Part shown: in pieces, positions 1 to 64,000 of the stretch
How positions within the stretch are numbered: position 1 is the first letter of the stretch
How the letters are laid out: every line of letters starts with the position of its first letter
Assembly: GCA_044892525.1 (NCBI GenBank)
Contig: CM097885.1
Span: forward strand, 112,344,001-112,408,000
From: Schmidtea polychroa
Lineage: Eukaryota
Length of the DNA: 64,000 nucleotides
Direction of reading: 5' to 3'
Position numbers and translations under genes: made by a program
Notes under the pieces: generated by a model
Told to the model about the DNA's origin: nothing
Seen by the model: the letters and a program-made list of their open reading frames with translations, nothing else
Databases searched by the model: none

Positions 1-2
1 CA

Positions 3-482
3 TCATTCTATAAAGAACAAATATTTGGTGACAGAAGAATGCCTAATTTTATTCTGGTAACATTTCAAAGTGAAACGCAATATATTGGATCGTATACTGC
101 TTCCAGCTCAATTTTCAAAAATTTTGGTGTTACTTCATTGACTTTGTCGAAAAATACTGATTATAGAGAAACATATACTCAAGATTTCGAGAATGATAAT
201 TACTGTGCGACATATATGCAGAGTATTGTTAGAAATCTGGGTTATTTAGATAAAAACTTGAATTGCGGAATAACTCTTGAAGAATTTAAAAGCAAATACC
301 CATTTTTCACATTTGTTCTAGCTCCCGATTTTGATTTAAATCAGAGTCAATTACCACAAAACGGGAATTTACGACTGGATATAAAGTTTGCAAAGGCCAT
401 TACTGAACCAGTACATGTTATAATATATGGAGTATTTGAAAATGAAGTTCAAATTACTGCAAATAGAACCGTGCTAGTATAA
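3..482 (+). CDS. Polinton major capsid protein (double jelly-roll, PY/hexon-like), C-terminal part; frame is open to the window edge
   Basis: C-terminal GNLRLDIKFAKAITEPVHVIIYGVFENEVQITANRTVLV* resembles the Polinton MCP terminus; lies directly upstream of the protease. Confidence 0.85.
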   Translation, partial: SFYKEQIFGDRRMPNFILVTFQSETQYIGSYTASSSIFKNFGVTSLTLSKNTDYRETYTQDFENDNYCATYMQSIVRNLGYLDKNLNCGITLEEFKSKYPFFTFVLAPDFDLNQSQLPQNGNLRLDIKFAKAITEPVHVIIYGVFENEVQITANRTVLV

Positions 483-510
483 ATGTATACAGAAACACCA
501 AAAAGTTGTC

Positions 511-894
511 ATGGAGTAAGTTTTTCAATACTGTTTAATTTATTAAAGTAGTTCTGTTCAGGTCAATAGAATTGGAAAACAGATATTGGGAAATGAATTT
601 GTAGGAGTTTTTCCTCTCGATAAAATCCCATATTTGAGCAATAATCAAGCCATAATCGTCAATACTCAATCGTCTCATCTTGGTGGAGAACATTGGATTG
701 CTATATATGTGAAACCTAGTAATATATTCGTGTTCGATCCTATGGGTTTCTATTACCCTGCTTTGTTGGTATCAAAACTACAAACAATGGGGAAACCTAT
801 TGTATATAATAAAACAATGTTTCAAAATCCCTTGACACAAACATGCGGTCAACATTGTTTAGCTTGGTTGTTGTATAAAAAATTTGATGATTAA
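511..894 (+). CDS. Adenain-family cysteine maturation protease, predicted spliced (exons 511-515 and 552-894)
   Basis: Motifs GVFPLD, NT..S..GGEHW (His), FDP (Asp), FQNP..QTCGQHC (Gln/Cys). The ORF has no in-frame ATG unless intron 516-551 (GTAAG...TAG) is removed, giving MDSVQVNRIGKQILG. Confidence 0.9.
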
Positions 895-1495
895 TAAANN
901 NNNNNNNNNNNNNNNNNNNNNNNNNNNNNNNNNNNNNNNNNNNNNNNNNNNNNNNNNNNNNNNNNNNNNNNNNNNNNNNNNNNNNNNNNNNNNNNNNNNN
1001 NNNNNNNNNNNNNNNNNNNNNNNNNNNNNNNNNNNNNNNNNNNNNNNNNNNNNNNNNNNNNNNNNNNNNNNNNNNNNNNNNNNNNNNNNNNNNNNNNNNN
1101 NNNNNNNNNNNNNNNNNNNNNNNNNNNNNNNNNNNNNNNNNNNNNNNNNNNNNNNNNNNNNNNNNNNNNNNNNNNNNNNNNNNNNNNNNNNNNNNNNNNN
1201 NNNNNNNNNNNNNNNNNNNNNNNNNNNNNNNNNNNNNNNNNNNNNNNNNNNNNNNNNNNNNNNNNNNNNNNNNNNNNNNNNNNNNNNNNNNNNNNNNNNN
1301 NNNNNNNNNNNNNNNNNNNNNNNNNNNNNNNNNNNNNNNNNNNNNNNNNNNNNNNNNNNNNNNNNNNNNNNNNNNNNNNNNNNNNNNNNNNNNNNNNNNN
1401 NNNNNNNNNNNNNNNNNNNNNNGAAAAATATTATTATCTAACTACACAAACATTGTGCATGCACAAAGATATGCAATCCCATTTGATACCATTTG

Positions 1496-1610
1496 ATTGG
1501 CTGATAGAGGAAAAAGTATTCAGGAATGTGTCTTAATTCTGATTGGTTGAGACATGGAAATATTCCTGTTCTATATAAACATTGACAATTCTAAAATTCG
1601 TCATAATTAT
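1496..1610 (+). promoter_or_regulatory. Pol II promoter of the Polinton accessory gene
   Basis: Two inverted CCAAT boxes (ATTGG at 1496 and 1542), TATATAAA at 1572-1579, and AAAATG start at 1638. Confidence 0.55.
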
Positions 1611-1637
1611 TCTTAAATTTACAAATTTTAAATTAAA

Positions 1638-2203
1638 ATGGACGCTGATTTACACAAAATTTTGAATGCCATGTTGATGGGTGAAAATGGTAAATTATTT
1701 AGTTATTATTATTATTATTTTTATTTATTATTTTAGAGAATTTATGGTACCAAGTGACTGAAGATGATTCAATTTTGAATGTTGATAGGATTTTCGGTAA
1801 ATTTAAATATTTTAATTTTTATGAAATTATTATTTTATTTAGAACCTATTATAATTAGCGACGATGATGATGTCGTGTTTATTGGGCAAAATGATGCCCC
1901 GGATAATGATGCCTTATTTGTTAGGCAAAACAATGTTTTTAATGAACAAAGTAAATTTATTTTATTTTAGTATATTATTTTTTAAAAATCATTTTAGTGT
2001 TTAATGTTGACATGGACGCTGAAATCGATGTTCCAATTAATAATGATTCTATTGAGGAGATGAATAATGCACTGACTTCTATCGATGAGCTGAATTATGT
2101 GGATAATACAATCGAGGAGCTTGTTAATGTGGATAATGCCCTCACTTCTATTGAGGAGGTTGCTGATAATGAATCAGATTCCGACATGGAATCACGATGT
2201 TAG
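1638..2203 (+). CDS. Four-exon acidic accessory protein (141 aa) of Polinton 1, function unknown
   Basis: Exons 1638-1689, 1737-1796, 1843-1950 and 1998-2203 are joined by three phase-1 GT-AG introns (47, 46, 47 nt). The total of 426 nt is stop-free and joins the track ORFs 1779..1970 and 1997..2203. Confidence 0.75.
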
Positions 2204-2358
2204 TATTTATTTATTTTTATATATTTATTTTTTTTTTAAAAACCTTGTAAATTTCTTAAATACTTTTTAAACATTTTCTTTAAAAACTTATTTATAAAAA
2301 CTTATTATGAAAATGAAGAAAATATTATGATGAAATTGAAAATGTTATGTTGACTAAA

Positions 2359-2504
2359 TGATGAAAATATTATGATGATGAAGAAAATGATGAAAATATT
2401 ATGATGAAGAAAATGATGAAAATATTATGATGAAGAAAATGATGAAAATATTATGATGAAGAAAATGATGAAAATATTATGATGAAGAAAATGATGAAGA
2501 AAAT
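2359..2504. repeat. 26-nt tandem repeat (GATGAAAATATTATGATGAAGAAAAT)
   Basis: About 5 near-identical units read directly. Confidence 0.85.
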
Positions 2505-2630
2505 GTTTAAAAAGTATTTAAGAAACAATAGTTTTAAAATATTCCTTGTAGTTTGCAATGAGCAACTACATTAGTTAAAATAATAATAATAATAATAATA
2601 ATATTAAAAATAGTAATAAAAATATATCTT

Positions 2631-3060
2631 GTAGTCTGCAGTGAGCATGCAGCTACATATCTCTTTTATTATGTTTGCCCTAATAAATGTAGTCTGCAGT
2701 GAGCATGCAGCTACATATCTCTTTTATTATGATTGCCCCAATAAATGTAGTCTGCAGTGAGCATGCAGCTACATATCTCTTTTATAATGATTGCCCCAAT
2801 AAATGTAGTCAGCAGTCAGCTGCATCAAATATTTATTACATAATAAATACCATTTATTAAATATAGTCTGCATGCAGCTGCATCAAACTATTTATTACGT
2901 AATACATACCCTTTATTAAATGTGTCTAAATGCAGCTGCAACAAACTATTTATTACGAAATAATTAACCCTTATTAAATATAGTCTGCATGCAGCTGCAT
3001 CAACTATTTATTATGTAATAATTATAATCTTTAAATGTAATCTGCATGCAGCTGCATCAA
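2631..3060. repeat. ~58-bp tandem array in two subtypes, upstream of PolB
   Basis: GTAGTCTGCAGTGAGCATGCAGCTACA units near 2631, 2689, 2747; ATGCAGCTGCA units at 2872, 2930, 2989, 3046. Confidence 0.85.
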
Positions 3061-3238
3061 TAATGATAATAATGATAATAATAATAATAATAATAAAATC
3101 ACACATTTATAGTTTACAAGACTTTATTAATATAAATACAATTTCATGATTAATATTAATTGATAAATATAATTAACAGGCAAATTATATCCACATTACT
3201 GCCAGGCTTCAACTGGTCACTCAAATTTATGTCACAAA

Positions 3239-4390
3239 GTGATGAAAAAATATTATGGTCGTAAATTTTATGGCATCAAGTACTATATATGCCCAATATG
3301 CGAGACTTCCCATAGCATTAAATATTTAGAGTTTTACAGTATACATAAATCCCATTTAAATCAGTTCTCTTTAAATAAAAAGGATTTATTTAACAAACTA
3401 CGAAATACTGCAAAACCTATAATTAAAACTAATGTAAATAATACAAAACCTGTAAATAATATTACAAAACCTGTAAATAATAATACAAAACCTGTAAATA
3501 ATATTACAAAACCTGTAAATAATAATACAAAACCTGTAAATAATATTACAAAACCTGTAAATAATAATACAAAACATGTAAATAATAATACAAAACATGT
3601 AAATAATATTACAAAACCTCTAATTAATAATGTTATTAATGTAAATAATAATTTAAAAAGACCTGCTGTTAGTATTGGGTCTGATGCTCCCTCTAAAATT
3701 AATAAATTAGAACAAATAACTGTGGTTAATAATATTCAAGTAGGCGGTTCAGTCGATATTGACGATGAACCTGAAATCGAAATTGATTTTAAGGGGGTTC
3801 GAAAGAATCTAAGATTTAATGTAGAAAAGGATAACATCATTCAAATATCCATAACCGATAAAATCGTTAATAAGTTAAATCATGAAATAAACAGAATGGG
3901 GTCGGTGAAAATACAATTCTCTGTTTTGATTCAATTTGAAAAAGATGGTGAAATTAAAGATAATTTCTTCTCGAATAGGGCAGAGGCTTTTTCAGATAGT
4001 TTTCTAAGTGAGGGGGTTCACAAATTAAATAATAAAATAGAAAAATTCACATATTTGGGTAGTGGATGGCGGGTTGTTAAAATCAAAGAAATAGATTTTA
4101 TATTAACAAAATTTACACATATGAATAGGCTAGCTGGACATAGTTATATCCCCACCCCATCATCTTTAAATTCTAAAAATGCAATAGTAAACGTTAAAAA
4201 CACTGATGATATGTGCTTTATATATAGTATTTTAGCACTTTTAAAACGTAATGTCGTACATAGTCATAGGTACCGTGTTAGTTCCTATGAAAATTATCTC
4301 AACGAGTTAAATTTTGACCCCATTTCCGACTGTCCAATGAAACTATGTGATATTCCTAAATTCGAGATGAAAAATAAGGATTTAATTTAG
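3239..4390 (+). CDS. pPolB: N-terminal portion of protein-primed PolB (terminal-protein/accessory region), separated from the catalytic part by a frameshift
   Basis: GSGWRVVKIKEI, GHSYIPTPSSLNSKNAIVNVKNTDDMCFIYSIL and IPKFE..N motifs are typical of the Polinton PolB N-region; the frame continues after removing 5 nt at 4385-4389. Confidence 0.85.
   Translation: MMKKYYGRKFYGIKYYICPICETSHSIKYLEFYSIHKSHLNQFSLNKKDLFNKLRNTAKPIIKTNVNNTKPVNNITKPVNNNTKPVNNITKPVNNNTKPVNNITKPVNNNTKHVNNNTKHVNNITKPLINNVINVNNNLKRPAVSIGSDAPSKINKLEQITVVNNIQVGGSVDIDDEPEIEIDFKGVRKNLRFNVEKDNIIQISITDKIVNKLNHEINRMGSVKIQFSVLIQFEKDGEIKDNFFSNRAEAFSDSFLSEGVHKLNNKIEKFTYLGSGWRVVKIKEIDFILTKFTHMNRLAGHSYIPTPSSLNSKNAIVNVKNTDDMCFIYSILALLKRNVVHSHRYRVSSYENYLNELNFDPISDCPMKLCDIPKFEMKNKDLI
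3434..3625 (+). repeat. In-frame 21-nt / 7-aa tandem repeat (N/I)TKPVNN inside the PolB N-terminus
   Basis: About 9 units, alternating in a 14-aa higher-order period. Confidence 0.9.
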
Positions 4391-7269
4391 CAATAAATGT
4401 TTTAACTTATAGAACAACCCCTGCTAAGCCTTTTGAAAATATAGTTGACGATAATTATATTCCACATCATCCTCAATTGGATATAATTCACCGATCTAAG
4501 GTTATAGGTGGTGAACCCATATACTTACTTTTATTGGAAGATGGTGATAATTTTCATTACACCGCAGTTTTTAATTTGCAAAGATTAATGAACTCGCACC
4601 GTAGTAGCTCTTGTAGTGTTCAAATTAAAGTGAACTGGTGCCCCCATTGTCTCAATGGTTTTCGACTTAAAAATGCATTTGATATTCACGTTGCTTTATG
4701 CATTAAAAACCAGATAGGTACTACTTTATACACGCTACCCAAAGATAAAAATTTAATTTTTCAAAATTATGCGAAAACCATAACCCCGCCATTCGTGATA
4801 TATGCAGACTTTGAATCAATTTTACCGGGGGATATAATACACCATCAAAAGCATTTGCCAATAACAGCAGGTTTATTATTAATAAATAATTATAATAACT
4901 CTAAATTTTATTATGAGTTTGTTGGGGATGATTGTATCTTATCTTTCTTGCGTAAGGTGGAGGAAATTGCTATGACAATTGTCCTGCCATATTACGAAAT
5001 TAATGGGAAAAAGCCCATGCAGACCTTGTCTTTCGCTGAAGAGCGGGCCTTTCGTGATTCCAGAACCTGCTACCTTTGTAAAAAATTCATTAAGAATAGA
5101 GTTAGGGATCATTGTCACTTTTCAGGTAAGTATCTTGGTGCTGCCTGTATGAAATGTAATGTTTCTCGACGAATTCAGAAACAGTTACCTGTGGTTTTTC
5201 ACAATTTGAGGGGGTATGATCTTCATCATATTTTGAAGTATGGTTTGAATAATTTTCCTTCTTGGGAATTAAATATTATTCCGACCACTACTGAGAAATT
5301 CATCTCTCTTATCGCGTACATTAACAAATTGTCTGTTCGTTTTATTGACAGCATGCAGTTTGTTAATTCATCTTTAGCAAAAGCAGTTAAGACTCTTTCC
5401 GATCTGCCTTTAACTTCTTCTGTTTTCGATGGCGCAATTGTTCGAGCCAAAGGTATCTTTCCTTATGACTTTGCAACTTCGCTTGAGGTTCTGGAATCGA
5501 CTCTTGAATTGCCTCCTATTTGGGATTCTGTGTCTAATGATGAATATGCATTAGCCCAAGTAATTTGGACTCAGCAAAACTGCAACAACATGTTAGATTA
5601 CATGTTAACTTACCTTAAATTAGACGTGTTTCTCCTCGCAGACTATTTCCAACAATTCCGTGCAAAGGCCATTGCTTACAATGGTCTTGAGCCTCTTAAT
5701 TTCTATGGCATTCCCGGTATGTCATGGGCCTCTGCGCTTATGACATTAACGGAACCCATTGAACTTTTGCAGGACATGGAAATGTTTAATTTCTATGAAG
5801 GAGGGATACGGGGTGGGTTAACATTTGTTAACAAACATTATGTTGCAAGTTCTGAAGACACAGAACTCTTGTATATTGATATTAATAACTTGTATGGTTG
5901 GGCCTTAAGCCAAAATCTGCCTTATGCTGACTTTGTTTGGGTGTATGATGATCTTGATTCTGTCTTGAATGAATGTATGAATGCTGATATCGATAACCTT
6001 CCATATGGTTATACTATGGAGGTAGATATCGATATACCTGATTGTTTGCATGACTTTCTGAATGATTTTCCTCTTGCTCCGGAAAAGATGTGCCCGCCAA
6101 ATTCTAAAGTTGAGAAGCTGATGCTCACGCATTGGCCGAAGAAGAACCATGTTCTTCATTGGCGACTTCTCAAGTTGTATATAGAATTGGGGGCTATTAT
6201 TAAAAATGTACATAGAGCAATCAAATTTAAGCATGCACCCATTTTCAAATCTTACATAGACAAAAACACTAATTTGAGAGCCAATTCTACATGCGAATTA
6301 TATAGGGATCTATACAAATTATTTAATAATAGTCTGTATGGGAAATCCGTAGAAAACCTTAAAAAACGGATGAATTTGAGGCTATGCAATTCAGCTGAAA
6401 AGATGATTGTATATGCTTCAAAGCCGACTTTCAAGAAATCTATCAAAATTGATGATGACTTGATTGCTGCACATCTATATAAGGATTCTATATGTTTAGA
6501 CAGGCCTAGTTACATTGGCCAAACGGTGCTAGACCTGTCTAAACTGAGGATGTACCAGTTACAGTATATAGAATTGGCTAAATATAGAAATGAATTTAAA
6601 TGTGAGATAAATATCGTTGCCGGCGATACTGACTCCTTTTTTCTTGAGGTTAGGCACTGTAAGCTTGACATTCTTTTGCCGGCAATGATTCGTGACAATC
6701 TTTTAGACACTTCCAACTATGACCCTGCACATCCCTTATACTCTAGAAACCTTGATTCGGTGATAGGTAAATTTAAAGATGAAAGTAAAGGTCTAGGGTA
6801 TAAGGAATGGGTTTTCTTAAGACCCAAGTGCTATAGTTTGTTAGGGGCTAAAGATCATTTAAAAGCAAAAGGAGTCAGGTTAATAGGTACAGAAATTAGG
6901 CACGATTCATATTTAGAATGCTACAATAACAACGTAGTATTTTCTGTGCCACAAAGTAGGATAGGGACGCGGAACCATCAATTGTACACATTTAAAAACA
7001 ATAAAATCGCGTTGACAAACAACGACGACAAGCGGTTTTGGGTGGGGAAAAATTCCAGTCTCGCATTTGGTCATTATTTAGCACTAGATGATATAAATGA
7101 TGATCAAATATTTGAAGAAGTTGGGCCACTATTCGGAGGATTAAGTCCAGATTTTGTTTCTGGTGATGAGGAAGTGGGTCCACTTTTCAATGGTTTAAGT
7201 CCAGATTTCGATTCTGGTGATGATCCTAATGATAAAAGAGATATAGATGATATTTTATTGTCAGACTAA
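4387..7269 (+). CDS. pPolB: Protein-primed family B DNA polymerase, catalytic part (3'-5' exonuclease, EndoVII/HNH-like Zn insertion, polymerase)
   Basis: ExoI YADFES, ExoII FHNLRGYD, ExoIII YLKLDV, PolA YIDINNLYG, PolB KLFNNSLYGKS, PolC AGDTDS, GKFKDE, LRPKCY; CYLC..RDHCHFSG..GAACMKCN insertion. No internal stops. Confidence 0.97.
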   Translation, partial: LAINVLTYRTTPAKPFENIVDDNYIPHHPQLDIIHRSKVIGGEPIYLLLLEDGDNFHYTAVFNLQRLMNSHRSSSCSVQIKVNWCPHCLNGFRLKNAFDIHVALCIKNQIGTTLYTLPKDKNLIFQNYAKTITPPFVIYADFESILPGDIIHHQKHLPITAGLLLINNYNNSKFYYEFVGDDCILSFLRKVEEIAMTIVLPYYEINGKKPMQTLSFAEERAFRDSRTCYLCKKFIKNRVRDHCHFSGKYLGAACMKCNVSRRIQKQLPVVFHNLRGYDLHHILKYGLNNFPSWELNIIPTTTEKFISLIAYINKLSVRFIDSMQFVNSSLAKAVKTLSDLPLTSSVFDGAIVRAKGIFPYDFATSLEVLESTLELPPIWDSVSNDEYALAQVIWTQQNCNNMLDYMLTYLKLDVFLLADYFQQFRAKAIAYNGLEPLNFYGIPGMSWASALMTLTEPIELLQDMEMFNFYEGGIRGGLTFVNKHYVASSEDTELLYIDINNLYGWALSQNLPYADFVWVYDDLDSVLNECMNADIDNLPYGYTMEVDIDIPDCLHDFLNDFPLAPEKMCPPNSKVEKLMLTHWPKKNHVLHWRLLKLYIELGAIIKNVHRAIKFKHAPIFKSYIDKNTNLRANSTCELYRDLYKLFNNSLYGKSVENLKKRMNLRLCNSAEKMIVYASKPTFKKSIKIDDDLIAAHLYKDSICLDRPSYIGQTVLDLSKLRMYQLQYIELAKYRNEFKCEINIVAGDTDSFFLEVRHCKLDILLPAMIRDNLLDTSNYDPAHPLYSRNLDSVIGKFKDESKGLGYKEWVFLRPKCYSLLGAKDHLKAKGVRLIGTEIRHDSYLECYNNNVVFSVPQSRIGTRNHQLYTFKNNKIALTNNDDKRFWVGKNSSLAFGHYLALDDINDDQIFEEVGPLFGGLSPDFVSGDEEVGPLFNGLSPDFDSGDDPNDKRDIDDILLSD

Positions 7270-7549
7270 ACTGTGATAAATGTTAATATATCTTTAATAA
7301 AACGTTTCTTCTACATTGTTGTATTATCTAAAATTTTTATTGAAAACTTGTTATAGTTTTCACATTTCTTACAAATGTTAAACACTTGTATAAATATATT
7401 TATTAATATTGATAAAGTTTTTATAAATCATGTTTAACTATTGAAAGAAATTTTTATTTGAAATGTATGTATGAGCTCACCACTACATATATGAGTTGAG
7501 TGTACATTTAAAGTATAATATTTAGAATTTAGAAAGTTTTACCTTGAAT

Positions 7550-7880
7550 ATTTTTACCAGTACCTTTGTGAACAATAACCATGTGACTTGTTGAGTGTGA
7601 GTAGTACCCTTGCTAGCAATACCCATAGGGGGTCAGAATATTTTGTCGGATAANNNNNNNNNNNNNNNNNNNNNNNNNNNNNNNNNNNNNNNNNNNNNNN
7701 NNNNNNNNNNNNNNNNNNNNNNNNNNNNNNNNNNNNNNNNNNNNNNNNNNNNNNNNNNNNNNNNNNNNNNNNNNNNNNNNNNNNNNNNNNNNNNNNGCAG
7801 TACCATTGCAACTTGTTGAATGTGAGTAGTACATTTGTGTGCAGTACCCATAGGGGGACAGAATATCTTGTCGGATAGAT

Positions 7881-7918
<38 letters not shown>

Positions 7919-9059
7919 TTAAAAATAGTAATAAAACTTAGAAAATAATAATATGTAATCAACGATTTAAACAAAATTATATTATTACGTATTCGATAAT
8001 TAAAACAAAAATTATTAGTTCTAAAAATATTTGGCATCGTTCTAAAAATATTAGACATCGTTCTAAAAATATGACGTAATCGTTCTAAAAATATTTGGCA
8101 TCGTTCTAAAATTATGACGTAATCATTCTAAAAATATTAGGCATCATTCTAAAAATATTAGGCATCATTCTAAAAGTATGATGTAATCATTCTAAAAATA
8201 ATAGACATCGTTCTAAAAATATTTGGCATCATTCTAAAATATTAGACATCATTCTAAAAATGTGATGAGTCATTGTCTTTGTTCTAAAAATGTGATGAGT
8301 CATCGTATGATAAAAATCTATATCTCATTAGAAAGTTCTTGCACAGAGCTTTAAAATAAGCTATCGATCAATATAATATGTTGGCGGGAACAATAATTTT
8401 TGGGATGAAAAAAAGTAGGTCCCCGCTGGATCACTTAATTTAAAAAAAATTACGTAATAGTTCTAAAAATATTAGGCATCGTTCTAAAAATATTAGGCAT
8501 TGATTACGTAATAGTTCTAAAAATATTAGGCATCGTTCTAAAAATATTTGGCATCGTTCTAAAATTATGACGTAATCATTCTAAAAATATTAGGCATCAT
8601 TCTAAAAGTATGATGTAATCATTCTAAAAATAATAGACATCGTTCTAAAAATATTTGGCATCATTCTAAAATATTAGACATCATTCTAAAAATGTGATGA
8701 GTCATTGTCTTTGTTCTAAAAATGTGATGAGTCATCGTATGATAAAAATCTATATCTCATTAGAAAGTTCTTGCACAGAGCTTTAAAATAAGCTATCGAT
8801 CAATATAATATGTTGGCGGGAACAATAATTTTTGGGATGAAAAAAAGTAGGTCCCCGCTGGATCACTTAATTTAAAAAAAATTACGTAATAGTTCTAAAA
8901 ATATTAGGCATCGTTCTAAAAATATTAGGCATTGATTACGTAATAGTTCTAAAAATATTAGGCATCGTTCTAAAAAAAAAATAAAATTTTTTCCCGGGGG
9001 GGGAGGGGGTATATGTGATCTGGAGGGGACATGGCCGGGAGGGGACACATCATACTACT
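7550..9059. repeat. Right terminal (TIR) / subterminal repeat region of Polinton 1
   Basis: Repeat pair flanking the gap at 7554-7880; ~20-nt GTTCTAAAAATATT(A/T)GGCATC arrays at 8030-8975; a 432-bp tandem duplication (marker at 8261 and 8693); G-rich tip ending ACTACT. The partner TIR is outside the window. Confidence 0.7.
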
Positions 9060-9900
9060 TTAAAAATAAAATAAAATTATATTTATAATTAAAGGAATGA
9101 GAGAAGTGTAAGAGTGGTCAAGGAGAGAAGTGACAATGCGAAGAAGTAACATGGGTAGAAAGGTAGAAAAAGCATCAGTATATGGGAAAATCACAAAAAC
9201 CCTTCGATAATCAGATTGAAAAAAAATATATTTAAATAAAGAAAAGTAAATTAAAACAAAATAAAGAAATAGACCACTCAAAATGATTGGAATTTAAGAT
9301 CAAAAAATAAAAATAAAACACGTTCTGAAACACACAAGATCGATCCTGATTGGTCGAAGCCATGAACCACAAAACTATATAAAGGGCAGTCACAGTAGCC
9401 ACTTTACCAACTAAAAAACTTTTCCAGCGAAATTTTCGTAACCACTTTTCTGATTTTCAAAAAGTATTTTTCTACAACTTAAAATCAACTTTTTCCAAGC
9501 GTTAAAAATTCGATTTTAAATCAACCACTATTTTGTAACGACTGACCACTTCTTATCTTAACAGTAAAGACTTCAAATTTTCTTCTAATTTTTAACGAGT
9601 ACTTCGAAAATTAACATTTATCAGTTTTTTCAACTTATTCGGGATTTTTATTTTGGAAGTATTTCGAACAATCAAAATCAAGTACTAAATGATTTTCGCT
9701 TAATCTGTTCACAATGGGAGATCGATATATTTGAAATTTTGGAACCCTTAAAAATATTGGATTTGACTGGTAATTTTTTTGTTGTGAAGTTTATTTTTGT
9801 TCTTACTGTATAATAACATGACATAACATTTATTAAATTCTTAATGTTCATTCATTCTCATTTAATATGAAAATATTAGATTTTCTAGATCTTTATGTTA
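9060..9900. mobile_element. LTR-like dispersed repeat fragment, probable insertion target of Polinton 1
   Basis: TTAAAAATAAAATAAAATTATATTT and the following ~150 bp resemble 37165-37320; internal GATTGG and TATATAAAG as at 52975-53005. Confidence 0.45.
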
Positions 9901-9960
9901 ATTTTGTCATTTTTTAATTAGTGGAGTAAACATCGTGAAGGGGCGGAAGAGAAGGTACTA

Positions 9961-10288
9961 CTGTAAAATCCCGAGTATAAGCTGCAGCTAATACGTACAT
10001 TAAGGCAACATTTCTGAATTGCAGCTAATATGATGTGCAGCTTATACAACTAAAAATCGAAGATAAGATTATTTATTTCAATTTTCAACATCACACTCCT
10101 CAAAACCATCACACTTTTCATTGTCAATAAAAGTGAAATTTTTTAGTAATTCTACAATGTTTGGATCAGACTCGTTCACATTCATTTCATTTGTTTTTTA
10201 ATGATAGATTGCTGATTTTAAAATCATGTGTTTTCAACGCAAATGGTGCAGCTAATACGCGCTGCAGCTTATACTCGGGATTTTACAG
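9961..10288. mobile_element. pogo/Tc2-like MITE
   Basis: Perfect 28-bp TIR CTGTAAAATCCCGAGTATAAGCTGCAGC; TA on both sides. Confidence 0.9.
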
Positions 10289-10465
10289 TAGTTGCTTTCT
10301 CACAGGCCCGATCACGATGAATGCTAGGCGAGGGCTCTGAATATGGATCTCGCTGCGGTTACCATTGTGTATTTTTAATTTATACAAAACCCCTCGACTA
10401 AGAGAGGACGATGATAATCCAGCGAAAGTTATAGTATAGTTCCACAGCAGCCAGACATTTTCACA

Positions 10466-10811
10466 TGGAGGTGTTCACGAAGTTAGAAAACATTCCAGCA
10501 TTTAGAGGCAGAGACGGTTATATAGTAAACTGCACCACTAATTTCACTGATTTTATATCAGATCGATGAAGTTAATGTCACTAGTAGTTATCACTAGAAG
10601 TTATATTAACATAATTTGTGGTAATGTAAATATTAGTAAAGCTAAAGGATTTGTATTACAAAGACATAAGAGATCTCTTTTATCATTTGTTAACACAAAA
10701 TATCGAAATCTAATGAGAAAAATAATGTTTAAACAACAATGCAGTTTTTTAGGTACATTAATTCCAATTGTATTATCGGCTATAAGCACAATCTCGTCAT
10801 TAAATTCTTAA
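10466..10811 (+). pseudogene. Small basic Polinton protein (pX-like core protein)
   Basis: NIICGNVNIS...RHKRSL...KQQCSFLGTLIPIVLSAI resembles the LNILKGNV...QxGGFL..L protein found before Polinton integrases; 5' part is out of frame. Confidence 0.55.
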
Positions 10812-10831
10812 AATATAATATCATAGAAATA

Positions 10832-12010
10832 ATGGGTGCTAAGAATTCATTACCGGATAAACATAATTTAGATTTAAATATATTAACATCGTGTTGAAGG
10901 AAACATTTTCCAAAAAAAGGTCAAATCAAAGAAGAAAATATTAGAGAAAAAACTCAAAACGATTTGGACAAACCCGAAAGATCCAGATGGTTTTGGTGGT
11001 GTAGAAAAACTTGCAAAAAGAGTAAATAATTCAAAGAAAGAAACTCAAATATGGTTATCTAATCAATTAGCCTACAGTCTCAATAAGCCAATGTTAAAAA
11101 GATTCCCCACGAGGTCTTATAAAACATTTAATGTTAATGATTTATGGCAAATGGATTTAATGGAAATGATTTCATTTTCAAAAATTAATAAAGGATACAA
11201 ATATATTTTGACATGAATTGATGTATTTAATAGATACACTCATGCTATCCCAACAAAATCTAAATCAGCTAATGAAATGGCTGATGCATTAAAAACATTA
11301 TTTGCTGACGGACAGCCTCGTAATTTACAAACATATTTGGGTAAAATTATAAATTAAATAATTTTAAAATTTAGGTAAAGAATTTTATAATAGTAAAGTT
11401 AAAGAAATTATCAAAGGAATAAATCATTACTCAATATTTTCACAATATAAAGCAGCACATGTGGAAAGATTCAATCGTACTTTAAGAGATCGTTTGAAAA
11501 AATATTTTGTATATCAAGGCGATAAAACGTGGATAAATGTTTTGTCGAAAATAATTTACAGTTACAATTTTTCACCTCGTAGAGGATTAAATGGGATAAG
11601 ACCAATCGATATTTATTCAACAAATAGTAATGATACTTGAATATCACAACAAAATAAATCAAAAACAAAAAAGCCAAAATATAAAAAGTAGGAGACCTTG
11701 TTAGAATAAGTAAAATCAGTGCTTCTCCATTCATCAAGAATTTTGATAACAATTGGAGTGATGAAGTTTTTAAAATATTGAAAATAGATACTAATCAAAT
11801 CCGGTCATGCACTTTATTACAGATAATGAAAACGATCAAGTCAGTGGCAAATTCTACGAACAAGAACTACAAGTCATTCCATCACCCACAATCTTCAGAA
11901 TTCAAGAGATTTTAAAAACTAAATCAGGCGGGAAATATAAACAATACTATGTGAAATGGCATGGTTATAAAATTCCTAGCTGGATATCTGAAAACCAATT
12001 GATTAAATAA
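10832..12010 (+). pseudogene. Polinton retroviral-like integrase with C-terminal chromodomain; predicted 34-nt intron at 11341-11374
   Basis: WTNPKDPDGFGG, DLWQMDL, YILT*IDVF, LQT(Y)LG|GKEFYN, HVERFNRTL; chromodomain FRIQEILK...YYVKWHGY..PSWI. Has stops and a D-to-Y change at the second catalytic position. Confidence 0.92.
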
Positions 12011-12015
12011 ATATT

Positions 12016-13035
12016 ATGAAGGAAAACCAGTTTTATATGAATTTACCTAGTAATAGTTGTCCTCTTATTTATCCTGATAATAATGCTAGCAATTTTAAAG
12101 TTGAATTTCAAAACTCAATTTATTTGAATAGTAAGTGGGAAGTAGCTTTGATTGATTTTACATTTGTGTATAAACATTTTCCGTATAACAGTTATTCATC
12201 GGTACAATACGAATTTAAATAATTATGCAAAGAAACTAAATACATGAAATTCGATAATGAAAACAAAATCTTAGAAATTTTAAATTCTACATACAATCCA
12301 GATGTTGACGTGTTCTTGGAAAGATGTGAAAACGTAGTGATTGTTTGTCCACATGTTCTATTTAAAATATCATTTCTTGACACCAAACATGCATCTAAGT
12401 TTGAATTAAAAACCATATCAATCATTAGCAAAACTGACCATTGTCGAATTAAATTATCTAAATTTACTGAAAATAATATCATTGAACAAATTCGAATAAC
12501 TATAAATTACGATATCAAGACAAAATTCGAACATTATTTTGAAGATGAATTATTCTTAACTACTTTATCAGAGTTGCGAGGGTATTTAATGACAATTAAT
12601 CCATCTCCATTTAAAGAAATAAATCTTCAAAATCAAGAATTGGTAAAAATAACACTTGTAGATGATATTTCAAATATCACCTTTGATCAAAAATTAACAA
12701 AAGCTTTAGGATTAAAGAATCAAACTTATATTGAAAAAGACTTTGTTGGTGTGAAAATTCCATAAATATTTAAAATGCATCAACAAATGTTTATTTATTC
12801 AAATATTATTGAACCAATAAATGTTGGTGATGTAAGAGTTCCTCTATTAAAATCGAAATGGATTAAAAGATATGAATAGGGAGAGGTAGTTAAGTTAGAA
12901 ATAAAGAACCCAATGTACCTTCCAATTTCATCTTCATCTATAAACATTAAAATTAATATTCGCAATGATAGTGGAAAATTAGTTAAATTTTCAAAAGACA
13001 CCAAAACACATTTAACACTACATTTTCGTAAATGA
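12016..13035 (+). pseudogene. Minor capsid protein (penton, PZ)
   Basis: N-terminal FYMNLPSNS..YPDNNASNF..KWEVALID; C-terminal MFIYSNIIEPINVGDVRVPLL...LTLHFRK*; internal stops. Confidence 0.85.
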
Positions 13036-13144
13036 ATAATCCTGATATTGTAAACTTTTATAGTAATAGTCAATCTGGTGAAGATTTACCATATTTTGTT
13101 GGTAAACAATATTGAACAGGTTGGTTAAAAACAATAGGTGGATT

Positions 13145-14881
13145 CAGCGCCGGCTCTAGCATTAGTAGCGCCCCGATGCGAAACTCATTTTAGACGCCCA
13201 TTTATTTTATTGGTTTTTTGGAATTAACGTAATTTAATTGGCAATATTAAATTTGTAATAAAAACATTAAAAAATTAATAATAATTCTTTTCCAAGTGAA
13301 ATACAGGTTTTATTTTGTTTATATATTTTTTTATTTTATTGAAACAATATTATAATATACAAAAATTACATAACATACATATATTTTGTATAAAAATTGA
13401 CAAAACTATTATTCTAGATATTTACTTTTCTAGCTTTTAAACTGCCAAATTCATCAATTAAATTATGTATATCTAATTTGTCGCATATATCACTTTCAAT
13501 CGATATCATTGCTAAACCAACTAATCTTTCTTGTGAAATTGTTGATCTTAAATAATTTTTAATTAGTTTAAGCTTCGAAAAAGATCGTTCTCCGCTAGCA
13601 ACTGAAACTGGTAAAGTTAAAAATATTTTAATAGCAATTACAAAATTGGGAAAAATGGAATCCAGTAGATTTTTATATATATATTGCAAGATGTTTAGTG
13701 GGTTTTCAAAGTCTTTCAAAAATTCCTTTGCTATTTTTATTTCATTAAATAATTCTGTTGCAGATATATCTTTTTTCTCGCCATCGGTTAGCATTATTTC
13801 TAAATCAGAACAATGTTTTTTTAATGTATTATCATCCATTTTGTTAATTTCTTTTATATTATGTATAAATTCAAATTTTTCACTATATTTTGTGAAAAGA
13901 TTAAACCTTTCTTTTAAAGAATTGATAGTAATATCTAAAATTGGCAGAAAAAATGATATTTTATATTTAAGTATCGGATCAACTGGCGTTTCGTCTACAG
14001 ATTCATAACCAAAAATTTTTTTCTTTCTTCTTCGTAACGTATTATCTTTGAATTTCGCAGGTATTTCTAAATCAGCTGCTATATTTTCTGCCGTTTGAAG
14101 AATAAGACTAAAATTTTCATCGGATCTATATTCTTCAATAAATTTAATAAGACTATTTAACGCAACTGAAGAAACATTTAAGTTTTGATTTGGATTTTGG
14201 AGCAGTTTACTAACAACGTTAACTTTACTTAAAACATCGTACCAAATAACCACTGAACATATAAATTCATACTCTTTTATTTTGAAAGCCACAGCCTTAG
14301 CTTCATGCTTTGTATTATTATCTATTTCTAGGTTTTCATAAATGTCAACTAAAGCATCTAAAATTTCAGCTATTTCAAACCTAAGTGGACGAAGGGCATC
14401 GACTCTTGATTCCCACCTGGTGGCTGACAAAGGTGGCTGAACACTTTTTTATTTTACTATTAAAATTTTAATATTAAATTTTTTTTTTATTAGCGAAAAA
14501 AGTTTACCAAATAACAACTGAACTGATTGAAAACTGAATAGAACTGGTAGACTTTTAAAATAATTTTTTTTAGCATTAATTTTTTTAATCGAAATAACTA
14601 AACCGAATATAGCAGGCCGTTTCAAAATAAATTTATGCATGTATAATTTATTTTGTTTTGCGAAATAATTAAACAATTCTTAAACACTTCGAAAACTAGT
14701 AGGCCAGTAGTTTTTCAAGGAAATTTTATTTAAAAAAAAAAAAATTCTTATTAAAAAAAAATTTGTTAATGGTTTTTTTGTTAAATATTAAAAAGAAACT
14801 AAAATTCTAAATTGTTTAGCGCCCTTTCCGAGAGGCGCCCCGATGCTTTGCATCCACCGCTTCCAACTAAAGCCGGCCCTG
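13145..14881 (-). mobile_element. Internally deleted hAT transposon
   Basis: TIRs CAGCGCCGGCTCTAG / CAGGGCCGGCTTTAG; perfect 8-bp TSD GGTGGATT at 13137-13144 and 14882-14889. Confidence 0.95.
13414..14430 (-). pseudogene. hAT transposase C-terminal half (ZMYM1-like group)
   Basis: SATRWESR and the dimerization domain LTLPVSVASGERSFSKLKLIKNYLRSTISQERL; N-terminal half is missing. Confidence 0.9.
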
Positions 14882-15000
14882 GGTGGATTTGCTTTAAAAG
14901 AGATTCAAATTACATCCAATCGTACAGTACTAGTGTAAATAAAGTTTGAAAATTATTGGCTTGAACTATAAACTAAATTAGGAAACAATAATTATTAAAA

Positions 15001-15290
15001 ATGAAGTAAGAATTTAATTTTAATTACTTTAATTTATTGATAATAGTTCTATTCAGATTGAATACATAGGTCGAAGAATTGTTCGGAGCTGAATTTCTTG
15101 GAGTTTTTTCATTAGATAAAATACCATATATTGATGTAAACAAGGTTTTAATTTTAAATACTCAATCTTGTAATTTCAAGTGAGAACTTTGGCTCGCAGT
15201 TTATGTGAAACCGGAAAAAATATATGCATTTGATCCCATGGGGTTTAATTATCCTATTTTCAATTATTTTCCATATAGGTCTGATTGTTT
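15001..15290 (+). pseudogene. Adenain protease of Polinton 2; predicted 41-nt intron at 15006-15046; frameshifted
   Basis: Spliced start MNSIQIEYIG; EFLGVFSLDKIPY, LILNTQS, WLAVYVKPEKIYAFDPMGFNYP align with the element 1 protease. Confidence 0.85.
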
Positions 15291-16234
15291 CTTTTCCATC
15301 TTTAAAACCCTGAATTTGAATTTTTATCATAAAATGTGAATTTTCATTTTCATTTTTAATATTTTCTAAAGCATAATCTTTATAACAATTCATAAATGTA
15401 AAGTTTTCATTGAATTGTATATTTTTATTGATAGCCAACAATAATTCTAAAATATTTTTTTATCGATGTTACCTACTTGTATATTATATAAACTCTGTTT
15501 CAAAGTTACAGGTTCCAAATAAAAATTTAATTAATATTTGATTAAACTATATAAATATAATTACTTTAAACGAATAAGTTATTGGATATTTTAAATATTC
15601 CATAGAATATTGTAGGAACTGAACCGGAGATTTTCTAATAAAATTAACTGTCGATGTTGAATTTTCCTCAAGAATTAACTTGATTACATCTGAATTTACT
15701 TGTTTCTCCATCTTTTTCACTGAAGTTTCTAGAATAATGATTAAGCAATACTAGATAATGATAATGATATTACTTTTATATTGTTGCATCATTAAATATA
15801 ATAATTTCATGCACTCAGTAAATATATATTAATTTTAAAAATCGAGTTGACCAATTAGACAAATCATTTTAATTTTATTGGATGAAAAATTTTATGTGTG
15901 TATAGCATTTCTGATTTTTTAAATATTTATTTCTAATAATCAATTTATGATGTTCATATATTCGTTTTTATTTATAATACAATCTTTTTATAATTTATTT
16001 TGAAACTTAGGTATCTTTGCAATTCATCCGTTCATGACAAAAATTGTCAAAACTATGGGAAAATATTATGGCCAACACCATAACCGTGTTATTTAATTTG
16101 TTTGCCTCATTTGTAATTCAACAGAAAAATTAAATTATTTTGACTTTTATGATCAACATAAAGGTCATTTAAATAAATTATTACATAATTAACTTATCAT
16201 TGCCTCATATTATATTTGATTATGTAATTTTGTA

Positions 16235-16560
16235 AAATTATATAACAATATACTATCCCCGGTACCAATACATGTATTACATAATATTGTATATCTGAGA
16301 TATTTGGCTTGGTTTATACTCCTCACTACTCTAATAAAGTACAATTATTTTGTAAGAGGTCAAATATTACACAATATGTAAAAAAAAATATTATTACATA
16401 ATTACATTATCATTATGTCATGTTAATTATGGTTGTGTAATTTTATAAAATTATGTAATACAATACTACCCTGGGTGCATACAAATATTAGGTAATACTG
16501 TATATCCTGGGATATTTGGCTTGGTTTATACTCGTCACTTGTCACTAATCATAGTATTCA
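16235..16560. repeat. Imperfect ~210-bp tandem repeat, possibly subterminal region of Polinton 2
   Basis: GATATTTGGCTTGGTTTATACTC occurs near 16299 and 16511. AGTAGGTCCCC at ~16570 also occurs in the element 1 terminal region. Confidence 0.5.
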
Positions 16561-16852
16561 TGTTTTTCAAGTAGGTCCCCAGTTGAATCAATCTGTGAAC
16601 TTTAGCATATAACCTTGTATTGTTTGTAGTTATTGTAATGGTAAACTTTTTAAATTAACCATTTAGTTTTTTTATCTGTTGGTCTTTATATTTATTTTTT
16701 GAAAAACAAAGAACGCGATAAAAGCAATCGGGGGAGTTAGTATAACTAGGAAACATTGGTCGAAGCTTGTTACTAGGCAGAAAAAGTAAATTTGAGGATG
16801 TAAGACTCCTAACGACAGTCAAGGACCCGTAAGAAATTTAAAGGGGAGTAGT

Positions 16853-17965
16853 TGTAAGATAGCAGCTCACCTGCCCTTTATTTATTAATGACAGTGGACA
16901 GTATTAACATGATGATCGTCAAAGGCACATTGATCGCGAACATCTCAAGTCATGAGTGGTTTGTTACCGAGTCAACGATCTACTATTAACCTTATTTTAT
17001 TCACGTTCTTGAGGATAAAAAAATAATAATAAATAACAATAAATAAACAAAATTACCTGAGGGAAAATCGTCGTAATAAACGGGATCTATGGAAACTCAC
17101 AGAGGAAAACGAAAGTAAAAGAAATGAGAAATGAGAAAAGGTATCAAACAAAAGAAGTCGAACAAGAAATTAAAACAAAGGTCATCAGTAATTAAAGAGA
17201 ACAAAAAGGGGAAAATGAATTTCAAATTCCAAAAAAACAAAAACTGAAAATACATATCTCGACAGCCTGCAGAGATAGCGGATTCAAATAAAAAGGCGGA
17301 TAAACGAAAAATGGAAATTATAAAAAAATTATCTCGATAGCTGTCAGAGATAGTGGGAAGCAAAATTATGTGTTCCAAAGGTAAATTAGGAAAAACAGAA
17401 AGATAAGCCTAAGTACCACAAAATGATGAGCTATATAAAAAAGAGGCAGAAGCAGAAGAAAACGACGATGAAATTGTATTAGAAAGTGGAGACGAGAAAT
17501 TTGAGAGGAAAATTTGTAACGGAAATTGTGGAAATTCGCCGAAACGAATTGTTAAGATAATAATGGTTGGAGAAAATCGCCAGAAAAGAATTGTTAGAAA
17601 CCAGACGAGAAGTTATTGAGGTAATTGAAGAAAGTTGTCGAAGATAATTAAACGAGAAACAAAAACTAATTATTGATCAAAGAGTGCTAAAGAAAACGCT
17701 TAGCGAGTAGAATCCAAGTCACGCAAAGAAAACAACCAGCTCAAATTCACCGTTGTTAGAACCAATCGGTAGCTAGTGATCCCCAACCCAGTATTATTCG
17801 TCACAGAGTGTCGTAATAAGCGCTGTGTAATTGTCGGCCAGATTGTTGAACCAATCGTGTTATTGAGTAGTGAAAATTATTTGTGATTATCAATAAAATT
17901 TCATGTTATCAATTGTTATTTGTGGGTTAGTTAAAAGCACGCTTGGAGTCAAAGTAAGAATTACA
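16853..17965 (+). mobile_element. Gypsy-type 3' LTR preceded by a polypurine tract
   Basis: AAAGGGGAGTAG precedes TGTAA...TTACA termini; internal AATAAA near the 3' end. Confidence 0.65.
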
Positions 17966-17985
17966 AAAATTACCTGATTAAATTA

Positions 17986-18900
17986 CAAAATTACCTGAGG
18001 GAAAATCGTCGTAATAAACGGGATCTATGGAAACTCACAGAGGAAAACGAAAGTAAAAGAAATGAGAAATGAGAAAAGGTATCAAACAAAAGAAGTCGAA
18101 CAAGAAATTAAAACAAAGGTCATCAGTAATTAAAGAGAACAAAAAGGGGAAAATGAATTTCAAATTCCAAAAAAACAAAAACTGAAAATACATATCTCGA
18201 CAGCCTGCAGAGATAGCGGATTCAAATAAAAAGGCGGATAAACGAAAAATGGAAATTATAAAAAAATTATCTCGATAGCTGTCAGAGATAGTGGGAAGCA
18301 AAATTATGTGTTCCAAAGGTAAATTAGGAAAAACAGAAAGATAAGCCTAAGTACCACAAAATGATGAGCTATATAAAAAAGAGGCAGAAGCAGAAGAAAA
18401 CGACGATGAAATTGTATTAGAAAGTGGAGACGAGAAATTTGAGAGGAAAATTTGTAACGGAAATTGTGGAAATTCGCCGAAACGAATTGTTAAGATAATA
18501 ATGGTTGGAGAAAATCGCCAGAAAAGAATTGTTAGAAACCAGACGAGAAGTTATTGAGGTAATTGAAGAAAGTTGTCGAAGATAATTAAACGAGAAACAA
18601 AAACTAATTATTGATCAAAGAGTGCTAAAGAAAACGCTTAGCGAGTAGAATCCAAGTCACGCAAAGAAAACAACCAGCTCAAATTCACCGTTGTTAGAAC
18701 CAATCGGTAGCTAGTGATCCCCAACCCAGTATTATTCGTCACAGAGTGTCGTAATAAGCGCTGTGTAATTGTCGGCCAGATTGTTGAACCAATCGTGTTA
18801 TTGAGTAGTGAAAATTATTTGTGATTATCAATAAAATTTCATGTTATCAATTGTTATTTGTGGGTTAGTTAAAAGCACGCTTGGAGTCAAAGTAAGAATT
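17986..18900 (+). repeat. Tandem duplicate (938-bp period) of the 3' part of the LTR
   Basis: Identical track ORFs at 17097 and 18035; sequence looks identical by eye. Confidence 0.9.
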
Positions 18901-19189
18901 TGTAATTTATAAATATCACCAACGACCCAGTAATCAAATAACCTTTTAGTGGACTATAATTATTTTATTTTTTAATTATTATTAATATTATTATTTAGAT
19001 AACAGAATCAAAAGTTTTCCCATTGGTAGAAGAAAATGGTGACTGAGAAAATAAAAAAATATTTATAAAAATAGCCACTGGTCTTGGTATTCTATAATTA
19101 TGTATAGTAAATGTAGTAAATTATTAAATCTTATTTAATTACTTTTATTTTTATTCTATTATTATTACTATTTAAAATAAACATAACAA

Positions 19190-19445
19190 GGTGAGTGGTA
19201 CCCAGTGCAAGTTCCAATAGTAGACTAGTTTCGAACTTTCGCGCCAGATAATTATGCAATATTGCTGATTCAACTCTGAAAATCACATCACTTATTTTGA
19301 GCTTGGTCACAGAAAATCTAAAAAAATTTCTGCAAAAATATCTGTAAACTTGTAAACATGGCGTATGAAAATCATATAAACCTCTGCGAATTAAAAATTA
19401 GTCGATAGACAGAAACTCTTTACAAGTGCATCCGATTACCTTACA
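19190..19445. repeat. Dispersed repeat; second copy at ~57690-57985
   Basis: Shared blocks TAGACTAGTTTCGA, ATATTGCTGATTCAACTCT, AAACTTGTAAACATG and TTTACAAGTGCATCCGATTACCTT. Confidence 0.7.
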
Positions 19446-19570
19446 AATCATGTTGCTGTTTTAAAATTTGGCAATTTTTGATTTATGAAAATATTGATAA
19501 GACAACATTTGACAAGCAATTTTTGTACAAAGAATAATATTAAAAATAAAAATGAACGTCATTAAATTAA

Positions 19571-32963
<13,393 letters not shown>

Positions 32964-34223
32964 TTTGAAATGTACAATATTTTGTATAAATGACGAATTA
33001 AAAAGAAGTAATTTGATATTTTAGTTATATAATATATTCAAACAATTTCTAAATTATTAATTTATTAATTTAAAAGTGTAAAATACGCATTTTATCTTAA
33101 ATAAATGTGGATAAATGTTGCCAAAAAATGTTTAAAGCGGATGGAGTTAATTATATGAAGTAAATAGATTAGTTCATTTTCTTCATGTTACTTGCAGCCA
33201 CTGAAAACTATGGACTATACACAAGCAGGACCGGATTTTCCAATAGGCTATCTAGGCTTCAGCCTAGGGCCTCAAGATCAAGAGGGAGTTATATTCAAAT
33301 TGTCAGCATAATTAAAATTACACTGTTCTAAAAACAGTGAACACTAAAACACTGAATCGAAAATAAGGAGGAATTTTACACATATGGTTAATAAATAAAC
33401 ATTAAAATGTATAAGTTAAGATCAACACGTTCGGCTCATTGATATGCAGACGTTCGTTATTATTTGAGTTAGTTCTAGTTAGTTTTAGGATTGCGTACAC
33501 CATCATTTCATTCTCGCTTTTTGAGTTCAATACTTTCAGTACAGTAGGTTCAATACTTTCGTAAAGTGTTTATAGACTATTGAAAAATATTTTTGTGACA
33601 ATATCTTCATTTCGCGGAATTTTAGGTAAGTTCTTTACATATGTTTTAATTTGTATATTTTAAAATGTATTTCACGTGCTTTAATTTATATTTTCATTAT
33701 TATATTATTGGGCTAGAACTGAATTTTAGACCCGCAGTTAGGATTGTGACGGAATGCATTGGCACATAACAGCATTAAGTGTACTAAAAATAAGGCTTAA
33801 TAAACATCAATTAAACTAAAATAACAGGAAACACTGTACACAATAGTAAAAGACCCAAATTAAAAGAAAAATCAAACATAAGCAAGAAGTACTACATGAA
33901 ACTTATTCAAGTACAACCGGAAAACATAACAAGAATAAACAAAATAGAATTAGGGCGATACAACAAAATAAGAACGGGAATCAGAAATTTCCATAAATTT
34001 AGAACAAAAATAATTTAAAGATCAAATTATAATAGAAAAAAAATAAAAAACCCGGAACAACCCGGAACAACCCACCAAAACAGCGAAATCCATCATAGCC
34101 ACCAAACAACGTAATAAAATTAGCAAAACAAACAGTCAAGTTTTAAAATAGCAAAAATCATAAAAATAATTAACAAAAAAACGAATAAAATAAGAATTAT
34201 ATACTAAAATATTATACTAAAAT

Positions 34224-34268
<45 letters not shown>

Positions 34269-34271
<3 letters not shown>

Positions 34272-36895
34272 GGGTGGCAAAACTTTCAAGTCTTGCGGGC
34301 GACTTTTAACTAAATTAAATCTGGCGGTCTACCAGAAAAACTATTTTCAATTGTTACCTGTAGTTATTCTATTTATTCTATTTAAATACAAAACGAATTA
34401 GAAAAAAACTTATAATACTTTACTAGAACGTAAACATATCTTAATATAATATTATTTACTGCTACTACTTGCACCTGATACGTGGCACTGCATCTTATCA
34501 GCAAGTTCTTCGTATTTCGGGCAATAGGAGCTTATGGCGATCCGCAAGCATGATTCCAAATGATCATCTGTCAAACAAGATCGATGTTTTGTTTTAATGA
34601 CATTCATTGAAGAAAAGGCTGATTCACAAAGATAGGTGGATCCAAAAAATGCGGACATATATTCAACTACTCTCCGCAAAATTGGATATTTTTCTTCTGA
34701 AATAAGATTCCAAAAATTATCTTCGGTTGTAGCTCTTGATTTTAAGTAAATGTCGCTTTTCAACGCTATTATCTCATCTTCTAAGCAAGCTGAATCTGAA
34801 TCCAGAAATTCATTAATCTGAGTAGCGATCTCCTCTGTATCAATAACATCATTAAACGGGAATGACATGAACATAGCAATATTTGCAATTTTAGATAAAT
34901 CTGCGAAACGTGTGTTAAATTCATTTAAAAGGGTAGTAATTTGATTTGTATATTTATCGTAAAGAATTCCTGGCGCATTTTTGGATTCTTCTTCCATGTT
35001 TTTAAAATGTTTCAAATCACCCCGTTCTAGTTGACGCACAAACAAGGACAGTTTCTCTTTAAACGTCTTTACTGCCGTTATCATGTCAAGAATTGATTTG
35101 TGTCTCCCCTGAAGCTGTAAATTTAATTTATTCAGGTGCTCTGTAATGTCGCAAAGAAAAGCAAGATTTATCAGCCAACTTTTATCCTCCAGTTCGGGAT
35201 ATAATTCTTCTCTTCCAGTCAAAAACTGTTTTATTCCGGGCAAAAGATCTCTAAATCGTTTTAAAAATGCTGCACGGCTAAGCCATCTTACATCCGTGTG
35301 TAACAATAATTCAGTATTTTCAATTTCACATTGTTCAAGCAAAGTTCGAAATTGACGTCGTTGTAGACTTTTTGCACGTATCGAATTTACTATTTTAAAC
35401 GCAATATTCATTACATAATTAGAGTTCAACACTTTGGAGCATAAGGTTTGCTGGTGGATAATGCAATGATACGAATGAAAACTGGGAATTTCTTCATCAT
35501 TTTTGCAAAGTGTTACAAATCCGACATGTTTTCCGATCATAGACGGAGCTCCATCCGTGGTAATTGATACCAACTTGTGAATCGGGAAATGGGTGCGACT
35601 TATAAAAGACTTGAATAAATTGTAAATATCTTGACCCCTTGTTTGTCCTTTCATTGGAAGAATAGTCAATAATTCTTCTCTGGTTGACATATCATCAAAA
35701 ACCATTCGAATGAAGATGCATAGTTGCGCAGTATCAGTGAAATCTGTAGATTCATCAAATTGCAAAGAGAAAAAGCGGCATTTTCGAATATCTTGCCGCA
35801 AAATATCTTCCAAGTTTTTGCTAATGTCCACCATTCTTTGCGTGCTAGTATTGCGCGTCAATGACATATTGTTGATACAATCCATTATTTCGGATTTATT
35901 TTTAAAATCTTTGAATAACACCTCACCAGCTTCAACAAACGCCTGTTTCCATATTTCGCCATCTCCAAAAGGTTTTTTATGTTTCATCAAAATATTAACT
36001 ACCTTGAATGATGCTAGGGTAGCTGTTTTTGATTTTGAGTTAAATTTCGTAAAAAAAGTTTGTTGTGCACCTAATTGAGACTTTAACTGCTTGACTTTGT
36101 CTTTTCGTACCTCGGAATGTAATGGAAAGTCATACTGTTTGTGCACTGTTCGAAAATGTCGTTCAACGTTAGCTCTTTTAGGTAGTGCTACGTTTGAATT
36201 ACAAATGAGACAAACACACTTATCTTTCATCATTATGAAAAAAAATTCCTGTTCCCATTCAGTATTATAATGGTACGTTTTAGTTTTTTTGGCCGGTTGT
36301 GTCATTGGGGCTAAAACAAGAAAATAATAAAAGCTAAAATAAATTTAATATGAAAATTAATGTTAGACACACTTACATACTCAAAAATTAAAAATGTTAA
36401 CTTTTATAAAGAATTTTTTTTAATAAAAAAATTTTGAAATTAATATTATAAGCAGGTATTATTCAATACTGAATACTTCAAGCTTTCAAATTTTTCTAAC
36501 GAAAACAATTTGATTTCAAAATTGAAATAGACAAACACACGTTTGTTGTATTTTATTTTGGTTGTTTTTTATTTTTTTATTCCTTATCGAAGATTGTAGC
36601 GTCAATGTTTTGCTTTTATTTTATGGCCTACTTGTTCAAACACATGAAATTTATTCTGATTATTAGCTAACTGTATATATTTGAATTTCAAACTAAAAAT
36701 TTACTACACTCTGAGTGTTATCTGACTAATATTATGTTTCTTATTGGAATTTTTTTGTCATATGAATCGAAACTTATTTTAAATATGTTTATAAAGTTAG
36801 AAATTCAATAAATAAAAAACTGATTTTTATATGCAATTTTCCATAGTGCTAGCGGGCTACTTTCGATAGCTACGCGGTCGACGCTTTTGCCAGCC

Positions 36896-36898
<3 letters not shown>
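34269..36898 (-). mobile_element. Full-length Buster/SPIN-type hAT transposon
   Basis: TIRs CAGGGGTGGCAAAAC / CAGGGCTGGCAAAAG; ATATATAT on both sides; intact ORF. Confidence 0.95.
34452..36305 (-). CDS. hAT transposase (617 aa, GTF2IRD2/SPIN-Buster-like)
   Basis: BED finger CVCLIC..RHF..H, FDESTD, ITTDGAPSM, HCIIHQQ, VRWLSR, TYLCESAFS; uninterrupted. Confidence 0.95.
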   Translation of the reverse strand: MTQPAKKTKTYHYNTEWEQEFFFIMMKDKCVCLICNSNVALPKRANVERHFRTVHKQYDFPLHSEVRKDKVKQLKSQLGAQQTFFTKFNSKSKTATLASFKVVNILMKHKKPFGDGEIWKQAFVEAGEVLFKDFKNKSEIMDCINNMSLTRNTSTQRMVDISKNLEDILRQDIRKCRFFSLQFDESTDFTDTAQLCIFIRMVFDDMSTREELLTILPMKGQTRGQDIYNLFKSFISRTHFPIHKLVSITTDGAPSMIGKHVGFVTLCKNDEEIPSFHSYHCIIHQQTLCSKVLNSNYVMNIAFKIVNSIRAKSLQRRQFRTLLEQCEIENTELLLHTDVRWLSRAAFLKRFRDLLPGIKQFLTGREELYPELEDKSWLINLAFLCDITEHLNKLNLQLQGRHKSILDMITAVKTFKEKLSLFVRQLERGDLKHFKNMEEESKNAPGILYDKYTNQITTLLNEFNTRFADLSKIANIAMFMSFPFNDVIDTEEIATQINEFLDSDSACLEDEIIALKSDIYLKSRATTEDNFWNLISEEKYPILRRVVEYMSAFFGSTYLCESAFSSMNVIKTKHRSCLTDDHLESCLRIAISSYCPKYEELADKMQCHVSGASSSSK

Positions 36899-36968
<70 letters not shown>

Positions 36969-36999
36969 CGGCATTTCAGTCACAACTCACTCTTTATGC

Positions 37000-38035
37000 C
37001 AAAGTTTTTTGTTGCTGAGAAAATTTGTAAAACTACTTCAGAGTAAGGAAGTTTGTTATTTATTATATACATATGTTATTTATATTTTTTTCTTTTTTTT
37101 GTCATAGGAACGTAGGATTGGCCGAGATCTTTGTTGTTATCACTTTGTTGAGGTTATAAAATAATTAAAAATAAAATAAAATTATATTTGTTATGAAAGA
37201 CGTTAAAGACTGTTCAAGGAGAGAAGTGCGAAGAAATAAATTGGTTAGAAAGACTTGAGAAGGTGTATCAGTAAACGGGAAAAGCACAAAAAAAGCGAAT
37301 TGAGGAAAATCGATAAAAGATTCATAAATTCAAATTAAAGTCTGGAAAATTTGTCATGTGGAACAGGTAGCGATGACGGAATTTTCAGAAAATGCTTGGA
37401 AGGGTGCGAAAAGGTGCGTAAAAGATGAAAACAAGAAAATGAAATTAATTAATTAATTAATTAATTAATTAACTAGTAGAAAGAAATCCCGAGTTGGGTA
37501 AACAAAGAGAAAAGTAAACAGAAGGAAAATTTGGGCCCATTATCGTGTCACAATGATTAATGGAAGAAGACCAAGAAAAGATAGTGCGTGACGGGCTTTT
37601 AATTATCTTTGTTCGTCGGACCATTCTGAGTGACAGTCGAAACAGTTTATTCGAATGCCAGGAAAGAGATTGGCTCGGCAATAATCATTAGTTTTCCTAA
37701 TTTCGAAGAGTATATAATGAATGGGAAAATCAGAGCAAATCGGCATTTTGCCTCAGCTAAAGTTAGAAGAAATCGAGCTTAGGAAAAGGTAAAAACGAAT
37801 TTAGGAGATTAGGGAAAAAGAAGATATAGAATAAGAATTCTTAAGGGTGAAAAAGGATCGAATCAAAGAGAAAAAGGGAAAACGTACGTCAAGAGAACCT
37901 AAGGAACTAAAGGTGAATATTATCTTTATCAAAGTCTTGTAAATTGTAGATTATAGAATTTGAATACAAATATACGTTTAGTTGTGTTTGTCTAATTGTT
38001 TTTATAAAACACGTGGAGTCAGAATCACTTACTTT
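37000..38035. mobile_element. LTR-like dispersed repeat related to 9060-9300 and to the 16853 LTR
   Basis: Shared TCAC.TT.TTGAGG.TA(T)AAAATAA motif; AAAACACGTGGAGTC end versus AAAAGCACGCTTGGAGTC in the 16853 LTR. Confidence 0.45.
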
Positions 38036-38528
38036 AATAAGCAAGTGCAGATATTGACGAGTAGAATGAAATACATGAAATACATGAGCCAGCAGCAGCG
38101 AAAAGGTTAATTTCTGGACATTGAATAAAAATCTATATCATTTGTTTTGGCTAAACATGTGATTATATACCTCAACCAGTGTCAAGATTATGCATATTAT
38201 AAAATATATAAATTTAAAACAAATGTATCTTAAATTCTCGAAATTTGGAATTTTCTAGAACATATATCGTAAAAATTATTGATAAAAATTTATATTTTTA
38301 AATAAAAATTTTAAAACATTTTAAATTTAGGCTTGTGTTAAATAAATTATAAAGATCATAATTATTTTTTAAAAATAAGAAAGTGTCGGTTCTTGTTTAA
38401 ATCTGTTTCCCGAGAAACCTGATAACGCTTGAATTTGAATATATTTATTTTTTGAAAAAAACTACAAATTGTAATAATTATAAAAAAATTAATTTAAGAA
38501 ATCAATATTTATTTTAAAATTATTTTAT

Positions 38529-41500
38529 ATGGAAAGAGATAGAAAAGAACTGTCACTCACAATAAAACAGGAAGGTATTTCAGTCATCATAAATTAATGA
38601 TAATAACATTTTTTGTTCAGATGGAATTTCAGAAAGGTTAGATAGTGGTTCACAATCAGGCAAATCTAGAATTTCCGAGAACTCAAATCGTAAATCAATA
38701 AAGACTTCTGAAATTCCGAAAAGTACAAAATATTTGAATTTTATTGTTAATTAAAATATTTTGTCAAGATAATTTAAAAGAGCTACAGAAGTCAAAAAAT
38801 CCGTTTAAATTTAGAGATGATGTTGACATATTTGCCTTGCGTGACGAAGAAAGAAAAGTTAAACTGGAAGTAAGAATAATAATAAATAAAAATTACGTTA
38901 ATTTGATTCAATTGTATTAGGAACGTGAGAGACAGCGCCATTTAAAAGTTCACGAAAAAACTTATGGAATTGATTCGCGAATAAAATTTAGACAAGTTGC
39001 ATTGCTAAAAGACTCGGACGAGGAGGAATCAGCAACACAAGATCAAAGTTTAGTTGTCAAAGAAGATCCAGAATTTGTTATTTCTGCCACCAAAGGTATA
39101 GGAAAGTCAATTTATAAATATTTCTTGTTGTCTTGTTTTATTAATAATCGATATAATTTCTAAAAATTTTGATATTACAGTAAGCCCTCGAATAACACGG
39201 TTAATCGGTACCGTATCATTTGAAACTAGGAATAATAAAAAAATAAAAGTTGGAAATCAGCAGAAGTTTTATTACACATTTTTAAAAATAACTTAAAAAT
39301 AACAATTCATTAACAAAATGAAAATAACAATTAATGAACATTAATTATAAACGAATAAATTATTTATTAAATTATAAACGCAATGTTTCCTTTAGTATTA
39401 TTAATCGCTGTCATCATCCAAACGTCGTATTTTAATATATATTATAAGAACTTTTATTTCTTCCAATGTCACCACTGATTATTTTATCCATTGAATTAAA
39501 AAGAGAGCTTGAAGACTATAAATCAGTAATATATCGATGTTTGTTGATACTCAAGAATTTTCGGCACTGCCTTTTTCAAGTGAAATTTACTTTTTTACAA
39601 GTGAATTCACTTGAAAAAGGCAGTGCTGAAAATTCGTGAGTATCAACAAACATCGATATATTACTGATTNNNNNNNNNNNNNNNNNNNNNNNNNNNNNNN
39701 NNNNNNNNNNNNNNNNNNNNNNNNNNNNNNNNNNNNNNNNNNNNNNNNNNNNNNNNNNNNNNNNNNNNNNNNNNNNNNNNNNNNNNNNNNNNNNNNNNNN
39801 NNNNNNNNNNNNNNNNNNNNNNNNNNNNNNNNNTAAAATGAAAAAATACAATTTGCTAAATAATGCATTATTATCTATGTTGTTTAGGAATTTCCTAAAA
39901 ATATACACTGTTATTGCAGGGTTGTCGCAATTTTTTACCGTGTTGTTTGAAACTTCTTGTAATTCAAGTGCCATGTTATTCGAGGGCTTACTGTAGTAAG
40001 TTAAATAAAATAATATTAAATCATTATTAATTTATATATACCTATCCCTACCAACACCAGATTTCAAAAGAATCAAGAAACAGTTTTTTGTTTACGAAAA
40101 TATTAAAGAAAGATTCGTTAATAATTATCTTAAAATATTTTTTTCACTTGACCTAGGTCTTCACATTTTAAAAAGTAACAAAGATTTTCACATATTTTAA
40201 GAAAATTTGATAAACGAAACAAAGTTCTAAATTTTTACCCGGCTCTAAAATCACTAGTAGAAAGTCGAAAATTATGGCCAATATTTATTAGAACATTTAC
40301 TAACATATAGAGTTTGAGCATTTATTCCTGTGGGCTCTTCCTTAGTCATCCAATAACTTAGCTAAATCACTGTGGAATCATCAATTTAAATTTCTCTTCT
40401 AAATGAAAAAATAATTTAAAATCTTACAATCATATCTTTATTTTGATATTTTCAGATCGCCAGGCTGAAAAAGAGACATTATCAGAATATATCACAAAGA
40501 AAAGAGAAATGTTTTTACTCCAATATTCTCTTGGTGTTAAACGAGAAGAAATGCGAAAGCTTGAAGAAATAGCTTCGGCGGAAGAAAAGAAATTGGAATT
40601 GGCTGAGCAGTATTTGGAAGAAGACGCGGCAATGTTTGATGAATTTCTGAAAGAAAACGACAAGAACGCTGTTGATGCGATGAAAGTGTACGCATTTTAA
40701 TTAAACAAACAATTTTATCTTTTCGTTTTTAGTGCTGAAAATGAAAGCAAAGAAAGAATGGCTAAAGTGAGCGAAGTTAAAAGTTTAAATACGCAATTAA
40801 TGCAAATAAAATCCGAAATCAATAAATATGAAGAACAATTAAAAGAATATAAGATGTACAAAGAATTTTTAGATAGATTGATACCTGAGAACATAAGATT
40901 GGAGAGGGAAGCGGCGTCAAAAGCTAGAAGGGAAGCTAAACGAAAAGTTAAACAAGAAGAAGAAGCCATTGGTAAATTTATATGGATAAATTTCATATTT
41001 TAATATTGTTTATTTTGAAACGAAACCTGATGCGTTCAATAAGTCTGTCGCCTAATATAGACTTAAAAATAATAACTCAGCTATTTTTTATTTTGAAGTA
41101 GTCATATAAGTATAGGTTAGTGATGGCAGACCTTTTTCGCATGTGAGTCAAAATTGAAATCATCTTTTAGAAATATTAACTATTTTTTAAGTTTTTAAAA
41201 TATATATGTAAATATATTTTTTTTTGGATTAGAAGTAGATTAGAGCATATTATATAAGATATTATTATTTTACAATAAAAACAAAGAAGACTCAATATCA
41301 AAAAAATGATATTATACAATATTATACAACATGTTTAACCATTAAAGTGCTTAGGAGCGCCATCGCGCCTCACATGTGATCGTATCCACTTTAACATTAT
41401 TTGCAAAAATATCTTATAAATTTTTATTAGTTTTAATTATTACATTTAAAATGTATTTGTATGTGAAATTTTTATTAAAATACATGTTAAAAATTATGAA

Positions 41501-44500
41501 AAATATTAAATATTTAAAAAGCCACCTCTTTTCATCGTTTTTTTGTTCAGAAAATTTGAATAGTATATAGCAGCGTTTCCCAATTTTTTTTGACCGCGGC
41601 CCGGTACGAGATTTAAAGATTTTTCGCAACCCACACTTTGGGAAACGCTGTGCTGTATGAAAGAGTACAAATACACACTTCAGTACTATTCATAGTGAAT
41701 AACCGATGTAAAAGAACATTTTTTTGTGTTTTTACAATTTTTGCCGCGACCCGCCGCAATCCACACTTTGAAAAACGCTGGTATATAGAATAATTGGTAA
41801 GCACTCAAATGGTTAATGTGGCATTGCTGTTGCTTATTTTTAGATAATTCTTGTACATTGGTTCATTACTTTTAGACATGTGGTTGTCAATTTATTACCA
41901 GGTCTATTTTTTTGCTTGGATATTTAGTGATTGGTCTAAAATTGACAACACACAATTAATGAATGTAAATTCTTATTCTTTGAATGGGTCCACAGCTTCA
42001 AAAGTTTGAGAAACACTGGATTAAATATATCCATAAAAACTTGTTTTCAATTAAAGAATGTTTGATACTTTGTTTAAATTGCAGAATAAATCCAATATTT
42101 TTTCCAATCATACCATCAGTTGTTTTAGAGCATATTATTTAAGATATTATTATTTTATAATAAAAACAAAGAATATTCAATATAAAAAAATGATATTATA
42201 CAATATCAATATTATTCTGAAAATTCCTTAAAAACTAGGTTTGCCAGATTTTCACTAAGACAAACCGGGACGTCTGGCAACCCAAACATTTTGGCATTTT
42301 AAATTAGGGTAACTATATAAAAAATTAAAATAATAAACCAAGTATAAATGAAATAATTTTCTGTAAATCAATATTCATTTTCACAAATGTTTCAGCTAAT
42401 TAGTTTAAAACATCCAGGTCGGTAGTTCTTCCTGTCAATGTTATTAATTCGACCAGTTTTTCCCTAATTATATTTCCTGATTTACATTTGAAAAAGCTGC
42501 CAGTTATGCGTAACCACTTACGTCCTTGCTATCATCTAAAGAAATTGCATATGTTTCGGCACATTTTAAATCGTAATTTATTTAAGAAATATTTTCATCT
42601 AATATTAATATTCGTTCTTTAGTTGAATTGCAACTTATAGTCAACTCATTAATGCACTTTATTATCAAGCCTTTTTTTAAATCAGAAGATAGGACAGAAC
42701 TACATTCGAGAAACGGCTCTTTTAAAAACTCACCTCCCAAAAGAAGTTTTCCATGTCGTGATATACAATGTACTACATGAAAATTATCAGATGAGATATT
42801 TTTACGAATTAAAAATATTTTCACTCATTAAACTGTCAGAACTTTTTAAAATTTTGTCGTATGTTAGATATTTTTGTTTAGTGTACTCGTACAGGTCGCC
42901 AAACTGTCAAACAATAAATATATTAGAACAACATGAAGTGTTTATCTTCACTGGATATTAATTTAGTTGCAAAAAAAGTAAAACATCCGAATCCCGATTT
43001 GGGGATCAGGGAAGCTAATGGGTTAAATATATTGCTTTCTAATTTTTATTGTTTTAACTTTTGAGGAAAATATTACTTTTTTCTTCTGCTGTTAAGGAAA
43101 CGAGATTTGTATGTATCTTTTCAAAATTTCACTGTGATATTTTCCTAGCAAATTATAGAAAGAATTTTCTTGTTTATCTGAAAAGCTCCGTATTTTCCAA
43201 ACCATTCTGTTTGATTTGGCCTTGAACTCGTATCATTCGTCTTAAGTTTCTTAACCGCTGACATGCTAAATATCTTAATTAATATTTATAATTAGAATAT
43301 ATTAAATTTTAAATAGAAATTTATTTACTTACTGAAAACTTTATAAATCATTAATTTGAGGAGCTTGTACCTTTCTACGTCGTTCGTTTGGTGATACAAA
43401 TAGTGAAAACATTCATTAAGTGTTTTGCAAAGTCTTCTGCAAAATTGTTATACTATAAAAATATTATTCTGAAAATTCTTTAAAAACTTGCTATTGTAAA
43501 TATTCGCAGTAGGCTTAGTAATGACAAATAAAATGCAATTAGGAAAAGTAAGAAATTGTGTGTCCTTTTATTTGAAAAATTTCAAAAGTTTTACAAAACA
43601 CTTAAAATCACTTAAAATAGTTTATTGGATCAGTGGATGACCCGTGGGTCATAGGTTCGCCATCGCTCGTATAGGTGAAGGAAATGAAATTTGTTTTACT
43701 CTGTCATTTTTCTTTATCTTTATCATTATAACACCAGATTTTTGACAAATTGTTTAAGTCATGATACACTGATTCTTTGTTTTCATAAACCGACCAACAG
43801 TGAAAATCACAGGTTGTTGCAGTCTACCAATCAGAAGGATGCTCCATCTCTATAAACTGTAAAATACTGGGTGGTTGCATTTTGAGGTGGTCGCACATCA
43901 GTTTTTGATGAAAACAGAAAAAGTCAACCTCGAGAAATTTCTGACAATATGAACGAGTTTTTTGAAAATGGGGCAGGAGGAGTAAAGATTACAGTATTAG
44001 CGTGAAAGTGTGCTTGCACTACTGAAGGTCTAGGTGTGCGAAAAATGTGTTCACGATTTGTGTCTCATTTTCTCTTAGATGAAATTATGGGAAATCATTG
44101 CATCATCTGTGAAAACAACATCGACATTTGACAGCAGCATAAGGTAAGTTCGTGTAGAATAGTCTAACAAATAAGGAGATTCCACTTAGTACAAATATTT
44201 CTTAGTTCAAGAAAGTTAGTTGAGATTAAGGCTGAATACTACAACAACATTGTAGCGGAAGTCAAAACGAAGGGTAGAAGGTAGACATAGACGCGGCTGT
44301 GGTTTTGCTTGACAATACGCCTGTTTACTCAGCCAGAATTTCCCATGTCAGAATTGAGTAGCCTGGCTTGAAAACTCTCCTTATAGTCCTAATCTCGCTC
44401 GAGGCGACTTCTAACTCTTACGAAATTAAAAGAAGCATCTAAAAAGAAAATCAGTCACTGGTGTGTAAAATTTACAGAGCCCGATCTAGAAGATCTTCGA

Positions 44501-47500
44501 GGAATACACGCTGGATTTTTTCAAAAATGCATTTTTAGAACTCCTGCAGCTCTGACAGATATATATGGAGTGACATGAGTCATGCATAGAAAAGTAATGT
44601 TTTGCTGTTTTTAGCGTGTTTAAAAAATCAAAGTTCTACCGTTTTAATTTCCACAATAAACCTGGGACTTATTGAATGCACCACGTATATTTTAGTTTTG
44701 TTAGTAAAGTATAATATGGTAGCGTACTAAGTAAATATTTTTGGAAAAACGAGTCGTAAAAATATTTTTTATATATTTAAGTAATGCCTTTTTTCGTCAC
44801 TTGAAAAATTTTTAAAAATTTTGTTGAGCAAAAAACGACTAGCCATACCACAATATTATTCCTTGGCCTATTTTCATTTTTCCTTTTGTTATCCCAGATA
44901 TTTTGGTCAGTTTGTTTACTGAGTATACTTTATTATTTTCAAACGACAAACACATTTATTATGAGATTATAATAATTGCTAATTAAATTATTTACACAAA
45001 TTAATTTCAGCCCGTATTGCGAGGACCAATAGCGAAAGCAGTAGCCAGTCCAGTCGGAAACGTTCAATGGTCAAAAAACCAATTGATTTAAACCTGTCAA
45101 AGTTTGTTATTAATTTAATTTTAGAACATATCTGATATTTTATAACTTTGGGATCATAAAAAACTTTTATTTAGTCTTTTTTACGCTATTTTATTTAGTT
45201 GACTGTTGTGCAAAAATTCTTTGAACATTTATATAAATACAAACGACCTAAACAACACAAAGATATATCAGTAAGCATATCCTGAGAATAAAAAGACATA
45301 TTTAATGAAATTACTTAAATAAATGACAATCGGATAAGTCTTAACTCCTGGTGTTCTTTAACCTTTTGAGTGAAGCCTTTTTTCTAAATACAAAATGGTG
45401 AGCTTCCGGCCCCGCGCCTTTTTGTGGTTAGTTAAATAAAAACTAACCCTTGATTATTTTTTATTTTGTTAGTTTTTATTTAACTAACCACAAAAAGCGC
45501 CCGGGCCGGAAGCTCACCAAAAAGGTTGCAGAAAAGTACGTTATTTCAGCAAATACATTATCAACAATCCGTACGAACAAAGAAAAATTAAAAAATGTGC
45601 TACGTGATAATCCATTCTTAATAAAAAGAAAGAGAATGAGGACAGGAAAATTTGATATGGTAGATAGTGCTGTCAGAAGCTTCGTTTGCTTATTTGCGTA
45701 TGAACGTTAAAATGCCTCTGGGTCTCAATTCCATTCTTGTGAGTGATGTGTCGGCTGCTTTTTTGATGACCTGGTCGATAACTGTCTTCCAGAACTTACT
45801 TCCATCACTACGTCGGTAGACAAAGAAGACGCCGTCAAGAAAATCAGAGGTTTGTCCTTGGCTTCTGGACTATGCATAATTGTGTGGATGTCAATCTGTC
45901 CCGTAATAATAATTCATTTGAAGCTTGGAATCGGGCATTTCAGCAGACAGCCGACTGTCAAAATCCATTTGTCTACAAGATTGTCGATCATTTCCGGAAG
46001 GAGCAGGATAGATTGGTCTTTTTAATTCAACGTTAATAATCTGTTTTCAGAAATTCGGAGGTATCCAAGTCAAAAATGATTCTTAGGAGTAAATTACTGA
46101 AATTTATTTTATAAAAAACCAAAAAACCAATATACTTTATTTTTTTTTCATTTTTTGTTTTATATTTTTTTTTAAAAATGTTAAATAATATATTTTGTTC
46201 TTCTATTTTCAAATTTTAGTAATCAAATTTTATTAAGAGTTGAAACTGTAGCCGACCAAAAAGAACTAAGACTAGAAGATTATAGCAGCGATGATTCGGT
46301 ATGTTCCATTTTATTTGAAATTTTTTATTAATTTTTTTAGGAAATGGATTTATACTTCAAAGATCATCAAGACATGCTTAATATATTTACGGAATTGGAA
46401 GAGTCCAATCTTAGCCTAATTCAGACATGTCAAGAAACCGAAGAATCCCTGGATGAGCTTAAACAAATTAAACAAGCAACTGAATTAAAAATGTAATAAT
46501 TATTTTATATTAATCATTTTAGATATTCTAAAAAGGCAGAAATTTTTCTAAATTTGTTTTACAAAACATATCCTAGACCACTTGGTGCCCGCGGAATTTT
46601 TTCCAGGGGAGCAAATTTATTAGAAATTTTATCCATGTCATGATGACCAATGAAAAAAGCCACTTATTAAAATAAATAGTTTACAAGTAACGTAATTTGT
46701 TTACGTCTATCAAAAATATTGGATCAGAATTCTTTTACGGTTCAGTAATTAATATAGATTTAATTATTGGGATTAATATTAATATTATATTTTTGGGGTC
46801 GTAAAAGAATTCTGATCCAAAATATTAGTGTAATTATGAGATAGCTTGTTTAAACAAAAATTATTTTAGGGAGTTTAGTTTAAAAGTTTTTTCTGAAAAA
46901 ATACTTTCACCTGTTAATAATTTGATTAGATGGGGATGGATTATTGATAGTGCTATATAATAGGAGTTCCACCTATATTCAATGGAATTGTTCGATGACT
47001 ACTATAAACTTTTTAAGAAAACAAATGCAACTTCTTCTCAAAGTATATATATATATATATAAGTTTGTGATTATTCTGTGACGTACGAGCTGTATCTTTT
47101 TAAAGTCAGTGCATGAAGTGTTCATTATATTACTAAGGAAACATCGATTCAAATCAATGTCAAAAGGTGCTAAAAATAACATTTCAATGGGAGTGAGTAG
47201 GGAGTAAATAATGACACTGGGACTTGAAACAATCTTTATGCTTGGTACGAAACAGAATATATTGTAGGGGAAATTGTGATTTATCGTAGTCGTGTTCTGA
47301 CGAAAGCTAAGGAATCGTATAAGCATCAAAGAGAATCGGGCGAAGAAATAAAGGAGACGTTTTCAAAGGAATGGCTTGACAACTCGTATCCGGGCATTAT
47401 NNNNNNNNNNNNNNNNNNNNNNNNNNNNNNNNNNNNNNNNNNNNNNNNNNNNNNNNNNNNNNNNNNNNNNNNNNNNNNNNNNNNNNNNNNNNNNNNNNNN

Positions 47501-49043
47501 NNNNNNNNNNNNNNNNNNNNNNNNNNNNNNNNNNNNNNNNNNNNNNNNNNNNNNNNNNNNNNNNNNNNNNNNNNNNNNNNNGCAGCATTTATTATTTAAA
47601 ACAATAAAATGATAATTTAAGCCTTTTGCTGCAAATAATGTATTTAATGAAAGAATTTTCGACTATACGATAGTCCTAGATTGACAAGGAATATCGTATA
47701 GTCGAAAATTCTTTCATTAAATACATTATTTGCAGCAAAAGGCTTANNNNNNNNNNNNNNNNNNNNNNNNNNNNNNNNNNNNNNNNNNNNNNNNNNNNNN
47801 NNNNNNNNNNNNNNNNNNNNNNNNNNNNNNNNNNNNNNNNNNNNNNNNNNNNNNNNNNNNNNNNNNNNNNNNNNNNNNNNNNNNNNNNNNNNNNNNNNNN
47901 NNNNNNNNNNNNTAATTAAAATTAATTTAAAATATCTAACTCATTTATTTGCATCGGAATGAATGCTGTTTCATACGATTGAAGAAGACTTGATCTGAAA
48001 TGTTCTAAATTTTCATATGTTGAAAATATTTTTTGGAGTTTATGTCAACTTTAAGAAACATGTATTTCGGGAATTCGATTAAAATGTTTTTAATAAGAAT
48101 GTTTTTAACCCATTACCTCCCACTGTACTCACATGTGTACACTTGTTAAAGTTGTGATTTCATGTTTTTCTATAATGATTATCCTGGAAGTAGTGACCCA
48201 TTTCAATAATAAGTGGCACTAGTACTCTACGAAGAAATTCAATATGGTGGCAACGCAATGATAACCGTCATTATTGTCGATTTGTTTTGTTCATAATAAA
48301 TAACGGTTAAAAGTAATTTTTACGTGTAGTTTTATTTTGGGCGTTAATAGGTTAATAAAACCATTCCAATAACATTTTTCTTTGCAGGAAAAGGGACACG
48401 GATGTTTTGATGAAACAAATTACGAAATTAGAAAAATCTATTGCATTAGAGGAAGAAAAAATTGAAGAATTGGAAATGAAAAAAAAGTAATACTTGAAAA
48501 TTTAGCTTTGAAATTTAAAAATATTTTTTATTTAGACTTTTTGCATTGAGTGATGTAAAAGTTGAGGACCAAGACGAATTTCTTGAAAGATTACATAAAA
48601 AAGTTGAAGAAGTCTACCGAAACTGCGTTTCTGATAGAGAGGCAAAAATGAGGTTATTCCATTCAATAGTTTTTTTTAATGAATTGAAAATATGATTTCA
48701 TTGTTTTTTCAGCACACTTGATATGTTGACCGGTATAGAAAATCAGTTAGAATTACTTTTTGAAGCAATCGATCAAATGCCACCTGAAAAGGTTGAAATA
48801 GCTCAAAAGGCAAAGGATAAGGAAAGGAGAATACAAATGAAAGAAGAAAAGAAAGAACAACAAAGACTGCATCACGAAGAGAGCAAATTAAAAGCTCTCA
48901 AACGTGTTGAAGCACCACCGAAGAAGCAACTTGGAAGACGGTTGGTTGGTCGCTCAGAACCTCCTCAACTGCAAAAAGAAGATCCAGCATTAAATGATCA
49001 AAGAAATAGGGAAGAAGAGGAGATGGCATATTTTTTTACGTAG
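38529..49043 (+). CDS. CFAP100: Host cilia- and flagella-associated protein 100 (CCDC37, DUF4200), multi-exon
   Basis: NPFKFRDDVDIFALRDEER, EKETLSEYITKKREMFLLQYSLGVKREEMRKLEE..AMFDEFLKENDK, LYFKDHQDMLNIFTELEESNLSLIQ, TLDMLTGIENQLE..KERR..EEEEMAYFFT*. GT-AG introns include 46, 45 and 42 nt ones. The start exon is tentative. Confidence 0.93.
39178..39993. mobile_element. Tigger/pogo-like non-autonomous element (spans a gap)
   Basis: TIR CAGTAAGCCCTCGAATAACA(C/T)GG with TA flanks. Confidence 0.88.
41571..41780. mobile_element. hAT MITE
   Basis: TIR CAGCGTTT; perfect 8-bp TSD GTATATAG. Confidence 0.9.
42430..43026 (-). mobile_element. piggyBac-like remnant
   Basis: Ends GGG+TTAA; degenerate peptide resembling the piggyBac C-terminal region. 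Confidence 0.4.
43790..44685 (+). pseudogene. Decayed mariner element
   Basis: Degenerate LG.RK.C.RFV.H, DN(T)PV and PYSP(N)LA..DF motifs; right TIR GGGACTTATTGAATGCACCACG+TA. Confidence 0.75.
45390..45710 (+). pseudogene. Tigger/CENP-B HTH transposase fragment
   Basis: VAEKYVISANTLSTIRTNKEKL...KRKRMRTGKFDMVD. Confidence 0.75.
48109..48351. mobile_element. piggyBac-type MITE
   Basis: TTAA-CCCATTACCTCCCA ... TGGGCGTTAATAGG-TTAA. Confidence 0.8.
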
Positions 49044-49329
49044 AACTTAATTTGTGTCCATTTTTTAAATTAATTTAAATATTTATTGTTGAAAGAGAAT
49101 TATTGGATTTATTTTTGGATGTATTGTAAAGAAAGTTTAAAATTTAAATTTAGATATATTGGCAATTAATTGATGTTTTGACCGATTAACTGATGGTCAA
49201 AGGCCCATCAATCACCAATTATGAATCGTGCTAATCATATAGAGGTGCCTTGGCAAGAAAACTATTTAATGCCGTAGTTTTCTAGAAACCATAATAATTT
49301 TAATTTTCACAATAAGTGGTACGAAGTTA

Positions 49330-50050
49330 AGTTTTTTTTGCTCCAGACCGTCAGTGCCACACAATCTACCATTATATTCTGTACATTGATATCTAGTGCT
49401 TTATACTTTTCACTTTCTCGTATTATTACTTACCTAGTAAAGATTCTGCACTGCAGATTTTGATTGTTGTGTTGAAGTTATCGATGGAATTAAATATTAC
49501 CAATTATTGATCTGGCTAAGCTTCTCTTGAGATATTAACAGCAATAACAGGTTCTTGGTTTTACCAATATTTATTTATAATTGTAATTGCTTATTACAAC
49601 ATATAATGAGTAATAGGCCGTTTCAATGATAACTAAACTGCTTCTCGGTTTCCTTCGTCGATATACTTGTGCTAATTGACTGGTTACTTCAACTTCTGTT
49701 TCGCTTTCGTTAATCTCTCTGATACCTTGTTTCCAATTGCCATTCCTTCAAATTAAGATAAATTCCGACTCTACTGTTTCACCAGTTTTGTAGTATTCTC
49801 TAAATATTTTGTTTATTGTTCTTTCGTCCCATTCAATTTGTATATCTCTCCTTTTTTAGGTTGGCATTTACTGGTATTTGGAGATAATTTTAAGTTTTTC
49901 AATTTTTGTCTCCAAATAATTTGCGGCTAATTTCTTGTTTATCTCAGATAACTGTTGAGATATAAAATCACACTTGATTTTGTCATCTTTTTCTTCGACT
50001 TGCTCTGTGATCCGTCTGTTATCTTAGACTAGTTGTCTAGATTTGGAAAT
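49330..50050 (-). pseudogene. Possible non-LTR RT remnant
   Basis: Heavily degenerate RPIT-like and KA.D-like motifs only. Confidence 0.3.
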
Positions 50051-52239
50051 TTAATTTTGATTTTGTTTTGCTTTTAATTTGTATTTATTATTTAAGAACA
50101 ATCTTATCGTATTTCATTGTTTAATTTTATCGATTCTTTGACATTTCCTTTTCATTTTTCCATTTCTTCCCTCATGCCCCTGCTTCTCAGAAGTCTGGAG
50201 CAGCATACCGTTATTTTTATACTTTTTCCCCACACTCACTTTGCTCACTTTAATAATTATATATAATATCATTATTCAGGTATCCTCAACAGTTAGTAGA
50301 GAACTCGAGAATTTTTTTTTATTAATAACGGGTATTAAAGCGTCTTTGTGCATACTTTGATATAATATTCTTTATCAGATGAAGATGAAAAGTTTTTAAT
50401 TTTAATTTGCTAGGGTAGAGAGTTTTATTAATAAATTATGGTATAGATCAATGGTTCTCAAACTTTATTTTTATTTTACCACCAGGTTGGCGTACCATCA
50501 CTAAAGATCTAATCAAAAATAAAATGATTCAACAAAGAAAGGCCAACTTCGGGACGATGTCTCTTTTGAATGTCATTTAATTAACATGAACTCATCTATC
50601 CGGTTGTCTGCCTTGATAATTGGTTGTAAATGGTTTAATATTGTTGGAATAGAACGTGAAATTTTGTCATTAATTTACAGTTTTCAGTTTATTATTATTC
50701 ACCTAAACTTGAATTGAAAAGAGAGATGATTAGGATTCCCAAACCCGGGTGGCGGGTGTAACGATAAAATAATTTTAGTTTAAATTTCTTTTCTAATAAA
50801 AATTTTAAAATCTTAAAACAAATATAATGCCAATTGTAGGATAAATAAAATAGAAATGAATTAATATTCTGTCATGTTTGTTTTATCTGATTATGAGGCC
50901 TTTTACAATATGTAATTCTAAAATTAAATGGGAAAATTAGTCATTAGAAGTTGATAAAAACTGGGAAATATAGTGGTACATGTCACGGACTACGGAGGAA
51001 TCTATTTTATTGACTATCGTTGACTGTGGACCTGGATAGAAGATGAAGACGAATTTTGACAATGGAACTAGTTTCCAGGAGACAAATGGGACATCGTTAT
51101 CTGATATAATCTTGCATCCAAAGACTACAAAAATCAGAGCACAGCTCCTTCAGATAAATTGTTTAAATATCATTGAAAATTCTAGAAGTTATCGAGAAAC
51201 ATTGAGGAGTACCCAGTGATTTCAAAGTTTGTGAGAAGATTGTTGTAAAGTCAATCCGTAGAGAATGCACTGCTCGATGTCTCAGTGGAATCATTACCGG
51301 CCTAAATTCATTCACCAACATCGAGATTGGCGGAGTACCTCACCATTTAGCGGACATTTGAGTATTGCAGGAGTAATCCATTGAACCCATCGATATCCAT
51401 TCAAAAAGCAATAATCTTTTCAACGATTCTTCTGTTGAGCCAAAACTGAGACTTTTATCTTGTACTCTGCAGTACTTTTTATTTATTTTTATTTAAGAAA
51501 AGAAACTTCTACGCTACAATACTTCTACTTCATTTATCTGGAAATTTTAAGAAAAAAGCAACTACCTTTTTGCTTCAAAACCACTTCAGAAGCCGATGAC
51601 ATTAAAATGATGGAGATCTTTCAGTAACCAAGCATAAACGGATTAGTATATTTTTATATTTTTTCATCATTTTTATATCATTTCAACATTTCCCTTTTTC
51701 TAGGAAATTTATTATCTGAGTATCATCTCATAGCAAATTAGTTAAATTTTTAGGTATTATTATATTTTTTTTATGTATAACATTTCTAGATACCATTGCT
51801 GTTCAAGAATCCTAGGTCCTACCATTTTAAAATCATATATAAATATAAGTTTTAGGAAATTATGTACTATTATTATGCCTAAATTCTAGGCATTTCGTCG
51901 AATAATAGCCAAACGATAATTTTCAGAAAAAAATTTCAAATTATTGTTAAAGAAATTTTATGTCAGTTTATGCCAGTGGTTGGCACGCATGAAGTCTTCG
52001 AGAGCCAAATAAAGGTTTTCCTGTATTACAAAGAGCCACAACATATTGTCAATGTGAGCCACACAGCTCACCAAAGAGCCGCACTTGCCCACTCCTGGTC
52101 TATGTCAATGAAAAAATATTAATGAAATGCGTTATCGGAATCTTAGACTCAACAATTATGTTTGAGATGTTATCAGTGAGAAAATTTTAACAAAGAAACC
52201 AAGCATAAGTTTTGCAAGTAAATAAAATGAATCTTTGAC

Positions 52240-53570
52240 CTACCAAGGTTGGTTAGATCTAATTCTAGTAACTAAGAGGTGTAGAAGTTAGTGCGACTGA
52301 TAGGCAAAACCAACTAGTGTATTCCCAAATCCTAACCTGCCACCAGATTATCTATTAATGAGAATGACTATGGAAAGTAGTAAATACCACGTATTACAAA
52401 GTAAATGTATACACGAAGCGTGAAAAGACAATCGCACCTTCCAGAGTAGCAGTGACAGAAAGATAAAACGTGTAATGCTGAGTTGCAGTAGAAGCAGTAT
52501 GATAAATACAAATGAAATCCACCGGTGAAGTCAATGAGAATTTTGATGATTTTAACAAATTTAAAATAATAAAAGAGGTCGTTATTTCATTATTCTCAAT
52601 AACCTTTAGTGTTGGGCTGAACATAGAATAATATAGCGGTTAATGGCTAAGGACTGAATAAAGAAAGAGAAACAGGAAATAGGAAGCAAATAAAAATAAT
52701 TAAATGTGGTAACAAATAGGATAAGATTATAAAATAATAGGAAAAGACAAGAAAATAAAATTTAAACAAAGAAATAAGAGAAAATATAAATAAAAACATG
52801 AAACATCAATTTAAACTCAGGGAAAAGCCAAAATAGGCCGTAAAAACATCAGACATGAAAACGCGAGGAAAATAATAGAACAATAAAACAACAAAATAAA
52901 ATAAAATAATATATAAGAAAAAACAATAAAAAATAATGAATAAAGAAAAATAAGCAAAAAACAACCCGACTCAATTATGATTGGTCGAAAATTAATATAT
53001 AAAGCGGCCGCTAAATTAGTTAAGTATCGACTTAAACAATTCACTACAGGTCAAACTACTTCAAATTAAATTCAGGAATTACTACGAAGAACTATTTAGG
53101 ACTACAGAGCATACTATTTAGGCACAACCACAGAACAGAAAATTCATTAGAAAACTCTCATTTAGGACTTTAATACTCGAGAAAATCCACTTAGTAAAAT
53201 CTTAGCCGAAGGGAAATTTCATAGTTTAGCCATTAACCGATTCGAGACAGTAAGTAAAGATTTATTTCTTTTTATGATTTATTTAGAGTATTTTTTTGTA
53301 TCATTGGATTTTATGTATATGTAGCTTCAAATACTAAATAATTATGACGAAATGTTTTATGTCTTTTCATTTCATGGAACCGGACACGGTGTCACCTGGA
53401 GGATCTGAGTATGCCGGACTAGTATTATGAAAACAATGAGAATTTTTCGAATTTTGGAGCCAGAAGAACTATGATAAATGTTTGAGGGACTAGTGGTGAG
53501 TTAGTCCATAGAAAATCATTTTAATGTCATCACATACTCGGACTCCAAAAGGCATGGTCGCCGGATAAAA
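52240..53570. mobile_element. LTR-like repeat with internal CCAAT/TATA
   Basis: GATTGGTCGAA..TATATAAAG architecture as at 9340-9390. Confidence 0.35.
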
Positions 53571-55127
53571 TTTATTTATTTATTTCATTATAAAAGTAAA
53601 AGAAATTAAAACACAACCATTATAATTTTTATTACATCAATAATGGAAATTGGGAAATCTGTTTGGTCAGACGGTGCAGACATGGTGGACAGTGATGTCG
53701 GTGATGTCTGGGTGAGTCTGGCGAGTGGAGGAACCAAAGCTGCTGAAAGAAAGTATGGAAATAAATAACTGAGGGATGGCAGTTCGTCTCGAGTGATATT
53801 TCGACCAAAATCTTCAGTTCCACAAGAATCATCGCAGAATTCACTATCACTATCCATTATCTTTTGCGACTTTAGAAATTCACGAGCGTTAGGCGTCGAA
53901 TCCAATTCCTTCTTGAATTCTTATCGATAAACGTACATCCGAGAGTCGAATGTAGAAGTAGAAATTTAAGAGGTATAAATCCACCATGAACATGCGAACA
54001 ACGATGAAAAATCCATCTTCTCGTCGAATTTCCTAGGTGAACATTGCAAACACGAATTATTTAGACAGCGCCGCTTTCCTCCACAGTCGACGATTACTTG
54101 AATTTTTCTGATAAGCCATTGCTAGGCGAGTTACCCTTCTGCTAGATCACCGAATTTTGCAAGATAATCATTTCCCCTAACATATCAATAAACAAACGTC
54201 GAAACAACACGAATTTTCCTTTTTGATCGATAAGCCTGCCATCAGTAATGCAATGGTTAGTATAAACACTGACAGTAAACGAGATAATCACAAAAATCCT
54301 GATACGATCTTGAATCATAGAGAGCAGATGGCGTTAACTGTAGGGAAAGTTGATATGATTATTGTCCTAATGTCTACTGTAGCGGCCTGCCGAGAGATAA
54401 ACAAATCGAAATCTTCTAAGCGACCGTGTTACCACCGTCTGATTTTTGCTTGATTTTGATGAATAATTTCCATCGGGTTGGTGAGATAAATTAGCAATAA
54501 ATATTTATGACATGATTAGATTCTAATTTACCGATTCTCAGACCGTGGGAGATAAAACGGCATTACCACATACACAGTAGGAGAAATTCTCCCGCACACA
54601 CATCGTCGATTAGGCAATTTGACCTAGTAGTAATATTTCGTATTGCACGATAAATCTATTTTGTTCCAACCGACAAATTAATTGAAGTACAAATAGAGAT
54701 AAATAAGATGTTCAAGTTAATATGAATTTCTTGTTCTGATAATTGGAGGACGGTACAGCGCAAATTAAATAGAGTAATCAAGGTAAATCCAATATCAAAT
54801 TATAAATTTCACCGGTAACAACTATATAACGTTTTCTTTTTCCTTCATTTGCCAAACGAGGTAACTAACAAATTTTTGTCATAATAATCTTCAAAGGTAA
54901 ATTGCACATGAGTTAATTAGTAAAGTAAATGACGACATATAATAAATCAAGTTTTGTTTATTCACTGATCAGGTTTCCGCTCCTAACGGCCTAATGGTAA
55001 CTAATTCATTTTAATAAAAATAAAAATAGGAGTAATGATATGGTGTGAGGGGAATCGATAAATTGATCAGCATTATTTCCTTTTTGTCCTAATCCGTCAA
55101 ATTGTAATCTTATATTATCATTCAGAA

Positions 55128-55850
55128 ATGTGCGAACCCAGCTTGCCGCCAAAGGGACTTCAGTCATGTTTCTCATGCGCTGACAAGAATGCAGATATAA
55201 AGAAGGTGCAGGAGTACAATGGGGCTCTTAAAAAATGAATCGAATATTATGAGGGTACGTGGTTCTCCCCACCACAAATGAAGGAGGAGCGAGCGAAAAT
55301 ATTGCGGCTGGAGCACTGCCGTGACAGTCTCCTGGAAGAGGGCCGTTGCCAACGGCTGACTATCAAAGCCCAGTCGGAGGCTCTCCACAAAATCTATACT
55401 GAAAAGGAACTTCTCCAAAGGGTGCGAGAATACCCGATCATCGATGGGACTAATGTCTTCCCAGTACACCACCAACAAGACAATCCGCAAGCCTCTAAAT
55501 CTCATTGCAGTGGGTACGGAAATGATTTCCCACCTCTCATCGCTCCAACCTTGTCCGGATTTTCTAAAACCAATGCCACCTCGACGGCGAATGTCATCAA
55601 TCCTGATTCAATGCCCAAGAAGCGGAAACGGCCATCACGGGCCGAGAAGAACCAGAAACGAAGAGATACCATCGCTGCTTTGGAGGCATCTCTGTTCGCG
55701 GCCCAGTCGTCTAGGGAACGAAGTCCAAAGGCCCAAGCACCTGTCTCAACCAGGGATTTTCGAATTGTCTCCACGGAAGTGTGTCAACTCCGAAAAGACG
55801 CCCGGCTACAAGTGGATATCGATGCCCTGTTAGCTGAGGGTGAGATGTAG
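55128..55850 (+). pseudogene. GC-rich orphan ORF (240 codons, one in-frame TGA at 55236; 190 aa open from 55278)
   Basis: Splice-acceptor-like TTCAG before the ATG, coiled-coil-like N-terminal part, PKKRKRPSR basic patch, downstream AATAAA near 55962. Confidence 0.45.
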
Positions 55851-56386
55851 CAATGAATGACAATCGTTTCGAACTCCGGATCCCGTGTTTCGATATCTTG
55901 TGCACTCCACGTACAATGGAGTATTTTTTTTGTAAATATATTACTTTACTCATGTTGGTTAAATAAAAGTATTAGTATTAGAGTTATTGTATTCAATCTG
56001 ACTGTGTAAGTTAAGAGTGTGAAAGTGATAAAATCTAAATGACCCAGGTTCATCGCATGAAAGACGTCCCTTGGACCAGGACGCAAGTTCGATTAAAAAG
56101 AATGAGGTAAGGCCTTCTATGGCACTCGCGAACCCGCACTGTGAAGTCTACCGGGAGTAGTTCTAACATAGGAGCTCACCTGCTGGTAGATTGCGACCTA
56201 TGTGTACACTACCAACGTGTTACACCAGCACGGGTACAATTAAGGGAGATGATTGCAACATCATGAAAGTTGCCTGGAGTATGTCATCTGAGCACGGAAA
56301 TGTTTTTTTTCTCTTTCCCTGGGTAACCAACATTAGTCTAATTTTGAAAAAATTCCAATTAAAATTTAATGGAAAATCACTTATTG

Positions 56387-56628
56387 CAGCGGTTTTCAAA
56401 CTGTGTTCCGCGGAACCATAGGGTTAAATGAAATCCCAAGGGTTCCAAAAAAAATCAATAATTTAAAAGAAATTGCTTCATTTCTCACCAAAAACGTCAA
56501 TAGAAATTTCAAGAATTTCATTAAAAAACTTGAATAAATTATTTAAAAAGCATATAAAAAGCTAACTATCCATAAATAAATTTATTTCACATAAGGGTTC
56601 CGCGAGCTTTTTAAGTTTGAAGACCACT
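56387..56628. mobile_element. hAT MITE
   Basis: CAGCGGTTTTCAAACT ... AGTTTGAAGACCACT with GGTTCC subterminal motifs. Confidence 0.65.
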
Positions 56629-58081
56629 TATTTATTGTTTTCATCTTTTATTTTATTTTCTTTTAAAATTTAATTTATCTTCATTATAACTAAAAAAATT
56701 GATATATAGTATTAAAAATTAATAAAATCCAATTTTATATAATAAATCTAATAATTAACAAAAATGTTTCGAAAAAAATAGATAAAAAGTGTAAAATTAA
56801 CTTTTAGACTTCATAATTCATGTCATGTCAGATTATTTTTATTTACTTATCTGCACTTTAAAAAATATAAGTACCCCTATCATGAGAGTATTTTTGACCA
56901 TAAACGTGCGCATTTGTATTTGTATTTAGATTACAATGAGACAATAATATAAAAAGTACACAAAAATATTTGGTCTAAAATTTCGTTTAATTTTATTAGA
57001 GGATTTTAGAGAAATTTTGAAATTTGAAAAATAATATTTATTTTTATTTGAGAATTTTGATAAAGTAATTGACTTTGGTTTTGCGTTTTGAAAATTTTAA
57101 AATTAAAATCAAATAAGTTGTTTTACACTGATTGCAGAAATATAAAATCTTAAATATTATAGAAAAATTGACAAAAACAATAAAAAATTATTTTAAAATT
57201 TAAATAAAAAATATCAGAGGAAATTTTAAATGTGAAATTAAATAATGTGTTAAATGAACTTGAAACTTGCAGCAAAGGCTTCTCATATCATTTACTAATT
57301 ATTAATAATATTTATTATCAAAAGGCAATTAATTATAATAAAGAAGATCAAAATCTTCAACTTGACATTCAAAAACTTTCAGAATTCAAAATTCATTTTT
57401 TGTGTTAAATGAATTTGAAACTTCCAGCAAAGGCTTCTCATATCATTTANNNNNNNNNNNNNNNNNNNNNNNNNNNNNNNNNNNNNNNNNNNNNNNNNNN
57501 NNNNNNNNNNNNNNNNNNNNNNNNNNNNNNNNNNNNNNNNNNNNNNNNNNNNNNNNNNNNNNNNNNNNNNNNNNNNNNTCACCACTTATTTCTTTTCAAT
57601 TGACATTGTATTTATTAAAAAGCTTAACTATGAATCAGTAAATATATGTAATTATTATTATTTTGATTATTAAAAACAGCACAAGCTTTGTGATACCCAA
57701 TGCAAATCTCAATTGTAGACTAGTTTCGAGCTTTAGTCTTTCATCAGTACAATGCAGGAGACGCGAAGATTTCTCTTCGCGCCAGGTAAGTATACAATAT
57801 TGCTGATTCAACTCTATTGCATACTTTCGCTGGTACACTAGAAATCACATCACGTGCAAATTAGCTAATTCACAGAACAAATCGATAAACTTGTAAACAT
57901 GTCGTATGAAAAATCATATTCACCTCTGCGGACCAAAGAATGAGTCGATACACAGAAACCATTTACAAGTGCATCCGATTACCTTTAGTGTTTTAATTTA
58001 TAAAGTAATGGTATCATAAAGCTTGTTCTGATCATTTTCGAGTGTAAGACATCCGACAAAAAAATTGAGACCATTACTTAA

Positions 58082-58125
<44 letters not shown>

Positions 58126-58601
58126 GTATAAATGCTCAACAAATTAGAATAAAATTATAAAAGTTATTAGTTTATCTAGTTATTAGTTTTTACTCAGAAA
58201 ATTAAGCGAAGTTTTTTAAGTTTTCTAATTGAAACCTTAATGTATATGGTATTAATATTAGATTAATAATAATTATTATCATTAAATTTNNNNNNNNNNN
58301 NNNNNNNNNNNNNNNNNNNNNNNNNNNNNNNNNNNNNNNNNNNNNNNNNNNNNNNNNNNNNNNNNNNNNNNNNNNNNNNNNNNNNNNNNNNNNNNNNNNN
58401 NNNNNNNNNNNNNNNNNNNNNNNNNNAAATTTTAAATTACTATTTTATCTAAACACTACTTTATTTATTATGAATTTATACATACGGGGATCTTTGTGAA
58501 TAAATATAATCTTAGAATATGACTGCAGTTTGTTGAATACTCATCGGATTAAGCATGGCCACATATAAAAGTCTCATAATAACATCGGCTACCAGTGAAA
58601 A

Positions 58602-61600
58602 ATGAAACTTTCATTCTCTCTAATCATTGTTCTATTGACAACTTTGCATTTCAGTAAGATGTTAAAATTAAATTATAAAATTTATTANNNNNNNNNNNNN
58701 NNNNNNNNNNNNNNNNNNNNNNNNNNNNNNNNNNNNNNNNNNNNNNNNNNNNNNNNNNNNNNNNNNNNNNNNNNNNNNNNNNNNNNNNNNNNNNNNNNNN
58801 NNNNNNNNNNNNNNNNNNNNNNNNNNNNNNNNNNNNNNNNNNNNNNNNNNNNNNNNNNNNNNNNNNNNNNNNNNNNNNNNNNNNNNNNNNNNNNNNNNNN
58901 NNNNNNNNNNNNNNNNNNNNNNNNNNNNNNNNNNNNAATTGTCTATTCTGCAGAAAATGCAAATTCAGAAAATTCCTTGAATTTATATTTAAGAAAATTA
59001 ATTTCAAATTTTAAACTTTTGATTCCAACTGGTGATGTGGACCTTGATATTCCGAAAATGGATCCATTAAAAATTAACAATATAGAAGTAAAAGTTAATA
59101 AACCTTTGGTTTGGTTAAACCTAGAAGTAGCTATTTTAATAATGATAATAATTAAAATAAGAATTTAATATTAATTTATAGCTTCATCAACTTTCGTTAA
59201 CTGGTTTATCAAATTTTCGTACCGCAGAATTAGTTGCTGATATTAATACGCTTAAAATTAAAGTTCGACTAATATTTTCTGAACTAAAAATATCTGGAAA
59301 ATATATCCTTGATGTAAGCATTTTATTCCTTAATTTTAAATATTTAAATTGTTTTAAATATTTTATGTGAAATTATTTATTACTTTCCGATAGTAAATTA
59401 TTTTAAAATTGCAATTAAAATATTTTGAATTTTCTTTAACATATTTTGATAAATTCTACTTACAAAAATCTAATCATTTTGCTTTAATACAGTAAAAATT
59501 TACGGTAAATTTTTGATAAGTGTCACTTTTGATAAATGTAATACAAGATAAGTATTAAGTTAGTTACCATATAGCTGGATAAATAAACCCCTTTTAAAAG
59601 GAATAGAAAAATGGATTCATTAAAATTGGATACTGACACTCTCTATTTTAATGAATTTTATAATAATTTATTCACACTTTGTGACACTTATTGACAATTT
59701 ACAATATTTTTTATTCATGTTTTGCAAAATTTAGAGAAAGAGAGAAATAATATTACTCATTATTTTTTAAATTGTTTAATTTTTTTTTAAATAACTCTTT
59801 CATGTTTGAAGGGCTTGGGAATGAAGTTTATTCCAATATTTGGTAAAGGAAATACAACAATAACCGTCAGAAATTTTGAAATAAACACTTTAATTGCACT
59901 TAGTGTCGATGTTGAAACGGGAGCATTGAAACTTTCACAATTCGAAATTAAAACTAATTATTTAAAGGGAAGGGTAAGTTTTATTTTTTATGTTTTTAAT
60001 TTGATTTGAACTAAATATTCAAGAGTTATTTATGTAATAGTGAAATATGTATTTATAAATTATTAATTTATAATGGTTTATATTTATGATATATATTAGA
60101 AATTAAATATTACATTTTCATANNNNNNNNNNNNNNNNNNNNNNNNNNNNNNNNNNNNNNNNNNNNNNNNNNNNNNNNNNNNNNNNNNNNNNNNNNNNNN
60201 NNNNNNNNNNNNNNNNNNNNNNNNNNNNNNNNNNNNNNNNNNNNNNNNNNNNNNNNNNNNNNNNNNNNNNNNNNNNNNNNNNNNNNNNNNNNNNNNNNNN
60301 NNNNNNNNNNNNNNNNNNNNNNNNNNNNNNNNNNNNNNNNNNNNNNNNNNNNNNNNNNNNNNNNNNNNNNNNNNNNNNNNNNNGTTTAATAACTTTTAAT
60401 AATAAGACTATCATATTTTTACTAATTTGTTACTTTTAAATTAAAGATTTATTTAGAAATAATAATATTTTACTTAGAATTTTCGAAATATTTTTCAATT
60501 ACTTATTTTAGAAAATAATACGATTTTATGGTGTTTTAGAAATATTTTGAAATTTTTGAAAAAGCGTAAAGTACTAGAAATAGTTAAGTATGAAAATTTT
60601 CAGAAAAAACAAATAAAACAATTAAAATTGTAATATTTAAAAATCTAAGATATTAAATTAATTAAATAGTTTTTTCAAGCTTTATTTAAAACAAAAAATT
60701 ATTTTAGATTTTGAATTATTGTGTTCTCAGTCAAATTTCTATTTAACAAATTTTGTAATAGTTTTTATTTATTTTTTGTCACTTTTAATTAATTATTGCT
60801 TTTGTTCTGAAAATGTTACATTAAATGATTTTCGCAAAGTATATTTCTTTTATTATTTATAATACATGTTTTGATAAATTTCTCGATTATTTCAGAAACA
60901 TTAGAATAAATTTACCATGTATTGGAATCATATTAAAGTGACAAGTCTAAATTTTTTATTTGGAGTTTGATGTTTATAATTTGAAACTTTGCATTTTCTA
61001 AGGTTTGTGCCCTATCCATAATTTCACTGACAATGGTAACTGGAGCGATGGGTATATCAAGACGGCTTTTAATTATTCTTTCCATTGGAATACAATTCGA
61101 AATTCCTTCTACTTATGCTTTTATTATATCAGCTTCGTTGTGAATCAGAAAACGAAAAAAATGTTTCAAATCATTGTTTGTTGATAAGTAACTTATATCT
61201 TCGAAAGTATTTAGTACAGATGCTATAACTCCGACTTCGTTAAAACTCTTGTTTGCATATTAAATAACAACTTTTTAGAGACTTTGCAATCAAGAAAAGA
61301 CATTGATTTTAAGAATAAAACACAAATTTCAAGAAAAACAAGTTTGCAAAATTCTAGTAATTTAAATTAAAATCTTTACAAATTTAAACAAAAATTACAA
61401 AACTCCAGAAAAACTCCAAAAGTAAATAAAAAATTACTATTTTACAACAAAACATTACATAAACTTTATGTCATCTTCACAAATATTTCTTTAAGAAATA
61501 TGAATAATAACACTGGCCTACAAAGAATTTTTTTTGGTCTGATGTCTAAGATTTTTCAACTGATTTATATCATTTTGGCAAAGCTAAATCCAAGAATGAC

Positions 61601-63614
61601 ACCCATTTTTCTGTATTAGGTCATTTTTACTGCTAATTCGATTTTAAAGAAATCCTTAGAAAGTCGGAAATCAGACATGTGATTTCAACAAGAACTTTGT
61701 ATTTCTTAACATATTATTTCAAAAAGTTATAAAAACTAATGTTTTTCAGCATCATTGTTACAAATTCATGGCTTGAACTTGAGTTTCTTGGAACTCCTGT
61801 GTAATATCAGTTCAGTACACCAGTGTAAACATGAGGTACTCATCATGGCTACTTCGGTAGAATATGATACGAGCACTATGAGAAAAGAGGTTTCTGTCCT
61901 TCAGTCTCGATGCCAACAGCTCAGCATTCGATTTTGACAAGCTGAGATCACGAACAAGGTCATTAAGCTCATGTTGAGAGATCGGATGTGGAGCGTCATC
62001 GGCAGGAACAAATTCTTCTTCTTCATCTTCTTCAACACTGGAATTCTTCATCGCTCATGTCGGGAAGAACATGAAATACAGACTCTGGAATCTCATCTCA
62101 GTGGTGCATAGGGCGACGTGCTGATTCCAGATCAGGATATTTGAGGCAGCTTCGGTTTTTCTTGTTTATTCCAGTTACATCAATGGCACAGAAGTAACAG
62201 TCAGTTGCATGGTTGAGAGGTTCTCTCCAAACCATAGGGATTCCAAATTTAAAAGAACTCTTTTTTCCTTTGGTCCATTGACTACGATGTTCTATGCAGG
62301 TTTTGCATATAATGTGAGGTACCCAAAGTTTCTTTTGATCATCCAGCTTCATACCGAAATATGAATGATAAACACGCTTTACAAAGTTGGTGAATGGGTT
62401 CCTGTTAGCAATAAAGGTGTATTCACCACAGATCTAGCAAAATACATCATTTTTATTTTTACAAGATATTCTACCTTAAGCTATCTTTTCACTGCAACAA
62501 TAATAGAATAAATAAATGAACCAACTAGAATCTAGAGTTAAAAACGCATAGATATCTCACTTACTATTATATCAATGGCAAACAGACAGGTAAAAAGTTC
62601 ATGTTTTCCTGCATTTCTGGAATACATATCTGGCAGTATGACATGGGTGAGATGGTATAACAAACGAAGAATCTAACTTTGATAAAAATTCTTTAAAATT
62701 TTTTAATTCCAAAAAAGATGTTGTTTCAACAATCATCTTATATAATAGATCCTAGGCATCTTTATTTTTGGTCATTTCATCTAACACAATATTATGTTTC
62801 GATGCAATATGATTGTTATTTTTCGTTTCATTTTAAGGGATAAATTAAATCTTTTATTAATAATAAATTCAATAAATTATTATTAATAAATTATTGTTAA
62901 CCTATAATTAATTTATTCATTACTTTTTCATTATATTTTAAATTAAAATCAAAAAAAATTATAACTTTATTTTTTCGTAAAATATTTATATCTGTATTTT
63001 CGATTCACTCGGATATCTTTCCTCATTAAAATATATACATTAAATTAGCTTCGGCCTAAAAGATATAAAAAAGTAAAGATTTTTGATAAAAAAATTAATT
63101 AAAATTAATATTATAAGAATTTCTTTCAATTTTCATCTCTGATTTCTTTTCAATTGACATTGTATTTATTTAAATTAAATTTTTAATTTAAAACATCATA
63201 CTTTAAAAACTTTTTTAATTCATATTTAATATGATTATAAGAACTTTTATCAATTTTCACCTCTTATTTCTTTTCAATTGGTATTGTATTTATTAAAAAA
63301 TTGATTATGAATCAGTAGTTTGGTTATTAAAAAGAAAATTATATTTAGGTTTATTTTGAAAATATTCTCGGTGGGGGTGTTCTGAGTCGCCTTGTCAATT
63401 CAGCAACAAATTCTATTCTTCGACCATTGTTTGAGATGAAAAAAATTGATTTCGAAAATAGAATCAGAATAATCATTTTGAGAAAACTGCAAAATGAATT
63501 AAGTAAGTTTTCTTACCGTCATTTTAATTTAAAATGTATATCAAATGAAACTAAATTGTGATTTTGAACTTATTATATCGTGAAGAATCCGATTTTCATC
63601 GTACCTTACCATGA
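58602..63614 (+). CDS. Host secreted Takeout/JHBP-like (TULIP-fold) lipid-binding protein, multi-exon
   Basis: Signal-peptide exon, DIPKMDPLKI, LSLTGLSNF..ADINTLKIKV.L.F.EL.ISGKY.LD, IPIFGKGN, VYFENILGGG..; GT-AG phases are consistent. The gaps may hide exons. Confidence 0.75.
61511..62640 (-). mobile_element. Internally deleted Chapaev3-like (CMC) DNA transposon in a JHBP intron
   Basis: DVFC*ICGEY..KLDDQKK.WVPHIICKTC..FGIPMVWREPLNHATDCYFC..YPDLESARRP; CACTG terminus at 61511. Family assignment is from memory of this motif set. Confidence 0.6.
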
Positions 63615-63659
63615 GACCAAGAAATTGGTCGTTTTTATGTTCTAAAGGAGCTTTAAAGA

Positions 63660-63950
63660 TATTTTGTAACAGAAATTATTTTTGATTTTCCAATAATTCA
63701 CGTGGTACCCTTTTCTAGAGCATCTTTGTATTTCCGATTTGTTAAAGGTGATCTAAAACAGCTGATTCATTCATAACCTCTGCAACCATTATATGCAGAT
63801 TTGTTTCAAGTGTTCGTCGTTATTATACTCAGATTATCTAATCTTTAAAGTTCTCATCTGTATTATAGAATATCTAAATGTGTCATTGTCAGTGGCTCCT
63901 GGACCAAATGTATTGTTGATATTACGAGCTATTTTCTCTTTTTTATAATC
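63660..63950 (-). pseudogene. Mariner transposase N-terminal remnant
   Basis: IARNINNTFGPGAT and DHL.QIG..K.LEK.VP.EL (WVPHEL-like). Confidence 0.7.
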
Positions 63951-64000
63951 CATATTGAAGAGTTACAAGAAAATTCCTAGTGTTCACTTTGTTCTTTCAT

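Follow-up and report, generated by a model that had tools for sequence, protein, structure and literature searches.

Do the core genes of an animal Polinton depend on the host spliceosome? The question is raised by a 64,000-nt stretch of the Schmidtea polychroa genome (contig CM097885.1, positions 112,344,001 to 112,408,000 of the forward strand; hereafter the window), in which an earlier note had described short GT-AG intervals inside the genes of two Polintons and read them as introns. We conclude that the protease, integrase and protein-primed B-family DNA polymerase (pPolB) genes very probably carry inherited, fixed-position introns that are spliced by the host, and that pPolB is most likely preceded by a four-intron leader.

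Two Polintons and their GT-AG intervals

Both elements are of the Polinton/Maverick type. Element 1 is 16,524 bp long, possesses long terminal inverted repeats, ends in AGTAGT...ACTACT and is flanked on both sides by the same 6-bp target-site duplication. In addition to the protease and pPolB matches (Table 1), profile searches identified a packaging ATPase (PF04665, E 7.1e-08) and a retroviral-type integrase (PF00665, E 8.9e-08 in family 1 and 3.6e-12 in relatives). Conserved ORFs of 407 and 338 residues lie at the places expected for capsid genes; they have no Pfam match and take the capsid label from position and size, and ORF 3-482 of the window continues the 407-aa ORF of sister copies. 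The ATPase and capsid ORFs had no introns in the families examined, and a search for an OTU-like domain at the PolB N-terminus, using Pfam profiles only, gave no match at E<=1 for 3182-4387.

All six intervals (Table 1) are present with the lengths first reported, begin with GT, end with AG and are inherited; sister copies gathered genome-wide retain them at the same positions, and copy-specific insertion is therefore rejected. Hundreds of Polinton copies with such fixed-position intervals occur in the genome, and across copies and families the GT, the AG and the position are conserved while the interiors diverge, a comparison that the earlier note had proposed as a check. The intervals combine U2-type features, namely GT...AG ends, a GTRAG-like donor, an AT/pyrimidine-rich 3' end, a fixed position and phase, a diverged interior and flanks that match uninterrupted homologues. 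The introner signature, near-identical introns at unrelated positions, was absent from the comparison among element copies, which gave one position with dissimilar interiors. Most likely, they are ordinary spliceosomal introns that the host spliceosome removes; such inherited introns in core genes support the proposed use of this machinery by the lineage, and their fixed positions in protease, integrase and polymerase genes suggest that the element likely depends on it. Removal was also said to restore a recognisable or stop-free frame in each case, but no open frames result in element 2, whose integrase and protease hold further stops and frame breaks. As claimed, five host intervals (38575-38620, 40688-40732, 46299-46340, 21787-21829 and 32852-32900) have GT...AG ends and measure 42-49 nt (46, 45, 42, 43 and 49 nt, in this order), and the one at 40688-40732 is confirmed by a Pfam DUF4200 match that continues across it from profile position 67 to 68. 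Convergence of the Polintons on host intron geometry is unproven: the idea rests on these five introns, and the own-genome protease introns, at 36-41 nt, are shorter than all of them.

Table 1. Polinton features by position in the window
Feature	Position	Strand	Basis
Probable major capsid gene, 3' end, element 1	1..482	+	ORF 3-482; position and size
TATA-like hexamer overlapping capsid stop	478..483	+	33 nt before protease ATG
Protease exon 1, element 1 (ATG plus two bases)	511..515	+	Homologous loci
Protease intron, element 1, 36 nt, phase 2; in-frame stop within donor	516..551	+	30/30 family-1 loci
Protease exon 2, adenovirus-type cysteine protease	552..894	+	PF00770, E 1.2e-06
Leader exon 1	1638..1689	+	CCAAT- and TATA-like boxes just upstream
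Leader intron 1, 47 nt, phase 1	1690..1736	+	44-49 nt in 13/16 sister loci; interiors of two kinds
Leader exon 2, 60 nt (63 in second allele)	1737..1796	+	Allele comparison
Leader intron 2, 46 nt, phase 1	1797..1842	+	Sole junction with RNA-type support
Leader exon 3, 108 nt (87 in second allele)	1843..1950	+	Allele comparison
Leader intron 3, 47 nt, phase 1	1951..1997	+	14/16 sister loci, 46-48 nt
Leader exon 4, acidic, repetitive, 201 nt	1998..2198	+	Sequence
Predicted long intron, 981 nt, phase 1, tandem-repeat-filled	2199..3179	+	Joins leader to pPolB
pPolB main exon: Cys/His-rich start, endonuclease-VII-like domain, B-family polymerase	3180..7269	+	PF03175, E 1.7e-25; PF02945, E 1.2e-04
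Right terminal inverted repeat, element 1 (family 1)	7798..9059	.	Reverse match to left end of family-1 copies; terminus ACTACT
6-bp target-site duplication	9060..9065	.	Identical hexamer before left end in locus L061
Element 2 (family 2), decayed, with remains of integrase and of a probable minor capsid gene	10593..13144	+	94.7% to sister L065; stops, frame breaks
Integrase intron, element 2, 34 nt, phase 1, directly after QTD catalytic-core motif	11341..11374	+	Sister copies mostly 43 nt
hAT transposon inserted into element 2, adjoining capsid-gene deletion	13145..14895	-	Dimer_Tnp_hAT (ORF 13414-14448, E 1.1e-11); gap relative to L065
Protease exon 1, element 2	15001..15005	+	Sequence
Protease intron, element 2, 41 nt, phase 2	15006..15046	+	30/30 family-2 loci (27 via strict pattern, 3 further read individually)
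Remnant of element 2 protease, frame lost after 16 codons, then long pPolB intron tail	15047..16174	+	Deletion ~15255; acceptor near 16010

Protease and integrase introns

The protease intron lies two bases past the start codon in all 14 own-genome loci (six families), which were chosen by protein homology alone, and at the same position in 5 of 10 metagenomic protease matches. GTRAG occurs at a density of 0.0011 per base in the remaining window and stands directly after ATG plus two bases in 14/14 protease loci. Donor GTAAG and acceptor AG are each found in 10/10 families, and despite intron lengths of 36-47 nt that cover all three frames, the AG invariably falls one base before a conserved Ser/Thr codon. 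The interiors have an identity of 0.645, versus 0.610 for shuffles (45 pairs); the pattern for this comparison required GTRAG and AG, at loci chosen by homology and also read without the pattern. An unspliced message reads Met-X-stop, from which we infer that the protease is made solely after splicing, and the first inner Met, at residue 66, lies past the His motif at 49. In 12 of 13 rows, exon 1, X and exon 2 add up to 112-132 residues, and this reading aligns with P0024, a protein that begins MNSVQ and lacks the interval. The ATG at 483 was rejected as the protease start, being followed by 22 codons and then a stop and not being conserved. A TATA-like hexamer lies 32-35 nt before the ATG in 9/9 own-genome rows, a count confounded with the stop codon, and is absent at that distance in four metagenomic rows. 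A scan of viral contigs yielded only four loci, distant, with 26-31% identity. We propose a model in which transcription would start just 3' of the TATA-like box, exon 1 would supply only ATG and two bases, and the in-frame stop carried by the donor would block the protease until the host spliceosome removes the intron.

The integrase intron occupies an identical position in families 1, 2 and 3: 809 genomic sites are interrupted exactly there, with three different interiors in the three families, and 96 of the 100 sites listed among them keep GT and AG (counted by eye). The 34-nt interval initially singled out is a real GT-AG interval, yet it belongs to a shortened copy, 28 of 29 sisters having 43 nt and one 33. 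Retention shifts the frame in family 2, introduces a stop in family 3 and inserts 12-18 hydrophobic residues in family 1, and an active integrase therefore likely needs splicing; removal of the phase-1 intron would rejoin the core after QTD. The suggestion that splicing gates protease and integrase expression holds only insofar as messages that retain the introns cannot encode these proteins; regulated gating is unproven. Another 115 genomic sites have no intron, and families with and without it coexist in one genome, the intronless ones being multi-copy too, which contradicts the initial picture of a single intron-bearing lineage. The motif QTD[L/E]GKEFY is unbroken in 19 of 20 database relatives among the matches listed, and all 52 of the 58 public loci that cover the site read through it unbroken. 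For the integrase intron, which is bounded by short direct repeats, a later gain at an AG|GT site is likely; a single such gain is possible, the AU test neither rejecting nor demonstrating it (p 0.298; 15 rows; L138 and F6 left out, F6 as broken). The protease intron is likely older, since it is common to integrase-intron-free families and metagenomic relatives; the families that carry it share just 50-65% protein likeness.

If the intervals were instead left unspliced, ribosomes would have to re-initiate past a minimal Met-X-stop uORF, or begin at a non-AUG codon, to make the protease; in the integrase, the intervals would be insertions of microsatellite type that family 1 tolerates and that are lethal in the other families. 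Such a view is compatible with the uninterrupted integrase sites and with the family-1 integrase, which remains in frame despite its insertion, and slippage alone could produce the AG|GT repeats. However, it leaves unexplained why the AG keeps its place one base 5' of the Ser/Thr codon whichever of the three frames the intron length falls in, why three young high-copy families have differing interiors at one site, two of which break the frame, and why the leader junction described below is joined; we give it hardly any credence.

The pPolB leader and RNA-type evidence

The three introns upstream of pPolB were at first assigned to an accessory gene of their own. Judged by comparison of copies and families, this gene is most likely a spliced 5' leader of pPolB, joined to it via a fourth intron that the earlier note had not listed: six families conserve a C-x6-C...C-H stretch ahead of the first in-frame pPolB Met, and in each the stretch starts at an acceptor, with phase-1 junctions throughout, so that pPolB would need an upstream start. 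Across four phase-1 introns (three of 44-49 nt and one of ~1 kb), a leader that is acidic and evolves fast would thereby be spliced onto the conserved Cys/His-rich start of pPolB, and at ~1 kb the fourth means that not all introns here are micro-introns. The two leader alleles differ in exon 1 (an unrelated 46-nt exon in the second, with the phase unchanged), in the interior of intron 1 and by in-frame indels, and every phase stays 1. Strict donor and acceptor patterns both matched in 8 of 16 sisters, and there the long intron measures 899-1241 nt; its acceptor was found in 14 of 16, with an equivalent junction in other families, the patterns used recognised no donor in 6 of 16, and the donor in the window, GTTAGT, is weaker than GTAAGT. 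The main exon is a single open frame of 1385-1396 codons in 7 of 16 sisters and is split into two frames near 4380 in the element 1 copy. Because none of the metagenomic loci covers the pPolB 5' end, the leader is dated within this genome only.

Even with real introns in protease and integrase, the four small exons could still form a separate spliced acidic accessory gene with its stop at 2201-2203, in which case pPolB would start on its own at the Met found 21 codons into the main exon. The exons do constitute a stop-free 140-residue frame that ends in a stop, the pPolB Met is conserved in all six families, and adintoviruses are described as carrying small 'Oncoid' ORFs upstream of PolB (PMC8502044). 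That stop, however, belongs to a donor-like site, for which four other loci read GTAAG; the 20-codon stretch leading up to the Met is conserved as noted above, with an acceptor at its start and phase 1 in every family; and promoter-like boxes lie upstream of exon 1. We consider a separate gene improbable. Since the Met 21 codons past the acceptor is conserved across families, a shorter unspliced pPolB product is possible, and through intron retention both a leader-pPolB fusion and an accessory product could be made.

Evidence of RNA type comes from X1, a small-share run that we guess to be RNA. One X1 contig has 45 bases up to 1796 followed by 16 bases equal to 1843-1858, and a second, from another allele, has before 1838 a loose end identical to the end of exon 2; in the genome, this junction is interrupted by the interval at 242 sites and joined at none. 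The junction has a 16-base overhang and does not appear in the automatic list of joints, for which the standard is 31 bases on each side, reached by neither contig. Run X1 thus weakly supports splicing at 1796/1843, so that the reads do not run only unspliced through the predicted introns, the outcome that the earlier note had named as adverse. Leader intron 1 is run through unspliced by one X1 contig, which extends from upstream of the promoter. Unspliced X1 contigs are at least equally deep (36.1 versus 12.7, 3.5 and 21.7), run X6 holds unspliced pieces only and run X7 no matching piece, and an X1 loose end after 2166 fits the spliced and the unspliced long intron alike. Two X1 joints, 2032/2042-2130 and 2171-2130, were rejected as splicing for their non-GT-AG ends and extra letters and are read as repeat-length alleles; a 418-base X1 contig was rejected as a spliced intron-1 product (231 versus 230 genomic bases).

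ORF-based annotation does go astray at these genes, as had been predicted. Public proteins P0021, P0022 and P0023 have false N-termini, translated through the protease intron, P0025 starts at an inner Met, and the family-1 integrase ORF is translated through a 14-residue Ile-rich insertion. Pipelines of this kind would assign wrong N-termini, call working genes broken and report leaders as separate accessory genes.

Persistence of the introns and comparison with known systems

The simplest reason for their persistence would be that host Pol II transcribes the elements inside the nucleus, where short AT-rich introns may be spliced cheaply, and that an element replicated as DNA never passes through the reverse transcription that could remove them. 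Compatible with this explanation, the introns could be real and also selected as a control, whether host-like transcripts escape the silencing of intronless RNA or the timing of protease and integrase is set. The protease intron is retained beside the cap and start codon across families that are 50-65% alike, in the planarian S. mediterranea Polintons are reported to be targeted by PIWI/piRNA (PMC8532177), and an endogenous giant virus is described in which latency genes show an enrichment of host-like introns (10.64898/2026.10.09.758095). Mere inability to lose introns precisely would nevertheless look the same in our data, the ATPase and capsid ORFs do without introns, and intronless-integrase families are multi-copy as well; such selection is, in our judgement, rather unlikely. 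We put forward only tentatively the broader view of an old animal Polinton clade with obligatory protease splicing via a start-codon intron and further introns in integrase and pPolB, selected as host-mRNA mimicry and for timing, widespread and missed by ORF surveys.

The premise that Polinton core genes are normally intronless agrees with the literature: in the accounts of 134 intact vertebrate elements and of a nematode Maverick, the core genes are intronless and only cargo genes are given introns (PMC8097293, PMC8502044, 10.1101/2022.07.12.499685). As those accounts characterise animal Polinton/Maverick elements (adintoviruses), ours resemble them in terminal inverted repeats, 6-bp target-site duplication, a length of ~16.5 kb, pPolB, A32-type ATPase, adenovirus-type protease, rve integrase with chromodomain and probable capsid genes, and are unlike them in having interrupted genes for protease, integrase and pPolB. 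By its description, the survey of adintoviruses selected contigs for arrays of large ORFs, which would bias it against spliced genes (PMC8502044). Our literature search, with Repbase outside its scope, returned no report of introns in Polinton core genes. The rule of intronless core genes would be overturned for one clade. Intron gain becomes directly testable within one genome, which holds both intron-bearing and intron-free integrase families, dated copies in the hundreds and direct repeats at the intron ends.

In adenovirus, a small upstream exon gives the start codon of the E2B polymerase and pTP mRNAs via host splicing, and this non-integrating virus uses long alternative splicing from shared promoters. 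Like these distant relatives, our elements would be tied to the spliceosome and to Pol II transcription in the nucleus; in contrast, their micro-introns look constitutive, and one lies within the integrase core. Spliceosomal-type introns inside Polinton-like elements are also described in dinoflagellate maverick-polinton-like proviruses, where they are introners, young, transposon-made and mostly post-integration (PMC11957031), whereas those described here are old, position-fixed and inherited, with interiors close to shuffles. The genes of protist Polinton-like viruses likewise have introns, which are reported as self-splicing group I introns of 309-376 bp (PMC12220804), whereas ours, at 36-54 nt, AT-rich and GT-AG, are too small for a ribozyme. 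In Ginger1 transposons, 1-4 introns, mostly GT-AG, interrupt a related gene of the DDE integrase type, but as described they are single-gene cut-and-paste elements without a viral module, unlike the Polintons here (PMC2836005). The punuivirus, an endogenous giant virus, is likewise presented as an integrated DNA virus whose host-style introns were missed in the first annotation; there, an algal giant virus has introns in 61 of 506 genes, with a mean of 176 bp and enrichment in latency genes (10.64898/2026.10.09.758095), whereas the introns of our Polintons lie in replication and maturation enzymes.

Conserved introns in the protease and integrase genes

Six short introns had been proposed in the earlier note for two Polintons of the window, element 1 (a family-1 copy) and element 2 (a family-2 copy), and all six intervals proved to be present, with GT-AG ends and the lengths claimed; the five host introns cited beside them were also there with the lengths and GT-AG ends given, one being confirmed by domain continuity. 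The intervals are inherited, being fixed in sister loci: the protease intron was found at 30/30 family-1 and 30/30 family-2 loci and the integrase intron at 30/30 family-2 loci, and the genome has 242 sites with leader intron 2 and none lacking it. The 34-nt integrase intron is correct for the window but is a shortened form, because 28 of 29 sisters have 43 nt.

The protease gene opens with ATG, two bases and GTAAG, the intron measuring 36-41 nt in all before AG and a conserved Ser codon, in 14/14 own-genome loci from six families (21 loci examined, 14 with the gene start in the fetched stretch and 7 without a protease match). Among 58 public loci, 10 gave protease matches, with the ATG-donor layout in 5 (4 distinct), the ATG in place in 4 and one that could not be classed by layout. 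In a comparison of ten families, donor and acceptor do not vary and intron lengths are spread over all three frames; interior sequences are 0.645 identical on average, vs 0.610 for shuffles. An unspliced message encodes two codons and then a stop (13/13 rows), and the first inner Met lies downstream of the His motif. As the earlier note anticipated, ORF-based annotation errs here: the N-termini of three database proteases seem to include translated intron, and a further protein begins at an inner Met; the N-terminus MNSVQ of the database protein P0024 matches exon 1, X and exon 2. In the integrase tree, the protease-intron carriers all fall within one clade (100/99) and the single tested intronless relative lies outside; with most tree rows lacking protease data, this is only suggestive of a single carrier clade. 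In family 5 (L177/L180), the start-plus-donor unit stands in tandem duplicate, giving two possible first exons.

The family-1 integrase, upstream of the window, carries an intron at the phase-1 site of element 2 with an in-frame ATT-repeat interior; in family 3 the interior differs again and contains a stop. Genome-wide, the site is interrupted in 809 cases, GT and AG being retained in 96 of the 100 listed (counted by eye), and uninterrupted in 115, from at least three other families that keep the protease intron. No interruption was found in public relatives, where the site was covered in 52 of 58 loci (4 lacked coverage and 2 a match); the integrase protein search was biased because it was limited to long ORFs. 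Flank repeats at intron ends are linked to repair-type intron gain, and in family 3 the intron ends repeat flanking sequence, up to about 11 bases, which would fit gain at an AG|GT site. A test of one integrase-intron gain gave p-AU 0.298, which neither rejects a single gain nor establishes it.

The accessory gene as a probable polymerase leader

The earlier note read three introns into an accessory gene. These introns are well supported, because every phase is kept in two alleles that diverge in exon 1 and in the interior of intron 1 and are set apart by in-frame indels; the gene, however, is more likely the 5' leader of pPolB, the protein-primed B-family DNA polymerase. Its apparent stop falls within a donor-like site at 2199. 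From an acceptor at 3179 there begins a C-x6-C...C-H stretch that shares the pPolB frame; the leader measures 421 nt and is phase 1. Six families share this acceptor and motif, and in four other loci a GTAAG donor in the same phase stands upstream. The acceptor is present in 14 of 16 family-1 sisters; 8 have both strict patterns (spanning 899-1241 nt), two further ones show both long-intron ends, and 7 have a single open frame of 1385-1396 codons after the acceptor; the window's own pPolB frame is broken near 4380. A conserved in-frame pPolB Met, 21 codons after the acceptor, counts against the leader reading, which on sequence grounds we nevertheless consider very probable.

In families 2 and 3, the leader's first intron, read by eye, seemingly precedes the start codon; their leaders consist of repeats rich in Asn and Lys and have no relation to the acidic leader of family 1. 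The pPolB also has an endonuclease-VII/HNH-like domain (PF02945, E 1.2e-04, below cut-off), a domain that 10.1101/2023.08.22.554363 calls unique to nematode and oomycete pPolB2.

That the introns are real, with positions, phases, conservation and effects of retention established, is well supported at the DNA level and weakly at the RNA level. X1 is a run available as contigs only and guessed to be RNA, no run being recorded as such. One X1 contig matches the window as far as 1796 and then has 16 bases equal to 1843-1858, and a second contig, representing another allele, is compatible with this junction; both fall below the 31-base standard for a joint, and unspliced X1 contigs are as deep or deeper. 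The joint was absent from the DNA-like run X2 (two joints at repeats were dropped from its listing), and no joined copy was found in the assembly. The X1 contigs thus give weak direct support to one of seven junctions, 1796/1843.

Elements and genome setting

The host genome is AT-rich and comprises 781 Mb. The polymerase, integrase, ATPase and protease of the elements all have Pfam support. The element-1 family is young and large: protease exon 2 gave 5053 candidate matches, and the 150 that were scored all show 100% protein identity. Family 2 is ~72% like family 1 in DNA.

Features of the window and of related Polinton loci (L-numbers)
Feature	Position	Strand	Remark
Element 1, right part	1-9059		full Polinton 16,524 bp; terminal inverted repeats, 6-bp target-site duplication
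Protease introns	516-551; 15006-15046
Leader introns	1690-1736; 1797-1842; 1951-1997
pPolB endonuclease-VII/HNH-like domain	5056-5163
Element 2	10593-16174		second-family copy, decayed: stops, deletions, hAT transposon insertion
MG(A)xxS ORF	about 10831; L070:5428-5655; L064:1192-1485		integrase start
Integrase intron	11341-11374
Duplication	17047-18346		period 938 bp; 300-bp cores 100% identical
GDP-mannose 4,6-dehydratase	21787-29475	(-)	host gene
Second transposase	34228-36939	minus	apparently open, 630 aa; flanked by 55-bp inverted repeats in TA runs
DUF4200 protein gene	38575-49043	(+)	host gene
TBP-like small gene	L070:3720-4196	(-)	PF00352, E 2.8e-15; upstream of ATPase
Family 2 and 3 leader, first intron	L065:5780-5850; L183:7070-7130
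Probable minor capsid gene	L183:2716-4738; L181		family 3; two tandem copies

In families 1 and 2, a short ORF with the N-terminus MG(A)xxS lies across the start of the integrase gene in a different frame; it has no Pfam match, and we presume from the motif that it could be a candidate myristoylated small virion protein. The TBP-like gene, also present in L061, L176 and L181-L187 and thus in several families, is arranged head to head with that of the ATPase, and TATA-like boxes stand at the element's genes; 'TBP' is named in a figure legend of PMC8502044. Family 5 (L177, L180) has its polymerase module in inverted orientation, and a different module follows the protease at many family-1 loci (L002, L003, L010, L013), which suggests module swapping.

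Intron lengths, proposed mechanism and comparison with known Polintons

The Polinton introns measure 36-41 nt (own-genome protease), 44-49 nt (leader) and mostly 42-54 nt (integrase), with one predicted intron near 1 kb; the five host examples measure 42-49 nt, and both host genes have micro-introns alongside multi-kb introns. We propose that Pol II would transcribe the genes from the TATA-like boxes and that the host spliceosome would remove the introns, of which the protease intron may be the older gain and the integrase intron the younger, and that the introns may persist because there is no reverse-transcription step that would remove them. Splicing might also serve in regulation or in escape from silencing, and intron size might have converged on that of the host.

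Searches of literature listings and the openings of abstracts brought up no account of spliceosomal introns in the core genes of animal Polintons, and earlier exon annotation may exist in Repbase, supplements or subscription papers. Sources bearing on the topic include PMC8502044, PMC11957031, PMC12220804, PMC2836005 and 10.64898/2026.10.09.758095, together with PMC8532177, 10.1101/2023.08.22.554363, PMC6431247, PMC9004415 and PMC11296320. Intact vertebrate elements are described as being without introns (PMC8097293), and core genes as intronless and cargo genes as intron-containing (10.1101/2022.07.12.499685).

What the first reader, a model, noticed from the sequence alone, without database searches (positions are those of the whole stretch)
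511..561. Maturation protease start codon exists only after removing a 36-nt intron
Unspliced, ATG511 reads ATG GAG TAA. Removing GTAAG...AAAGTAG (516-551) gives MDSVQVNRIGKQILGNEFVGVFPLD, a typical adenain N-terminus. An alternative in-frame solution exists (ATG483 with a 46-nt intron to CAG561), so alternative N-termini are possible. Inference: protease production can be switched by intron retention.
Basis: partly seen in the sequence, partly recalled or inferred. Interest (0 to 1): 0.7.

Follow-up and report, generated by a model that had tools for sequence, protein, structure and literature searches.

The report
Conserved intron in Maverick protease gene
A virus-like jumping element carries a tiny host-style intron that cuts the start codon off its capsid-maturing protease gene, and distant relatives keep it at the same spot, although such genes are usually described as intron-free.

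Summary
The gene is the adenain-type protease of a Maverick/Polinton element. ATG511 plus 2 nt is separated from the rest of the frame by a 36-nt GT-AG intron (516-551). The same phase-2 intron (37-43 nt) sits at the same place in a second copy in the window and in 8 of 15 related loci at 50-62% protein identity. Six other relatives have an uninterrupted ATG there. A TATAAA-type box lies 31-34 nt before this ATG in 10 of 10 intron-bearing copies. The alternative start (ATG483 with acceptor 561) is not supported: ATG483 lies inside that box, many sister copies are out of frame for it, and none of 8 other copies checked has this combination. Splicing was not seen in RNA, and the runs laid could not test it. 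A regulated retention switch is unproven: the stop on retention simply follows from a phase-2 GTAA donor. New lead: this intron is short, mostly has a weak acceptor, and is followed by an out-of-frame YAG 7-11 nt downstream in 7 of 7 lineages (0 of 13 other element introns). It may throttle protease output.

The parts
3..482 (+). 3' end of the major capsid protein gene of the element (stop 480-482)
   Evidence: 53-62% identical to the 407-435 aa ORFs upstream of the protease in L001, L002 and L005-L008. The L001 ORF scores 0.98 to Atlas clusters in which 24% of members carry PF21738 DJR-like (a lead only).
478..484 (+). TATAAA-type promoter-like box, overlapping the capsid stop codon
   Evidence: The only ATAAA[CT] in window 1-898. 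It lies at -31 to -34 from the protease ATG in 10 of 10 intron-bearing copies; background is 0.4-2.7% of positions. Promoter function is inferred.
483..485 (+). ATG483, the proposed alternative start; probably not used
   Evidence: It overlaps the box. It is out of frame with acceptor 561 in copies lacking one base at 498/499. This combination was found in 0 of 8 other copies.
511..515 (+). Coding part of exon 1: ATG plus two bases
   Evidence: ATG-[AG]A followed by GTAA in 10 of 10 intron-bearing copies.
516..551 (+). 36-nt phase-2 GT-AG intron (predicted)
   Evidence: Same position and phase, 37-43 nt, in 9 other copies; lengths cover all three remainders mod 3; interior identity is near its shuffled baseline.
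546..548 (+). Tandem AAG acceptor, in frame (33-nt intron, one extra residue); seen only in this copy among the 9 checked
557..561 (+). Competing TTCAG acceptor 10 nt downstream, out of frame with ATG511
   Evidence: An out-of-frame YAG lies 7-11 nt downstream in 9 of 9 copies, in 0 of 6 intronless relatives and after 0 of 13 other element introns.
552..894 (+). Exon 2: adenain-type (C5) cysteine protease, frame intact
   Evidence: Pfam PF00770, E 1.2e-6. The profile of alignment A1 hits solved adenovirus proteases at E 7e-4 to 1.5e-3. The His, Asp and Gln/Cys motif columns are invariant in alignment A1 apart from the Trp next to His.
14967..15255 (+). Second, degenerate copy in the window: box (14967-14973), ATG 15001, 41-nt intron 15006-15046, broken protease fragment
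   Evidence: tblastn 52%

Best explanation
This is a genuine, inherited spliceosomal intron in the virion-maturation protease gene of a Maverick/Polinton lineage. Transcription most likely starts a few bases before ATG511, driven by the TATAAA-type box about 32 nt upstream (inferred). The host spliceosome removes 516-551 and joins ATG plus two bases to exon 2. This gives a protease of about 115 aa whose N-terminus has the same length as in intronless relatives (shown by comparison; splicing itself inferred). Unspliced RNA gives only a two-codon peptide, so protease synthesis depends on host-type nuclear splicing. By default the intron is constitutive gene architecture. Its weak features probably make splicing inefficient and protease output low, but that step is less certain (see rivals).
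For: The same ATG-NN|GTAA...AG layout, with Met nine codons before the conserved Gly, occurs in 10 copies from 7 lineages; the metagenome relatives are 50-62% identical to the window protease. Near-identical pairs differ in intron length by 1 or 2 nt (38/37, 41/39) with the protein kept. Five relatives have an uninterrupted ATG at exactly that place and one has it two codons earlier. The Met-to-motif distance of 19 is the mode among homologues (26 of 137; 82 of 137 at 17-21). The box keeps its distance to this ATG whether it lies inside the capsid frame, on its stop codon or in the spacer. Other short GT-AG introns keep frames open in the polymerase 5' region of L003 and L004, in an integrase at window 11341-11374, and in a gene at 1638-2203.
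Against: No spliced junction was among the 15 joints shown of 37, and contigs of two runs guessed to be RNA carry the intron unspliced. The 36-nt length is below the 45-85 nt short-intron peak reported for one planarian (PMC13594981, passages); the host here was not identified. L006 and L007 have a chance in-frame ATG upstream, so unspliced read-through is formally possible there. A branch-point-like word is found in only 7 of 10 copies, at varying positions. The tree is too poorly resolved to show a single origin.
Confidence: 0.85

Rival explanations
1. Splicing attenuator: the intron is kept weak by selection. It is short, its in-frame acceptor is poor, and a better YAG lies 7-11 nt downstream out of frame. 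Most transcripts are retained or mis-spliced to short peptides, and only a fraction make protease. This is compatible with the best explanation and adds a function to it.
For: Out-of-frame YAG at +7 to +11 in 7 of 7 lineages, arising from different codons. The product of per-lineage chances under synonymous codon resampling is 0.0015. It occurs in 0 of 6 intronless relatives and after 0 of 13 other element introns (9 independent positions). The acceptor is TTTAG in 13 of 13 control introns but only 2 of 10 protease introns.
Against: The +6 to +12 window was chosen after seeing the data. The lineages are related, so one ancestral state may be counted several times. A conserved Gln or Glu near the N-terminus favours AG there (per-lineage chance 0.27-0.61). 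There is no RNA measurement.
Confidence: 0.35
2. Regulated on/off switch by intron retention: retention changes with cell state or stage of the element's cycle and times protease production.
For: Retention ends translation after two codons in 10 of 10 copies. Unspliced contigs occur in two runs guessed to be RNA. Among the late-type genes in the fetched loci, only the protease is interrupted; capsid, penton-like, core-like and downstream genes are continuous ORFs.
Against: The stop follows automatically from a phase-2 GTAA donor, so it shows nothing about control. The runs may be DNA. No data across conditions exist here. Other genes of these elements also hold short introns, so an intron alone implies no switch.
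Confidence: 0.15
3. Alternative N-termini: ATG483 spliced to acceptor 561 gives a second, longer protease form.
For: It is formally in frame in this copy, uses a strong TTCAG and gives a 46-nt intron of more typical size.
Against: ATG483 is inside the box. One base is missing at 498 or 499 in a large share of laid contig depth: X1 188 of 418 and 163 of 476; X2 all; X10 about 17% and 4% (depth is no copy number). This combination was found in 0 of 8 other copies. It drops the conserved first residues and gives a Met-to-motif distance seen in 0 of 137 homologues.
Confidence: 0.06
4. No cis intron: the start is supplied by a trans-spliced leader ending in AUG (flatworm type) joined at the downstream acceptor, or by a non-AUG or read-through start.
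For: Flatworm leaders end in AUG and can supply start codons (PMC9851317, passages). A leader AUG joined at +10 or +7 would be in frame in 4 of 7 lineages (offsets).
Against: It is out of frame in 3 of 7 lineages (+11, +8, +8). It does not explain the invariant ATG-NN-GTAA or the box at a fixed distance from it.
Confidence: 0.04

Closest known systems
Maverick/Polinton (adintovirus-type) elements of animals and their adenain-like protease
   Same: C5 protease directly after the major capsid gene, in an element with a protein-primed polymerase relative; integrase remains in the neighbouring element.
   Different: Core genes are reported as intronless in 134 intact vertebrate elements (PMC8097293, passages) and in a Caenorhabditis element where only cargo genes have introns (bioRxiv 10.1101/2022.07.12.499685, passages). 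Here a core virion gene carries a conserved intron.
Introners inside dinoflagellate Maverick/Polinton-like elements (PMC11957031, part 1 of 4 read)
   Same: Spliceosomal-type introns inside elements of this class.
   Different: Those are repeated transposon-derived sequences, mostly inserted after integration. This intron keeps one position across lineages while its interior has diverged to near chance level.
Group I introns in cryptophyte Polinton-like viruses (PMC12220804, passages)
   Same: Introns in a small gene next to the major capsid gene.
   Different: Those are self-splicing ribozymes of 309-376 bp in an unannotated gene, not 36-43 nt GT-AG introns in the protease.
Adenovirus E2B polymerase and terminal-protein mRNAs (recalled; search gave no supporting text)
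   Same: A start codon and the first few codons are supplied by a short upstream exon.
   Different: There the exon is distant and shared by early genes. As recalled, the adenovirus protease frame is not interrupted.

Membership tests
Maverick/Polinton | Adenain-type C5 cysteine protease | tested here: met
   PF00770 E 1.2e-6; solved adenovirus proteases matched
Maverick/Polinton | Protein-primed family B polymerase | tested here: met
   Indirect: window 4378-7266 is 54% identical to the L008 ORF, which hits PF03175 at 7.5e-28. The window ORF itself did not hit PF03175 or any solved structure.
Maverick/Polinton | Double jelly-roll major capsid protein | tested here: inconclusive
   No Pfam hit for window 3-479 or the L001 ORF. 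Atlas look-alike score 0.98 to clusters with PF21738 on 24% of members.
Maverick/Polinton | Retroviral-type integrase | tested here: inconclusive
   Not within the window for this element. The neighbouring element has one; most of its 72 homologues carry PF00665.
Maverick/Polinton | [quoted passage not shown] | not testable with these tools
   A candidate right end ACTACT lies at 9054-9059 (the terminal motif is recalled). The other end is outside the window and no genome is held.
Maverick/Polinton | Packaging ATPase | not tested
   No ATPase was recognised among the ORFs scanned; it was not searched for specifically.
Maverick/Polinton (as usually described) | Intronless core genes | tested here: not met
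   Predicted introns in protease, polymerase 5' region and one integrase. This is a described regularity rather than a defining criterion.
Spliceosomal (U2-type) intron | GT...AG ends, A+T-rich interior, frame restored on removal | tested here: met
   10 of 10 copies; 81-91% A+T
Spliceosomal (U2-type) intron | Position and phase conserved, length and interior free to vary | tested here: met
   36-43 nt, all remainders mod 3; interior identity 0.56-0.71 against 0.55-0.66 shuffled, 15 pairs of 6 copies
Spliceosomal (U2-type) intron | Branch point | tested here: inconclusive
   A YTRAY word in 7 of 10 copies at varying distances
Spliceosomal (U2-type) intron | Removal shown in mRNA | tested here: inconclusive
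   No such joint among 15 shown of 37. Only contigs were laid, their RNA status is a guess, and the predicted first exon is too short to register as a joint.
Introner (intron-generating transposon) | Recognisably similar, repeated intron sequences | tested here: not met
   Interiors are near shuffled identity between lineages. A genome-wide repeat search was not possible.

The most novel reading that the evidence does not exclude
A lineage of animal Mavericks has kept, across 40-50% protein divergence, a cap-proximal micro-intron that works as a splicing throttle on the virion-maturation protease. All transcripts come from the shared late-type box, but a too-short intron with a weak in-frame acceptor and a conserved out-of-frame decoy acceptor lets only a fraction make protease, and host splicing state could set that fraction. 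This would be a first post-transcriptional control on particle maturation in Mavericks.
Probability: 0.3. Interest if true: 0.75.

Novelty: new variant of a known kind. Interest (0 to 1): 0.58.

Why it matters
Maverick core genes are described as intronless and are annotated as plain ORFs. A conserved spliceosomal intron in the maturation protease means three things. (1) These genes are transcribed and processed by the host nuclear machinery, and the element has stayed dependent on splicing through long divergence, which suggests continued selection on making mature particles. (2) ORF callers mis-start this gene, so intact elements may be scored as broken; several database proteins read through the intron or start late. 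(3) The spliced junction gives a DNA-proof marker of late gene expression, which makes the open question of whether Mavericks enter a virion-making phase directly testable. If the weak acceptor is functional, it also explains how a low-copy enzyme is kept scarce beside an abundant capsid protein.

Tried and rejected
No whole genome is held, so copies could not be counted, and the contigs behind the metagenome loci are not held either. No run is on record as RNA. The depth dip over 481-540 in run X4 was not used: X4 is another organism label and divergence of spacer and intron explains it. Viral contigs gave no relative by protein patterns (92 pattern matches, 0 confirmed). A box-ATG-donor-acceptor DNA pattern gave 42 matches there, none encoding the protease, so these are chance. 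Host identification failed: one search timed out, the Atlas gave only Eukaryota, and Pfam gave no hit. A scan for short host introns in 19000-64000 gave 3 unvalidated candidates of 51, 48 and 29 nt. The protease tree (47 rows, 21 of 44 inner branches open) cannot show a single gain. P0004 and P0011 start without interruption yet nest among intron-signature rows; whether they are spliced transcripts or an intron-free subfamily could not be told. L014 fits neither pattern and is distant. Passages of PMC11296320, PMC8502044, PMC10748475, PMC6431247, PMC11244446 and bioRxiv 10.64898/2026.07.28.741278 said nothing on spliceosomal introns in core genes. No structure was predicted, as it would not bear on splicing.

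Full report
1. What is in the sequence. Window 3-482 is the end of a capsid-type ORF. The frame 547-894 is an adenain-type protease (Pfam PF00770, E 1.2e-6; adenovirus protease structures matched by profile). That frame has a stop just before 547 and no ATG before its conserved core. ATG511 is followed by two bases and GTAAGT; unspliced, it stops after two codons. Removing 516-551 joins it in frame. ATG483 with the same donor and the AG at 561 is also in frame, and so is ATG511 with the AG at 548. A polymerase relative follows at 4378-7269, 54% identical to an ORF that hits PF03175, and a candidate element end lies at 9054-9059 (motif recalled). The context is a Maverick/Polinton element in an AT-rich eukaryote. 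I could not identify the host; earlier unchecked notes call it flatworm-like.

2. Is it more than chance? Not from one copy. Shuffling the upstream region gives some in-frame GTAA solution in 3-11% of trials (9.8% for this copy), while the exact placement occurs in 0.015-0.075% with GTAA (6 copies tested). Conservation decides it. A degenerate second copy at 15001-15255 has the same layout with a 41-nt intron. Of 15 related metagenome loci, 8 (L001-L008, 50-62% identity, five lineages) share one solution: ATG plus two bases, GTAA, 37-43 nt, AG, with Met nine codons before the conserved Gly. Five (L009, L011-L013, L015) have an uninterrupted ATG at exactly that place, L010 has it two codons earlier, and L014 fits neither. 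Near-identical pairs differ in intron length by 1 or 2 nt with the protein intact. Intron interiors are 0.56-0.71 identical between lineages against 0.55-0.66 for shuffles. Database proteins P0001, P0002, P0003, P0008, P0010, P0012 and P0024 show a hydrophobic read-through before the conserved start, which I read as gene callers crossing the same intron (inferred from protein only). Against: L006 and L007 have a chance in-frame ATG upstream, although L008, the twin of L007, has none.

3. Which start? Among the 157 proteins then held, 137 had the G-V-F-P-type motif. The first Met lay 19 residues before it in 26 and 17-21 residues before it in 82; none had 25. ATG511 gives 19 and ATG483 gives 25. 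An ATAAA[CT] box lies 31-34 nt before the ATG in 10 of 10 intron-bearing copies, whether inside the capsid frame, on its stop codon or in the spacer; background is 0.4-2.7% (5 loci). It lies within 60 nt of 14 of 18 other gene starts checked, and at -37 to -74 in the six intronless relatives. An earlier unchecked note described such a box in this genome (e1-7879962). In the window the box is 478-484, so ATG483 lies inside it and upstream of any start it would drive (inference from usual TATA spacing). Contigs from other copies often lack one base at 498 or 499 (X1 188 of 418 and 163 of 476 depth; X2 all; X10 about 17% and 4%), which removes the frame for ATG483 with acceptor 561. That combination was found in none of 8 other copies; L007 and L008 have different ad hoc solutions. 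I reject alternative N-termini as a conserved feature.

4. RNA evidence. None of 18 listed runs is on record as RNA. Four runs were laid as contigs. Fifteen of 37 joints were shown, and none joins 515 to 549, 552 or 562. One X1 contig spans 466-602 unspliced, and X2 contigs contain intron sequence. These runs may be DNA, and a first exon of about 10-15 nt would not register as a joint. Splicing and retention are therefore both untested.

5. Not the only intron. L003 and L004 have five and four GT-AG introns of 41-46 nt at matching places in the 5' part of the polymerase gene, with every exon open. A 34-nt intron at 11341-11374 interrupts an integrase motif that is continuous in 69 of 72 homologues (63 by the strict pattern, 6 variants, 3 without the motif). 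A gene at 1638-2203 reads open across three introns of 46-47 nt. Earlier unchecked notes report polymerase introns in this genome. Capsid, penton-like, core-like and downstream genes in the fetched loci are continuous ORFs.

6. How it most likely works. Shown: the architecture, its conservation, and that no correctly sized protein can be read without removing the intron in most copies. Inferred: a short transcript leader from the box, cis-splicing by the host spliceosome, and a protease of about 115 aa. The stop on retention follows from any phase-2 GTAA donor and is no sign of control. A better lead for control is the acceptor. All 13 other element introns end in TTTAG, against 2 of 10 protease introns. 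All 7 lineages have an out-of-frame YAG 7-11 nt downstream, from different codons, which would give peptides of 2-33 codons; it is absent in 6 intronless relatives and after the 13 control introns (9 independent positions). The product of chances under synonymous resampling is 0.0015. The window was chosen after seeing the data and the lineages are related, so I give the attenuator about 0.3-0.35 and a state-dependent switch about 0.15.

7. Comparison with what is known. Intact vertebrate Mavericks are reported intronless, in agreement with Kapitonov and Jurka 2006 (PMC8097293, passages; the 2006 paper was not read). In Caenorhabditis the core genes, protease included, are intronless and only cargo genes have introns (bioRxiv 10.1101/2022.07.12.499685, passages). 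Introns inside such elements are known as introners in dinoflagellates (PMC11957031, part 1 of 4) and as group I ribozymes in cryptophytes (PMC12220804, passages); both differ from this case. Six literature searches on introns in these elements or on Polintons in planarians and the passages read showed no report of a conserved spliceosomal intron in a Maverick protease. Repbase entries, subscription papers and supplements were not seen and may hold such annotations. No earlier finding of this scan matched by sequence or words.

8. Verdict. A real and conserved feature, and a new variant of a known kind of element. Interest 0.58.

Noticed in passing
window 11341-11374: 34-nt GT-AG intron candidate inside the integrase of the second, degenerate element, at a motif that is continuous in 69 of 72 homologues; apparently lineage-specific.
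   Followed up: partly
L003 1590-2243; L004 1483-1993: Five and four short introns at matching positions in the 5' part of the polymerase gene; exons are conserved and all open.
   Followed up: partly
window 1638-2203: Acidic gene of unknown function with three phase-1 introns of 46-47 nt; the frame is open across all four exons and no ATAAA[CT] box lies upstream. One exon start resembles an exon start in the L003/L004 polymerase leader (by eye).
   Followed up: partly
window 3173-4390: The polymerase 5' ORF has no ATG at its start but an acceptor-like CAG at 3180; no matching donor was found. It may be joined to upstream exons. The reading frame changes at about 4378-4390, with no short-intron candidate there.
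   Followed up: partly
window 478-484 and L001, L003, L004, L006, L007, L009-L011: A shared TATAAAC-type box 32-56 nt before capsid, core-like, downstream and polymerase gene starts (14 of 18 checked).
   Followed up: partly
window 10500-15260: Second, degenerate Maverick (integrase, penton-like, core-like, capsid end, protease fragment) interrupted by a hAT transposase remnant at 13414-14448 (PF05699).
   Followed up: no
window 7997-9059: Repeat-rich subterminal region with a 550-bp duplication (94%) ending in a candidate element terminus.
   Followed up: no
window 17047-17962 and 17985-18900: 916-bp exact tandem duplication, possibly recent or an assembly artefact.
   Followed up: no
window 34452-36344 (minus): Intact-looking 630-aa ORF that resembles a hAT-type transposase (by eye; not scanned).
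   Followed up: no
P0004, P0011, P0041: Close protease homologues with an uninterrupted start; the tree places P0004 and P0011 among intron-signature rows (P0041 was not in it). They are either spliced products or an intron-free subfamily.
   Followed up: partly

Follow-up and report, generated by a model that had tools for sequence, protein, structure and literature searches.

The window, by which we mean the whole 64-kb stretch of DNA analysed here, consists of A+T-rich eukaryotic DNA that includes host genes for a GDP-mannose dehydratase and for a DUF4200 protein, presumably CFAP100, together with two Polinton-type elements. Element 1 comprises the end of a capsid-like gene at 3-479, which matches ORFs of related loci and which we take to encode a capsid protein, an adenovirus-type protease, a long polymerase gene, and an end reading ACTACT at 9059. 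A frame break in its polymerase gene near 4380 (4376-4390), which is open apart from this point, is a 5-nt local repeat without GT-AG ends and was rejected as an intron. Tandem sub-repeats at 7997-8976 (two 550-nt copies of shorter units) adjoin the right end of element 1, and a MITE-like element of about 390 nt with 59-nt inverted ends (9931-10319) lies between the two Polinton-type elements. Elsewhere in the window, 17047-17962 and 17985-18900 form an exact 916-nt direct duplicate, either recent or an assembly artefact, and the minus strand at 34452-36344 has an open reading frame for a hAT transposase of 630 aa that includes a Spin-doc zinc finger.

The only integrase in the window comes from element 2, a decayed element extending from about 10600 to about 15300. 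Its gene order is that of metagenome loci L004, L005, L010 and L012, of which L005 and L012 carry a polymerase (pPolB); within the window, element 2 shows this gene order and a protease remnant, and its own polymerase and ends are not in the window. The features of this region are as follows.

10608-10793, plus strand: small-ORF remnant, a gene that precedes the integrase in related elements (L004, L010, L015, L018)
10887-11340, plus strand: first coding part of the integrase, with the N-terminal region, WQMD and QT-x-LG; start codon not fixed; Pfam rve E 3.5e-8
11320-11325, plus strand: second donor-like GT, 21 nt upstream of the intron-like segment, in a frame-compatible register
11335-11345 and 11369-11379, plus strand: imperfect 11-nt direct repeat (10/11 matches)
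11341-11374, plus strand: intron-like segment, phase 1, GT-AG, in the Gly codon that follows the second catalytic Asp position
11375-12010, plus strand: second coding part of the integrase, with KEFYN, VERFN containing the catalytic Glu, and a C-terminal chromo-like end
12019-13148, plus strand: two decayed genes, left as remnants, which in related elements come directly after the integrase (an ORF of 340-376 aa and one of 100-140 aa)
15079-15297: protease remnant within element 2

A hAT-type element on the minus strand at about 13160-14880, identified by its Pfam hAT dimerisation domain, is inserted in the small ORF of element 2.

The integrase has an rve catalytic core, as judged from the Pfam match of its first half and from the profile of its relatives, which matches retroviral integrases; the roles of the second catalytic Asp and the catalytic Glu are established for such enzymes. 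The C-terminal end scores below the curated Pfam Chromo cut-off in the window (E 0.0027, 18 bits; cut-off 25.1) and passes it in the relative P0007. Both coding parts of the window copy are broken. The first contains an in-frame stop at 11214-11216 and a Tyr where relatives carry the Asp, a substitution that the first-pass annotation had read correctly, and the second contains a stop and changes frame near 11650-11690 and again near 11797. This copy of the integrase is dead regardless of the intron.

The segment at 11341-11374 is 34 nt long, starts GTAAAA, ends ATTTAG, and is 94% A+T, compared with 71% in the flanking coding DNA. It falls between the first and second base of the Gly codon of QT(D)LG-KEF. 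The alignment with homologues is gap-free over 10962-11345 in one frame and picks up again at 11368-11377 in the next frame with no residue lost, which bears out the earlier proposal that removal of the segment restores the integrase motif. Seven registers of the cut would yield an identical product, and in one of these seven alone does the excised piece have the GT and AG ends of a U2-type intron. Throughout the window, GT..AG 34-mers begin at 140 of 63,966 positions and GTAA..TTAG 34-mers at four. The interrupted motif had been described as the catalytic D-x-G-x-E-F; it does hold the second catalytic Asp, but alignment to retroviral integrases places the catalytic Glu in VERFN, about 31 residues downstream. 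Retention of the segment leads to an in-frame stop at its fifth codon and, on the evidence of the alignment and Pfam, would remove both the catalytic Glu and the chromo-like end, as had been claimed. The 11-nt repeat at its ends arises largely because the TTTAG acceptor meets a TT(A/G)G|GTAAA coding context. The segment and six comparison introns showed no consistent motif for a branch site; YTRAY is missing from the 34-nt form and equally from two of those six.

The segment was compared with other introns of the window. The short host introns measure 43, 45 and 51 nt, the 45-nt example splitting DUF4200 at profile positions 67|68, and element 1 has a small gene with introns of its own.

1638-2200, plus strand: small acidic gene of element 1; its three introns (47, 46 and 47 nt) are in phase 1, and each runs GTAAAT..TTTAG

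Every exon of this gene is open in the implied frame, and this reading-frame evidence suggests, as context, that Polinton-type elements here carry other host-style introns. In composition and ends the segment fits the host introns. At 34 nt it falls below all three host examples, so the intron of the window copy may no longer splice.

For additional copies of the family, contigs from four of the 23 listed sequencing runs (X3, X5, X7 and X8) were compared with the window; none of the 23 is recorded as RNA, which says nothing about expression. Contigs in all four runs carry the segment, the outcome of a check of other copies that the first-pass annotation had suggested, and a variant base occurs inside it in each run (six contigs in X3, seven in X5). 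Two contigs that are about 97% alike to the window, X7 record 17 and X8 record 25, bridge the site with 17 letters inserted and 8 deleted; three listed upstream indels account for 8 of the inserted and all 8 of the deleted letters, and the remaining 9 could themselves lie upstream of the segment. X3 record 2 likewise has a net gain of 9 letters over the site, none of the three records shows a 34-letter gap, and a loose end in X3 at 11367 runs 16 letters to an AG, against 7 in the window. This gap arithmetic, together with the one loose end, suggests that the family intron is about 43 nt long, within the host range of 43-51 nt, and that the window copy was shortened by 9 nt. The intron-like character first described stands, with its GT-AG ends and colinear product, but its 34-nt length is probably that of a shortened form.

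The same runs contain copies that appear to lack the segment. X3 record 1 (87% alike over 10844-11574) has 36 letters out and 1 in, a net 35 short; since 36 equals 34 plus 2, this copy is probably without the segment, and the family may therefore be mixed. The record may stem from a sister copy without the intron, from loss of the intron or, should the run be RNA, from splicing. X5 record 11, which is 8 letters short, also speaks against a uniform family. A joint of 11235 to 11369 in X3, X5 and X7, with a loose end in X7 at 11369, shows more distant intron-free relatives. No joint of 11340 to 11375, the product expected of splicing, occurs among the 15 of 99 joints listed for contigs of the four runs. 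X8 carries the segment unspliced; of the four runs it alone was guessed to be RNA, and it may be DNA.

Among database proteins, all 90 full-length integrase matches have an uninterrupted motif. Among 20 shorter matches, the two best stop at the site, namely P0094 (84% identical), which ends QTDLGN, and P0095 (78%), which ends QTDLGKIII, as does its cluster mate P0114 (78%) from a different source; the window reads LGKIIN. After the shared Gly, the four read-through tails are N, KIII, KIII and KIIN, each followed by a stop, such that at the protein level the position is constant while the sequence drifts among clade relatives. The introns of P0094, P0095 and P0114 are those we infer from these protein ends. 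The first-pass annotation had named an insertion peculiar to this decayed copy as fatal to its reading; the opposite was found, other copies and the three nearest database relatives being interrupted likewise.

Across 306 distinct proteins, 258 have an intact motif, 40 have no motif, and eight depart from it after a DxG match, five of these being close relatives and three distant or spurious. The latter (P0258, P0276 and P0185, 34-35% identical) were not counted, nor was P0098, which ends at QTDL and is sister to the uninterrupted P0004. In trees whose rows were picked by identity and coverage to the first half of the integrase, the window, P0094, P0095 and P0114 form a clade with support of 99/96 (61 rows) and 95/95 (23 rows), and all four members have an interrupted integrase. 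A fifth protein, P0115 (70% identical), reads QTDLG followed by the A+T-rich run INIIIFII. It falls outside the supported clade in both trees and joins it in 3% of bootstrap trees; the AU test does not reject a clade that includes it (p-AU 0.383). Its cluster mate P0097 has QTDLG joined straight to the C-terminal end of the integrase and seems to have arisen by an internal deletion that starts at this site. In the gene model P0116, an unrelated fragment is fused to an integrase second half that begins just past the intron site.

Searches for additional members of the interrupted group gave none. A wide HMMER search found no further close interrupted relative among the best 150 of 6894 matches, none of 72 matches to the second half of the integrase was an exon-2 product belonging to the clade, and protein-based scans of viral contigs gave no confirmed relative. 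DNA patterns of the interrupted form, which fixed some codons and allowed intron lengths of 22-52 or 23-83 nt, matched nothing in either viral or metagenome contigs. Among the best 80 of 175 metagenome loci, the motif is in frame in 72, has no match in eight, and is split at the site in none.

These uninterrupted loci bear on how the intron might have arisen. The site reads AG|GT in 15 of the 72 and GG|GT in nine, in keeping with the earlier suggestion of a proto-splice-like site. The companion suggestion, an origin by short duplication, found no detectable trace: with 19 of 34 matches, a tandem duplication of flanking coding DNA did not outscore shuffled sequence (p 0.52, 0.87 and 0.90). The comparison used the shortened window form, and an old duplication may have decayed beyond recognition. 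At 27/34 matches or better, the segment has no further copy in the window or in the 80 metagenome loci. According to one review, repeats flank both gained and old introns in Drosophila (PMC3443670).

Differences were counted over 127 columns of the first half, divided into conserved and variable. Between P0094 and P0095, 2 of the 48 conserved columns and 21 of the 79 variable ones differ (p 0.0015); between P0095 and P0114 the counts are 0 of 48 and 7 of 79 (p 0.044). In the window copy, 5 of 47 conserved columns are altered, and a comparison with P0094 gives no significant contrast (p 0.20), which decay would lead one to expect. Protein divergence in the clade reaches about 20% with conserved columns spared. 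If the intron was present in the ancestor of the clade, this divergence postdates the gain, and the gene therefore stayed under constraint. The simplest reason for such constraint would be that the intron is spliced and a working integrase made; constraint on the first half would also fit a role for the half protein alone.

Taken as a whole, the comparisons make it likely, in our judgement, that the catalytic core of this Polinton-type integrase holds a genuine intron, one that belongs to the family and is probably spliced. What is directly seen is the segment with its ends, its presence in other copies, the clade that breaks at the same residue and the conservation pattern. We propose that an ordinary U2-type spliceosomal intron was gained, presumably once, in the ancestor of one Polinton/Maverick (adinto-type) lineage, at a proto-splice-like site within the Gly codon of QTDLGKEF. 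The element would be transcribed in the host nucleus and the intron removed, probably constitutively, by the host spliceosome, yielding a full DDE integrase with a chromo-like end. The intron sequence would then drift while its position stayed, the family form being some 43 nt, the size of short host introns, and the window would hold a dead copy that lost about 9 nt of the intron and acquired other lesions.

Splicing might instead be regulated, as the first-pass annotation had proposed by analogy with the third intron of the P element. Some cells would then retain the intron while germline or stem cells remove it, so that integration is confined to the latter, and the first half of about 150 aa may act as a repressor. 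We regard this version as improbable. Retention does remove the catalytic Glu and the chromo-like end, and all four clade members stop within five codons, but an in-frame stop arises that early in 49% of shuffled introns, and the stop was accordingly discarded as a sign of design. The second donor-like GT 21 nt upstream would have a counterpart in the pseudo-donor sites of the conserved silencer upstream of the P-element intron, yet it cannot exist in P0094, which has Ile at that residue, and so is not conserved in the clade. Both donor and acceptor, moreover, resemble those of ordinary introns of the host and of element 1. The unspliced form in X8 and the conservation of the first half would each fit a retained, repressor-encoding intron, with the reservation that X8 may be DNA.

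A different account holds that the segment was never spliced, and that an A+T-rich insert disabled the integrase of one subfamily, which then spread by means of the integrase of intron-free sisters. Intron-free relatives are indeed present in the same runs (the joint of 11235 to 11369, the X7 loose end and X3 record 1), and neither a spliced form among the listed joints nor an exon-2 product among the 72 matches was seen. We nevertheless consider it a poor candidate, given that conserved columns are spared across a clade this divergent, that GTAA and TTTAG ends coincide in the single matching register, and that the length in other copies fits host introns. An account compatible with ordinary splicing concerns the number of gains, in which the site is a hot spot and P0115 acquired an intron independently at this proto-splice site. 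The position of P0115 in both trees and in the bootstrap trees speaks for it, as does AG|GT or GG|GT at the site in 24 of the 72 uninterrupted loci; we still judge it unlikely, since the AU test accommodates a single clade, P0115 is known from protein alone, and the apparent deletion in P0097 starts from the same site.

By its rve core, its chromo-like C-terminus and the resemblance of its gene neighbours to those of the pPolB-bearing L005 and L012, the integrase is like those of Polinton/Maverick (adintovirus-type) elements (PMC8097293, 10.1101/2022.07.12.499685, PMC8502044). The same sources present the core genes as intronless, whereas in the present case an entire clade has its integrase broken within the catalytic core; the intronless core, which is a description and not a strict criterion, does not hold for any of the four clade members. 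More specifically, intact vertebrate Mavericks are reported without introns (PMC8097293), nematode Mavericks have introns in cargo genes only (10.1101/2022.07.12.499685), and a protist survey assumes no introns and uses intron-blind gene callers (PMC10120064). With core genes assumed intronless, the members of the present clade are filed as truncated proteins (P0094, P0095 and P0114) and would score as dead.

Several known systems offer partial parallels. Ginger1 elements have Gypsy-like integrase genes with one to four mostly GT-AG introns, some common to several families, but they are small, move by cut-and-paste and lack polymerase and capsid genes (PMC2836005). Dinoflagellate maverick-polinton-like proviruses bear introners, that is, spliceosomal-type introns inside Polinton-like elements; introners are mobile copies, while no further match to the present segment turned up in the window or the 80 loci, and it resembles an ordinary short host intron (PMC11957031). 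Cryptophyte PLVs carry group I introns (PMC12220804). The third intron of the P element, IVS3, is alike in that an enzyme made from the retained form would stop short within its catalytic domain, but IVS3 is spliced in a tissue-specific way, has an exonic silencer and yields a 66 kDa repressor, and the present segment resembles it in anatomy alone (PMC7776569). Extending that analogy, one animal Polinton lineage might be under host splicing control, with the intron selecting between a full integrase and a 150-aa half protein according to cell type or piRNA state; we hold this to be a long shot. Nothing bearing on an integrase intron appears in the available text of PMC8502044, 10.1101/2023.08.22.554363, PMC11296320, 10.64898/2026.10.13.758929 or 10.64898/2026.07.28.741278, and a literature search whose coverage stopped short of most subscription papers, repeat-database annotations and supplements turned up no earlier description of such an intron, spliceosomal in type, in the integrase of an animal Polinton.

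An intron of the kind proposed would be a datable, lineage-restricted gain with many intron-free outgroups, and it would tie integration of the element to the host spliceosome. A regulatory role, if true, would be far more striking. Introns may, as an idea, shield mobile DNA from host silencing. Were the switch real, intron-free sister families in the same genome would provide a natural side-by-side test, setting a germline or stem-cell switch against a shield from the silencing of intronless mobile DNA.

Downstream of the intron, at 11404-11420, the stretch from the second Asp position to the catalytic Glu is two residues shorter in the window than in P0004 and P0005. The shorter stretch seems to be a family trait, because X7 record 21 and X8 record 27 are likewise without extra letters.

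Follow-up and report, generated by a model that had tools for sequence, protein, structure and literature searches.

An old, clade-defining mini-intron probably splits codon 2 of the adenain-type protease gene in one lineage of Maverick/Polinton elements

The 64,000 nucleotides of the Schmidtea polychroa genome analysed here (the window) contain two adenain-type protease genes whose start codons appear to be separated from the rest of the frame by a very short intron, which raises the question whether this interruption is a genuine spliceosomal intron and how old it is. In the element 2 protease, coding exon 1 (15001..15005, +) consists of ATG AA, i.e. the start codon and two bases of codon 2. 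It is followed by a 41-nt intron in phase 2 of codon 2 (15006..15046, +; GTAAG..AATAG) and by T TCT ATT CAG at the beginning of exon 2 (15047..15255, +); codon 3 becomes a stop if the intron is retained. The element 1 equivalent comprises coding exon 1 with ATG GA (511..515, +), a 36-nt GT..AG intron at the identical site (516..551, +) and an open exon 2 (552..894, +) with His, Asp, Gln and Cys motifs. This exon 2 matches Pfam Peptidase_C5 (PF00770) with 28.9 bits against a cut-off of 21.3, and the profile scores above its cut-off for both protease families. The original prediction of one intron site, but two intron lengths, in two adenain genes can thus be read directly in the window. Its estimate that the proteins are about half identical holds for the decayed copy at 15001 (38 of 69 residues), but not for the sibling loci of element 2, 28 of 29 of which are 65-67% identical to the element 1 protease (the last one 59%).

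The protease copy at 15001 is dead. Its exon 2 is a broken remnant with a frameshift near 15077 and an in-frame stop at 15181-15183, the catalytic His is lost, and homology ends at 15255, upstream of the catalytic Cys. Exon 2 is open and retains every catalytic motif in 27 of the 29 sibling loci, and ATG AA is likewise found in 27. Both proteases belong to Maverick/Polinton elements. Element 1 begins 7,465 nt ahead of the window, ends at position 9059 and has AGTAGT/ACTACT termini; the right terminus (9054..9059, +) is followed by a 6-bp target duplication identical to the left-end flank, and the inverted repeat is 77% identical over ~1 kb. The element harbors the 3' part of the major capsid gene (1..482, +) and a putative protein-primed DNA polymerase region in two frames (3173..7269, +). 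In the segment 4378-7269, motifs that we take to be of the Pol A, B and C types are visible, and the only Pfam match, Endonuclease_7, lies below its cut-off; the frame change at about 4375-4390 resembles a break of this copy more than an intron. The integrase in the adjoining locus L110 matches PF00665 (rve) with 33.5 bits (cut-off 32.6). A putative ATPase is represented by a partial frame with a Pox_A32 match below cut-off (E=0.005) and a Walker A-like motif upstream; an in-frame stop is located between this motif and the remaining gene (L110:5744-5753). The capsid genes are presumed, since they were assigned from position, size and conservation and have no Pfam match.

Element 2 is a wreck. 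Its integrase (10887..12010, +) is broken into several frames, a hAT transposase fragment (13414..14448, -; PF05699) is inserted upstream of the broken protease, and only the 3' tail of the major capsid gene (14896..14938, +) is left in this copy. The integrase contains a GT-AG intron of 34 nt (11341..11374, +). Three families of this genome share an intron at this site; in element 1 (L110) it measures 42 nt, in a third family (L115) 40 nt. Further short introns were seen around element 1: a small acidic frame at about 1638-2203 contains three phase-1 GT-AG introns (1690-1736, 1797-1842 and 1951-1997; 47, 46 and 47 nt), and a probable one is located near the start of a small acidic gene of element 1 (L110, about 4388-4423, -). 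The polymerase frame opens with a phase-1 acceptor at about 3179, and the exons of the frame at 1638-2203 may therefore also serve as a polymerase leader. Other mobile sequences in the window are a short inverted-end, MITE-like element between both Mavericks (about 9955-10275) and a second hAT transposase frame of 630 aa with a Spin-doc zinc finger (34452-36344, -).

Could the interruption of codon 2 be a chance arrangement? The donor motif ATGNNGTAAG alone is not rare: the window has four occurrences where 1.6 are expected, and this number is also attained in 14 of 100 shuffles. The full ATG-NN-GT..AG arrangement at a fixed acceptor occurred in 18 of 20,000 shuffles of 14941-15047. In the AT-rich, 781-Mb genome, a protease search returned 5,043 candidates, of which the 150 scored are all 100% identical at the protein level. 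From four genome searches we compiled 120 protease loci, which are top matches, many of them near-identical, and represent about seven lineages. The arrangement is present in 118 of these 120 loci, with a shift of up to 3 nt tolerated for damaged copies, and the other two have no ATG. Intron lengths amount to 36 nt (31 loci), 37 nt (12), 38 nt (16), 40 nt (31) and 41 nt (28). An upstream in-frame ATG without an intervening stop was found in a single locus of the 120, and the first in-frame Met of exon 2 sits beyond the catalytic His and Asp, thus an AUG-initiated protease is impossible without splicing. The search for a processed, intronless copy in the genome yielded one match to the 17-nt junction motif, which is a chance match in unrelated sequence. 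Tandem arrays of protease-containing fragments ~4 kb apart and other local duplications were also observed (G000, C2, about 102.217-102.297 Mb; L080-L085; L078).

Beyond this genome, 9 of 19 metagenome protease loci carry ATG AA|GT..AG at the identical site, with introns of 37-43 nt, a GC content of 0.28-0.32 and 47-62% identity. In the remaining ten (GC 0.35-0.42) the intron is absent and codon 1 itself is a plain ATG. The spliced protease start corresponds exactly to the contiguous start of these intronless relatives, and the orthologues are collinear. The original prediction would have failed if the pattern were absent from most family members; it was found in nearly all loci of the own genome and in about half of the metagenome loci. 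The intron/intronless split implies that, as far as the sequences tell, the intron is ancestral to one AT-rich Maverick clade and not to all Mavericks; the predicted ancestry holds for this clade and not beyond it, where close relatives are intronless at the DNA level. The major capsid protein, encoded next to the protease, served as an independent marker. Its tree, based on 23 of 29 chosen loci (six with fewer than 100 capsid residues were dropped), separates 15 intron-bearing from 8 intronless rows by one change on a branch with 100/100 support; it is unrooted and comes with a long-branch warning, and AT bias could help to group the intron rows. A single gain in the AT-rich clade would be the simplest reading, an earlier gain followed by loss in the sister group the alternative. 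The protease-only tree is unresolved at this depth and too weak to test a single origin.

The protease tree sets ten distant contiguous-start proteins apart (90/91), and most distant adenain protein calls begin contiguously. Two contiguous-start proteins, P0002 and P0070, fall inside the own-genome clade; the contiguous spliced start of P0002, P0165 and P0070 reflects either spliced transcripts or gene models, or intron loss, and P0004 and P0166 are ambiguous cases. A Met at the spliced distance is present in 87 of 140 motif-bearing homologous proteins, in a collection that favours unbroken frames. The N-terminal extensions of P0005, P0006, P0009 and P0018 read like the protease intron translated through. 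Two scans of a viral contig collection, one with the protease alignment and one with a capsid piece, revealed no relatives.

The comparison of 13 representative introns documents constraint at both ends. GT, A at +4 and AG are each conserved in 13/13, G at +5 in 12/13 and a YAG acceptor in 13/13; examined for U2-type ends, the introns have a GTRAG-type donor and a YAG acceptor, and their removal restores the conserved frame. Lengths range from 36 to 43 nt and include all three remainders modulo 3. Outside the closest subfamilies the interiors are no more alike than shuffles, and no conserved interior block was found among the 13 as a candidate for the branch point. The TTTAATTTATT block noticed earlier is indeed shared by both introns of the window, but it recurs in only 3 of 13 representatives; as a possible branch region it is not conserved beyond chance, and the intron interiors of the two window families are 0.66 identical versus 0.57 in shuffles (p=0.06). 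In the proposed comparison of exon dN/dS with intron divergence, the interiors resemble shuffles outside the closest subfamilies, and 14 of the 15 pairs that could be computed give a dN/dS of 0.06-0.29 for exon 2 (0.55 for one frameshifted copy); the calculation covers 19 of 78 pairs, four of them saturated, and dS is near saturation. Exon 2 is under purifying selection. Invariant ends with a drifting interior are the pattern of an intron that would be selected at its ends only.

The elements' introns resemble candidate introns of their host. Eight candidate introns in host chaperonin genes are of the same style and 40-49 nt long, which places the element introns at or just below the short end of the host, and the shortest ones (36-38 nt) fall under this range. 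They also lie below the planarian intron length peak of 45-85 bp given in the part of PMC13594981 consulted. On inspection for an introner-like common sequence, nothing but the ends is alike between the candidate introns of the host and those of protease and integrase. Repeated long open frames with a piece of the chaperonin (Cpn60_TCP1) domain were found at many places of the genome (L162-L174) and are probably mobile element cargo.

Four sequencing runs were compared over positions 1-897, of which X1, X2 and X5 are possibly RNA and X15, of unknown kind, was used as DNA comparison. A spliced joint 515-552 is absent among the joints listed (15 of 37), which come from contigs that may or may not be RNA. 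In two of the possibly-RNA runs, contigs contain the unspliced intron (an X1 record spanning 466-602 and an X2 record starting at 539); they may represent DNA carry-over, capsid read-through or transcripts of a silencing pathway. A first exon of the presumed 5-15 nt is hard to align and would seldom map. Given the doubtful kind of the intron-keeping contigs and this short exon, splicing is something that we infer. A depth dip at 481-540 in X5 could reflect the divergence of a related species and was hence not used. The predicted past function of the intron is supported by the selective constraint on exon 2, which also offers no other usable AUG. Splicing was not observed in these contigs, and the copy at 15001 itself is a pseudogene.

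A TATA-like box precedes both protease genes. TATAAAC of element 2 (14967..14973, +), a predicted promoter, is located ~33 nt before the ATG, and TATAAAT of element 1 (478..484, +) overlaps the capsid stop codon (480-482). In a count of 12 intron-bearing and 7 intronless representatives, ATAAAY is present at -31 to -35 from the protease ATG in ten intron lineages (0.25 expected by shuffling), at -39 and -46 in the other two and in none of the intronless ones; in the own genome, 115 of 120 loci have it at -31 to -33. The distance from box to ATG is constant while the capsid stop shifts from +1 to -62. The box coincides with the capsid codons Q-I-N in five metagenome lineages. Just upstream of the window, head-to-head with the ATPase, lies a short gene for a TATA-binding protein (L110:5068-5541, -; PF00352, E=3e-15). 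Homologues of this mini-TBP are present in four intronless metagenome relatives (L101, L107, L108 and L109), and TBP is therefore not confined to the intron clade.

The explanation that we favour, and regard as highly probable, is a real host-type spliceosomal mini-intron that was gained once in one AT-rich Maverick/Polinton clade and has been kept since, with host splicing needed to produce the virion-maturation protease. We infer that host polymerase II transcribes the gene in the nucleus from the local TATA-like box ~33 nt before the ATG, which would result in a cap-proximal first exon of only ~5-15 nt. The spliceosome would remove the mini-intron and create the M-D/N-S start that is contiguous in the intronless relatives; without splicing, translation would end after two codons. 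Once present, the intron would persist because loss of a splice site kills the essential protease gene; the copy at 15001 has decayed in the meantime.

The absence of any intron, i.e. an AT-rich spacer with chance GT and AG and a protease that is either unexpressed or initiated at a non-AUG codon, would agree with the commonness of the donor motif and with the missing junction among the RNA joints listed. We nevertheless consider it very improbable, because the splice sites do not vary even though synonymous distance is saturated and the interior randomised, the arrangement is so rare in shuffles of a single locus, and the intronless sisters place their ATG at the identical codon. It is somewhat less improbable, but still unlikely, that the acceptor is real and its main 5' partner an upstream leader or the capsid gene, in the manner of an adenovirus-like late leader or a capsid-protease fusion, with ATG-NN-GT as a minor or relic donor. 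The donor is not fixed by any RNA junction, in 6 of 7 intronless relatives the end of the capsid frame reaches 11-14 nt into the protease gene, and adintovirus Hexon-adenain fusions by frameshift have been proposed as possible (10.1101/2024.03.25.586562, in part). Against a distant donor, all 13 of 13 lineages retain ATG together with the GTRAG-like donor, although the distance to the capsid stop is variable, and the start spliced from the proximal donor equals that of the intronless relatives exactly. An alternative donor, ATG-GA-GTATTT in the capsid Y-G-V-F motif, was rejected, since it is present in only 5 of 9 intron-bearing metagenome loci.

Spliced-leader trans-splicing, in which the terminal AUG of the leader is joined to the protease acceptor, is the least probable of the alternatives and barely credible. 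The host looks planarian-like in genome size and composition, and a flatworm leader ending in AUG can provide a start codon (PMC9851317, in the section consulted), but here this AUG would be out of frame because the first base of exon 2 completes codon 2, and the conserved ATG and donor would be left unexplained. A regulated switch, with retention (start-X-stop) holding the protease off until late, is compatible with our main reading, yet we think it rather unlikely. It would fit the stop at codon 3 on retention in 13/13 lineages, the intron-retaining contigs of the possibly-RNA runs and the fixed distance between box and ATG. However, any phase-2 donor that reads GTRA produces this stop automatically, P0018 and P0009 hint at relatives whose donor is of the GTATG type and which lack such a stop, and the 13 representatives have no conserved interior element.

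To return to the favoured mini-intron, comparison supports well that the intron is old, defines a clade and lies in one of the core genes of Mavericks. A wider idea, tentative and open to considerable doubt, is that the clade rewired its protease from a capsid-overlapping gene into a unit with its own box, a cap-proximal micro-exon and a host-spliced intron. Splicing might then act as a timer or host-range gate of capsid maturation, the mini-TBP of the element might recognise the box, and core-gene introns might be a mark of how a virus-like element adapted to the splicing of one host or to that host's silencing of intronless RNA. If protease and integrase are spliced, ORF-based pipelines would mis-start the proteins or call live elements decayed, and several database protein calls examined here appear to be mis-started already. 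The intron would imply nuclear, host-spliced transcription of a virion-assembly gene and offers a traceable gain, with intronless sister elements, in a virus-like element of which a single animal genome contains at least 150 copies with identical protein. The claim is a moderate one: for nuclear DNA viruses, splicing of genes is nothing unusual, and the claim extends to no special function of the intron.

In the literature searched, a conserved intron is not described for the protease of any Maverick; the founding papers of 2006-2007 or repeat databases may contain an earlier exon annotation of planarian Polintons. Judged from the accessible parts of the respective papers, intact vertebrate Mavericks are without introns (PMC8097293), Caenorhabditis Mavericks have intronless core genes and cargo with introns (10.1101/2022.07.12.499685), Polinton-like viruses carry group I introns (PMC12220804), and one Maverick survey scored as intact only intronless open frames. 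Spliceosomal introns in core genes are not mentioned at the terms searched in PMC8502044 and 10.1101/2023.08.22.554363; the related literature compared in part also includes 10.64898/2026.10.13.758929.

The elements described here are like animal Mavericks/Polintons (adintoviruses), as far as the sections consulted describe them (PMC8097293, 10.1101/2022.07.12.499685), in possessing an integrase, a putative polymerase, a putative packaging ATPase, presumed capsid genes and adenain, AGTAGT..ACTACT ends, a 6-bp target duplication, a length of ~16.5 kb and a protease directly after the major capsid gene. In contrast to the Mavericks of vertebrates and Caenorhabditis, their protease and integrase carry lineage-wide mini-introns, and the reported trait of core genes without introns does not apply to these two genes. 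Spliceosomal-type introns within Polinton-like elements are also known as dinoflagellate introners, which are, according to the part of the study consulted (PMC11957031), young, repeated transposon insertions that were mostly acquired after integration. The protease intron differs from them in being old, single, conserved in position, without a repeat interior and inherited with the element. The gene resembles its adenovirus counterpart in belonging to the adenain family (PF00770) and in its location downstream of the major capsid gene. Adenoviruses are transcribed in the nucleus with host splicing, and their protease frame is unbroken and reached by splicing from a distant leader. In the Maverick gene it is codon 2 that the intron interrupts, and the predicted promoter is a local TATA-like box.
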